DNA of 54,029 bases, the filler included, from Diploschistes diacapsis (Eukaryota): the NCBI GenBank assembly GCA_023645945.1. It is 4 parts of 4 records of this genome, joined end to end, with 100 filler letters (N's around TTAATTAATTAA, not from the genome) between each part and the next. Parts side by side here need not be neighbours in the genome. Positions count along the whole stretch, not along the records: positions 13,562 to 27,014 come from JALAIB010000661.1; 3 more parts are not named here. One strand, given 5' to 3'. Under the pieces are notes generated by a model, which did no database searches, was not told the origin of the DNA, and worked only from the letters and a program-made list of their open reading frames with translations. The translations under genes were made by a program, and so were the position numbers. This document shows positions 1 through 54,029 of the stretch, one piece after another; positions within the stretch are counted from its first letter, which is position 1, and each line of letters begins with the position of its first letter.

Positions 1-832
1 TATGCATATACGTTAATAAAAATTCAATAAGATCGTCGTTATATTGAAAAGGCAAGATTGGTTAAATAATAGAATCAATTTACCATGTAGTACGAATACG
101 TAATTGTATTTATTAATAAGTCTGAGAAGCTTTGGTGTCGAGTAGTAAATAATAAGTTTCTTTTGATTTCTTGCCGGGCAATGCTTGCTTCGCCCGGTTC
201 TTACAGTACGTGCTTCATCCTCGATATCTGTATCATTTATGAGTATTTTGAGAGAATAAATCTTTCTTTTTTTTTAGGATGGGTTAATTCTGATGTCTAT
301 CTATTATTGGAGTGAATTAAATATGTTAAGTTCGTCGACGTGGACCATACAATAAAACAGGGATTTAGCGTTTTATAGTTTATAAGATTTTATGTTTCTT
401 TAAGTGCAGTTTTGCAAGTAGATCGGCGCTCGCGAGGTAGTATTATTGGCCATAAAATAGGATTTGGTGCGGTATGGTTTTCGGGACATTTTTTTGATTT
501 CTCGCTTAGAGAACGGTATTTTTAATTAAATAATTTCCGTTACGTCTTTCTTTAATTACCGTATGTTATGACTGAGCATCGTTATGTGGTTATAAGTTAG
601 TTAGTTTATTGGTACTGTAGGGGTATGTACGGATCTTTTGTTGCATCGCTTTGAAAGGTTTATGGCGGTAGAACGTGGTATACGTTCTGGATATTCCTGT
701 TACGAAGGGACGAGAGTTGTACTTTTATCTTTTTATAATTTAGTATAAAGAGAGGTTACGTGATATTTAATCGCTTTTATCTCTGTTTTTCTTTTTGGCT
801 GCCTCTTGCTGAACTTATACAAGATATTCATT

Positions 833-2429
833 ATGTTCGGCTTTTTTTTGGTCCTTTCTGGACTTTCGTTTGCGTTTACTTCGTTGTTTAATCGAGACGT
901 ATTTGTTTAGTCTAATCTTAATATAACGTGCAGTATCCTCGTTTACAAATTTCTTAATCAGATTGAGTATCTAGGAAGCGTTAATTATACTACCGATATT
1001 ACCGGTATGGTCGTATCTGAGTCTTTGGAAGTGAATGGCGTTGATAGGTTTCGTAGTATACTGGTCGTTCCGGGGTTATTTTGATCTAAATTGTGTCTTC
1101 GCGCTTCTGACTTCGGAAGACCTTGCGGCTGGCGTTAAAATCCTTATAGCAACCAATATCTCTTTTACGGTTCGTAGTGGTGGCCATTTTCCAATTACGG
1201 GTATCAATAACATCAATAATAATATTTTTATTGTGATAAATAACTTCAATGACTCTATCTTAATTCTTACGTTAAATTCGTGAGGTGTTTCTGCTTTTGT
1301 TATGGGTGTTAATTAACGATAGGGGCCCATGTATAGTCTATTTGATTAATATAATTAAACGATAACGGGCGGCCGCGTATATTTCGTCGGTAGTAGTGTC
1401 CTTTTTAGAGGTGGTATCAGTTACACGGCTAATCGTTATGGCTGGAGTTCCGATAGCGTTTTTAATTTTGAGTTTGTTACGGGCGAGGGAAAGGTTTTTC
1501 AGATTAGTAACAAAATTTACCCGGATCTCTACTGGGCTTTAAAGGCAGGTTAGAATAATTACGGTATTGTTACTCGATATATCCTGCAAACTTATTTATA
1601 GGGCCCTGTTTTTGGAGGAATTATCGACGTCCTTCCTTTTGTTTTCTAAGATTATTTCGATGCTTAATAAGCCTATATCAATCCCGGAGGAGGAATCGAA
1701 GACTTGGATGTTGCGATAATGCCCGGCTATAACTACGTCCCTGCCGTAAATCAAATTAATGCAATATGGATCGGTATGTACAATATTTTTGAGATTAATC
1801 CGAAGGTTTTCGAAAACTTTACCAAGTTGGTTAACACGTTTTCGTCTATTAACGTGGGTCTTATATTCTTTTTTTCGTTTATAAAGCAGTCGGAGACGTA
1901 TTAAGGTTCTATCGCACGCGGTAACTGGTTCGCTATTGTTATAAAGATTATTAATAACACGATAAACTTTTAATATTAGATTCTCTACGATACCGTTAAT
2001 AAGATCGTGCTCGGCCTCGATGTTATCGTGGGCCTGTCGAGCGAGTTAATTACTTAAACTTTTATTCAAAAGTCGATCAATAACGGCGGCGATCTTATTG
2101 ATCTAGACCCCGTTAATGGTTTATTCGTTATTACGTTATATTACGTTCTTTAATTCGATGAATCGTAAGACGTTATTATGAAAACTTATCTAGAAACTTT
2201 CATTTCGAACCTTGACACCGCTATTAAAATCGATGGTTCATATTATTCGTTCATCTTTAATAATAATGCGGGTAACATCCAATTTCTTTTCACCTTCTAT
2301 GGTGCTGGCAAGAATCTGCTTAAGATGAAGGCTATTGCGGAAAAGTACGACCCTTAAAGCGTTTTTTAAAGACTAGTACCGGGATTCAAGCTTAATAGGC
2401 CAGTGATAAATCTCTATCTTTCGTATTAA
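833..2429 (+). pseudogene. FAD-linked oxidoreductase (BBE/6-HDNO-like, probably secreted), RIP-inactivated
   Basis: ATG 833 with hydrophobic leader; GTATGG intron near 1005; covalent-FAD motif FTVRSGGH; C-terminal KYDP*SVF*RLVPGFKL (KYDPxxVFQ-type). Many in-frame TAA/TAG at probable Gln/Trp codons. Confidence 0.85.
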
Positions 2430-3169
2430 AAGGTCTACGTAGAAGCTGTATATTAAATGTAATAAAATGTATCGCTAGTATTCATATAGGAATGTATATT
2501 GTTTAATTTGATAACAGCTTAGATTAGCTTTCGTAAATTTAATATAATAATAAGTCATATAATGTTTAATAATCTTTTACACTTAAAACCCTTTTAGCGC
2601 CTTTGATTCCTAAGAAAGCCATTTATGGTAGCCTTTTGCTATAGCTATGGTACGAGTAGTTCTCGAATCGAGCTACGGACGCTCTATATATTTGTGCCCG
2701 AGATAGTTGAAGCACCGAAGTACCGTGATCTTGTTGTATGCTAACTAGAGCAAAGAGGTATAAAAGACTTGGCTGTGTAATGAAGACCATAAAAAAAACT
2801 CGCGAGGATAGGAGTGCGGTTAAAGATTGGGCAAAATGCGCGCCCAAGGGCTGACATGATTTCCGTATGGTGAGGTCAGAAATCAGGATGAAGTTAGAAG
2901 TGTGATATATTATCTCGAGGCTCGAAATACTTATGTGTAACTTTAATAAGTGTAGATGTATGGAAAGTGTGCTGTTTCTCATTATTATATGGTTAAATCA
3001 AAATTATGGATGAAGGTATCTTTATAGGTTGTATTAAATGTTTGGTTCGAAATATCGAAAGTTCTGGTTACGATGTGATCTTAAAGGTAATGTTTTTAAT
3101 CGTGTATGAAGATGTATTTGTGATGGATTATCTATTGTTTCCTAAGTATACCGACTGGTTCATATTTAT

Positions 3170-5020
3170 ACTCAACCGTTAGTTTCCTTACTTTATTTTC
3201 GTATTTGGGATCGATATTTTTTACTTATTTTTTTTCTAGTTCTTGTATATTTTTACATCGACCACCGGCTCTTGTCGTAGATTGATAATCGCGTTAATAA
3301 AGTTTATAAAATACGTGTCTAACTTGATTCAACTCCGGTTATCGATAGATTATATGTTATATTTAAATATTAATATCGTTATTATATATTAGATCTCCGT
3401 CGCGTTTAGATAGCGTCTCGGATAAAACGTGCTTCTTCTATTGAATAATCGAAATGTATTAGCCGGCGGTTTCATACCGATGAAGCGAGTCGGATCGAAG
3501 GCGTCGACGGACGCGGCACGGTTATCTTTATCGACGACGCTAGCTTACAACGCCGCGTCTGAATGCACGACCTGATTGGGTATCTAGATCACGTTGTTCC
3601 GCCGTAATAGGTATATGTCGTTGAAACGGAAGTCATCGCGCACTAGTCGCGCGTTCGTTTTATATCTAATGTGCCGCAGTATCTCGTGCTAGATGGCGAT
3701 GAATATGAGATAATCGTCACGTAGGCGTTTAAGGTCGATGTAATACACGAGTTCTTGTTTCCTTTCGCCGGTTTATCCTTCGGTTCCGTCGCCGGGTTTG
3801 TCGTTTAAGCCGTTTTTCTTAACGGGTTGTATGCGTGTTGTGATAAGCGGTTTAATTTCACGCCGGATGCTAGTTAGGATCTCTGGATGCGAGAAAACAT
3901 ATCATGCGGTTCAGAAGCCCGAAGGCGTTGTGTTGGCTAGTACGCCGATGTTGAACGTCGTTTCCAGCCTAGCTGTGTCTCGAGCCGAGATGTCGTGCTT
4001 GACGGCTAAGTCGTGTCGAAAGTTGATTAGTATAGAGCCGAACCGCTGGTAACCGGCGCCGAAGTAAGTTTTTAAAACGTCGCGTACGGTTTCGCGCTCG
4101 CGATTGGCGGCAGGTGCGAAGAATGAGGGTAGAATACCTAGAAGTAAGACGGTGAAGCGGTTCTCGTATTTTTTAACAGAACGAACACGACATACGTATA
4201 TTAGAAAATCTGAGTAGAAGAATAAAGGAGAAAGAAAACGTAAAGCTTAAACCTTGCGTGATGATTAATTGAACGGTAAAGAATATAACGATAAAGAAAA
4301 TGGAGAAGAGAGAGAGGATTATGAAATACGTACTAGAAAGCATCGTACACTGATTCTTGTTTGAATGGATTATGGGGCCCGTATACGGCATTGTTGGTTA
4401 TAAACGTCATAATACGACGTATCTAGCGGAACAGATTGATCTACACGTCCTCGGTTTCTTTATTTTTAGGTATTAGCTTTACCGCTATGCGTATAACGTT
4501 TAATATAATATTTTTAACGATATTATTAAGGCTCGGGCCCGGTAGTAGCGCGTCGTGAATATTTCGGTAGTCCTCGGGCGTATAATTCATAACGCCGCGT
4601 TCGCTCGTCACGTTATTTAGTATAATCTTTAGAGTGGCCGGGCCAGCGGCGGTTATACGCGTAACCACCTTATTAACTAGATTGGCGAAGGAGAGGATCT
4701 TATTAGCGCGGTAGATGATCTATATGAACTCGGGTTTATTAACGATGTAAATTTTATTATTTATTATATTGACCGCGTAGATAAAAGGCCGGTGCATACG
4801 ATTGCTATATAACGCCGAAAGTTAGTTATAGAGTCGAGGGGAAGTAGTTATAAGAATAAGTCTAGGTTATAGAGGAAAGATAATTACGAGATATGTATAG
4901 ATAAATAGATCGGTAAGTAATTTTCGTTCTGTGGTCGTAGTAGTAAAGAATTTACGTAATACTTACTTCCCCGTTTATCTGTTATTTTCTTTTTATAAAG
5001 AGTCTGGTCTTTTCATGAAG
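3170..5020 (-). pseudogene. Cytochrome P450 (CYP7-like fungal type), RIP-inactivated; ends approximate
   Basis: AFDPTRFI (PERF motif) near 3480-3503. The heme region FRLFNRRSTFYPRRY reverts by transitions to FRPFGGGSTLCPGRH. GTAAGT donor near 4967 on the minus strand. Multiple stops. Confidence 0.8.
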
Positions 5021-5794
5021 CCGAAAAGTGAATCTATTTTATAATAAGATTTCGTATTTTAAAGGGACGTAATAATTTATTTTATGTTATAATAAATTAA
5101 TCGTGTATTTAATGATCGGAATTGTTTATTTTGTAAGAAACGGTTCATCCTTTAACGTCGATGTGCTAAAGACATATTATAATACAAAGCTAATAATATA
5201 TATACCGGCTATTATAGTTTATAAAATCGCTGGCGATAATAATTGCACGTCGTGTAAGGTATTTTAGAGTTTCGCGTCTATGGTGGTGTCTGTACATAGG
5301 CAAGTTCTTAGGCGTATATATTGGATGATATAGGTGGATCGTGCACGGAAGATATAATCGGAGCGAGGACTAGATAGGTATTGTAACGAATTATAGATGT
5401 GAAAAAGAATATACGCCGGATTTCCACATCATGTTTAGCGGCGGACTATGTTGCATGTCAAGAGTTTTGGTACCGTTTAATTAGATCAGCTTTTCTAAAG
5501 TACTTTCAGAGGTTTCAAGGCTTCTACTGCGCAGGTACCGGATTTTGCAACAGTTTTTATTAAGTGGTCCTTGCACGGTTTCGGATATAAGAAGGGATTT
5601 ACTCGATGTGAACGAGAGGAAAAGTTATTTTGATATGGAAGAAATATCATTTTAGGGGGAACGGAAATTACTCGATACGGTTAATTTAAAAACGAAATTA
5701 AATTAAACCCGTATTAATTAAATTCGTGGAGAAAGTACGTGATTATATTAGATCGATTGTATCTTAATTAGGACTAACGTAAATAAAAGTTTAC

Positions 5795-7046
5795 TAACAT
5801 ACGGCTAACTTCTTCAAGTTGGCGGGCTTTAGCTAACTTTAACTAACTTTTAAATATCGAAGAGTAATTTTGTTCTAAAGTTCGTTACCGTTCATTTAGT
5901 ATTGCAGCTCTTGAATATAATTCCGAATTCGGGAGTTAGGGCTATGAAAAATGGCCAGCTGTTTAGTAGCGAGTTTATTATACGTTACTTCTTATTCGCG
6001 GATCATGGACTAGAATATTCTCTATGCCTGATCGTATCGCAGGTTGGCTTTATCCGCGATGACCTTGACTGCGGAGTACAAGACTGAACCTTCGTTATGG
6101 CCCGTTTCAGAAACCTTCAACTCCTTCTCCCAACTATAGATGTCATTGATTACCGAAATGTGCTTTAAACAATTGTATTCTAGTGTTAATATTGAAGCGT
6201 GTTCGGCGGGAATTAAATCGAGATTCATAGAATATCGCATGAGCGCAGATAGGAGCTTATTTAATGCAAATCAGTATTCCGTATATGATGCTAGAAGTTG
6301 GAAATTACGCCTTTCCCACATCTTTCTCGCGGTAATCCAGATACTCGCCCAATTCTTTGATCTGAAGTCGAACCTTGTCGGTCTGGGCACGCATGAAAAG
6401 AAAGGTAGGTTCCAAAACTTCGTTGGTGAGTTTGCGATCGAGTGCTCTCATGGATTCTTAGAGGTCGTATATTATGTATTTAACAGGAACGCTGTTTTCG
6501 AGCGATTAAGCACTTATCCCATATCGTGGAGAGATTCTCATTACTTACGATCTAGGAGGACGTTATTTCGAGCGATAGGAATCAGTCTTTTATTATAGGT
6601 TTCGTTATTTACAAATGACATGTGTTCAAGGATATCTATAGAATCAGCCTTCTTAACATAATAATGGAAGGAAGTGACACGATACCATCGATAAAGAATA
6701 GAATGGTTAATAGTTTGCACGTATGGGTTATTCGATCATCGTTCGCCATAAGAAAGTAAAAATACGTGACACGACTGAATCCGGCATTAATAAAGACTCT
6801 TTTAACCTTCTCGCTCGGGAACGACCAGTGCTCGAGGAAGTAACCGTCGACTTCAGCGGTCACTTCGTCGACGTTGGGATGGTAGAATGGCGTTTATTTA
6901 GACGGCGGTATGGCCTATCTTAACGGCTGACGCACGGACTTAGGGGTATGGGCTAATTTAATGGAGGAGATGTGTGGCTTTAAGCCATGTACGGGAACGG
7001 GTCCGAAATCCTGAATTAGAATTATATTGATAATTCGAGTTAGCAT
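5795..7046 (-). pseudogene. Aristolochene-synthase-like sesquiterpene cyclase, RIP-inactivated
   Basis: EVDGYFLEHWSFPSEK..FINAGFSRVT..DDRI..CKLLTILFFID|D (DDxxE motif split by an intron); NSE motif INDIYSWEKE; C-terminal GNEL*NKITLRY. Closely follows fungal aristolochene synthase (Ari1). In-frame stops at Trp/Gln positions. Confidence 0.9.
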
Positions 7047-7499
7047 AAATAGAAGAGTCCTGAATTAACGGTTGACATAGAACTTATGGCGATATATATA
7101 TTAGGAATATGTTAGAACCCGATCGCTAATTATGATGTATGATGACCTTAGGTTTGTCATTTTCGTGGAGGCTTTTTTAAGCTTTCGAACACGCGGGAAA
7201 TTTTGATATATATGCTACAGAACTAAGTTAGAGATGTTATATTCTTCTTTCAAGAGTGATTGATTGTCTCCGCTACGAACTTTCGGACATTATTGCATTA
7301 GGCAAGCATTCGGTAGGTATTCGACCCTTATAAGAACATTAGTAGGTCTATAATCAACGTTTTACGTTCTATACGATTCGGGCGGGGCTACATATAGTAT
7401 ATTCTTAAGACTTATTATAACCTCATAGAGACCGTTATTAATAAGGATGGTATAAAATATAGGTAGGAGATCTGAATAGCTTTGGAGTAATAGATTAAG

Positions 7500-8936
7500 A
7501 TGAGTTAACTTTAATATATTTTTAGTTCGTTGGACGAGATTATGTTTTAATTGGTAATGAACGTAATCTACTGTTTTCCATATGACGATCTAAAGAGGAA
7601 TGAATTATTTTAAATCTTATAATTAAGACTGTAAAAAACGCGCAAGAAATTACCGTTCCTAGCCGACGATATGAGCCGTTAAAAAGAAGATGTAGCAATA
7701 GATAACAAACGATTCGGCGGCTTCACTTTTTAGTTTATTAATGATATAATAGAAGTTAAGATTAAGAATAACGACCTTATATCAGAAAAGTCTTAATAGA
7801 AATATACTTATGTAGAATTATAAACGCGTTAGATGCCTATAAACGAACTAAACGTTTAAAATCTTTTTCCCGATAATAATTACGATGGATTTGTAAATAT
7901 AAAGTTCTTTCGGGCGCGGATCATTTTCATCCGGGACGGCTACTTTATTGCTATAAATAACAGTTATACCTATATGGATGCTTAAGGGTTTACGATGCTG
8001 ATAAGGATTTAGGCCGAGGAGTATTATGTTTTTTAGGATGTGTCGGAAACGTTTGTAAAGAAGTTAGTTTTTACGCCCGGCATGCTTTCCGCCGCCCTGG
8101 CCAAGCAATTTTCCTATGCCGATTATTACGTTGTAAAACATAAGCTGTAGTCATGGAAGCTTTTAGGGTTGGATTAAAGGAGATTGAGCGATAAAGGGGA
8201 TTTAGCGGTCCTTTACGTATCCGTTCTTAAGATTAATACTAGTATTTTTTCTTTTAGTGCCGAAAGTTAGGAACGCGTATATGAAGCCGGTAGCTTAGAT
8301 GAGAACGATTTCCAAAACGAAGATCTTATCTGGGTCTCGTTTAACGATACGCTTGTTATATTGTTATAAAGGTGTATTATGAAAGCCCGAGTATCGTTTT
8401 AGATAAATAAGCTATATAATAAAAACTTTATGGTTTTAGTAGTAATCAACGGTCGCCGTGTTTTTTACCTATCGATACCAATAAACTATATTAGTAACGT
8501 GATTTTCTGCTATCTTATAGACCTGCCCGTCATACAAGTTATAATACCCCGAACAACTCTTGTTTCTCTAGCCTTGGCCATCCGAAGGTCGGTAGAGAAA
8601 AGCTTTGATATTAATGTTTTGGCGTAAGCTGTCGATTTGTCGATTTATATTCCGGACGTTCGCGTGTTAGGTAACGCGTTTATTAGCTGGTTTATCGAGA
8701 AGTTAATCACGACTTCAGTCGTGGATCTCTTTATATACGAGACGAATTGGGATAAGCTGTTTAATAAATTAGAGTTTTATAAACTTCTTTTGGGGTAGTT
8801 TAATGGTATATGTATATTGTAGCTACGAAGGCTGGATGATTCAGTAGAAATATTCATCTCGTTAAAGGAACATGAGATGAAAAGACTGCGTACAGATTAG
8901 TAGTTCGTTAAATATGCCGAATTCATGTTTTTATAA
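7500..8936 (+). pseudogene. Acyltransferase, Tri101/transferase family, RIP-inactivated
   Basis: About 479 codons. N-terminal FSSLDEIM (LSPLD-type); HxxxD motif read as YTYMD (probable CAT>TAT); C-terminal YETNWDKLFNKLE (D-W-G-type motif) and EMKRLRTD**FVKYA. Many TAA/TAG. Confidence 0.8.
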
Positions 8937-9329
8937 GATTAGTTTATTTTACAAAGACCATAACGACGTTTAGCCCTTATATACAGGCGATGAGATACTA
9001 TATATATAATGGGTAGAAATTAAGAAATTTGGTTATTTGGTAGCTTCGTTATCGTTAAATCTCTATTTATTTGTTGCTCGCCACCTATAAGCCAAAAATG
9101 TGCCCAGCTAAAAAGAATGACAAGTCTCTCGTAAAAGCTTTTCCCATTATGGAAGTATCCGGTTCCAGAACTGGCGCTAGTATGTGTAAAAGTAGGTCCG
9201 TCCTGCCTGTACGGAGGGAGAGGCGTGGTACCTAGGGCTACCCTTGTTCTACGATTATAATACAGATTTGAATTGAATTATTAACTGACTTACCTTCCTA
9301 TTCAACAACAACGCGTATCGTTTTCTTAC

Positions 9330-11028
9330 ACGATAGCATTCGATTTAGAACTCCTAGATACCGCGGCCGTTGATGTGCTACTTAAATTACCACGACCAGC
9401 CTTCATAATTATTATTATTAACGTAATCTTTATCATAATACTAATATAATAATTAAAGTTACGCCGGCCTCGGTTAATAAAGAATATATATATTACTAAA
9501 TTAATAGATAGGAAAAAAATAATTACTAAAACTCGACGGGATTTCGTTTAGAATTATGGTAATATACTGATCGAAGGATATTAAAAGTCAGATACAGGTT
9601 TCTTCTATCTACCTTCCCTAGCTAGCGAATGTCTAATAATTTTCACACGGTATATCGAGAAGTTCAAGAACGTACCCGATAATATTATCGATTTTACTAA
9701 TAGTTTTTTAAAAATGTTTATAGGCGAGTATACCACTATCGGGCGGAAATGGCATTTATATCCTCCGGTGATCAAACGTGATCTCAACGTTCATCTATCC
9801 GAGATAACCTTAAACGTATAAGAAGAAATTTACGATGCTTATGAAACCCTAATGCCGTCTTGTGATACGTGGACCAAGGTGGATATGGCCTAAATGTTTG
9901 TCGAGATCATTTCTCGTGCTTTGAATCAGATGATGGGCGGTAAAACATTAAGTCGGAATCCCGAGTGAATAAAGATTTCGATCGATTTCACCGCCGACAC
10001 TTCTATGGCCGCTATAAGCTTAAAGTAGTATCCGTTATTTTTAAAACCCTTAATTCAGTACTGGATCCCTGAAATAGTTAAGATCCGTTATCACGGCATC
10101 GTGTCGCGTGAAACTATAGTTCCCATCATCCGTAAGCGCCTCGCGGAACAAGAACGGATAAGCGAGAAACATTAACCTCCGGTTAATCTACTATAGATGT
10201 TATGAGATGCTGCATAAAGTCCTAATAAGACGCCGGAATTTATAACTTATACGGCGTTAGCTATCAGCTTCGCTACGGTGCGTACCAGTTCTTCAATACT
10301 TATATATATCTTGTACGATCTTTGCACGCGATTTAAGTACGTAGAATCACTACGATAGGAGATCGAGACCGTTCTCGTAGAAGAAGGTGATTTTATTAAA
10401 CCGGTTCTAAACCGGCTCGTTAAGTTAGATAACTTTATAAAAGAATCGTAACGTTTTAATCCTATTATATTTAATAAATAGCTCCCGTTTTTTTTATTTT
10501 TTATTAAAAGGTTTATTTTTTTCTCGTCTCGACTTCGATTTCATCGGTCTTTCTTTTATATTGGTTTTTTTTATTTATACGTTTAAAATCATCTTCGGCC
10601 GTCTTATCCGGCGCGACCTATGTTTCAACGATAGTCTCGTTATTCCTCGAAATACTCTTATCGCTGTCCCGATTTACGCCGTCATGCAAGATCTACGTTT
10701 TTTTTTTAATGATTTTGACGGCTTCCGCTTCGCCTCGCCGCGCACGGACAACAAAGGTAGTACGATAACCTCGTCAATCCAGTAACTATAATCCTCGTTC
10801 GTCACTATTAACTAGTCCAATTTTAGCTGGAGATATGGCAAACATATCTATTCCGGCCGCTTCTTTGCCGCGAACGAGATCAAGATTATTGTCGCGTTCT
10901 TACTGGTTCATTACGAGTTCAAGTTCGTTGGCGAACGATACGAGCGTTTACGGAACCTCGACTTTGAGCTACAGAACATTGCAAACCTGAGCGTGAATAT
11001 TCTAATCAGGAAGCGGAAGGCGAGATAA
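9330..11028 (+). pseudogene. Cytochrome P450 (ent-kaurene-oxidase/CYP68-like group), RIP-inactivated; 5' end approximate
   Basis: KLDNFIKES*RFNP (ExxR), FDGFRF (PERF), SWRYGKHIYSGRFFAANEIK (degenerate WGYGKHACPGRFFA heme motif). Intron near 10472-10590. Confidence 0.85.
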
Positions 11029-11392
11029 TGGTCGTAAAAGAGAACAGACGTGGCTATTGATCTAAAAGGTTGATTTTGGATGTGGCTAAGAGTTGTAAGA
11101 CGTGGCCCATCTTGGAACAGAAACAATGAACGAATTCTATAAATAGTAATAATATTAATACGGAACGATATATATTTATTATATTAAGCGTTAATAAGGG
11201 ATAGTTTAAGACCGATGAATCATGGGTAAGCTTATATTAGTTATTAATACTTATACGAATGTTTTATAAGTACATGAATTTATAAAAGAGGTTTAAATGG
11301 TAGTAATAGTTCAGTGTAATTTTTTTAATTAGTCGTTATTATTCTTATTTATGAGCGATTTTTTCCCCCGGTTCTTGCAATTATGTAATTAT

Positions 11393-13461
11393 TTAATCCT
11401 TTAGTTTCTCGTCCGTTCTCGTTATTAGCCTCAGGCCGATTCCCTTTCCAAGGTTTAACGTAACCTTGCCAGCGTTTTTCATCCAAATGTCGGCGTGTAT
11501 CTTGACCGGGTTCTCGTTCGGTGCTAGCACGACGCGGTACGTTTGTAGTAGCGTGACGATATAGGCTATGAATTCGGCTTGCGCGAATTTACGCCCAAAA
11601 TACGACCGCGTATCGTCGTTGAAGGTTAGTAGCGTGCCGCGCATTTACCGCGTACGGTCCGCGCTTACGACTTTTTTCTCGGGGGCGCCGGGACCCGGCG
11701 GAGTACTAGACGCGGTTGTTGTGTTTTGGTAGCTGATCGTTTTTGTTCCGATCGGAGCCGGGGTGGCGGTTGCGAGGTCGTTGTCTGACGATAAGCCCGC
11801 TGCGGCTAGCCAGCGAGTCGGGTCGAGGACCTCGGGGTTAGGCCAGTAGTGGGGGTTGAAGTGCACGCCGGGCGCCGAGAGGTAGACGCGTGCTTCGGCG
11901 GGGAGGACGTGGGGCGTGGGCGGGCGCGAAGAGTCCGTCGGATGCGAAGCGTAGATGGTATTGCCGTTATTCGTTATTTTGGTGATGAGCGTAACGCTAG
12001 GATAGAGGCGGAAAGACTCGTATTATTTAAAGGAAATAAAGAAAAGAAAAGATTAAAAAATAAGCTTAACGTGTTATACTCTAGATGGAAGAATATATGC
12101 ACTGCAGAGAATTAGAGAATAAAACCAAAGAATAGGCATTGAGCGAAAAGTAGGACGTACCATAAAGGCGTAAATATAGACAAGCTTCTCGAAATCGTTT
12201 TTATAAAAGAGTTCAGGACGGCCTTCGGCCGTAGCGGTAGCGATAACAGTGCTGATTTCGGCCATAATCTTGGTTTAGATATCTTAATAAAGGGCGAGGA
12301 GAATTAAACCGTAAATGATGGCATTCGCGGTCGTTTCATAATTTATGAAGAGAAAAATATCTTGATCAAAAGCCGCTCCTTGGTCTAAAGTATTTTATTA
12401 AAGTTTATTAAAACAGATACGCATTTATCTGTAAGAAGATAGATAAAGAGGTTATTTATGATTTTATTTTTAATAAATAAGTCTTTACGGTCCTGGCCGG
12501 TTGTTTTCTAATTTAATTAGGCCTCGATGCGGGATGCGCGTATGATAGACGTCAGTAGGTTCGCCCGCGACGTGTTGTTCTGATGTTGCTTAGGTTTTTT
12601 TTTTAAATGAGCACGCTCGGAGCGAATTATGCCGCGGATATAATTTTTTAGTTACTAGTATACTAGTTTAACGGGCCTTAGCGGTGGACATAAGTTTATA
12701 AATCAATTCGGAAACAGTAGGATAAGAATCATATTGGCGGTTGTGTCGTTAATAGTCTTAAGGAATGAAAGTTAGAAGTTTGGCGTCACGTCTTTCTTTT
12801 CTATATTATTGATTTAGTTAAGTCGTTTGTCGAAGCCGGTTAGCGAAATCACAATCAGTGTTAGTAAATTAACGTTTATATGAAGTTTACGTCGACTTTT
12901 TTTAAATTAGGTTTCCGATAGCCGGCGTGTTTGGTAGACCGTCTCGTCCTATATTATGTCGTTAACGCCCGATAGATTATTAAAAGGCGGGGTTGTTATT
13001 CGGACGTGGAATCGATAAGTTTTATTTTCGGTCGTGGCGACGTTGGGTTTATATAGCTTAAGTAATTTATATTTGTTCGGTAATTTGATAAAATCGTTAC
13101 GGCGGTTTATGACATTTCATCTTATGCTCGCGTCGGTTGAATAGCAGATGATACCTTTCGGAAATATATATAGAAAGATGTCATCGTATTTCTCGTAAGT
13201 ACGATACTTATTCTTTTATTATTAATCCTTGATGATGAAGCGGTATTAGCGAGGTTATCTTTTTTTTTGTTTTAAGTAACGGTTATAGATGTATCGAAAG
13301 AAAGGTATAAGTAGGAGATTTAAGATTTTAGTCTTTAGGACTGGCGTGATAACGTAGGGAAGGCTTGTAACTCGTGTTTAAAAGATATATCGAGTAAGGT
13401 TTATAGTCTTATAAACGATTAATAGAATTATTAAACTTGTAAAAAAGAAGAAATATTAATG
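11393..13461 (-). pseudogene. Cytochrome P450, RIP-inactivated; 5' end probably cut by the contig end
   Basis: FLFINYETTANAI (I-helix AGxETT-type), YWPNPEVLDPTRW, MRGTLLTFNDDTRSYFGRKFAQAE (degenerate FSDGARSCLGRKFA heme motif). Premature stop at 11645. Confidence 0.85.
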
Positions 13462-13561
13462 NNNNNNNNNNNNNNNNNNNNNNNNNNNNNNNNNNNNNNN
13501 NNNNNTTAATTAATTAANNNNNNNNNNNNNNNNNNNNNNNNNNNNNNNNNNNNNNNNNNNN
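13462..13561. other. Assembly gap with artificial six-frame-stop spacer
   Basis: N44-TTAATTAATTAA-N44, identical at three positions in the window. Confidence 0.97.
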
Positions 13562-14479
13562 CCCCTCATCATTCTTTTTTTCTTTTTTTTATTCTTTTTT
13601 TTGAAGCGAGTCCAGGATACATCCCTATCCGGGAAGCGGTAGAGAAGAAAACAAGAGGAAACTTGGCGGAATAGCTGGGCATGTATATTATTATATAGCT
13701 TTGGATCCAATGTATATATTATGCAATCTGTGTTTATAATCTTGTCCTTCGGGACATTTGGTCAATTTGAAACGATACAGAGAAGATTAGCATGGCCGTG
13801 AGTTCGATTACCGTTGAAGTCAATGAATGATGCCCTTTACTGATGTCTGGCAGCCTGCACTAAGGATGACACGCTTCTACAAAGAGACGCTATAAGTTTT
13901 TTTTTTTTTAGTTTTTGTTCTTGTAAAAAGAGAGAGTAGTAGCATTGTTGATTGTTCAACATATTTGTGAATCTTATAATAAAAATTTTTTTACAGAGTC
14001 TAAAGGGCATGTTTGATTGATAAACTGCGCTTCTATTTTTGTTGGCTCAAATGTCTAAGTGCAACCCCCAGCGCGGTTGAGATGCTGGATTTCCTGCTGT
14101 TAATAGCTTTACATATCGTTCTCTCGCGTTGACCGGGAATCTGTCATTGCAGCATAAGCAGTAAGCGCACCACTGCTGAAGGAAGCAAAGCTGAAAAAAA
14201 TGTTGCCCGCGGAGAGTGAAAACCCCATCACTCCGACCCTTCTCTTATCTTCTTCCATAGTAATACCATTAAACATTCTTTCATGTTCCCACTTTATCGT
14301 CACACCAATGTTCTAGTACTTTATCATCCGTCAAAGGTTTCTATTTCCGCACTATCCACAACGTCCTCATCACACTCAGCCCTAACGCTGTGCCTTATAC
14401 CTGTCTCTGTCTCTCAGCTCTTGGACCTTCTTTAGTTTCCTTGGATCAGCCTTGCGGGCTTTCAAGCTTCTTGGATTGG

Positions 14480-15652
14480 CTCCCGAGCCTTTATTGCGGG
14501 GAGCTTACATGTTGACTGGCTTTATATTCACGAAGCAAGAGGAGCAAGAGTCCATACGCCAAAGATCCCCCACCCTCCTAGGCAAGTTCCCGAAGCGATT
14601 CCTCGGATGTAAAGCCGCGCCTTGCGGCCCACACTTGTAGAACTCTGTCCATAAAGAATGCCTCGCCGGGAATGTCGCTGTGTTCCCTAGCGACTGCTCT
14701 GCAATCCCGGAACACAACAAGGCTACTTTGAAAGAAGTTATGTTGCCAACACTCCTCTCATACTATGATGAAAGCAAACTTAACTGCTGACACAAAGTCC
14801 GATGCTTCTTGACACTTGGTAAGGTTAAGCAACCCTGTTGGGTCCAGGCACGCCATGGAGAACCTTCGGACAGCCTGGCCACTAATAGCTACTCTCATAT
14901 GGAATGAGGTTTGACGAAGCTCAAGAACCGTGTCTTTTAGGATCCTTTTTTGGCCGTACGTGGAGCTTTTCCCGCCTGTCCTGATGCAATTAGGGCCACG
15001 CGCGCATTACACGCATCGAGGACATTCGCAGTGGGAGGCTCAGGGGTTTCTTCTATCCTAGTAGGCATTTTGGCAAGAATGAAGACGAGCTCTTGGAAGC
15101 CTCGAGTCAAATGGCCAGACAAACGTCGGAAGTTGGCTGATACCGGTCTTCTCGGTACCCCTGCTGGATACTAACGTCGTTGGGAACGAGAGCAATATCA
15201 CTGCATGGGTTACCTAAAGCAAGGACGAGGTTCGACTCATCCTGGAAGCTGCTGTTCAAGCTGTCCTCTATTTGAGTGAATGCGGTTCGAATTGCTTCAG
15301 AAGCCTCCATTTCATGCGATTGGACAGTCTGGAGCAGCTCCGTGACGCCACTCGGAACGATATCGGCAATGCTATGGTTTAACGCCGCCCAGGACTGTTC
15401 TTTCCTCATCATTAGGGTAGGAACATGCTGTTCCTATTGTTCTCACTCTTCTTTTTCTTGATGTTGCCGTTTCCTTTTCAAGGCCAGCCGCGAATCTCCT
15501 GGTCTTTCGAGTCGAAGAACGCAGCTCGAAGTGTTTCCTTTTTTGGAGTACTCAAGAACCCCAATTGCTCTATGGGATACGTCACCATGAGGCCAAAGTT
15601 CTTTGATGTGCAGTTCCGATAGATCGGCGGAAGCCATTTCTGCTGCTGTCAA
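14480..15652 (-). pseudogene. Possible decayed gene of unknown family
   Basis: Successive protein-like minus-strand segments (15443-15652, 15107-15412, 14937-15122 and FRDCRAVAREHSDIPGEAFFMDRVLQVW near 14620-14715) broken by stops and frameshifts. No recognised motif. Confidence 0.25.
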
Positions 15653-17498
15653 GAGGTAGAATTATAAATCTTAAACTGCATATTAATTCCGTCGTAGTTG
15701 ATAGGAACGGTTCCTTGTCTGTTTTAAAAGGCACAGCGACTGAGCTAGGCCAACTCCCTAGACAAAAGATAACCGCTTCCTAGGGTGGGGATATGGATTT
15801 TGAGGGATGAGCGACTCGGGTGGATAAAAATTTTCCTATGTTGTTATAGGCGGTGGATCAAGACGTCCAAATTGTCTAATATACTCACGACGGTTGACTT
15901 CCATTGTCGGTCGGGAAGATGAGATATGTTCCAGCGTAAAGCCATAGTCAACTGTTGCCCGCCTGTGCCTGTATTAATTCTCTCGACAAGTCGGTGGTAA
16001 CTACGCGTGTTTGAAGATTCTTGATCTCTGCATCAGCGGAGGCATAGGTATGCTCAACGATCCAATTTGGTCCACCGGATGATAGTATCGTCGCTTTATA
16101 TAGCCAGCCTGGGCGATCATCTGGATATAACAAGACCTTATATATATACAATGTGTATTCGAGGATCGGTCTTGTCGAAAATATACTCAGATCTATAGAG
16201 ATGTCTACAGACTTCTTCATTCAATGGTTGACTTTCCCAAACTTTATCTGAAAAATCCGATGTAAATTGTCGATGTTATGCCGGGCCTCTGATTCGACCT
16301 TTTTCCTTTAGTTGGGATGACTTCTCCTTCGGTTCCCTGATTTGGACATTGCGCTCTTGAGTGGACTCCGCCCCATCATGGATGTTATGGTTTATTTCCT
16401 TGCCGAGTAGGTTGGGCACAATCGCTTTGATTGAATTTGTTTGCCCGGTCGAGGCCACGAGGCAGCGTGGGTTTTTCTTTCAGAAGTCAATGTTTTGATT
16501 CGGTGGCCTTGAAACGCTCCCTTCAACGCAGAGTCGTTAGGGGGCGTTTCCTTATACGCTGGCCCCTCTTCCTTCCAGAATGAACCAGGGCGAGGCTGTA
16601 CAATTCCCTCTGTTCCGCCATAAAGGGGCTGTAGCCAGAATCGCGCTTCTCAGGCCAAATCGCCGCTGATGGGATTTTCGGAAGGGGGAAGCCGGGCAAA
16701 GCCAGGCTTATTTTATATACCTGTTTGTGATTCGTGGGGTGGGCGTGTAGAAGCTGATCGGCCCTCTGAACGTATTTTCCAAACAAGATCGGCGGCATGT
16801 TAGACTTTAAGTTTCTTTCCCCTCCTTTTTCAAAGTACGAGCGCGAGCGATAAACATTAAAACTCTTTGCAGTCCCCACTTACTGGATAGGGGGATTTTT
16901 TGTGCAGATACATATAGGTGGGCACCAGAAGAAGGATGTGTGAACTGTACGAGTTCCATGACCGCGTGCTTTGATGATATTTCAAAGCTTGAACTCTCTT
17001 CCCAAACCGCTGAATGAACTAACTACAGCGCAGCGGCTAGCAAGACAACCATAGGATCAGAAGAGTAAAAAATACTACCTCTGCGTGTCGGATCAGTCGT
17101 CCCCTTCTGAAATTTCAAAAAGCGAGTCCAGCAGCTGGCTTGCCTTCGGGATCTGATGCTGATCCGGTTCGCTCATTATCTCGAGGGGCCAAGTCATCGG
17201 ACGCGCAGAGGTAGGACGTTTGTTTTAAGATTTTGAAACACTTCCAGAAGTCTTTTGCAAAAGCACTCTAATCATATAATATCGGTAGTATGACATGATG
17301 GTTCTTTTAGGGAAAAAAGCCTCCTCATCATCCCTCTGCTCCTTGCTGTCTTTTTTTCCAAAGCTACGACGACCAATATATCTCTCCATAGGCTACAATG
17401 CGAAAGCCAACCAACCTCTCTTCCCTGTCTTCTCCCCATTTTTCATATCTCCTATGGTCCGATACAATTGGGCACTTTATTGCTAAACTACAACGATA

Positions 17499-19292
17499 TT
17501 AGGAACTAGATGGAATCAAGCCTTCAAGATACCCCCTCAGACCGGGATCACACGCATATACATACGTTCCTCGGATCCCGCGCGTCATGAGCACGGCATA
17601 GATCTGCGTGATGTATTGCAGCAGGTCGTCGTCTGTGTAGCTTTTGCCGAGCGCCGGGTTATTCTCCTTACCCTTCTTGTCAAAGTACGAGTTCCGATCG
17701 ATGGAAAAGCGCCTTCGCTCGGGGTCGAAGCGCAGATCGGGACCGATGATGACACCGACGTAGTTCAGGTCGTAGCCCTGAACCGTGTGGATCGATCCCA
17801 CTTCCTCCAGCGCGTTGCTGGAAGCGATCCAGTCGGTGGGCGTGCTGTTCCAGCGGAGCCGCGTCTGGCCGATTTCAATATCGAACGCGCTCCTGTCCCT
17901 TTTGCTCTTCCACTCCCATGCGTAACCCGCGACCATACGTGAAAGGCCCACCTCGGCCTCGCGTCGGAAGATCTGGCCTTGCATCTGTGCGACACTGTCG
18001 AACAGGCGAAAGTCGTATTCCCCAAAGTCGTGTCTCGCTCGTGGGAAATCTTGCTTCGCTGCTGGAAGTGAGGAAGGGCGAGGATCGAGGATCCAACGAA
18101 CGTAAGATATAAAGTCCGATCCCGCTTGAACTCGCATCTGAGTCCGAAGCTGAAAATAACGCCCCGAAGCACGGGTGTCGGCAATGAGTTCCGAGAGCAG
18201 CTCCGAGGGCAGATCGGCTGGTCGAACGCTCTGTGCTGCGTCCAGGAAGAAGATCTGATGTCGGCTCTTCGTCCTCATCCAATCAAGCTGCGTCTTGCTA
18301 GTGTCGTTGCTGCCGAAGAGCTCTCTTGTGATGGTTGCGAACTTGGTGTTCAGCCTCGCTGATGATTGGTTAGCACGTTGATTGAGCCGATGGGTCTCAT
18401 CTACTAAAAGCAGATCGAACACCTGATCTGCTTCTCCTACGTCGAAGGGCGTCATGACCATGGAGGGTTTAAGCCCAGGCGTCTTGCGGAAGACCTTCTT
18501 GATGGATTCTCGTAAAGATTGCTGCGGCACCACCAGACCGATCCGCAGATTCTGGAGGAGCCTCTGATTGGTTTCGGTGAAGAATTCCGAGAAGCGCGAG
18601 TCGCTGTCTAGATCTTCAAGCGAAGTAAATGTTTGAATGTCAACGAGCAATTTGATCATATAGATGGCTACGACCGTCTTGCCTGTGCCCGGATCGCCCT
18701 GGATCACTGCCATGCTATTGGCGCCCCTTTCGAGGTCGATGAAGAGTCCCTTGACAATTTCATCCACAGAAGCCGCTTGATCTTCCGTAAGTGCTTTGAA
18801 TGGCGACAATTTGAAGAGATCACTGTTCTCGATTTCAGGAATACTCCGCGTGAAAACTCCATCGCGCTTGAGTTGTTGGAAGATATTGCGGAAGGTCTCG
18901 CGGTACAACTCTCGCTGGTAGTACTTGGCCTCCGTGATCCCGTTGTTGCGGTTAAGCACCCGATTGGCGCCTTCGCCAGCCAACATTTTAATGAGGTAGG
19001 ACTCCAAATCAAGGCAGACCGACTTGTTGAACCTCTCGTCGATGAGGACGCGGACATTCTTCAGGTGCTGCTTCGCGGGCGTCTCGAGGTGCTGCCGCAT
19101 CCGACCGGCGGCGTTGAGCGATTCGCCAACGTAGATATCCCTCAAACCGTTTGGATTACCCCGTGCGGTGGTAGCATGGCCGTCGTCCAGCACATACACG
19201 ACAGGCCAATTGCCATGCTTCTCATCGTGCAGCTTCCAGCTCATGACGGCGTCTTTGGAGAAATCGAGCCGCGCGATCTTACAGCTCATCAT
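17499..19292 (-). CDS. GIY-YIG nuclease fused to DUF2075 (Schlafen group-3-like SF1 helicase), bacterial type, intronless, 597 aa
   Basis: VVYVL...IYVGES..GRMRQH...LESYLI..NRN (GIY-YIG motifs); Walker A GDPGTGKT; Walker B LLLVDETHRL; QMRV, IHTVQGYDL and YAVLMTRG (SF1 motifs IV-VI). Uninterrupted GC-rich ORF. Confidence 0.9.
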   Translation of the reverse strand: MMSCKIARLDFSKDAVMSWKLHDEKHGNWPVVYVLDDGHATTARGNPNGLRDIYVGESLNAAGRMRQHLETPAKQHLKNVRVLIDERFNKSVCLDLESYLIKMLAGEGANRVLNRNNGITEAKYYQRELYRETFRNIFQQLKRDGVFTRSIPEIENSDLFKLSPFKALTEDQAASVDEIVKGLFIDLERGANSMAVIQGDPGTGKTVVAIYMIKLLVDIQTFTSLEDLDSDSRFSEFFTETNQRLLQNLRIGLVVPQQSLRESIKKVFRKTPGLKPSMVMTPFDVGEADQVFDLLLVDETHRLNQRANQSSARLNTKFATITRELFGSNDTSKTQLDWMRTKSRHQIFFLDAAQSVRPADLPSELLSELIADTRASGRYFQLRTQMRVQAGSDFISYVRWILDPRPSSLPAAKQDFPRARHDFGEYDFRLFDSVAQMQGQIFRREAEVGLSRMVAGYAWEWKSKRDRSAFDIEIGQTRLRWNSTPTDWIASSNALEEVGSIHTVQGYDLNYVGVIIGPDLRFDPERRRFSIDRNSYFDKKGKENNPALGKSYTDDDLLQYITQIYAVLMTRGIRGTYVYACDPGLRGYLEGLIPSSS

Positions 19293-19599
19293 ACTTCCTG
19301 CTGTTTCCTCGGGCCTTATCTACGGGGTACTTTTTGCGCGTGGCTTCCAGCTTCTCCAGCACAATCTGCTCGGGATCGGCGCCGATGCGATCGGCAAGAA
19401 GGAGACAATAGGTTAGTACGTCGGCGAGCTCTTCACGCACGCGCTGAGGTTCGGCACCGGCACTCCACTGGAAGCACTCGAGCAGCTCGCCGGCTTCGAT
19501 GGAGATGCTTTTGGCGAGGTTCTCCGGCGTGTGGAACTGTGCCCAATCGCGTTCGGCGACGAAGGCCGCGAGGGCGTCGTGGACTGTTTGACTGACCAT
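19279..19599 (-). CDS. MazG-like all-alpha nucleotide pyrophosphohydrolase (dCTPase/RS21-C6-like), bacterial type, 106 aa
   Basis: FVAERDWAQFHTPENLAKSISIEAGELLECFQW...EELADV...KYPVDKARG...KY: ExxE...EExxD metal-binding pattern. ATG at 19599. Stop lies 14 nt inside the next gene. Confidence 0.9.
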   Translation of the reverse strand: MVSQTVHDALAAFVAERDWAQFHTPENLAKSISIEAGELLECFQWSAGAEPQRVREELADVLTYCLLLADRIGADPEQIVLEKLEATRKKYPVDKARGNSRKYDEL

Positions 19600-19735
19600 G
19601 GGGTCCACGGTAGAGACGAGTGGGGTAGGAGGGATAAAAATCTAGGTATCTAAAATATATAGTAAGGAGTGTAAAATAGGGGGTTGAGTAGACCATGACT
19701 GAGAGGGCATAGCAGCCTCCGTATATATAAATAAG
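19600..19735 (-). promoter_or_regulatory. Putative fungal core promoter for the MazG-DUF2075 unit
   Basis: TATATA-like boxes near 19655-19662 and 19722-19730 on the minus strand, followed by a C/T-rich leader up to the ATG. Confidence 0.35.
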
Positions 19736-21599
19736 ATGGGGGAACTCCAGTCGGTCGGCTCCGGCCAGGCACATCGCTGCGTATCGCTACACCATCTAGA
19801 TATGAGTTTATTACTGGCCCATTTAAGCGAGAACGCTCATTGCGCCTACGAGAGTGGCTCTTTAGCTCGATGTAGTTGTGATTTTCTTAAAAGGACGTCC
19901 CGAGATGGCGTCTTGTGCCGCCCGTGGAGTTGTGAGGTGGTGGTCGTCAGGCTACAATAAGGGCGTGGGCATGCATGCAGGTAGCTTACAAGGTTCAGAA
20001 GAAAAGGGAGGACAGAACCGCAACAGCATAGCACAATCCCTATGCTGGAGACACTCCAGTTTGTTTTTGATTGAGACGATATGGAAGAGTGGGAGCATGA
20101 CGTGCTCTTGAAAGATAGACGGTAATATGTCCGCATGTCTACACAGGTGGTCATGAAGAAGCAGCTTTTCGATTACAGTTTTCTTTGCCCATGGATGACA
20201 GACTGTTAAGTTGCATGTCCAGAACATGCTACTCCCAAAAAGGATTGTTTTACTTCTTACTCGCACACACCCAAGCGGACTCTCCATTGAAGGACTAATC
20301 ACCAAGCACCCCCCATCCCCATGCCTGTGCTTCGGCAATGCCAGTCCCCCGTTCTTCCCCATCGCTCAATAGGTCCTAGCCTACCTCCTTTGTCAAAACG
20401 CAAGCTCACTGTCAAGAACAGCATCATTGTTACCCCCCTAATCCTCATCCTCGCTCTCCACCACAGCGTCGCGTCCACGTACTGAGCCTCGTCCAGAGCG
20501 TAACGCCTGTCCAACCTCCTCCTCCACCAGCAGTGGTGCCCTACTCGCCAACCCCCCCTCTCAATCCTTTCCATTGGGGCCGCCCGGGGCCCATGCTCTT
20601 CAACTGCCTAACAAGGTGTCGCCGGCACAGGAAAAGCGCGATGATAATACGGGCGCAAGTACTAGTGCTCGAGAGCTGGGCGCGCCTGTCTCTCTGAATT
20701 GATTTACCGTTAAAGTCTCGATAAGCCCAAGCTCGAGGGGCACCAAGTGTGTCGAGCGAAATTTGTCGAGGAACCACTCGCTGCCCCGAGCTCTCTCCCC
20801 GCCTTGTTCTCTGGAGCCCGCATGGGGGGCGATGGCAGTACGTGCGGAAGCGGAATGGGTATTTCAGGGGTTTGCTTGACCAAAGCCCCAATTTCCCCCT
20901 CTTATTACAGTCGGTGTCCATGTTCTATGTCGGTGGTTGAGGCCCAGGCATTGTGGTTCTTGCTGTGAATTTTTGCTTGGTCAGGGTCGTGATCCTAATT
21001 TAAGGGCTCCTTCAAGTGGCTGGCGGATGTCGCGCCAGTTGGCTCTCAATAAAAGTTTGGCCAGGCTTGGGATGTCTGTCGTTTACCTCCCTCCTGATTT
21101 TTCCTGCAACTTGCTTCTCTGGTTTCACTACCAGTCCATGTTGTGATGTCGAAGTTTGGCTTACCTCTTATCGCTTGAAACTTTGTATCCGCCTGCATTC
21201 TCAGCGGGTTCTTCCACAGCTCTTTCTCTCTGTCACGCGGCAATTGCACAGAAACCCAGCCAATAATGATAAGAAAAGAAAGGGAAAGTAGGGGACTGCA
21301 CTTTGCTGTGGTGAATACAGAAGGCCTTTTTGCATAACACGGGCTACCAATGCTCAGTAACAGCAGTGGCAGCTCAATGACAGAGATCGTAGTTCAATCT
21401 CAGAAGTAGCAGCTCCGGTAATGTACAAAATCTATAGGTATGTTCAAGTTTGCAGCACCACGATTATTAATAAACCATACTCCACCAAGAAAGACTTTGT
21501 CTCACCTATACCTCTGCTTTTCGCAGAGCACGATTCATCTCCATCACGCCAGCTTCCCCCCGCCTTTACGCCCCTCAATTTCCTCCCCGCTACCTGCAG

Positions 21600-23434
21600 A
21601 AGCACGATAGTCCCAATCGCTGCAGCAACGATCGCGGCTTGGATTCCGAAGCTCTCGCCGAAACCCATCGTCTAGCCTCACTACATCTGGTAGTACCCGA
21701 CCTGAAAGCCGCCGGCACTGCGGAAAAAGTTCAATAAACCGGAAACCTCGGCCGTGAGCGTAGGATAACGTTCCATGAGGTACGCCAAGATGACGACGGA
21801 GGCAATCGTTACACCGCAGACGTAAATACTTAAGGAGAGATACGGGTACAGATTAGCATTGTAGCTAGATAATCGTGTGCTGAGGGGGAATAGTGGTAGG
21901 AAGGAATGGAAGTAACAGAAACGTACCCCATCCGATTACCGCAATTCCCACGCTCCCATGAAACGCCAGCGACTGTCCGACCGCCACTAGGCCTGGTATA
22001 ATGAGTACGGCAGCGACGTAAGCCGTCACAAGTCTGGCCTCTGGAAGGAAGACACCAGCGTGCATCTTCACGTAGCGCTTCGCGACAAAATCGTTGAAGA
22101 AGTGTCCGAAGAGCTCCCCAACGAGCGCGCCACTATGGGCGTGAAGTAGAGGTAGCCGAGGGAGAGGGGAGAGAAGCCGTCCCCGGCAGGATCGCGGGTA
22201 AGGAAGAGGATGGAGGAGGTTTATGTTGATACCGATTGCCCTGTATAAAGATGAGTGTTCAGATCAGATACGGAACGAGGAACTCATTTTTATGGTGCCT
22301 ACCACATGAAGACAAGCATGCTTTGAGAAGCAACTAAAACGGAAAGCTGGCAAGGGTCCGGGGACGACTTACTAGAAAACAAGGCCGAGAAGCAAGACAG
22401 GTTTGAACAGCACTCTCACTGAACGAACGCAGCATGACCAGAGGGAGGAAAAGTAGGTGCAATTGCGGAGTTGCTAGATGCCGAGCATGCGCATGATACG
22501 AGATCCTCGAAGGGGCTATGCGTCGACTGGTATTGATCGATTGTAGTATGTCTCGTCTGCCAAAAGGAGAACGAGCACAAGATCCAGACAGACAATGGCA
22601 AATATGGAAAAGATCACGGCGCGCCAATTTACGCCCAGTGGGTTGTTGTTGCCAGTGGCTTCGAGGATGAGTTAAGCAAACAGCAGTGACAGATAAGGTG
22701 ACAGGATGAAAAAGTTAACCCATATTCTAATCTTTCGCGCATATTCATGGAAAAAGAACGTATCATAATACTGTCAGATGGGTCATCAAACGGGCATTAC
22801 AGTAACCGAACCTTTTATACAGGCCAAGCCAACAACTTAATAGGATGAGAAGAAGAATCCGGTGAGCGTACGAATGCATAGTTGACTTGGAAATTGTTCG
22901 TTAAAGCGGTAATGAATACACAGATGGCGCCGAGGAAAGTGGACGAGAACATAAACCGGAAGACGCCCCCAAAAGGAGCAAACGATAGCCCAGAAAATAG
23001 CGCCAATACCGAGGAAAGCCAGATTCAGATTACCCGCGAAGTTGACGACGTTAGGGTTTGAGACCTTATTCAACTCCTTGCACCTGGATCAGAGGCACAC
23101 CGCACGCGCTCGAGAAGTCTGCAAGAAAGGCCGTGAGGGAGACTACGAAGAGCATGCGGTGCTTCTTCGCCTGAAACAAATTCAGAGGGTCGTCTCGGTT
23201 TGATGTTGGTTGCGGGATCAGGATAGTCTGTACAGTTTAGGCTTCTATTGATGCAGGAAAGGCGTCTTCTGCACTCGCGTGTCCATATCTGGCCAGCTTC
23301 CAAGAGCCAACATCAATACGGCCTGCTTGAGCATCCAAGAGCACATCCTCAGTGTCCTCTTCAATAACGGGACTGCACGTCTCCGCGGGCAGCTTGGAAG
23401 GCTTCTGGTCACCATCTGTCATTTCCTCCATCAT
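21600..23434 (-). pseudogene. MFS transporter pseudogene (fungal, intron-containing); 3' end approximate
   Basis: LIPQPTSNRDDPLN (PQP..DPLNW-type), FWGRLPV (motif A), PEARL, LLNFFRSAGGF. In-frame TAA at QGVE*G plus frameshifts. Intron signals present. Confidence 0.8.
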
Positions 23435-24590
23435 AGATTATCCGAGCTCTGGAACCTGAATTGGGCGCAGAAGTTCCTTTGGCCGATGCCTCACAGCTTG
23501 AACACGTCTGACGCAGAGATAGTGAACGAAGTGAAGAAAGCAAGGAATCCACAGGCTGTATATGCTCTTCATTGGCTCAAGGTATTAGAGTCCGAATAAG
23601 GGAGAACGATGTGAAAACACGGAAAGAGCAATCCAGCATTCAAGCTGAGACAAGCAGCGCACGCCTATTCGAACAAATTTACCTCGCTCAATAGCTTTCA
23701 CCTATTCGAATTCAAAGAGTACAAGTGACCAATCACTCTCTTTCTATAATTGAGCAACAAGCGGGCTAACCGAAGAGCCCAGAGGCGATTCGGATTCTGG
23801 AGTTCCAATATGGGCGAGATTCACTTGCATGCAAGCTAGAGTGCTTCATAAGACATATCCTGCTATCGCTAGATGACGCCTCAGATGCTTACCAAGAGTC
23901 TTCTGAAGCCGGCTGCCTAAGATAAGGTGATGGAGGTTGTTCTTACATGGAACGTCTTGCTCTGACCCGATATATAGAATCCTCTGGGTGTTGTCACGGT
24001 ATCATTAATGCGTGCATTTCAAAGTAACTACGGAGCAGTATATATATATATACACGTAGATAGAGATTTCCCTACAAATTTGGCATAGCAGTCAGTACGG
24101 GTGAACCTTTATCCAGTCTACCAGGACCATCTACTTCGCTGCTGAGCGTTTTGACTCCCCGCCATCTACATCTACCTCTCCAATACAAGAGCAACAACTA
24201 CTAATGATTATATCCAATCTGAAGGAAGGTAAGGAGTCGGCCTTGCGGAGGAGTCCTGGAGTCTCCAATGTTGTATTCAAGCTTTAAGTAGTTCACATAC
24301 TGGATTGGCTGTTGCTGCTGCACATCTCGAACGCCCCTAATTTCAAATCTCTAGGTTGCATGTGCCCCTTTCCCGCCAACAAACACTTCTACTCTTGCTG
24401 GCTGTCTACTTAACCTTTCCAAAAGCCCACTTATACTTTCAACGTTCTTTCGTCCCTTTTGGATTTTGCACGGCTTGTCACTTTGCTTGTTGGTTGGCTT
24501 GATTGGCTCATCAAAGACCTCTTCTTGGCCTGCAGCATTGCGCCCTTGCGCCCTCACGCCCTCGCGCCCTCTTTTTCGTCATCGGGCATC

Positions 24591-25600
24591 ATGTCTGACG
24601 CGCCGGATGGTTGGCAGAACGCCCCTTCCATGGATCCTTATAGCAATTGGACCAATCAAGACCTCTTTAGTCCGTTCACCGACGGCGTAGGGGCTGAGTG
24701 AGTTTTTTTTTTAGCCTTGCTGATCTTTGGGGCAGCTTCACGTTGCAGTTGCCGGATCATACTGTTTTTTACAATGGCTTCAGCAACACTGACGGACAGC
24801 CACAATACTCAGCGAATAACGCTGCGTTCCATACAACCAGCGCAGATGTGGGGCAATCGGCAGCAAACGATACTGGCATGGCCGGTATTATTACCCAATC
24901 AGATCAACGCGTGTCATCTTCGAGCTGTATTCAGCCTGGACTTACCATGCCTATGGTATTCACTCCATTTAGTATGCCCGCACACGCTGCTGGCATAGCC
25001 AACTACCCTGGACAGGTAGCTCAAGGACCAACAACATCAACCTTTAATCACCCTGGATTTAATATACAGGGAGAGTCTCCTCTGCCCGTACTTGACGGCA
25101 TCGGAAGTGGCTCCAAGCCTAGTGCTTCCACAAACAAGCAAAACCCGACTACCGAGGGACTCACCGCCACCAAGACCCATGTGTGCGCAACCGAAGGCTG
25201 CAGGCTTTCTTTCAAACGACGATCAGACTTAAGACGCCATGAAAAGAAACACGACTCGCCAATTTGGCATTGTCTTGAGCATGGCTGCCGATTTCGTGGT
25301 CAGCATGGCTTCTATCGTCTTGACAAGCTCACGTCACACCAGACTAATAAACATGGTCTTGGCTTAAAGCATGTTCGCTGGGGCTGTTCCTCGGCGACCG
25401 AGTCGCCGACTCGCATTATCGAAGTGCCGTTAAGCCTAGCCGGACTCAAATCAACGGACCGAATTCTTCTCGTTCGCAGTTCTGAACATATGAAACTCCC
25501 TGATAGGTTTGAAGTCGATACTGATGGATACCTTTTGTGGGTCATGGTTCAACAAGATGGCAGCGTTATTCGTGGAAACTGGTGGACATTTCATGGTTAA
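24591..25600 (+). CDS. C2H2 zinc-finger protein (two fingers), putative transcription factor
   Basis: ATG 24591; short intron near 24690-24750 (exact sites ambiguous); CATEGCRLSFKRRSDLRRHEKKH and CLEHGC..GFYRLDKLTSHQTNKH. Confidence 0.75.
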
Positions 25601-26962
25601 CGCTCAGAGCTGATGATCGCTGCTTCGTGCGGTATCATGCAATATCAAGACCTTTTCCTTTGGATAGTTTTGGAATCCCAATTGCTGAGTATATTGAGTT
25701 CGACGAGTCACTTTCATTACGGCATTGGCGCACCTTTAGACTAGTCCCTTGAATTCTGCTCAACCCTGTCGCTACAGCTCCTGTCGTTTTAGATCAAGAA
25801 CAATTTCCTTGGTGAACGATGATGCGCAAAAGCGTTGTTCCCGTAATCTCATGTCTGCGGAAGGCAGAAGAAGTGTTCTCGATTTGTAGCTGCAAAGTTA
25901 TCGTACATCATGGCCACGAGTACGTGTTGATGCTCCTCAGTGCCTGGCGAGTGAGCGAAAAGCCCCCTCTGAGTTCCGGCGGGATTTCAGACTTGTCTGA
26001 ATAAGAGTGGTATAACTGTTTTGGTGCCAATTTCACCGATTCTTCCTCTCTGGGCACAGTGACACAGAATCAATTGATACTTTGATAGTGGAGTCCCACC
26101 GACTACGCCTGATCGATTGAAGTCTAATAAACATAATAACCATAATTTCATGGTGATTTTACACCCTTTCAGGGCCTAAAAGCCCCATCGCGGGCTGCTA
26201 TACGCAATCTAATCCTATCCTTTTCCCAAAACCCCCGAGGGCCACCAAGCCGAAAACATTTTAATTCTTTTCGTCTGTCAATCACCGGGCTATCTAGGTC
26301 ATTGAAATCTTGCATATGTTCAGACATCGCATTCAGCTCAAAAGTATTTAAATCGGTAGCACTGGTAGCGGGTTGTACAGAACTTACGGAATAGTGACGA
26401 AGGATTCCCTAGAATAACGGCAAAAGGTGCTTCAGATCTCATGAACACGGGGGACAGATCCTGCCGAGATGCCTGGGCCATAAGAAACATGTCTGGAGGT
26501 ACTCGACGATAAGAGGTTCCGGTTGAGGTTCCGGTTGAGCTCCGAGCCCCGGACTAGCACGGCAGGCAGTCGATCGTCCTTCTGTAGGCTAGTATCGTTC
26601 AAAGTGAATTGAAGAAACTCCTAGAGAAGTACCTCGTATAGGGCCCCGCTGATATTCGCGGCAAAAGTCTTCTCAGCCACACTTCAACGGCCACGCCACT
26701 AGGAAAACCGATAGCCTATATGCAGCTGCGCCACAGATGACGTCTTTACCCGTCCCAGATTCCAAGCCAGGCGCGCCCGTTCGCTTGGTGCACAATTAAA
26801 ATAAATGCAAAACATGGACGACTTCTAGTATCCTATCTTCCTATTCACTCTCCAGAAAACGACCTTAGCAAACAAAGCCCACCGACAATCCTAAAAGTCC
26901 CCTCCTCTCTCTCTCTCTCTCCCATTCCCCAAGCCCCAAAAAAGCCACATCCACCGGCAACC

Positions 26963-27014
26963 ATGATCTCCGGCATCCTCCTCATCATCATCACCGTCCT
27001 CCGTACGCCCACCC
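26963..27014 (+). CDS. 5' fragment of a small hydrophobic protein, possibly Pmp3/UPF0057 family; cut by the gap
   Basis: Good start context (AACCATG), MISGILLIIITVL, then a GTACGC donor-like site. Confidence 0.3.
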
Positions 27015-27114
27015 NNNNNNNNNNNNNNNNNNNNNNNNNNNNNNNNNNNNNNNNNNNNTTAATTAATTAANNNNNNNNNNNNNNNNNNNNNNNNNNNNNN
27101 NNNNNNNNNNNNNN
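27015..27114. other. Assembly gap with artificial spacer
   Basis: N44-TTAATTAATTAA-N44. Confidence 0.97.
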
Positions 27115-27726
27115 GAAGTGGAGTGAGTTTTTTGACTCTTCTGCCTTTCTTTCAAGGGTTTGGGGGGGGAGGGAGGTGGTGGTGATTGGACCTGCAGGGT
27201 TGAGTGGAATTGAGGGCTTGTTGTCGGGTTACAGAAATGCTAACCTGTCCGTTTACGGCGGGTTTAGGGCTGAACATACATGAGGAGACGGAAAGGGGGG
27301 ATAATGAGGCGATTGGGAAGGCGGGGAAGGGCCCGCTTGGGGTTGGTGCTGGGTGTGGATTTTCATGAATGGATGTAGGAGAGAGTTGTTATGGATTGGC
27401 GGGATACGCGTTGATCGCAATGTAGGTCATGATGCCCCTTGGAGGATCGGAAGCGACACACATGGCTGATACACATCTGGTGGAGCATTCAGGAGATTAG
27501 GCGCATGAGCTTGTTCTCTGTCCAAGCTTTTCTAGTGATGCGGCTTCAGCATACCTTTCTATCGCATGTGGGGTATATATAGAGTGTTGAAGGAATTTCT
27601 CGGCGATACCAACTCCTTGGAACCATATGCACCATCTCGTCTACCAACTGTTGAAGATGGCAAGCATAATACGACGGCCTCCAACGCCACCAGATGTCCA
27701 ACCTGAATATCTATGATCGTCTCAAC

Positions 27727-30700
27727 CTACGTAGGCATAGGAGCCGCGGCCCCAGTCATTTCGTCAATCGTCTCTACTGGAGCGCAGCTACAGAAGAGGT
27801 TCGTGTCGCCGTAAGCTGCTAGTAATCAGTATGGTTTAAGAGGGTCTCCGGCTGCACAGAACTCACCGTCATCTAACCTGGTCACGCTAGGCCAAAATTT
27901 CTTCTCCTTTAGCCAAGGCAAGGGATAAGCGGCTTGCTCACGAGTATAACTCCTTTTCCAGTCGTCGTCCGATACTAGATCCTTCATAGAATGGGGCGCC
28001 ATCTTCAGAACATTCCCTTCTCTTGGCTGGCTGCCGTTTTCAACAGCCTCGATTTCCTTTCGAATAGCAATCAGAGCATCGCAAAAGCGATCAATTTCTT
28101 CCTTGCTTTCACTCTCTGTCGGTTCGATCATCAAAGTGTTCGCCACTGGCCAAGACATTGTTGGAGCGTGGAATCCAAAGTCCTGTAGTCGTTTTGCAAT
28201 GTCGATGGCTTCTACGCCAGCAGTCTCCTTAAACTTGCGAGTATCGAGAATGAATTCATGCGCACACCGGCCAGCAGAATTGGTGTATAGAATGGGATAG
28301 TGAGCCTTGAGGCGCGACATGATGTAATTGGCGTTGAGAAGTGTGATCTTCGTTGCATGTGTGAGACCTTGCCCACCCATCATCTTTATATAAGCCCAGC
28401 TTATGGGTAAGATACTTGCACTACCCCAAGGGGCGGCGCTCACAGGCGGTATGGCTTTCTCTCCGCCAGTACTTACCAAAGGATGACCGGGCAAAAATGG
28501 GGCTAGATGAGACTTGACACCAATGGGCCCAACCCCTGGACCACCACCACCGTGAGGTATGCAGAAGGTTTTGTGAAGATTCAGGTGGCAAACGTCCGCT
28601 CCAATCTCGCCGGGAGAACACAGGCCAATTTGCGCATTCATGTTTGCGCCGTCCATGAAAACTTGACCGCCATGCTCGTGGACCAGATCGCAGACTTCTT
28701 TGACCTGGGGTTCGAAGACGCCAAAAGTACTTGGATACGTGATCATGATTCCCCCAATTTCTTCGCTATACTTTTCACATTTCGCCTTGAGGTCCGTGAT
28801 ATCAAGATTCCCGGTTTCGGCATCGCACTTGATAGTCACAACCCGCATGCCAGCCATGGCTGCGCTTGCTGGATTCGTACCGTGGGCAGAGACGGGAATC
28901 AAGCAAATGTCCCTTTTCTTGCCCGGCTGCATCTCCTGGAACTTTCGAATTATGCGCAGACCAGTAAACTCTCCCTGCGCGCCAGAATTTGGCTGCAAGG
29001 ACACTGCATCAAAGCCAGTGATTACAGCAAGATCTTCCTCAAGCTCTTCAATCAGAATCATGTATCCTTTCGCTTGTTCGATAGGGACAAAGGGGTGGAT
29101 TGAGGCGAATTCTGGCCATGAAATAGGAGCCATTTCTGTGGTTGCATTCAGCTTCATAGTGCATGAGCCGAGAGGGATCATGGAATGTGTTAGTGACAGG
29201 TCCTTAGATTGCAGATGATGGATATAGCGGAGGAGTTCGGTCTCAGAGTGATGGGAGTTGAAGACAGGGTGCTGCAAGTATGGTGTCGTTCTTTTCATCC
29301 TGGAAGAACCAAGGATGGAGTCCAGCGTGGTGAGTTTCAACGAGGCAGTGATTTCATCGATATTAATTGGATTTTCCCTCGAGAAGTTTTCGAATATTGC
29401 CAAAATATCCTTGAGGTCACTTAATTCGATGGTCTCGTCAAGTGTGATTCCGATCTTGCTTGGATTTCTCATTCTCAGATTGATGGCCTTATTCGCTGCT
29501 GCCCAACCAACAATCTCGGCTGCCTTTTCACTATCGAGCTCAACGGTCACTGTGTCGAATAATATACGGCCTTCTTCGTCCTTGCCGCGAGAACCCGTAT
29601 GAAAGCTCAGTCTCCGCAACCCTTCTTCGAGAACACGCGAATACGCAACTATCCGGTTCGCTATGTCGCGGAGGCCCTGGGGGCCGTGATAGACGGCATA
29701 AAACGCGCTCATGTTGGCGAGCAACGCTTGAGCTGTACAGATATTGCTCGTTGCCTTTTCCCGACGGATGTGCTGTTCGCGGGTCTGCAGAGCTAGTCTC
29801 ATAGCTTTGTCACCGAGACGATCCTTTGACACTCCAATCAAGCGACCAGGGATTTTGCGCTTTTGTTTTTCACAGCAAGCAAAGAAGGCAGCGTGCGGCC
29901 CACCATAGCCAAATGGAACTCCGAATCGCTGAGCACTGCCAAATGCAATGTCTGCGCCAAACTCTCCAGGAGGCTTCAGAATGGTAAGAGCAAGGAGATC
30001 GGTAGCTACGCAGACGGTGCCCTGCAATTCATGGACAACATCCGACAGTCCCTGGAAATCATCTACTCCACCTTCCGTGTCAGGATACTGCACGAGAACA
30101 CCAACCAAGTTGTCACCTAGGCTCTTGATACCACGGTAATTGTCGGTCAACACATCCATAACCTCTATCTTTAGCCCGAAACCCTCAGCTCGTGATTTGA
30201 GAACTTCCAAAGTCTGCGGGTGGCATAGATGCGAAACCGCGAAGGTCTTCCCTGGTCTTTTGAGGCGAGATTGTGAAAGACCATTAAGGGCTAGGGTCAT
30301 GGCTTCAGCTGCAGCTGTGGATTCATCAAGGACGGACGCATTCGCAATAGACAGTCCAGTAAGATCAGTAACCAAGGTTTGAAAATTAAGTAATGATTCC
30401 AGACGGCCTTGGCTGATCTCTGGCTGGTAAGGAGTGTAACTGGTGTACCAGCCTGGCCCTTCTAGCACGTTTCTCTTTATCACTTCCGGAACCCTTGTTC
30501 CCGCATAACCGCAGCCAATGTAGCTCCTCATCACCTTATTGCCTTGCGAGATTTCCTTCAGTCTCCGTAATAATTGACTCTCGGAAAGCCCTTCGCGACC
30601 GTTTATGTGCTCTAATGGCTCATCGATACATAGATCCCTGGAAGAAAGAATGTCCGCCGGTAAAACTTGCTTCACGAATTCATCCAATGACCTTACTGGA

Positions 30701-30984
30701 GGATCAAGCGAACCCAGCATCTGCTGGACACAGTCGTGTGAAGGCCCGACATGGCGCCTTGCAAATGTGTCCAGGGGGCCAAATACAGAAGTTCCCTGGA
30801 GGGGTTGTTCATTCTGTGGACTTCTACCTGCAGCGTCGGAAGCTAAGAACTGGAGCGCAGGAATTGTATGAGTACAGCGTATGGAGCTAGTTCCTGTGCA
30901 GCGAAGAGGGTAAACAGCAAGAAAAGGCTTCCTTGTTGATGATCTTCCCACGTTGAACAACGCTTGACATACTTTTGCACGCAT
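27727..30984 (-). CDS. GCV2: Glycine dehydrogenase (glycine cleavage P protein), mitochondrial
   Basis: YTSYTPYQPEISQGRLE, QTREQHIRREKATSNICTAQ, PLP lysine motif HLNLHKTFCIPHGGGGPG. Intron 27816-27866 restores RLDDAYGDTNLFCSC. Arg-rich presequence. Confidence 0.96.
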
Positions 30985-31558
30985 GTTAAGGGACCGGTAC
31001 CACAACGACTTAGATAATTAAGTATTCCATGTTTTAACCACCACAGTGCCCTCAGAAAGACCTTAAACCGAGGGGGCTGAGAATAGAAGGAAGAATAGAA
31101 GGAAGAATGAAAGGGGGTAATAATGCAATAACGTATTGATATCTTATCAAGTAGACACTCTTGAAGGAATATTGATATCGAAGTGGCTCCGACATTAGCC
31201 GATGGGCTATTTTATATTAAGCTTAGTCATTCAATATCTCAAGATAAGTGGAAATTTATAACGAATTCATTGGTCAGCTAAAGCACCGAATTACCCTAAT
31301 ATTGTAGGTTCCGAGGCAAATAAACTGCTATATTATCTTATTTAGGTGACTACCAATTTGGTATAGCGTATTATTGCGTCGTCTCAGCTCAGCATTGGAG
31401 TTTATAGAACGAGGTCTTCGTTGCACACCTATGCGACAAGCTGCCAAATACCATTGAGGTACGAGCACTCTCACCGTCAACCCCTTCTCTACCTGCTTGC
31501 AACATAAGTATGAGAGAATCTTCCGTTCCGTGGAAGCACAACTAACCAGCCAGTCCAG

Positions 31559-33969
31559 ATGGCGGAAACCACACATCGCAAGCGGATCGCGGTGATGACC
31601 AGTGGCGGAGATGCTCCGGGAATGAATGGAGCTGTGCGAAGTGTGGTCCGAACAGCTATTGCAAGAGGATGCCAAGCTTATGGAGTTTTCGAGGGCTACG
31701 AAGGTCTTGTACAGGGCGGGGAGCTTATCAAAGAAATGCATTGGGAAGATGTCCGGGGCTGGCTATCGGAAGGAGGTACTTTGATCGGAACGGCAAGGTG
31801 CATGGCTTTTTATGAACGGTCAGGTCGCTTAATTGCCGCGAAAAACTTGGTAAAGACTGGAATCGACGCCCTTGTGATTGTTGGAGGAGATGGGAGTCTG
31901 ACTGGTGCAGACAAATTCCGAGCAGAATGGCCAGGGCTCTTGAAAGAGCTGGTGGAGACGAAGCAGCTGACGGCAGAAGAGGCAAAGCCGGTAAAACATT
32001 TAAATATCGTGGGATTGGTTGGGTCGATAGACAATGACATGTCATCTACAGACGCTACGATTGGATGTTACTCTTCATTGGGCCGGATATGTGAAGCAGT
32101 GGATAACATTGATTCAACAGCTCTGTCGCATCAGAGAGCCTTCGTGATAGAAGTCATGGGGCGCCATTGTGGATGGCTCGCGCTCATGGCTGGTGTCAGC
32201 ACAGGGGCAGACTTTGTCTTCATACCGGAGAAGCCCCCAGGCGAAGACTGGCAGGAGCGAATGTTGACCATAATAAAAAAGGTTAGTAAAGAGATATGGC
32301 TCCCGTAAGCTCCACATCTCTCCTATCAAAATAAGGCGGCATTCTCCAATTAGACTAACTTGGGGGTAAGCATCGAAGCTTAGGAAAGCGAAAAACAATA
32401 GTCATTGTTGCCGAGGGTGCACATGACATGGCCTTGAATAAGATCACTCCCAGTGAAGTTAGGGACCTTTTATCGAATGAGCTCAAGCTCGATACGAGAA
32501 TCACGACACTAGGCCATGTACAAAGGGGTGGCAACGCCTGTGCTTACGACCGAATGCTATCAACACTACAAGGCGTTGAAGCTGTCATAGCCGTTCTGGA
32601 AGCGACTCCAGAAACACCAACACCAGTCATCGCCATCATAGAAAACAAGATCGTGCGGAAACCTCTCGTTGAAGCTGTCGAAGCCACTCAAGCCGTCGCC
32701 AAAGCTATTGAAGCTAAAGATTTCGATCATGCAATGGAGCTCCGAGACGCCGAATTCGCAGAGTACAACCGCACCTACCTCATGACCACCGAAACCGACC
32801 AACCCAAGCTCCACCTCCCCTCGAACAAGTGTATGCGTATCGCAATCATCCATGTCGGCGCCCCAGCAGGCGGCATGAACTCTGCCACCCGCGCGGCAGT
32901 CGCTTACTGTATGACGCGGGGCCACAAGCCAATCGCCATTCACAACGGCTTCCCAGGCCTGTGCCGGCATCATGCCGACAAGCCCATCGGTTCTGTACGG
33001 GACATCAGTTGGCTCGATGTCGAAGGATGGGCCAACAGGGGCGGCTCCGAGATTGGGACGAACCGTGGCCTACCGAGCGAGGACATCGAGACTACCGCCA
33101 AGTGTTTCGAACTCTATAAGTTCGACGCCATTTTCGCAATCGGTGGTTTCGAGGCTTTCACTGCACTCAGTGAACTAAGAAAGGCGAGGGAGAAGTACTC
33201 CGCCTTCTGCATACCAATGATCCTTTTACCAGCTACGATATCAAACAACGTCCCCGGTACAGAATACAGCATCGGCAGCGACACATGCCTCAACGCACTA
33301 GTGCAGTACTGCGACGCAATCCGGCAATCCGCCTCCGCCTCGCGCCGCCGCGTCTTCGTCGTAGAGACGCAGGGCGGAAAATCCGGCTACGTCGCCACGC
33401 TAGCGGGCCTCTGCGTCGGCGCCCTATGCGTCTACACTCCCGAAGAAGGCATCAACATCCACATGATGCACCGCGACATCGAATACCTGCGACAGGAATT
33501 CGCAAAAGACAAGGGGCAGAACAGAGCGGGCAAACTTATCCTGCGCAACGAGCAAGCCTCGAGCACGTACACTACCGAAATGATCGCCAACATGATCCGC
33601 GACGAAGCAAAGGGCCGCTTCGAGTCTAGATTCGTCGTGCCGGGCCACGTGCAGCAGGGCGGGACCCCGAGCCCGATGGACAGGGTCCGCGCGGTGCGGC
33701 TGGCCGTTAAATGCATACAGCATCTCGAATCGTACGCGGGCATGGGCCGCAGCGGGGTAGCACAGGACGGGAGCAGCGCGGCGGTGATCGGTATCAAGGG
33801 CGTCAGTGTCGTGATACAGGGCATGGAGAAGCTGGAGACGACCGAGACGGACTGGAAGGACAGGCGGCCCGAGAACGAGTTCTGGGTTGAGCTGAAGGAG
33901 ACGATTGACATGCTGAGCGGGAGGCCAAAGGCGGGGGATTGCTGTGGCGAGTGTGGGAAGAAGCGGTGA
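31559..33969 (+). CDS. pfkA: ATP-dependent 6-phosphofructokinase (eukaryotic duplicated type)
   Basis: [42 protein letters not shown], second-half PATISNN. Intron 32282-32370. Confidence 0.96.
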
Positions 33970-34991
33970 TCGAGGCCTGACGTACACGATCTTTTAAAAG
34001 ATTGGTATACTACTGGGGCGTTCGAAGACTGAGGTTGAGATGGGCTTGGCGGGTGAGATCTAAATATTACGATAGCGGAGCGCAGATGTGCTTGCCCTTC
34101 GTCTCCGCTGCTCTGTGTTCCCGCGTTAAGAAGATCGCTTCTCTTCTCGAACGGATTGCAACAGGCGCTACGAGTACGTCTGATGAAAAGCTCGATTAAA
34201 GACCAGGAAAGGGCTTACAGAACCCTTTTCGAGCCCAACGGACATGAGTCCGTAAGCGACTTGTCTAAGTAGATAGTCCTTCGAGGCATTTCTGGGCATT
34301 TCTGATGGTCTTCTTCAAAGATAGGTTTCTTCGTCGATTTGGGGGCCTTGGGCTTCTCTTCGAGGAAAATTCTGGTATTAGCAGAACTGGACGAATCGTA
34401 GTAGCTGCATAAGTGAGTGAGTACTGTGAGCCGTAATGCCTTGGACAATACTGCGAGTAAGTAACTGGGCCGTGCTGTGAAGCATCAAGGTCGATTGTTC
34501 ATTGACCGGAAAGCCACCGGATAACTCAACGCAGGGCTTCAAAGCCCTAATGGGATCGATGATGGCCCAAGTTATTTGCTGCGGATCAACAACAGAGTTT
34601 TCTCTTGAGGCTAGGACTTATAGACCAACGCTATAGTATGTCTGAGTAGATACATGTATGTGCCCCGAGAGCTTTCGTGGTCTACAAAGTAGCGAAAGTA
34701 GTGTGATTTACGAATGAGAGGAGGATCATGACTTATATTACCAACGGGGTACTGACAACCATCTGCACTAGATGATGTAATCCAAGTACTTATCTCGCTA
34801 TTATCTATTATATCCAAGTTGTAAGCCTGGCCACCCTGGCGACTGTATACCTAATACCCTCCTAAATGCTTGCTAAATGCTAATCCGAAGACAGTGATCA
34901 AAACAGATTTATACACACTGCAAGAAAAACGAAAAGCTCTAAAATGGCGGTGCGCCGGGATGTTAAGAACGGCTGACGTTCTTACTCGCAG

Positions 34992-37037
34992 TCACCAGTG
35001 ACTGAGTGCATGGACGGATAGCTCGCCCGTCTTCCGTGGACAAATCCAGGTACTACTACCTTCAGATGTGCCGAGGCCACTGTCGACGCCGCTGTGCACC
35101 TCAACCACGTCGGGATCAATGTCCCACTCCTGCTCCTCTGCCTCTTCTTCTTCGTCATCGTCGCCGTTGTACGCAGCGATGGGGTCATCTGAGCCCATAT
35201 AGTCTTCCTCCGGGGCGCCTCGCGTCTTCGCCGAAGAAAAGCTCTTCTGCATCGCTCCACGAGTGTTCCAACGGAGTGCCCTACGAACGCTCTCGAACCA
35301 CTCGCTCCCTGAGCCACCGTCTCTGACAACAGTCGGAAACGGATACTTGCCGGCCTCCACCTGAACGCAGTCTCCTTTCCGGAGCTCTATGCGGTTCTTC
35401 CCGTCGAAGCTGACGTAAGCCGTGCTTCGGCTGTTACGTGGTACGCAGACTTTGAGTTGGATGCTGTCGCTCAAAACCATCGGTCTGAACGACAATGTGT
35501 GAGGACAGATTGGCGCCAGAACCATGCCAGGAATGCTGGGATGAGTGAGTGGGCCGCCAGCGGACAATGCGTACGCTGTGGAACCCGTTGGCGTCGAAAT
35601 GATGCAGCCATCAGCTTGCACAACTGTCAAGAGCTCGTCATCGCCATAAAGTTCCAAGTTGGAGACATAGGCTGACGGTCCGCGATCAATTACGAGCTCG
35701 TTTAGAACCTCGAACCTTTCCCCCTCGTGCATCTCGACGGTATTGACTGGGTTGACCCTCGTGCCTTTTGGACGAGTCTGGTTTGCACGGAACACGGTGC
35801 AAGTGAACCTCATACGCAGATTTACCCGCATTCCAGCCTCTCCCATAATGGTACTCAACGTGTCCTTGTAATGTCTGAAGTCAAAGTTTGTGAGGAAACC
35901 AAGCGAGCCGAGAGAAAAGGGTAGTACAGGCGGTACGACACGCTGGAAGAGACTGAAGGAGGTGAAAAGCACGGTGCCGTCGCCTCCAAGCGTCAGAACT
36001 AGGTCAAACCTATCAGGTGATGTCCAGCAGAGGTCGGGATCCCAGTATTTCAGCATCTTCGCAAATCGCTGGTCTTGAGCGAGGATGCTCTCCTCATCGA
36101 ACCTTCGCGACTTCCGCAGTTTTATGTCTACATAGACATTGACACCGACGTCAGAATCGTATCTAGGCGTGCTCAGCAGCCACAGAGCGAGCTCGCGAGT
36201 CAGGTAAACTAGGCTGTTATCCCGCGCTTTTGTCACAATCATCACGGATCGAATCGGTTTCTTGATAGGGCGGCGTTGCAGCTGTTTGGATATCTCTCGC
36301 ACGCTAGTCGCAGTTTGCATTAAACGACAAGTTGACATCCCGTCGCTTTCGTAGTCAATTTCCTCCTTCACTCGATCAATATTGATCGCGTCGTCGAAAC
36401 GCTGGTGAAAAAAGCAAGGTGACTTTGAAGCAGCGAACCGAGCCGTTGATGGAGTATGTCCGGGGGCATTCATGCCTGGCGATGTCCCAGTAAGTAGCCT
36501 CGTAGTCGCATTACTCACAGCTCGGCTATGATATGCCGTCTTTCTCGCATTAAGGCTATTTGCGAGTGAAGTCGCAACTGAGATCGAAGGAAAGCCCCTT
36601 TTGGGTTGTGACCGAGGAACAAGAGCTGTTAGGTCCTGGTCTTGTGGTAGCATGCAAGGAGCTGCTTTGCTTCTATGGCTTGAGAACGAGCTCGGAATAT
36701 CGAAGGGCAACTGTGCCATCTTTGAAGCAACCAATGAGTCCATACTCACATCTCCAATCCCCGAAGATGCGGCAGGGATTGGAGTCTGGCTTTCATCTGT
36801 TGAGGATATGTCTTCTGCCAAATCGTCTAGATTCAGGGGCTCCAGACGTTCGATAAAGTCCTGTACTAAGGCATGGCTGCTCGCTGGGTCTGCTATCTTG
36901 CTGAGATGGAATTCCATCATGGCCGATGTCTCTGGCGATGGAGGAGGGTCTACACTGCGCAGATTTTGCCCTTGGCTGGGCTGACTCCCGCTTATGACAG
37001 CCGTTGCTGACCCACTGTGCTCGGTTTGGTGAGACAT
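34992..37037 (-). CDS. NAD+/NADH kinase (Utr1/Yef1-like)
   Basis: LGGDGTVL, SLGSLGFL, LNELVIDRGP, QADGCIISTPTGSTAYALSAGG, APICPHTLSFRP. Confidence 0.93.
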   Translation of the reverse strand: MSHQTEHSGSATAVISGSQPSQGQNLRSVDPPPSPETSAMMEFHLSKIADPASSHALVQDFIERLEPLNLDDLAEDISSTDESQTPIPAASSGIGDVSMDSLVASKMAQLPFDIPSSFSSHRSKAAPCMLPQDQDLTALVPRSQPKRGFPSISVATSLANSLNARKTAYHSRAVSNATTRLLTGTSPGMNAPGHTPSTARFAASKSPCFFHQRFDDAINIDRVKEEIDYESDGMSTCRLMQTATSVREISKQLQRRPIKKPIRSVMIVTKARDNSLVYLTRELALWLLSTPRYDSDVGVNVYVDIKLRKSRRFDEESILAQDQRFAKMLKYWDPDLCWTSPDRFDLVLTLGGDGTVLFTSFSLFQRVVPPVLPFSLGSLGFLTNFDFRHYKDTLSTIMGEAGMRVNLRMRFTCTVFRANQTRPKGTRVNPVNTVEMHEGERFEVLNELVIDRGPSAYVSNLELYGDDELLTVVQADGCIISTPTGSTAYALSAGGPLTHPSIPGMVLAPICPHTLSFRPMVLSDSIQLKVCVPRNSRSTAYVSFDGKNRIELRKGDCVQVEAGKYPFPTVVRDGGSGSEWFESVRRALRWNTRGAMQKSFSSAKTRGAPEEDYMGSDDPIAAYNGDDDEEEEAEEQEWDIDPDVVEVHSGVDSGLGTSEGSSTWICPRKTGELSVHALSHW

Positions 37038-38275
37038 GACTGTTGAATCACGGCCAACGTTGTCTCGCTGAGCTGGGGAGAGTGCGCAGATAGGCTACAG
37101 GGTGGCCAGCCACTTCTTCGAAATCCTTGCACACACTGTCCCTTCAGGGTACGCTGGTTGTAATTGAAATCAGACTTGCATTTTTTCGGTCATTGATGAG
37201 TATCTTAGAGACAGTCCAAGGAATACAGAGTTGCGAAAGGATGAACTCGGAAGGATCTGACAGATAATACAGAATACTCGAGATAAACACGATCCTTTAA
37301 GAAAACGGATGCTGAGGTGCTGATGTGTTGATGTGCTGGTGCGGTCAATCGGGTCCGGAATTCGGGCACGGACGAAAGCGTAACACCGGAAACAGGCACG
37401 AACTGACTGGCACAATTCTCGGTGACAACAGCTGGAAAGCTCGGAGTGTTTGTTGCTGCGCTTTCAGGAAACTGGGCTGCGCGAAGCTTCTATATTTAAT
37501 GTTCAAATTGTCTCTGGAAACGATTGATCAGTCAACAACGAGCATAATGCCAAGCACTGGCAACGTATTCACCTATTCACGAGGTCCTGGCCTGCTCAAG
37601 CACCGTCGAAGCAAGAAGCAAGCTTGTTTGCAGGCTCGGCACATGGCTGAGTCAGTGATCATAATGAGTGTTTTGAGATTAGCCAGGTATCAATTCAGTT
37701 CGTGCCTCCCAGATCTATGCAAGAGTAGTATGCAAAGCATTGCCAATCACAGCAGGAAGCCCGTGCATGGAAAGGTGAGGGAATGCTATGAAACGCCTTT
37801 GGTTCCGTTGTTGGAAACTCATACACTTGCATCCATAAGCGCCACCGCAACTCGCGCATTTTCTCTTCAACAAGTGTCACTCTTTAATTTTCCTGGTCGG
37901 TAATGGGTAGTTTTGAACGCCATCCGGCATAGAATTCCTATCCAAGACACGTCATTCGTGCCTGAAGCTTTGAACTCCTACCGCTTCAGGTGAACATTTC
38001 AATCTGCGTCGCACCTAGCCGGAGAAAGTTGGAACTTCCACTCTGGTCCTTGCCTCCGATGCCAATGTCTCACAGAATAATTACAGCAAGCGTTATCTCA
38101 AGAATATCATTGTTTTTGATACACTCCCAGAGTCTCCTTGTACTGCGTGTCCTTCGCCAGGCTGTGGTAAGTGCCTCATAGCTGCTTGTTGAAATGTCAA
38201 GGACACTGAACAAACAGCTTCGGTAGTGTTAGCGTCGGGCCTCAGCTAGTATCATGCTTTATTCTGCCATCCATC

Positions 38276-39124
38276 TCATTTGATGCTTTGCCTCCACTGC
38301 TCGGTGTCTCGAACCCTTTGTACCACTGTTGCTCTCAGGAGAGAGCCCAGCGAGTCGTTATCGCTACCAATCATTTCAATATCTTCTTGAAGCGTCTCAG
38401 CCGTAGCTTCAAGGCATCCGGACTTTGCGGCCTCTGCAGCTGCCTCCCAGGTTCCATAGTCAAAAGATCCTTCGCTCTCAACCATTAACAGACCTCCATG
38501 TGTGGAAAAAGCGAAAGCATGAACGGAAGCTATTTCTTCAAGTGCCGAGAGTGGAGGGTTGGAGATGACTGCTCCACCTGCATTGACGGCCATGAGTACT
38601 GACGTGAGCGTTGCGGCTAGGGGGATGGACGTAGAAAGGAGTGCAAGCATTGCAGCATTCAATAAAGGAGGGAGGAGATAAAGCATCTAGGTGATATGAT
38701 TAGAGCATTCTGTATGTTCCGTACGGAGCGCAAACTCACAGACGCTGCTTGGCTTGGTCGGCCCGCACCTGCATCTTTATCTGGAACTGCCGTAATTTGT
38801 AGCGTTACCTGGATCAAGGTTCGGGGATGCATCTCTACTCGTATGATCTGTCGGAAGACTCTCTGTATAATCGATTCGAAGTGCCGTTCGCGTACGCCTA
38901 CTGAAGTTATAATGACGCTCGTTGATGGGAATGGAAGCCATGGTACCGCCTACTCCGGCAGAAGGCCTCACAAGTACTTCGATGGCTGCTTCATCCGGAA
39001 TCTCGTCTCTTCTCTGCACTTCTAAGGGGCCATTGACCGAGCCCAAGACAGAGATCCCATTCGTCGAAAAGACTGCCGAGCCATCAGCCCCTCGTAGCGG
39101 ACCAAGCTGAGCTGCAGCAGCCAT
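38276..39124 (-). CDS. RRP46: Exosome core subunit Rrp46 (RNase PH fold)
   Basis: LRGADGSA..SVNGPLEVQRRDE..IEVLVRP, HPRTLIQVTLQI, LLNAAMLALLSTSIPL, LLMVESEGSF. Introns near 38900-38946 and 38687-38740. Confidence 0.88.
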
Positions 39125-39682
39125 AACAGAAGAGGAAGTCGGTCTCTGAAGGCTAATCATCAAGGTCCGGTGATCACATCTTGACCGTTTGACAGACGCT
39201 TAACACTTTCCATACAAAGGTAATGAGCATGTTATTTTCGATGAGCTCGGCGCACCGACAAGCGTGGGGTTGGTCGCGTGGGAGCCTTCCTGGCCTCCCA
39301 TATATAGGCACATCGCGCTTGGCATCAAAAGCTTACAGAAATCTGCATCGCATTTACCCCAAAGCTTACCGCCCTAGCGCATGATTTTGGTTTATTTTAA
39401 AAGTATTTAAGTATTATAATCTTTATCTTTATAAAATAAACACGAGGTATTAAATAAGATAAGTTTAGTCTCGTATTAAAGAGGAATATGGATGGAAAAA
39501 TAGTTAAGGTTTAGGATTAATCTCTTCAAAAAGGCTTTAATAATAAAAATAACGAATATAGATTAATCTCGAGTAATAATTAAGAGTGTTTATAAAAATA
39601 AATATATCAGGACTTATAAAAGTTATAATAAAGGTTTTTATATAGCCCGATTCCCCTTACTAGAGTAGATGAATAAATAAAT

Positions 39683-40274
39683 TAGGCTGGCCGTTTCGTG
39701 CCACGGTCACTGACACGGACACTGCAGCAAAAATTTTCAAAACACGGTCATTGACACGGACACGATAGCTAAAATTTTAAAACACGGATACTAACACAGA
39801 CACTACACTGCAGTAAAAGTACGGACACGGACATTATAATTAAAAATTTTAAAACATTAATACTAACACGGACACTACATTTCCGTAAATTTACCGAAAT
39901 ACTGCAATAAATCCACCGAAACATTACAGTAAAATTTTTTTAAAAAAATAAAAGCGTAAGAAATAGGCGTGATAATTCTAGAATTATTAAAATTAAAAAA
40001 ATAATTTAAAATATTTCGGTAAATATACGGACACGGATACCGTAATAAAAAATTTTTCGATACGGATATTAATACGGATATTGCATTATAATAAAAACAC
40101 GGACACGGACATTACAATTAAAAATTTTAAAATATTGATATTAATACGGATATTACACTTCCGTAAATCCACGGACACGGACACCGCAGTTAAAAAATCT
40201 AAAACACGGACATTGACACTGTCAGTATCCGTGTCACTGACACGGCCGTGTCAGTGTCAGTGACGGCCAACCTA
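39683..40274. mobile_element. Non-autonomous hAT-type DNA transposon (MITE), 592 bp
   Basis: TIRs TAGGCTGGCCGT (39683-39694) and ACGGCCAACCTA (40263-40274), matching at 11/12. Perfect 8-bp TSD AAATAAAT (39675-39682 and 40275-40282). Many ACACGGA-type internal repeats. No transposase ORF. Confidence 0.85.
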
Positions 40275-40377
40275 AAATAAATAGAATCATCGTTCTTTCT
40301 TTTTACCCACTACTGAATATGTTGAAAGTGGAAGTGGGGTGACTAAATGAGACAGCTCAGCCCAGGTGCCTGCCAAG

Positions 40378-40416
40378 CCACGGCAGGGTCACGTGACCAC
40401 GGCAGGGTCACATGAC
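40378..40416. repeat. Tandem duplication CCACGGCAGGGTCAC(G/A)TGA x2
   Basis: Read directly; includes the palindrome GGTCACGTGACC. Confidence 0.7.
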
Positions 40417-40540
40417 GGGTCCCACCGGGATAGCCGCTGCCAGCCGCGCCAAGGATGTTAAAAGATGGTTGTGTAGGTAAGTAATACCCGAACCCTAATA
40501 AGACTAACATCCACATTATTTATTTATATTATTCTTTTAT

Positions 40541-40640
40541 NNNNNNNNNNNNNNNNNNNNNNNNNNNNNNNNNNNNNNNNNNNNTTAATTAATTAANNNN
40601 NNNNNNNNNNNNNNNNNNNNNNNNNNNNNNNNNNNNNNNN
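40541..40640. other. Assembly gap with artificial spacer
   Basis: N44-TTAATTAATTAA-N44. Confidence 0.97.
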
Positions 40641-41737
40641 TTCTGGAGGAGGTTTGGAGGGGAGCGAGGAGGTGTCTTTTCGAGGGCAAGGGGCCGAGGG
40701 TGGGAAGGGATGGAGACAAGGTTGGTGACGGGATGGAGTCGGCTGGGGTCGGGAACGGAGGTGGGGATGGGGATGGAGACATGGTGGACATAATACGTTA
40801 GAGTTCAGCAGATGCTGAAGCGGGTGGGGGACACGGAGAAGCAGGAGAGCGACAACTGGCACACCGGCACGACACCGACGAGCACGGTTCGAATAGAAGC
40901 TCCTGGATGATTTCTCTTTTTGGTCTCGATTCCCTAAGCTATCTGCCCTCTATCTACACCAAGCTGGCCTTGCATGTTTCTTCCGGCGATGCAATAGCAT
41001 CTGCAGCCTACCAGACGCTGTGCACGCCGCTCCAACAATCGTCAACACGTTCTTCGTCTGGAGCAACGCTCGGATAAGTTCGCAGAGTAGCCAATACCGG
41101 TCCAACATCCTTTCCCTTCCTCCCTCACTCCCGCTTTCCCAACCACAGCGAGCAATGTTGTACAGGTCGAATTGAATATTGAGTAGCAGTGTAGCCCCGG
41201 AACTCCTTGTCATCGTTATTGGGCATTAATGTCCGTAAAATGCGATGTCGTGTTCGTCGAAATAATGAATTAGGTATTCGCTCATATGCTCGGTCTTCAT
41301 GGAGCGAAATGGCTGATCAAATGGAGCAACGCCGATCGGAGCTGACAACTCCCATGCGTATCATACTTCAGTCTATCTTGTAGAAACAACAAAAAGATCA
41401 AAACTCCGGAAACTCCATGCAAGCTGATGGCGACAAAAGTATTCAGCGGTGAGATGCGCTTGCTTCATTGTAAAGTGGATTAGCGATGTGATGCGGTCGC
41501 TGCATGTCAAATTGAGCGCTAGTAGATAACCTGGCGATGTTGTATGCAATGCAGATGTGGCAATGTCTTTCTGTGGTGTAGATGTGGCCATGTTCGTGGG
41601 CGATGTAATTGTGGCGTGCCGGGACGGACCGAGTGAGTCATCGCTCTGTGAGCGTCGTTGGGGAATGAACGCTCCCACTGTAGCGTTAACTGTAGGGTCC
41701 TAACCCGAATAATGTCTTCTTCGTATGCCGTCCTCTG

Positions 41738-43828
41738 TTAGACTCGCCCCCTCTTGATCTTTCCGGGAAAGTCAACCTTGGGATGCACAACGCGCATGTG
41801 CCTCGTCAGTGCATCGTTGCGCGAAAATGTCTTCTCTTCTACGCACAGCTGACACCTGACCTTTTGCTTCCTCGCGTTGTGGATCGTATCCTCGTGACGC
41901 GTGAGATCGTAGGGTCGAGAGAATATACTGTTGCATGGCTTGCCGGTCGTCGGGTTGACGCGCTCACACTTGTGAGGGCCGGCCTGTGTGCCCTTGCCAT
42001 CGATGCCTGCACTGGTGGGCGTGCCCTGTCGATGACCCTCACGCTTGTGTTTTTGCAGTTTTGAAGGGGTCTCGAAGCGTTGCGTGCAGCCGTGGTAGGT
42101 GCATGTGTAAGTGCCGGTGTCGGCAGTCGTATGTGCGGGACGCTGGACGTCAGTGTCCGGGCTTGAAGCGTGTGAGCTCGACTCCGAATCCGAATGTTGC
42201 TCGCTCTTGGTTGACTCCATAGACAGAGAGTGCTGCGAAAACTTAAGCTCCGACTGATGGCTCCCTGGAACGTTGCTGGCCTGGCGTCGCTGTTTCGCAA
42301 CGAATGGGTATTGCTGTGGAACTCGTGGAGCGCCATTTTGTTGGAACGAGGTCGATCCACTGGCAAAGGTTGATGAGCTCTCGCGCCTCAGCTGCGCCAA
42401 TGCATCGTAGGCCTGCTCCTCCTCCGGTCGCGTCAACTCCTGCTGCAATCCGGATGGTCTCTGCGACCGTGCATTCGATTGCGGAGGACTTTGGACACTG
42501 CCCATTAATGGTGCACCAGCATCGTCTTCGGGCTCGTATTCCAGCGACACCTCTTTTGGTGAGACGGTCTTTTGGTTCTCGACCGCGCGTGGCTGAGTCT
42601 GCTGGGCTATCGCTCTGGCCCCAGCCTCGGCCTTCTGTTGTTCCCGCATCTGGGCTGCCGAGCCTAAGCGAGACACGGGAGACGCGGACTGCGGGTAGCC
42701 TTCGGCCGCATATTGCGAGCTCGGTCGAAACGGCGACTTCTCCCGTGAAATCGTAGTAGTGGGCGACGCAGACCTTGCCGAGAGGTGTCCCTGACCAGCT
42801 GCCTGCAGCCGTTCCGAAAAAACGGTATTGCGTGGCAAGAGCCTGTTGCCTTCGAAATTCAGGGTCGGAGTCGAAGGCTTCGAAGTCGGTGCCGGTACCG
42901 TAGGTTCTTCAGGATTGTACAGCTCATCTTGGTAGATGTCCGACATCGTGCGACCCAGGTTCGGCAGCCTGTTTCGTTCCATGGCCGCTCTCGAGTGGTT
43001 GTGGGTATTTGGAACTCCGACTCCGTCTCCACTCAAGGCACCCGACCGTCCTTGCGACTGGCTCATTCTCTGCGCTTTCCTCGCACCCTCTTGCTGTGGG
43101 TGTTGTTGTTGAGTCATCGCGTGTCTCATCGCCTGCTCCCACAGAGGTTGGTTGTCAGCATACTGTGGCGAAAAATTCTGGAATTGCGGCGAGAAGAGGA
43201 GCGAATCCGAAAAGATGGCGTGCGAAGCAGGAAGGGGTTTGGGGAACGAAGTGACCGATGGAAACGACTGGTGATCGAAATTCTCGAGGTGCTGAGATTG
43301 GAATGCTTGTGATTCGGGGTCGACAATGTATGGATGGCTGGGGGCAGAGACAGGTGTAAAAGGTGACCGTGGTCCTCCCGAGGTAGCGGTGGAGTCGGAT
43401 GAGTTTCGTTTGTGAAACTGCTGTTCTTGCAGGCGAAAGCGAGGTTGAGTTACGAGATGCGCAGCATTATTTTGGACTGTCCAAGAGGGTGCTGGCCGAG
43501 TGCCCGCTCCGTCGTTCAATTCCGACACAGAATTCGGGGACGGCTGCGTCGATGCCGACCTCGAACCGAAAGGAAAGTCGCACGCTGATTGGTTGTGTGG
43601 GAAGCCTCTGGGCATATAGTACTCGGAGGACTCCGAATAATCGAAACTTGAGTTTGCTGGGGAGGACGCAGATGTGGATGAAGGTGAGTGCGATAAGGTG
43701 GCAACCTCAGTTTCTGCGGGAATCGGGGTAGGGAGTTGAGAAGTTGAAGTTGAAGTTCTCAATGGAAGTTCGTAGAGTTGATGCTTTTCTGACGAGGGGT
43801 GTTGACGTCTTTGACGGGATATTAACAT
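41738..43828 (-). CDS. RPN4: C2H2 transcription factor, Rpn4 orthologue (proteasome gene regulator)
   Basis: C-terminal CNSIFSRPYDLTRHEDTIH..VRC..KTFSRNDALTRHMRVVH matches the Rpn4 finger pattern; extra finger CTYHGC..HKREGH. ATG 43828. Confidence 0.85.
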   Translation of the reverse strand: MLISRQRRQHPSSEKHQLYELPLRTSTSTSQLPTPIPAETEVATLSHSPSSTSASSPANSSFDYSESSEYYMPRGFPHNQSACDFPFGSRSASTQPSPNSVSELNDGAGTRPAPSWTVQNNAAHLVTQPRFRLQEQQFHKRNSSDSTATSGGPRSPFTPVSAPSHPYIVDPESQAFQSQHLENFDHQSFPSVTSFPKPLPASHAIFSDSLLFSPQFQNFSPQYADNQPLWEQAMRHAMTQQQHPQQEGARKAQRMSQSQGRSGALSGDGVGVPNTHNHSRAAMERNRLPNLGRTMSDIYQDELYNPEEPTVPAPTSKPSTPTLNFEGNRLLPRNTVFSERLQAAGQGHLSARSASPTTTISREKSPFRPSSQYAAEGYPQSASPVSRLGSAAQMREQQKAEAGARAIAQQTQPRAVENQKTVSPKEVSLEYEPEDDAGAPLMGSVQSPPQSNARSQRPSGLQQELTRPEEEQAYDALAQLRRESSSTFASGSTSFQQNGAPRVPQQYPFVAKQRRQASNVPGSHQSELKFSQHSLSMESTKSEQHSDSESSSHASSPDTDVQRPAHTTADTGTYTCTYHGCTQRFETPSKLQKHKREGHRQGTPTSAGIDGKGTQAGPHKCERVNPTTGKPCNSIFSRPYDLTRHEDTIHNARKQKVRCQLCVEEKTFSRNDALTRHMRVVHPKVDFPGKIKRGRV

Positions 43829-46800
43829 TTTGTACCCGTGCGGAACCCTTGCTAGCTTTCCCACCCCAGTCGAGATCCACCGCCAGAAGCGGAAAGAAAT
43901 ATACTAGATTGGAATAGGTGACAAAATTGGGAAAGGAACAGGACTTTGAGTCGGGTTATTAAATGGTTTGATGAAGCTGTCGTTAATATCTTTGAGTGGC
44001 GAAATTGTGACCTGATTGTACTCAAGTACGAGGTCGCTAGTTTATGTGTTGAGGTCGTGGTAGTTCATAGACTCCCATAGAACTTCGGTTGCTCCGGTCC
44101 TCGAGTGTACTGATAAATTAAATCCTCGAGCCAACGTCGTGGTGTGCGTCAATAATGTTTGTCAGTAATTTGAAATGCGGTCCTCGATGGATCGGAGATA
44201 TCGGGGTTCAGAGTTCAGAAGTTCAGATGGGATTGACAAAAGCCAGTCAGCAGTAGGGTAGGATGCCCTATATGACTCTTAAAATAGAGAAAACCCTCGG
44301 CTAGAGTTCATAGACTAGAGAAGAAAGCCTCGAACAGCTGACGGCTTGTTTGAGTGAGTTTAACTGAAGATAGTGCCAAGCCTTGAGTTCAGTGTGTTGC
44401 GACGGGGTTAACTAGAACGGTGGGACTGCCAGAGCATTAATACTTTTTACTTCTTTACATCTTTTTTCCCATAATCCCAAGACTTATATATATCGTACGA
44501 AGAGAGCTGGTGCAGATAGACCGTGTTCTCCATACCTTGCAATCTCTTAACCAATGGGCCAGAAAAGATGGTTCGGTAGTATACGCACGTATCTCCAAGT
44601 CACCTTTCATTCGTACAGTTAAAGCTACGACGTGTGCGTACGTAATGTATTAAGTACAGACCCTTTGAGTGCCTGAGTGCTTACCTAACTCTATTGTCCC
44701 TGCATCTTCATCTGCATGCCTTCAGTTGCAACCTTGTGTTCCGTACCCGCACCGGCGGTTCCAGTGAGCTGGAAATTTGATAGTGCGCCCTTCTTGATTG
44801 CGTTCGTTTGCGTGGCTATGTCTCCAGGTTTCTCTAATGCTCATGCTCTTAATTGGATGGCGCATGTTCTCAACAAACAAATAACTCCTGGATCGAGCAT
44901 ATTGACAGAGAGGGGTTGGTGGGCTGTGGCTCAGCCTTACAGATTCGTAACTGAAGATTTATTTTGTTTGTTTTTGGCCTCGGTTCCTAGTTAAGGTTGG
45001 GAAAGCCACACACACGCCAAGTGAGGCTTGAGTCGTCGTCAGTTTTTACTTGATCCAAGCCACATTTGCAGCGTCAACTACGGCTACAAGCGAGTTGCCC
45101 TAAATGCCCACCTGTTGCAGAATATTAGATGCATGGTCGGCGCTTTGGACGTTGAGCTGATCTTCTAGAGCATTCTGCTGGCAGATCATCATATCAGCTA
45201 CTTGTCTCTACGGCTACTACCGGCACGAATCATGGTGCTGACAGGGTCTACCGGATACAAGTTCTAGAATTCTGCCCGAAGGGATCCAATTCTTCTGTGG
45301 CGGTGCAGCCCAATCACTATTTAGTCTTGTGATCCAGACCTTGCAGACATTGAACGATTCGGTAGCCGACGTTCTGCACGCTCATGATGCATAAGCACTT
45401 CGACAGCACCTATAAGAAGTCTCTACTGTATTCTAGTGGAGTGGAGCAGCGCGTGGGAAGCTGCAGACTCGAGGTGCACGGACGATCCTAGATTAGAAGA
45501 GAGCGAGCGGACCCAGCCGGTGACGAATCAGGGACGAATCAGGGACGAATCAGGGATCATCAAGCTTTTGAATGCCGCAACCGCAGTGGTTGTGTTATTA
45601 GTCATTCGAGGAAGCCGCTTTTCCGGCAAAACATCCTACAGACCGGAGATACTATTTCCCGCCTAGTTTCTGACGGCTGTTCCAAAAAGCTTTCGGTATC
45701 GTCCGAGATCGTCAGTGAAGCTTCACGGACAAAGACGGATCAAGGAAACCCGAGTGAGAAATTTCAATGCAAGAGTACGGTGAAGAAATAAACTCCGTCC
45801 TTCGTCCTTCGTGCAAGTCAAATGCCTGATTTTTGATTCGAGAAAATGAGTTGCCTCGGCCTCCGGATAGAAGCGTGGCACCTTACCTTCCCGCAAATCT
45901 ATCCGGAAATCGCTAGGCTTAGGGCTTCAGAGAAAGAACTATATTTGACATGCACGAGATAGTCTCCTTTCAAACTATCAACCCGAAACGTCAAGACAGA
46001 TTTTAATTTCCTACCAATCAGATCCCGGTATGTCACTGTTGTTTGTCGTGCCTACTTTAGCTCCGCAGTGGCCGAAAGAGATCAACGACGTGAAGGTAAT
46101 CACACCTGCCTTTGGTGGGAACGTACTGAATTACAAATCAGTGATTTGACCGCAAGCGAAGCGATGCTAAACATATCTTTCAGTTTCAGCTTCAGCTTCA
46201 GGCAGTCAACAGCGCGTGTTGTGGCTTCGTGTCAGAATCCGACTACCACAGTACACGCCCTGATTTCAACTAGATGTACAGAGATTAGGCGTTCAGTTTG
46301 GAAATCAGGCCAATACCTACAGCAGTAAACTCAATTTGACTCGAGCCTCAGTATCCCTGGCATGTCGGCTTGCGGAATGGAAAGTCAGTCTCATAATTTT
46401 CTATGCCGGAGTGAGTCGGATCTTCCTTTCCATTCTTTAAAAATGAAGATGGTATCCTTGTGCATTGGGTTTTCTCTTCCTTGTCACGCTCGACTCGTGT
46501 CTGTCAAATGCTTGTCAGCTAGCAGGCCGCCTTCGCAGCCCTTCTGGCATCATACTAACTATACGTTTTCTTTCCGTTATTTGCCGACTCGATGTTCATT
46601 GCTGCTTCATTGCGTGGACTGCGCTGCCTAATTCCCAAAGTGGTTTATCCTAGACACTACTTATTCCGTGGCAATACTGAGGGCTCACACTACCGAAAGG
46701 TGACGGTGCTGGTTGTGTTGACCTGTCGAGCTGGTACAAGGCTGCAGATCATTGAACGGTTTCTCTACCGACCGAAAATCGTTGGATGATCGATGAACGC

Positions 46801-48130
46801 GGTGTAGCTAAACACGATACACAACGTCGCCGAAGTGACATACAACGGCAAGTCGATAGGATGATCAGATTTCATAATGAAATCCTGAAAGGGCGCGAGC
46901 AAACAGGTTCTCGGAACCCCTTGCCTGTTCGAAAGTTACAGCTGCCTAAGAGGGCAACGTCCGGTGGTAGTGTGCGCTGGTGCCATCGTTTGCACCCCTT
47001 GACTTGGCGACGAGGACTGCGGCTTGTATGGATGAGCCAGTATCACCATGTAAGGAGCACAGTGTTTGCAATGAGGCAACAGAATATTAACAAGCGGTAA
47101 GTCATGATGTTACCAATTCTGCTTGTTTTAGGTTGCATGGTCCGCCTGGTAGTCTGCGCTGCGATTCATGGAGGAGACGTTAGGAACCTCATGCGCCAAA
47201 AACCATGTCTTCTTCCTGACCCACATCCCTTGTCTACCGCATAATGAGTGCAGCTATCACAACGCTGGGCTTCGCTTGCTCCTTTTCCATAACCCACGCA
47301 TTATTCTTATGAGTCATTTTCAAAGAACTCTGACAAACGCCTCTTTGGCCCCATCGAAGCCTAATAGCCAGCTTGGCGTGCCTTGGATGTGTTGACAACT
47401 CTTAGTTTTGCATGTGGACATTACGATGTCCACCTCGAGACCCAATCGAAGTCCTGAGCCAGGTTTGGATGCAGACTCCACTTCACTAATGGCTCAAAGG
47501 TGCCTTCGGAGCGCAGACGCCTGAAATTGGTTCTATGCAAGCCACGTGGATATTCCGAACCCAAGGAGTCGGGAGCGAGAAGCTGAACTAGACGCCGTCT
47601 TAGAGTGAGAGTTGTGGCATTATTGGATAGCCAGAGATCAAAAGGCTACTGGATTCAGATTGCAACATGTGGACGAGCAGGTATGCATTGATACTTCCTA
47701 CCCGAAAGGACGTGCCGGTTGCCGCCATAATTCGCCACATACTAGCGACAACTTGCCACGCAGTAGTAGCAGTAGTAGCTCATGTACCGTGGCATTTCAC
47801 ATGTGACAAAACGCCGAATGAAGGGAGAGAACTTGTGAGTCAAAGACATAGGGTTATTGTATTCGCTCAACCTTGGGCCATTTCTGGTCCCACGCAACGC
47901 TGGAGCCTTGCTTCCATCTCTCGATGGTCTGCCATTGGCTTTGAAATGAGAGGAGCTCCTGCAGCCGGTCTCGACGGCCCATGGAAGTATATTCGACCAC
48001 TATACGAGACGCCTAGGCATCGATTGTCTGGAGGAAATTACCTTTGTTTACTGGCGATGAGGGCCTAGGGTTGGTACTCGATGGAGCCTAACAACTTCTC
48101 TTAGGCCTTGCGCCTAGTATGTGACGTGAC

Positions 48131-48132
<2 letters not shown>

Positions 48133-48163
<31 letters not shown>
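48133..48163. repeat. (AG)n microsatellite, about 15 units
   Basis: Read directly. Confidence 0.95.
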
Positions 48164-48164
<1 letters not shown>

Positions 48165-48671
48165 AACGAGTAGAAAGAGAGCCTGGACTAGCTCATCATA
48201 CAGGAGCTTAAGATAGACATGGAAGATGTAGTGGGCTTAGTAGAGTCTTGTCAATCAGGCAACAACAATACAAGCACCGCAATAGAGTTACGCGTTCAGG
48301 GTGCCAAGCATCACAGGTGAAAGGGACAAAGCCATGTTTTGAATGTTCGTTCATTTGCTGGTTCAATCAAGAATCCCCGTTCCAGCCAACCGGGACTCCT
48401 GTACAAGCTTGACATGTCGGTGTATGATACACAGGCATGTCCCATTTCCCATCCCGTAAAAACTCATGCCGTAGCATCGAGCCAGCCAAGCTGTCGATGG
48501 TCAAAAACCAGCAAAGCTACCAGCATAACCCATCGACCCATATGCAAAAGTTGTCATAAGAAACTCCCACCCGAGTGCCATCAACCCCAGAAAGAACAAG
48601 ACGCATTGCCCTTCATCACGCTCCCAAGCGCGTCCCGCATGCCACGCCCCTTCAAAACAACGACGAGCTGC

Positions 48672-49082
<411 letters not shown>

Positions 49083-49893
49083 TGTGATGGGAGGTTGGTG
49101 GATGAGAAGCCTGAAGCTTGAGATGGATAGATGTGGATGAGAGTGGTAGATGTGGATGGATGGGAATGTGGATGGAAATGTGGATGTGGATAGCTACTTG
49201 TATGAATGATAATGGAAAAGTAAAGAAGCGTGGGTAGTGGGGGACTATAAGAAGAAACAAGCGCGATGTGGAAATCACGGCCCCCCTAGATTGGGCTAAG
49301 CCAGATTGGGCGGAAGAAAGGTGCGGGTGATTCTAGGTGAGGTGTTTCGGGGCAGCTGCGATGATGATGGCCAGAGGTGATTCGCAGCTAATACCGAATG
49401 ATATAACGTGCAACTTGGTGCAATGGAATGCTTGATATCAGACTGCTTTGTTGGTAGAGCATCATCGCATTGATACGCTGCAAAAGTGCTTGGATCAGAG
49501 GGTAGTCGAGGATCAGTTGGCCGTCTGATTCTGAAGGTCCAAAGTTCGCTAAATGCTCATTGGCCGATCAACGGGGCTGTGAGTGCTCGCATGCCAAGAC
49601 CGATAAAAAACTGCATTTTCCTCACCTAAATTCTACCCGCAATTTTTGGCTTGAAGCGTCTTGTTTCCAGCACCCATAACACTTGAACTTGTTAGCGCCT
49701 TCACGCACACGCACACGCCCACTCCACGCCCAAATCACGCTTTCTTCCATAAGCTACTTAATCCCCCGCCCTTCCACCGCCCACTTTCCACTTTCACTCT
49801 TACATCAACCACCCACACTAAGCATCACTCCACCACTTCATCAATCAACTTCTCCATTCTCTTCAACTTTCTCATCAGCAGTCACCATCTACA

Positions 49894-50521
<628 letters not shown>

Positions 50522-51557
50522 GTCATGACTGCTTGACGCCATGTGGTAGTGACGATACGACTTTGCACCTCAACTTCTTCCTTTGGGCCAACTTCTTACG
50601 ACTACGACTACTGTTCTTGACTGTATCGGTCTACTTGGTTAACTTTTGTTTTCCAAGAAGTGGCATTTGTCAATGGGATGGCCGGCACTAAGGTGGATAG
50701 TTTGGGATCAAAGGAAAGGAGTCTCTGCCGTGTTGCGTCTTCTCAATTCATCATGGCCTTTTCACTAGACACTACTCATGGATACTGATGGTTTGCGGAG
50801 TTGTTACGATGGGTCGGTTGCATGCACTTTGTTTTTATCATGGCTAGTTCTACCACTGCAACCATGGGCTGGAATGGGGATGGGATACCACGAGAAGCTG
50901 GCGTGATTGTACAGTGATCGATGCACCGGCGTGTGCCGGATGAATGGAACATATCTTCAAACACTTCTAATTATGCCTTTATCGTGACCTTGTATACAAT
51001 GCTCAGGTATCACGATATTCTTCTCGGCTTTTGAATCGCGACGCCAAACTGCTAATTTATTACTGTCTGCGACCGCTTATCTCCAGTGGGATGCAACTGT
51101 AGGATACGGGCTCTGTGTGCCCTCGGTCTCGGCAGCGTGCTACTCGGACCCGTAGTTAACAACTAATGCAGGTACCTTCCTTTCCGTTTGTGGAAAACTT
51201 CCTCGCACAACCGAAATGATGACAAGTCCTTCGCAAGACCGAGATAAGACCGATTTCAGCTTCAAGTTTTTCTAGAGGCTTTATAACCGGACGTCCGCTG
51301 CGTTCTATGCGTAACTGAAACTATCCAGTTCTCTCTCTTTTCCGAAGCTTGTGGATGCTTATCGTTCGAGCTTCTTTGTCGTCATTGGTGCTTCTTGTTT
51401 TGCATCTTTATGCGTTTTCGGGCTGAAGATGATAACGCTGTGTCTGTGAGCCTAGTCGAGCTTGGGCTCTATGCGTGTGTTGGAAGCTTATTAGAGAATC
51501 CTGAGATAAGCCGAGCATTTGTTTGGCGAAGGCTGGGGACAGGTGTAAAACGGGATA

Positions 51558-52760
51558 ATGGCGAGCATAATGAGAGCCCCGGCGCTGGTGCTGCGGTGTC
51601 GTGTTAGGGCGATGGCGCTGGATGATGTAGTAGTACAGAGTGCCCTTACGTGTGCTTGTGTGGTAAAGAGTAGTGCGAGGCCAGATCTACTACCGCGGAG
51701 GAGTCTCCAGGTGTGGGCATCGGTGCAGAGAACGAAGTCATGGGGATTGCGAATGGAGGGCAGGAGTACGGGCGCTAGATCAGCAGGGACGAGTGCAAAG
51801 TCAACCTCTAAAGGGCCTATGGAGATGACTGCGAATGGCGGGGCATTGCAGAGTGCTAGGATAGAGGCACGGGTAGATGCAGACGGAGAGGAAGGGAAAG
51901 CCGCGCCAGCACCCACAGAGTCCAAAACACCAGACCAGGCTGCCAAAACTGCACCAACGCCATCCTCACACGAGTTTCTACCATCCACGTCGGCCGACCC
52001 TTCTGCTCCCTCTTCTCCAACTCCACCACCCCTCCACCAACGTCTCGGCCTCTTGACAACCCTTATAAACTCCTACAGCCGGACCCAAAAGCGGCGGTCC
52101 CTGCTAACGAACTTTTTTGCCGCTGTGATAACCTATTTCATCGGCGATCTCGCCGCGCAGCGCCTCGGCGGCTGGGGCTCACCTGACGGCGAGGACTACG
52201 ACGCCCAGCGCACCCTTCGCAACGTCGTGATTGGCGGCGCTGTTAGTCCGTTCGCGTACAAATGGTTCGTCCCAACCCCTCACACCTTCCTCTTCCCCTG
52301 CGCCTCACACTCCTTCCACCCTCTCACCAGTCATCCTCCTCACAACCCACAACTGACCCCCCTTCCTCCCCACGATCATAGGTTCCTCTACCTCTCCCTC
52401 AACTTCAACGCCTTCTCCTCCAAAGCCCTGAACATCCTCCTCAAAGTCGCCATCAATCAAGCTGTCTTCACGCCCCTATTCCTCACCTACTATTTCGCTG
52501 CAAACGCCCTCCTGTCCGGCGCCACACCGGGCGAGACGGTCGAGAGGGTCAGGCGCACGGTGCCGACGGGGATGTGGAACGCGCTGAAACTGTGGCCGGC
52601 GGTGACGGCGGTGAATTTGTGGGCGGTGCCGTTGGAGTTTCGGGCGGTGTTCGCGGGCGTGGTGGCGGTCGGGTGGCAGGGGTATTTGAGTTGGTTGAAT
52701 AGGAGGGCGGAGAGGGGGAGGAAGATAAGGGAGGGGGTTGAGATGAAGGCGCAGGAGTAA
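51558..52760 (+). CDS. Mpv17/PMP22 family membrane protein; start uncertain
   Basis: YFIGDLAAQ, YDAQRTLR, KVAINQAVFTP, LKLWPAVTAVN..VPLEFRAVF..VAVGWQGYLSWLN. In-frame intron near 52266-52381. Confidence 0.85.
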   Translation: MASIMRAPALVLRCRVRAMALDDVVVQSALTCACVVKSSARPDLLPRRSLQVWASVQRTKSWGLRMEGRSTGARSAGTSAKSTSKGPMEMTANGGALQSARIEARVDADGEEGKAAPAPTESKTPDQAAKTAPTPSSHEFLPSTSADPSAPSSPTPPPLHQRLGLLTTLINSYSRTQKRRSLLTNFFAAVITYFIGDLAAQRLGGWGSPDGEDYDAQRTLRNVVIGGAVSPFAYKWFVPTPHTFLFPCASHSFHPLTSHPPHNPQLTPLPPHDHRFLYLSLNFNAFSSKALNILLKVAINQAVFTPLFLTYYFAANALLSGATPGETVERVRRTVPTGMWNALKLWPAVTAVNLWAVPLEFRAVFAGVVAVGWQGYLSWLNRRAERGRKIREGVEMKAQE

Positions 52761-53602
52761 ATGTGGGGAAGGTTTGGTAAGGAGTGTGGGTGAGGTAGAT
52801 ATAGGTTGAGGACTTAGAGATATGGAGAAGGCATACGATACCAGGGCTTGGGCACACGGGCGTTGTATTAGATGGGGTGAACGAAAATGTGCCTGCACAA
52901 GTGTGGATGCCAAAATACAGATTGGATTCACCCTACAAGTTATACTGCCTGCACTCAGGACCAATTGTTTGGGGGAAAAAAGATATTGCCCCTGCATCCT
53001 GATAAATAGTCAATTTCCAGACAAGAAGTATTTTCTCATAATGGACTGACGGGTTTTGCACTTTATAGTCACGACTTCCCATCGGCGCCCTGGAGATATA
53101 GCAACCAGAACCTTCACGAGGTATCAGACCGAGGGGAAATTTATGAAAGAAATCGATTCTAACTATCTAGTAACCTCTGACGCTAAGTTTTGCTTAGTAG
53201 TTCGTGACTTGTGCCTAACACCCGAGGTTTGTTGCTGGAGACTCCGCATTATCCCATTCCAAGCTCACAGGCAACCCGCGAATAAATTCAAAAATCAGAT
53301 ATGCGACCACACCCCATGCATTTCTTCTCAAAGCCAGCTTAACATACATAGAAACACTTCTCCTAATTTCAATAGAGTTTACGGTAATATTTGGCACGAA
53401 GAAAAGGCGTTCTCACGCTGGAAAATGAGGGCTTAACCTGGGAGTATCTGAATATCGAGCATCTTGCCCTTGACTTCAAGCCTCCAGTCTCGACAACTTC
53501 TTGCCCTCTGTCCACCGTTCCTCTAATATCTTGCTTCTTGCGCGCTGAGTCCTACCCTTTATTATAGCCTCAGCTTAGCGGAAAGTTACCGTGACGATCG
53601 AA

Positions 53603-54029
53603 ATGAAGGTACCATCCCCTTCCCCTCTCTCATACGCCTGTCTCCTCTCCCTGTGTGACTCCCTTCTTCTTTCCCTCCTCATCCTTGCTCCACCTCTCCA
53701 CATGTTCATCTCGCCCACCTTTCCTTTTCCCCTCCTCCCTCCTCCATCCTCTCGCCATATCCATCTCCCCTCCCTCCACTCCATACCCTTCACGCTTCCC
53801 AAACCGCATCTCGAACCACCCATCCCGCTCCCAAACCCTTTATCTCAATGCAGACCACTATATCACACAGCAAGCTTGAAAAGCTAATGTACCACGCAGA
53901 TCCTAGAGCCCCAATCAGCCCTCCTAACAAACTACGAGGTCTACGCGCATCTAACCGATAATCGGCGGCGGCGGCAACAGCGGCCAAGCGATGAGGCTGA
54001 GGGGGAAAGGGATGGGAGAGAAGGGAGGG
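53603..54029 (+). CDS. RPC17: RNA polymerase III subunit C17 (Rpc17/RPC9), 5' part
   Basis: ATG AAG, intron 53609-53899 (GTACCA...GCTAAT..CAG), then ILEPQSALLTNYEVYAHL, matching the Rpc17 N-terminus. Not in the ORF track. Confidence 0.8.

Follow-up and report, generated by a model that had tools for sequence, protein, structure and literature searches.

What killed six adjoining biosynthetic genes on one contig of the lichen-forming lecanoromycete Diploschistes diacapsis, and did the block have to be duplicated for this to happen? The window, the whole stretch of DNA analysed here (54,029 nucleotides), holds this contig (G000:C3986) in its entirety at positions 1-13461; positions 13462..13561 are an artificial N-linker, and what lies beyond belongs to three other contigs that are no neighbourhood of the cluster. 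The assembly amounts to 29.1 Mb in 4361 contigs. On another of the window's contigs, a glycine decarboxylase is identical to a protein labelled Diploschistes diacapsis, its next named hits being from Thelotrema and Xylographa, which places the assembly in a lichen-forming lecanoromycete. Our best explanation, to which we give a probability of roughly 0.55, is that C3986 carries a dead aristolochene cluster that was killed by RIP after duplication of the block, the partner copy having been lost. The first-pass annotation named an FAD oxidase, three P450s, a cyclase and an acyltransferase lying together on this contig, and each was recovered in its place:

1..13461, no strand: contig C3986, RIP-affected from end to end
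833..2396, plus strand: FAD-linked oxidase pseudogene (FAD_binding_4), 19 stops, with a 43-bp GT-AG intron at 1005-1047
3329..~5016, minus strand: cytochrome P450 pseudogene, 14 stops across two delimited exons, position of the 5' end approximate
5845..~6990, minus strand: aristolochene-synthase-type sesquiterpene cyclase pseudogene, four exons, 8 stops
7500..8935, plus strand: Tri101-like acyltransferase pseudogene, single exon, 26 stops
9372..11028, plus strand: cytochrome P450 pseudogene (PF00067), 18 stops
11420..13461, minus strand: cytochrome P450 pseudogene (PF00067), 20 stops, its 5' end truncated by the contig end

The cyclase matches aristolochene synthases of solved structure in the PDB (E 3.5e-30 and 2e-24), and a metagenome scan returned 32 loci with aristolochene synthases, L043 among them. 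Relatives of the P450 at 9372-11028 adjoin such synthases in L035, L047, L051 and on contig C91 of the same assembly, and the P450 at 11420-13461 has a relative in the intact cluster of L051. For the P450 at 3329-~5016 the Pfam search gave no match; it shares 25% identity (E 1e-26) with the P450 adjoining the aristolochene synthase of L038. The acyltransferase, itself likewise without a match in the Pfam search, has Tri101-like transferases (PF02458 and PF22664) as its top relatives and is divergent from the cyclase, the same arrangement as in L043. In the oxidase, PF01565 falls marginally under the cut-off (E 1e-5). A homologue search with a broken cyclase exon returned no match, and a scan with a relative of the acyltransferase returned no locus. 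L051, which also has an SDR, shares five of the six genes with the window cluster; a P450 of that locus (12713-13480) was considered as an orthologue of the P450 at 3329-~5016, a relation that is unsupported (E 0.083), so the count is five and not six.

This gene content suggests a pathway that cyclised farnesyl diphosphate to aristolochene, which the three P450s and the FAD oxidase would then have oxidised and the transferase acylated. In the available part of PMC13647387, the cyclase forms aristolochene, and a P450 and an SDR then produce the C8 ketone. Eremophilane clusters are reported to move between fungi (PMC11980549). An Emp2-type (aristolochene-synthase-type) cyclase is present on C3986, its product predicted from sequence and tree, and the three P450s are candidates for the C8-hydroxylating Emp9, one of them with relatives beside several aristolochene synthases. 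An SDR (Emp4) was not found on C3986, which is itself cut inside its last gene, nor was a heavily broken one found among 24 SDR matches elsewhere in the genome. Like the PR-toxin, sporogen-AO1 (isa) and deoxyphomenone (DPH) clusters, as far as the accessible text of PMC13736955 describes them, the window cluster brings together a cyclase, P450s, an oxidase and an acyltransferase of the transferase family; unlike them, its six genes are dead and the core SDR was not seen on the contig. The earlier description as PR-toxin-type was right in pointing to an aristolochene-type cluster and too specific in its label: the cluster resembles an eremophilane cluster, and we do not assign it to the PR-toxin group (group A), which is marked by orthologues of the Emp6 P450, the Emp7 isomerase and the Emp8 acetyltransferase, its transferase-family gene notwithstanding.

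The many stops that had been noted in all six genes add up to 105 in the exon spans examined. No frameshift was seen in any of the six, every exon aligning to intact homologues in one frame. The heme-ligand position is Tyr in all three P450s (by alignment for that at 3329-~5016), and the His position of the acyltransferase also reads Tyr; the metal-binding motifs of the cyclase and the RSGGH motif of the oxidase are intact. Introns are in place, and canonical GT..AG ends are recognisable in some, namely the oxidase intron and cyclase introns 1 and 3 (by eye). As an observation, the first description is confirmed.

The cause of death is best read against L043, where a syntenic cyclase and acyltransferase are intact and, over the main matches, 65-70% identical in DNA to their window counterparts. 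In the tree the window cyclase is sister to that of L043 (support 100/99), on a branch of 0.55 as against 0.097. Over 2243 aligned coding columns, the window differs from L043 by 248 C>T against 47 T>C and by 191 G>A against 60 A>G, and transversion pairs were symmetric in seven of eight tests, the exception being G>T versus T>G in the acyltransferase (p=0.044). Since L043 is richer in GC, the direction of change was set by means of outgroups. Of the 40 changes on the window branch at cyclase sites conserved in codon positions one and two, 31 are C>T or G>A, the share in five intact controls being 6/13, 13/53, 4/10, 7/37 and 3/17. This RIP-type load has reached about a fifth of the conserved cyclase C:G sites (31/162). 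All eight cyclase stops lie opposite Gln or Trp of the intact L043, as do 15 of the 24 aligned stops of the acyltransferase. Among sites with a conserved neighbour, change is most frequent at CpA (117/239) and CpT (98/227), followed by CpC (29/111) and CpG (29/160); the preference is weaker when neighbours are left unconditioned (0.49, 0.43, 0.41 and 0.35, respectively). The six genes were killed by RIP, as first proposed, and the C:G>T:A-dominated spectrum shows this directly. Taking identity and cause jointly, it is almost certain that C3986 holds a once-functional aristolochene/eremophilane cluster of which all six genes are now dead by RIP.

Ordinary pseudogene decay, by methylation-linked or AT-biased mutation instead of RIP, would account for the dead genes too; the genome encodes a methyltransferase that, by its motifs, we take to be DNMT5-like, and one transversion test of the eight is skewed. 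However, no context is mutated less often than CpG, which occurs in excess (o/e 1.76), transversions are not raised (7 of the 40 polarised cyclase changes), the stops accumulated without a visible frameshift, and the damage has a strong strand bias. The mutation spectrum largely refutes such decay, which we regard as very improbable. The other methyltransferase of the genome, a PF00145 match on contig C2868 (100 bits), is presumably RID-like, again judged by its motifs; with these labels, neither of the two candidates is DIM-2-like.

The damage covers the contig as a whole. The composite RIP index is above zero in 13 of 14 1-kb intervals over positions 1-14000, a RIP-positive stretch exceeding 4 kb, and in 2 of 40 in the remaining window, so this check on the first-pass annotation came out in its favour. 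With 0.75 and 1.1 as the RIP thresholds, the substrate index is lower in 10 of 13 intervals of C3986 and the product index higher in 7 of 13. GC content ranges from 0.30 to 0.47, and the plus strand has 2158 C against 2915 G. Retention of CpA averages 0.25 on C3986, compared with 0.58-0.66 in controls, and does not vary with how far an interval lies from the contig ends (rho about 0, 27 intervals); the damage is flat over 13.5 kb, in agreement with the block-wide silencing originally described. It also favours one strand. On the plus strand CA occurs 336 times and TG 656 times, and TG exceeds CA in 25 of 27 intervals, compared with about half in most controls. The excess is present in spacers and in genes of either orientation, and the strands were hit alike only around 8936-11030. 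A RIP round works on a single strand, and in the available text of PMC7296669 ~92% of Neurospora RIP clusters are single-strand. We infer that a few heavy rounds struck the block as a whole.

Under the explanation we prefer, one nucleus would have contained the whole block twice, either by segmental duplication or because a large mobile element had inserted a second time. RIP would then have acted on the block directly in a few heavy rounds, of which at least one would have followed the plus strand over most of the 13 kb and at least one the opposite strand. The partner would since have segregated away or been deleted, or would be missing from the assembly. The genome could perhaps afford the loss because C91 still carried another, intact aristolochene cluster. 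The sister copy that this led the first-pass annotation to suggest did not appear: searches of the assembly with one P450 and the left flank as DNA and with the six genes as proteins returned C3986 itself and distant paralogues only, and the source-run contigs at 80% likeness contained none. Contigs of three runs at this likeness held no variant letters; as two of the runs have almost none of the stretch and the third is perhaps the source sample, this gives no independent support. The absence of a sister copy does not refute duplication, since an unlinked partner copy can segregate away at meiosis following RIP and AT-rich DNA assembles poorly.

The same absence favours another explanation, namely that a single-copy cluster in a repeat-rich compartment was eroded over many sexual cycles, once selection had lapsed, by cumulative RIP leakage from flanking repeats, duplication being unneeded. 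This we consider a real rival, though a less probable one, because RIP-type changes run across a whole eremophilane cluster between repeats in L055. One and the same aristolochene cluster is present, at 98.5% identity, on the metagenome contigs L051 and L055, and in L055 the cluster lies between an AT-rich block at the left and a 4186-bp AT-rich insert. Over about 10 kb of single-copy cluster DNA, L055 differs from L051 by 111 C>T or G>A against 12 in reverse, the direction being unpolarised. In the 500 bp nearest the repeats these changes have a density of 28.7 per kb, and farther out, up to 3.5 kb from the nearest repeat, a flat 5-10 per kb; they are skewed between strands (69:42) and include stops, one each in the frames of the oxidase and of a P450. 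All genes of a cluster of this kind can thus be reached by RIP-type change with no duplication, and neither flatness nor strand bias is exclusive to duplication. The premise that leakage extends only a limited distance, on which the first-pass annotation had relied, is weakened accordingly. RIP-positive repeats are also common in the assembly: 24 of 101 sampled 1-kb intervals are RIP-positive, and of 11 small contigs with a RIP signal 9 match one another. Three pieces of these small contigs gave no Pfam match, so they are supported as repeats only and not as transposons.

Several features of C3986 nevertheless fit leakage poorly. The load is about 20% of conserved C:G sites, as against about 1% of sites in L055, and many small rounds should balance the strands, yet TG outnumbers CA almost two to one. 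No repeat was found inside the contig, where internal matches were short AT-rich chance ones only, or in its left 830 bp. Nor is there a gradient over 13.5 kb, and at five other RIP-positive contig ends of the same genome, with CpA retention of 0.10-0.28, most recover within about 0.3-3 kb. Leakage into linked single-copy genes among repeats has been published, with a gradient, for AvrLm1-LmCys2 of Leptosphaeria maculans; as presented in the available part of PMC2973834, this case is like ours in that linked single-copy genes carry RIP alleles without a paralogue, and unlike it in that the damage is graded by distance from repeats, whereas here it is flat.

Large mobile elements would offer one route to the duplication that we favour. 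In the part of PMC11623301 available, a duplicated Starship is heavily mutated by RIP and its unique cargo is spared, a pattern which favours duplication for damage so heavy. C3986 shares with the derelict Starships of Paecilomyces and Spiromastigoides in that source that several genes together were heavily mutated as one block; the published elements differ in that their unique cargo cluster was spared, whereas here the cluster itself was hit and neither captain nor terminus was found on C3986. DUF3435 matches number 14 in the genome, spread over 8 contigs, and 10 of them contain stops, but none of the 14 is on C3986, where a terminal feature was likewise not seen. One contig with such a match, C1427, is a RIP-positive fragment of 2.3 kb, and nothing links it to C3986. 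The initial suggestion of Starship cargo therefore keeps its footing in the genome at large and lacks a link to this contig, and Starship involvement specifically is possible but doubtful.

There is a small chance that C3986 comes from another fungus of the thallus and was mis-binned, in which case its pairing with C91 would be accidental. The source is a lichen metagenome, the assembly is in 4361 contigs, and composition cannot place RIP-damaged DNA. Against this, small contigs of this assembly that are RIP-positive have a dinucleotide signature (CpG o/e 1.3-3.4) which that of C3986 matches, and pieces of C3986 occur in the source run at an absolute depth of 16-71.

In the literature searched, with subscription journals mostly outside it, we found no report of RIP having turned an entire biosynthetic cluster into a fossil, and the accessible portions of PMC8254937, PMC10971195 and PMC4210507 contain none. 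All of the processes involved are already known, and as every ingredient is known, the locus is a new, well-supported instance rather than a new process. RIP regions of lichen fungi have been described (PMC12542154, bioRxiv 10.1101/2025.11.25.690456). Like those of Xanthoria and Cladonia in the available text, C3986 is low-GC, RIP-positive lecanoromycete DNA of more than 4 kb; those regions are repeat-derived and Cladonia genes practically unaffected, whereas here six single-copy enzyme genes are hit and no repeat is seen. As an example of an entire secondary-metabolite cluster being lost to RIP, and not to deletion or gradual decay, the locus is a clean one, and it comes from a group whose genes are described as practically RIP-free; sexual cycles in which RIP operated are implied for this lineage. 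As gene callers miss such fossils, counts of cluster loss understate the RIP route.

A wider reading, which we think unlikely, is that eremophilane clusters of lichen-associated fungi undergo a birth-and-death turnover driven by RIP. Large mobile elements would bring clusters in or duplicate them, and RIP would erase each block whole, in strand-coherent sweeps longer than 10 kb, the genes themselves possibly never having been duplicated; L055 would then represent an early stage and C3986 the final one. If the reading is true, these loci form a natural series for measuring long-range RIP of unique genes. Given long reads, the reach of RIP into unique DNA could be tested on the C3986 locus and on the pair L051 and L055.

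The second aristolochene cluster of this genome, on C91, is undamaged, its RIP index being positive in 2 of 33 intervals, both at its end. Strains typically carry one eremophilane cluster according to the accessible text of PMC13736955, unlike the present genome with its two aristolochene clusters. C91 was considered as the trigger of RIP on C3986 and rejected, because its proteins are about 30-48% identical to the dead genes, no blastn match was obtained at E 0.01, and it is not sister to the window cluster in the tree. It encodes a cyclase, three P450s, three SDRs, a transferase, an FAD oxidase and an MFS transporter, along with a weak AflR-like match. Sarcographa and Graphis belong to the Graphidaceae, the family of the host. 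Eremophilanes have been reported from cultured mycobionts of both genera (available part of the review PMC12113121), and the undamaged cluster on C91 is a candidate for the source of these compounds in lichens.

The assembly of the fungus (G000) also holds a second aristolochene-type cluster, which is intact and lies on contig C91 (L024, L004-L006).

Gene content of the second cluster
G000:C91:8270-30640: cyclase, three P450s, three SDRs, transferase, FAD oxidase, MFS and, by a weak match, an AflR-like gene

The metagenome contigs L051 (5331-15180) and L055 (5331-19378) each carry one copy of an aristolochene cluster, 98.5% identical between them, and the L055 copy has AT-rich DNA in its flank along with a 4186-bp insert with inverted ends. 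Comparing L055 to L051, a pair for which the direction of change is not polarised, there are 111 C>T/G>A changes versus 12 in reverse, with all cluster genes affected. The C>T/G>A changes in the L055 copy are chiefly in CpA and CpC contexts. Possibly, the L055 cluster represents RIP leakage at an early stage.

The same fungus encodes what we take to be a RID-like methyltransferase (C2868, L033) and, presumably, a DNMT5-like one (C4022, L034); neither of these two candidates in this fragmented assembly matched a DIM-2-like methyltransferase. A gene of the Starship captain family, DUF3435, is found at G000:C3847:6467-7911 with 0 stops across its three matches (L027, L028, L030); the 2.3-kb contig C1427 (L102) carries a RIP-positive DUF3435 fragment.

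Within the last P450 pseudogene, ahead of the heme motif, lies a low-complexity stretch with a GC of 0.60 (window 11600-11950), where damage is nearly confined to one strand (11501-12000: CA 6, TG 31). The window itself combines four contigs, unrelated to one another and similar in length, with N-linkers between them.

Artificial N-linkers
Window 13462-13561
Window 27015-27114
Window 40541-40640

On a different contig of the same fungus, a 606-aa open frame (window 17502-19319, minus strand) contains a match to the Schlafen group 3 helicase domain (PF09848) at E 6e-65.

Follow-up and report, generated by a model that had tools for sequence, protein, structure and literature searches.

A transferred bacterial MazG/helicase gene pair in fungi and the possible role of leaky scanning through its first reading frame

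In the genome of Diploschistes diacapsis, a short MazG-like reading frame (ORF1) overlaps the start of a helicase reading frame (ORF2), and comparison of this pair with its bacterial and fungal relatives indicates that ATGs have been removed from the fungal ORF1 by selection. We hold with moderate confidence that the pair would be expressed by leaky scanning on a bicistronic mRNA of a transferred bacterial operon, the helicase AUG being reached through ORF1. The following features lie in the window, i.e., the whole stretch of DNA that was analysed (54,029 nt, including the filler between its parts):

17499..19292, minus strand: ORF2, a DUF2075/Schlafen-group-3-like helicase with a weak GIY-YIG-like N-terminal region (597 codons plus stop)
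19279..19599, minus strand: ORF1, a MazG-like/DCTPP1 (RS21-C6)-type all-alpha NTP pyrophosphohydrolase (106 codons plus TAA)
19279..19292, minus strand: 14-nt overlap ATGATGAGCTGTAA, with ORF2 in the +1 frame of ORF1
19287..19295, minus strand: tandem helicase ATGs agtATGATG (starts 19292-19290 and 19289-19287), with A at -3 of each
19293..19598, minus strand: tract between the two starts that is ATG-free in all frames (307-nt start-to-start gap)
19594..19602, minus strand: context of the ORF1 start (AUG1), cccATGgtc, with a pyrimidine (C) at -3 and G at +4
19600..19622, minus strand: conserved leader block cactcgtctctaccgtggacccc adjoining AUG1 upstream, common to most fungal loci
19651..19733, minus strand: candidate promoter region with TATA-like runs at ~19733-19721 and 19662-19651

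ORF1 runs on the minus strand from its ATG at 19599-19597 to the TAA at 19281-19279. Its translation matches Pfam PF12643 (E 8.2e-22, 77.7 bits, cutoff 27) and, in the PDB, dCTP pyrophosphatase 1 (DCTPP1/RS21-C6; E 2.5e-20). The metal-binding acidic motif of the MazG-like/DCTPP1 family has the form ExxE...ExxD, and the segments IEAGELLE and EELAD, candidates for it on reading by eye, are visible in the ORF1 translation and conserved in the fungal copies. ORF2 matches Pfam PF09848 (DUF2075/Schlafen group 3; E 5.7e-65, 220.4 bits, cutoff 24), and a P-loop (GDPGTGKT) and a DExx box (LLVDETH) are visible in its translation. A GIY-YIG match (PF01541) at residues 53-102 stays under the curated threshold (18.8 bits vs 22.6, E 0.002), and some ORF2 homologues carry the UniRef name 'GIY-YIG domain-containing'. 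The PDB sequence search gave no helicase relative, and NCBIfam returned P-loop matches only, far below cutoff. Among the fungal copies the median dN/dS of ORF1 is 0.075, with dS ranging from ~0.4 to saturation between lineages, and the N-terminal codons ~9-38 of ORF2 show a dN/dS of 0.115. Both ORFs are under purifying selection and, on this evidence, are read as translated.

The pair is integrated in a fungal chromosome and is not contamination, as supported by its neighbours on the contig: a phosphofructokinase (PFK) ORF that is split by ~50 nt and was called intron-split, together with GcvP, NAD kinase, and Mpv17/PMP22. An AT-rich repeat-like block is also found there. The region 14000-23000 has no direct or inverted repeats of 25 nt or more on the two sides of the pair, so there is no sign of a terminal-repeat mobile element at that scale, and no Rfam family reached its gathering score in 16500-21000. 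Membership of a known defence system was considered and rejected, since PADLOC gave no match for MazG and only weak partial matches (AbiO, Nhi, PDC-S41, and PDC-S14) for the helicase.

Both genes are present in 133 loci, nearly all of which, bacterial and fungal, have the 307-nt start-to-start distance and the 14-nt overlap. In a midpoint-rooted helicase tree of 128 rows derived from a quick search, the 29 fungal-like rows (including 13 named fungi) form one clade (SH-aLRT 100) that is nested in Microbacteriaceae. Named fungal homologues are known from Alternaria, Fusarium, Stachybotrys, Cadophora, and Cenococcum, several of which can be cultured in the laboratory. The tree thus supports a derivation of the pair and its overlap from Microbacteriaceae-like Actinomycetota, and the donor's gene order and junction are retained in fungi. 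The pairs in Microbacteriaceae and other Actinomycetota encode the same two proteins in the same order with the same 14-nt overlap; compared with the window, bacterial pairs (L001-L080) share 59-78% identity in MazG and 49-68% in the helicase. They differ from the fungal pairs in their internal ATGs (1-8), in a GC content of 55-75% with densely packed neighbouring genes (vs 39-51% GC and sparse ORFs in the flanks of fungal-like loci), and in a -10-like box that adjoins the ATG, which suggests that the bacterial mRNA is leaderless. The bacterial origin, retained overlap, and fungal chromosomal location are borne out by the tree, the common junction geometry, and the neighbouring genes.

The ATG-free tract is not in itself striking. 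The window has 31 further ATG-free gaps of 300 nt or more (20 on the minus strand and 11 on the plus strand), and synonymous resampling of the window's ORF1 yields a mean of 2.0-2.3 ATGs with P(0) = 0.04. In the window sequence alone, chance is thus mildly excluded, which is a weak result. It is across homologues that the absence of ATGs is, by sequence comparison, far beyond chance. Between the two starts, 16/17 distinct fungal copies have 0 ATG, while 103/105 distinct bacterial copies have 1-8; the bacterial-like set as first drawn contained four ATG-free members among 107 (mean 2.84), two of which (L122 and L123) are really fungal. The original prediction would have been refuted by bacterial homologues equally free of ATGs; they are not (mean ~2.8 ATGs), and the idea thus survives this check. 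Past the helicase AUG, the next 307 nt contain a mean of 7.2 ATGs in fungi vs 3.25 in bacteria. Because the fungal sequences share ancestry (~11 lineages with dS of at least 0.3), their counts are not fully independent.

The codon context is informative in this respect. When an NAY codon is followed by a G-initial codon, a T at its third position creates an out-of-frame ATG. In ORF1 of the 16 intact fungal copies, none of 41 such at-risk sites ends in T, compared with 76 of 157 safe sites, whereas T is found at 188/461 at-risk sites in ORF2 of the same copies. Similarly, codons of the form xxA stand before TG in 1/33 cases in fungal ORF1 (vs 300/1273). Bacteria are without such avoidance (172/470 at-risk vs 304/937). 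The bias persists when each of 11 lineages is reduced to one representative (T at 0/29 at-risk vs 54/109 safe sites, Fisher 6e-8). Safe NAY sites differ among these representatives in 158/431 comparisons. All nine safe NAY columns that hold 10 or more such codons vary between T and C, while columns 7, 8, and 60, which are at risk, have C throughout; in columns 8 and 77, the choice between GAT and GAC follows the next codon, and the at-risk sites at codons 3, 7, and 8 are purged too. Judged from these codon patterns, the purging is context-specific and confined to the fungal ORF1, and the comparative counts together with the codon context argue that ATGs are selected against there.

Exceptions are few. 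An out-of-frame ATG stands at -185 in one of the intact fungal copies (L081), and 3/70 fungal-like MazG cluster representatives, compared as proteins, have one or two internal Met residues (P0200, P0201 (Fusarium ambrosium), and P0239). Where MazG has decayed (L122, L123, and L135), the copies stay ATG-free; in L123, which has lost AUG1, the first ATG met over 398 nt is that of the helicase. The absence of in-frame Met was rejected as a fungal-specific signal, as 33 of the 34 nearest bacterial MazG sequences (top matches) also lack an internal Met. The discriminating signal is the out-of-frame ATGs.

The sequence statements on which the leaky-scanning proposal was built (the 14-nt overlap, the AGGAAG at 19299-19294 on the minus strand ahead of the helicase start, the tandem ATGs, the bases at -3, and the lack of ATG between the starts) all hold on direct reading. 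Their weight as operon signatures adapted to eukaryotic ribosomes differs. The ATG absence stands on comparative grounds, while nearly all bacterial homologues share the overlap together with the purine-rich run before it, as well as the A at -3 of the helicase start (AUG2; AAGTATGAC). By this comparison, the Shine-Dalgarno-like motif, the overlap, and the A at -3 are bacterial inheritance and not adaptation; since it is inherited from the bacterial AAGTATGAC, the A at -3, found in all fungal copies, is no evidence of adaptation. Tandem ATGATG starts occur in many fungal copies vs ATGAC in bacteria. The interpretation of the pair as a leaky-scanning bicistron is, taken together, partly supported by the sequences.

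At AUG1, each of the 21 fungal loci examined has C or T at -3, with -1 and -2 variable. Fungi prefer A at -3, and rated against this general preference, the AUG1 context appears weak, but intermediate rather than poor because +4 is G despite the pyrimidine at -3. The block from -20 to -1 is conserved as a unit in fungal loci, and the pyrimidine could thus partly be inertia. The fungal leader block cactcgtctctaccgtggacccc resembles the bacterial block CTGCTAGGTTGACGnn that adjoins the bacterial ATG, and we infer that the two are homologous. The closest ATGs upstream of AUG1 are at 19696 and 19710.

As read from the sequence comparison, the purging of ATGs demonstrates scanning through the fungal ORF1, and it is compatible either with leaky scanning past AUG1 or with a transcription start site (TSS) at or just past AUG1; a single mRNA carrying both ORFs and an actual bypass of AUG1 are what we infer beyond this. 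In the proposed mechanism, a two-gene operon would have moved from Microbacteriaceae-like Actinomycetota into fungi with its 14-nt overlap still intact. The 40S subunits would join the mRNA at the MazG AUG or somewhere upstream, and some may bypass it because of its weak context (pyrimidine at -3) and a leader that is probably short. They would then scan the ~307 nt of ORF1, cleared by selection of ATGs in all three frames, to the helicase AUG. In this way, both proteins could be made: a DCTPP1/MazG-like NTP pyrophosphohydrolase and then the overlapping nuclease-like DUF2075 helicase.

The purging shows scanning through ORF1 and not where the mRNA begins, so that one promoter with heterogeneous TSSs has to be weighed against leaky scanning. 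Here, mRNAs starting upstream of AUG1 would yield MazG, and those starting at AUG1 or a few bases past it would yield the helicase with ORF1 as 5' UTR, or the leader would be too short and AUG1 would be skipped; the purging would then be ordinary avoidance of upstream AUGs. The TATA-like run at 19662-19651 lies just ~52-63 nt upstream of AUG1, seven distinct fungal sequences (the 'pattern A' group) have a CT-rich leader that runs up to AUG1, and L123 works without AUG1, all of which fit this reading. Purging that extends to codons 3, 7, and 8, however, places the loading within ~10-20 nt of AUG1 or upstream, and the conserved pyrimidine at -3 would go unexplained if the helicase mRNAs lacked AUG1. 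We regard heterogeneous TSSs as rather unlikely. Chance or inertia, i.e., a fungal ancestor that happened to be ATG-free and passed this state on, or a silent locus, accords with the single origin of all fungal copies and with the per-sequence probability of having no ATG (0.001-0.2 across copies in synonymous resampling). Yet the ATG-free state persists over a dS of 0.4 to saturation between lineages, T and C both occur in the safe NAY columns (9/9) but only C in the at-risk columns 7, 8, and 60, and purifying selection on both ORFs speaks against a silent locus, which makes this explanation very improbable.

The overlap of the ORF1 stop with the ORF2 start would also suit termination-reinitiation, in which MazG is translated to the TAA and translation restarts 11 nt upstream at the helicase AUG, like bacterial translational coupling; a fungal virus is reported to use coupled termination/reinitiation. 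An ORF as long as 106 codons, however, generally allows little reinitiation, and this mechanism does not predict the purging of ATGs from ORF1. Moreover, the stop/start spacing is neither fixed nor tight, as ORF1 ends after 106, 109, or 111 codons with AUG2 unchanged: it has 109-111 codons in 9/16 distinct intact fungal copies, and six of these nine have CAA, CCA, TCA, or GCA replacing the stop. This alternative is improbable. Least credible is a spliced fusion, in which an intron would join the MazG frame to the helicase frame and yield one protein, as in several GenBank models (P0123, P0060, P0062, P0098, P0108, P0112, and P0120, of which P0123 falls in the 90% cluster of the window's helicase). 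GTATGA at -2 offers a possible donor in 11/16 loci. Nevertheless, the seven fused models have seven different join points, and there is no conserved in-frame GT..AG pair. The best pair (-2 to +149/+152) is present in 10/16 loci and would remove helicase codons 1-50, including codons ~9-38 that are under purifying selection, while 2/16 loci have no candidate intron at all; a fusion gives no reason for the purging either. It was rejected for its scattered join points, the lack of a conserved intron, and the selection on the codons that would be deleted. Leaky scanning past AUG1 is thus the reading that we prefer.

Related arrangements are found in viruses with leaky-scanning polycistrons, for example ORFs I-III of rice tungro bacilliform virus, where a long AUG-free upstream ORF lets ribosomes reach the downstream start. 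Those are viral RNAs, whereas the MazG/helicase pair is a chromosomal cellular locus from a bacterial operon. In nuclear bicistrons of green algae, the Kozak context of ORF1 is weak, AUGs are depleted ahead of ORF2, and the 5' UTRs are short; leaky scanning was verified for them in vivo (PMC11892635, PNAS 2025). They resemble the fungal pair in the weak ORF1 start, the few AUGs before ORF2, the stronger ORF2 context, the probably short leader, and the small ORF1 protein; they differ in being ancestral eukaryotic genes with short inter-ORF spacers that were verified by Iso-Seq, Ribo-seq, and reporters (PMC11892635). The fungal pair is of bacterial origin, has a 14-nt overlap and a fungal host, and its evidence is comparative.

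A search of an open-access literature collection found no work on a MazG and DUF2075 pair, and on horizontal operon transfer in fungi it found only that on the enterobactin (ent) operon, which was transferred into Wickerhamiella/Starmerella yeasts (bioRxiv 10.1101/399394). This too is a bacterial operon in fungi that is kept as linked functional genes, but in the yeasts intergenic regions have arisen between the ent genes, most of which are monocistronic, and the authors speculated that leaky scanning may have aided early expression (10.1101/399394). The MazG/helicase pair, in contrast, keeps its overlap in every fungal copy seen and has an ORF1 with a scanning-adaptation signature.

The pair bears on how a polycistronic bacterial operon can be expressed after its arrival in a eukaryote. 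In the known fungal example, the genes became mostly monocistronic and leaky scanning was only speculated on (10.1101/399394). An intermediate or alternative solution seems to be preserved here, which is widespread and hence directly testable. We see about an even chance that a bacterial operon has persisted in several Ascomycota classes and in Mycena as a true bicistron, neither split nor fused, whose first cistron was recoded AUG-free by selection, giving scanning ribosomes access to the overlapping second one. If true, it would be the first natural example of a transferred operon whose 'eukaryotisation' via leaky scanning can be read directly from sequence. The analysis also flags a systematic annotation error, namely gene models that fuse both ORFs via invented introns, and the context-dependent avoidance of ATG-creating codon pairs provides a simple sequence test for other scanned-through ORFs. 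For the expression of two proteins in fungi, the pair provides a compact natural design, and its cargo, a nucleotide-cleaning pyrophosphatase and a nuclease-like helicase, may represent a defence-type module of bacteria that now serves fungi.

The gene pair consists of two overlapping reading frames on the minus strand:

19599-19279, minus strand: ORF1, MazG-like, start ATG (AUG1) at 19599, TAA at 19281-19279, 106 codons in translation
19292-17499, minus strand: ORF2, DUF2075/Schlafen-group-3-type helicase, tandem ATGs (AUG2) at 19292 and 19289, end at 17499, 597 codons

ORF1 matches PF12643 in a profile search (77.7 bits, E 8.2e-22), and its nearest solved structures are dCTP pyrophosphatase 1/RS21-C6 (E 2.5e-20); DCTPP1-type pyrophosphatases hydrolyze non-canonical dNTPs. 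ORF2 matches Pfam PF09848 (220 bits) and carries a P-loop and a DExH-like box, and a GIY-YIG profile on its N-terminal region scored 18.8 bits, below the 22.6 cutoff. We infer that the cargo is a DCTPP1-type pyrophosphatase plus a nuclease-like P-loop helicase, and PADLOC returned only weak partial matches. The frames overlap by 14 nt, with ORF2 in the +1 frame relative to ORF1, and the stretch between their starts is devoid of ATG in every frame. The base at -3 is C for AUG1, which is followed by G at +4, and A for both helicase AUGs. The sequence statements of the original prediction were thus all correct upon re-examination of the window. Synonymous-codon resampling of the window's ORF1 yields a mean of 2.0-2.3 ATGs and P(0) = 0.04. 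Another 31 ATG-free gaps of 300 nt or more occur in the window, and the tract of this one locus, taken alone, exceeds chance only weakly.

The host of the pair is a fungus. The window also contains the following features:

27826-31017, minus strand: glycine-cleavage P protein GcvP
31514-33969, plus strand: phosphofructokinase, two ORFs about 50 nt apart
34992-37094, minus strand: NAD kinase
41738-43903, minus strand: C2H2 zinc-finger protein
51549-52760, plus strand: Mpv17/PMP22 protein
1-14000: 14-kb AT-rich block, 30-47% GC versus about 50% elsewhere in the window

The break of about 50 nt in the phosphofructokinase is consistent with a short fungal intron, and a gene model from a lichen-fungus MAG shares a 90% cluster with the window's helicase. 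The AT-rich block resembles RIP-degraded repeats, and its edge is about 3.5 kb away from the transferred pair.

Helicase homologs with 72-84% identity are found in many named fungi, including Cenococcum, Trypethelium, Bathelium, Cadophora, Fusarium, Stachybotrys, Ilyonectria, Alternaria, Westerdykella, Monosporascus, and several Mycena species, while the nearest prokaryotic helicases (Microbacteriaceae and other Actinomycetota) are 49-68% identical. In a maximum-likelihood helicase tree (128 sequences, quick search, midpoint-rooted) the 29 fungal-like rows, namely 13 named fungi, the window, and 15 metagenome loci, form one clade (SH-aLRT 100) nested among Microbacteriaceae, in which metagenome loci are interleaved with named fungi. 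The branching within this clade departs from fungal taxonomy: Cenococcum stands beside the Leotiomycetes Cadophora and Bisporella, and the copies of Mycena (Basidiomycota), 73-75% identical, branch as sister to those of all Ascomycota. Such a pattern may point to transfer among fungi or to patchy loss. Both genes were placed in 133 loci; in nearly all of these, MazG lies immediately upstream of the helicase, with the 307 nt start-to-start distance and 14-nt overlap seen in the window.

ATGs between the two starts were counted in every locus, sorted by a 70% identity cut into 17 distinct fungal-like and 107 distinct bacterial-like sequences. Sixteen of the fungal-like sequences contain none, the exception being a single ATG at -185 in locus L081; among the bacterial-like ones, four contain none and 103 contain 1-8 (mean 2.84). 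Two of these four, L122 and L123, fall below the identity cut yet are placed in the fungal clade, and the true bacterial zeros therefore number 2/105 (L021 and L023, both Gryllotalpicola). The comparison of internal ATGs proposed in the original prediction thus gives 1-8 in 103/105 bacterial and zero in 16/17 fungal sequences. Over the 307 nt following the helicase AUG, fungal-like sequences average 7.2 ATGs versus 3.25 in bacterial-like ones; the lower fungal GC lifts ATG density everywhere but in ORF1, and low-GC bacterial copies carry 1-6 ATGs in the ORF1 tract. At the protein level, internal Met is absent from 67/70 fungal-like MazG cluster representatives, and P0200, P0201 (Fusarium ambrosium), and P0239 have 1-2 each, one of them in a would-be strong context. 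This in-frame absence is not specific to fungi, as 33/34 of the closest bacterial proteins also lack internal Met. The F. ambrosium MazG and helicase models have distant locus tags (CDV31_005729 vs CDV31_013475), and that MazG copy may therefore have lost its adjacent helicase.

An out-of-frame ATG can arise by two routes, a NAT codon before a G-initial codon or an A-ending codon before TGN. At-risk sites, where one synonymous choice would create such an ATG, were compared with safe sites:

Use of the ATG-creating (at-risk sites) or corresponding (safe sites) codon
16 intact fungal ORF1, NAY before G, at risk: 0/41
16 intact fungal ORF1, NAY, safe (T-ending): 76/157
ORF2 of the same fungal loci, NAY before G, at risk: 188/461
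16 intact fungal ORF1, A-ending before TG, at risk: 1/33
16 intact fungal ORF1, A-ending, safe: 300/1273
97 bacterial ORF1, NAY before G, at risk: 172/470
97 bacterial ORF1, NAY, safe: 304/937

No avoidance of ATG-creating codons was seen in the 97 bacterial ORF1 sequences. With 11 fungal lineage representatives the contrast is 0/29 at risk versus 54/109 safe (Fisher 6e-8), P values being approximate because fungal copies share ancestry. Safe NAY sites differ in 158/431 comparisons between representatives, nearing saturation, and all nine safe NAY columns holding at least 10 such codons are polymorphic for T/C, while at-risk columns 7, 8, and 60 are C throughout. Codon 8 is GAC or AAC where the following codon is G-initial and GAT in L087, where it is not; at codon 77 three sequences have GAT, and L081, in which a G follows, has GAC. 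The purge extends to codons 3, 7, and 8, and scanning must therefore start within roughly the first 10-20 nt of ORF1 or farther upstream.

Codon divergence indicates that fungi translate both ORFs: the median pairwise dN/dS of ORF1 is 0.075 (dS from about 0.4 to saturation between lineages), and that of ORF2 codons ~9-38, just beyond the overlap, is 0.115 (median dS 1.19). ORF1 is intact in 16 distinct fungal copies (106-111 codons); where a sense codon replaces the TAA, it extends by five codons and AUG2 is unaltered. Frameshifts or stops break the MazG frame in the fungal loci L122, L123 (about 2690-3001), and L135 (about 2684-3001). L122 and L123 retain an intact helicase, and none of the three has an ATG in what used to be ORF1; L123 has lost AUG1 itself, which leaves the helicase AUG as the first ATG met over 398 nt. 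These natural knock-outs fit a model in which the helicase start is reached by scanning along this tract.

Fungal genes generally favor A at -3. At AUG1, position -3 is C or T in 21/21 fungal loci examined, -1 and -2 are variable, and +4 is G in all of them, so that its predicted context is intermediate. The helicase start is a tandem ATGATG in 10/16 distinct fungal sequences and ATGAC in nearly all bacteria. About 22 nt immediately 5' of AUG1 are conserved among fungal copies, preceded in seven distinct sequences including the window by a CT-rich tract, with the nearest upstream ATG 97-280 nt away. In eight loci a ATGATGACATAG-like conserved element lies about 40 nt upstream of AUG1, in 7/8 of them inside a plausible predicted 5' UTR intron of 52-74 nt (donor GTAAGT, GCAAGT, or GTACAT; acceptor YAG, located 27-33 nt 5' of AUG1):

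About 30-110 nt upstream of the MazG ATG: putative 5' UTR intron, loci L118, L086, L096, L088/L089, L142, L107
~19733-19721, upstream of AUG1 in the window: TATA-like run
19662-19651, upstream of AUG1 in the window: second TATA-like run

Exon 1 is free of ATG for at least 37 to 190 nt ahead of the donor, and since the putative intron holds the element, its splicing would remove every upstream ATG in the vicinity. A CAG replaces TAG in L118 and L086, and gene callers therefore lengthen the MazG N-terminus there. In bacterial loci (L001-L080 and others) a conserved CTGCTAGGTTGACGnn block adjoins the MazG ATG, within the 16 nt before the start (e.g., L029 208-223); it resembles a -10 box (TAnnnT), 6-7 nt from the start, and no Shine-Dalgarno sequence accompanies it, so that the bacterial mRNA would be leaderless. 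In fungi a similar block, ctctactgtgaaccc, precedes AUG1, and the transferred fragment may therefore have included the bacterial promoter.

Among the alternatives to leaky scanning, the one with some plausibility, albeit unlikely, is a shared promoter with heterogeneous transcription starts or a very short leader, which has in common with leaky scanning the passage through ORF1; the TATA-like run at 19662-19651, if used, would imply such a leader. Termination-reinitiation, in which ribosomes that have finished MazG restart at the helicase AUG, does not predict ATG purging and fits poorly with a movable ORF1 stop, which makes it quite improbable. Still less credence is due to inertia or chance, whereby the ATG-free state is merely inherited, since the synonymous divergence and the context-dependent codon choice contradict it. 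A spliced fusion, with an intron joining both frames into one protein, is depicted in fused GenBank models (P0123, P0060, P0062, P0098, P0108, P0112, and P0120). However, these seven join the two proteins at seven different positions, an in-frame intron conserved across fungal loci was not found, and the best candidate removes helicase codons 1-50, of which ~9-38 are under selection; fusion is thus extremely unlikely, and the fused models are probably a systematic annotation artifact of the overlapping frames.

Leaky-scanning bicistrons and operon transfer to fungi are both already known. In green-algal bicistrons (PMC11892635), ORF1 has a weak start context, AUGs are depleted ahead of ORF2, the 5' UTR is short, and reporters confirmed leaky scanning; the fungal pair, with a leader that is probably short, would present the same triad. 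The yeast ent-operon transfer demonstrates that bacterial operons can enter fungi, and the ent genes are now mostly monocistronic, with leaky scanning raised only as a possibility (10.1101/399394). Nothing on a MazG-DUF2075 pair in fungi was found in the open-access literature searched, which also appears to contain no description of a transferred operon that still overlaps and has been recoded for scanning. The original prediction that both proteins are made from one mRNA by leaky scanning is upheld in part. Three of its features, namely the 14-nt overlap, the purine-rich run ahead of the helicase ATG, and the A at -3 of that ATG (AAGTATGAC), are bacterial inheritance because the same geometry occurs in nearly all loci, whereas the ATG depletion is found in fungi only. 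The reading of the pair as a leaky-scanning bicistron is thereby partly supported and, at the level of comparative evidence, considerably strengthened.
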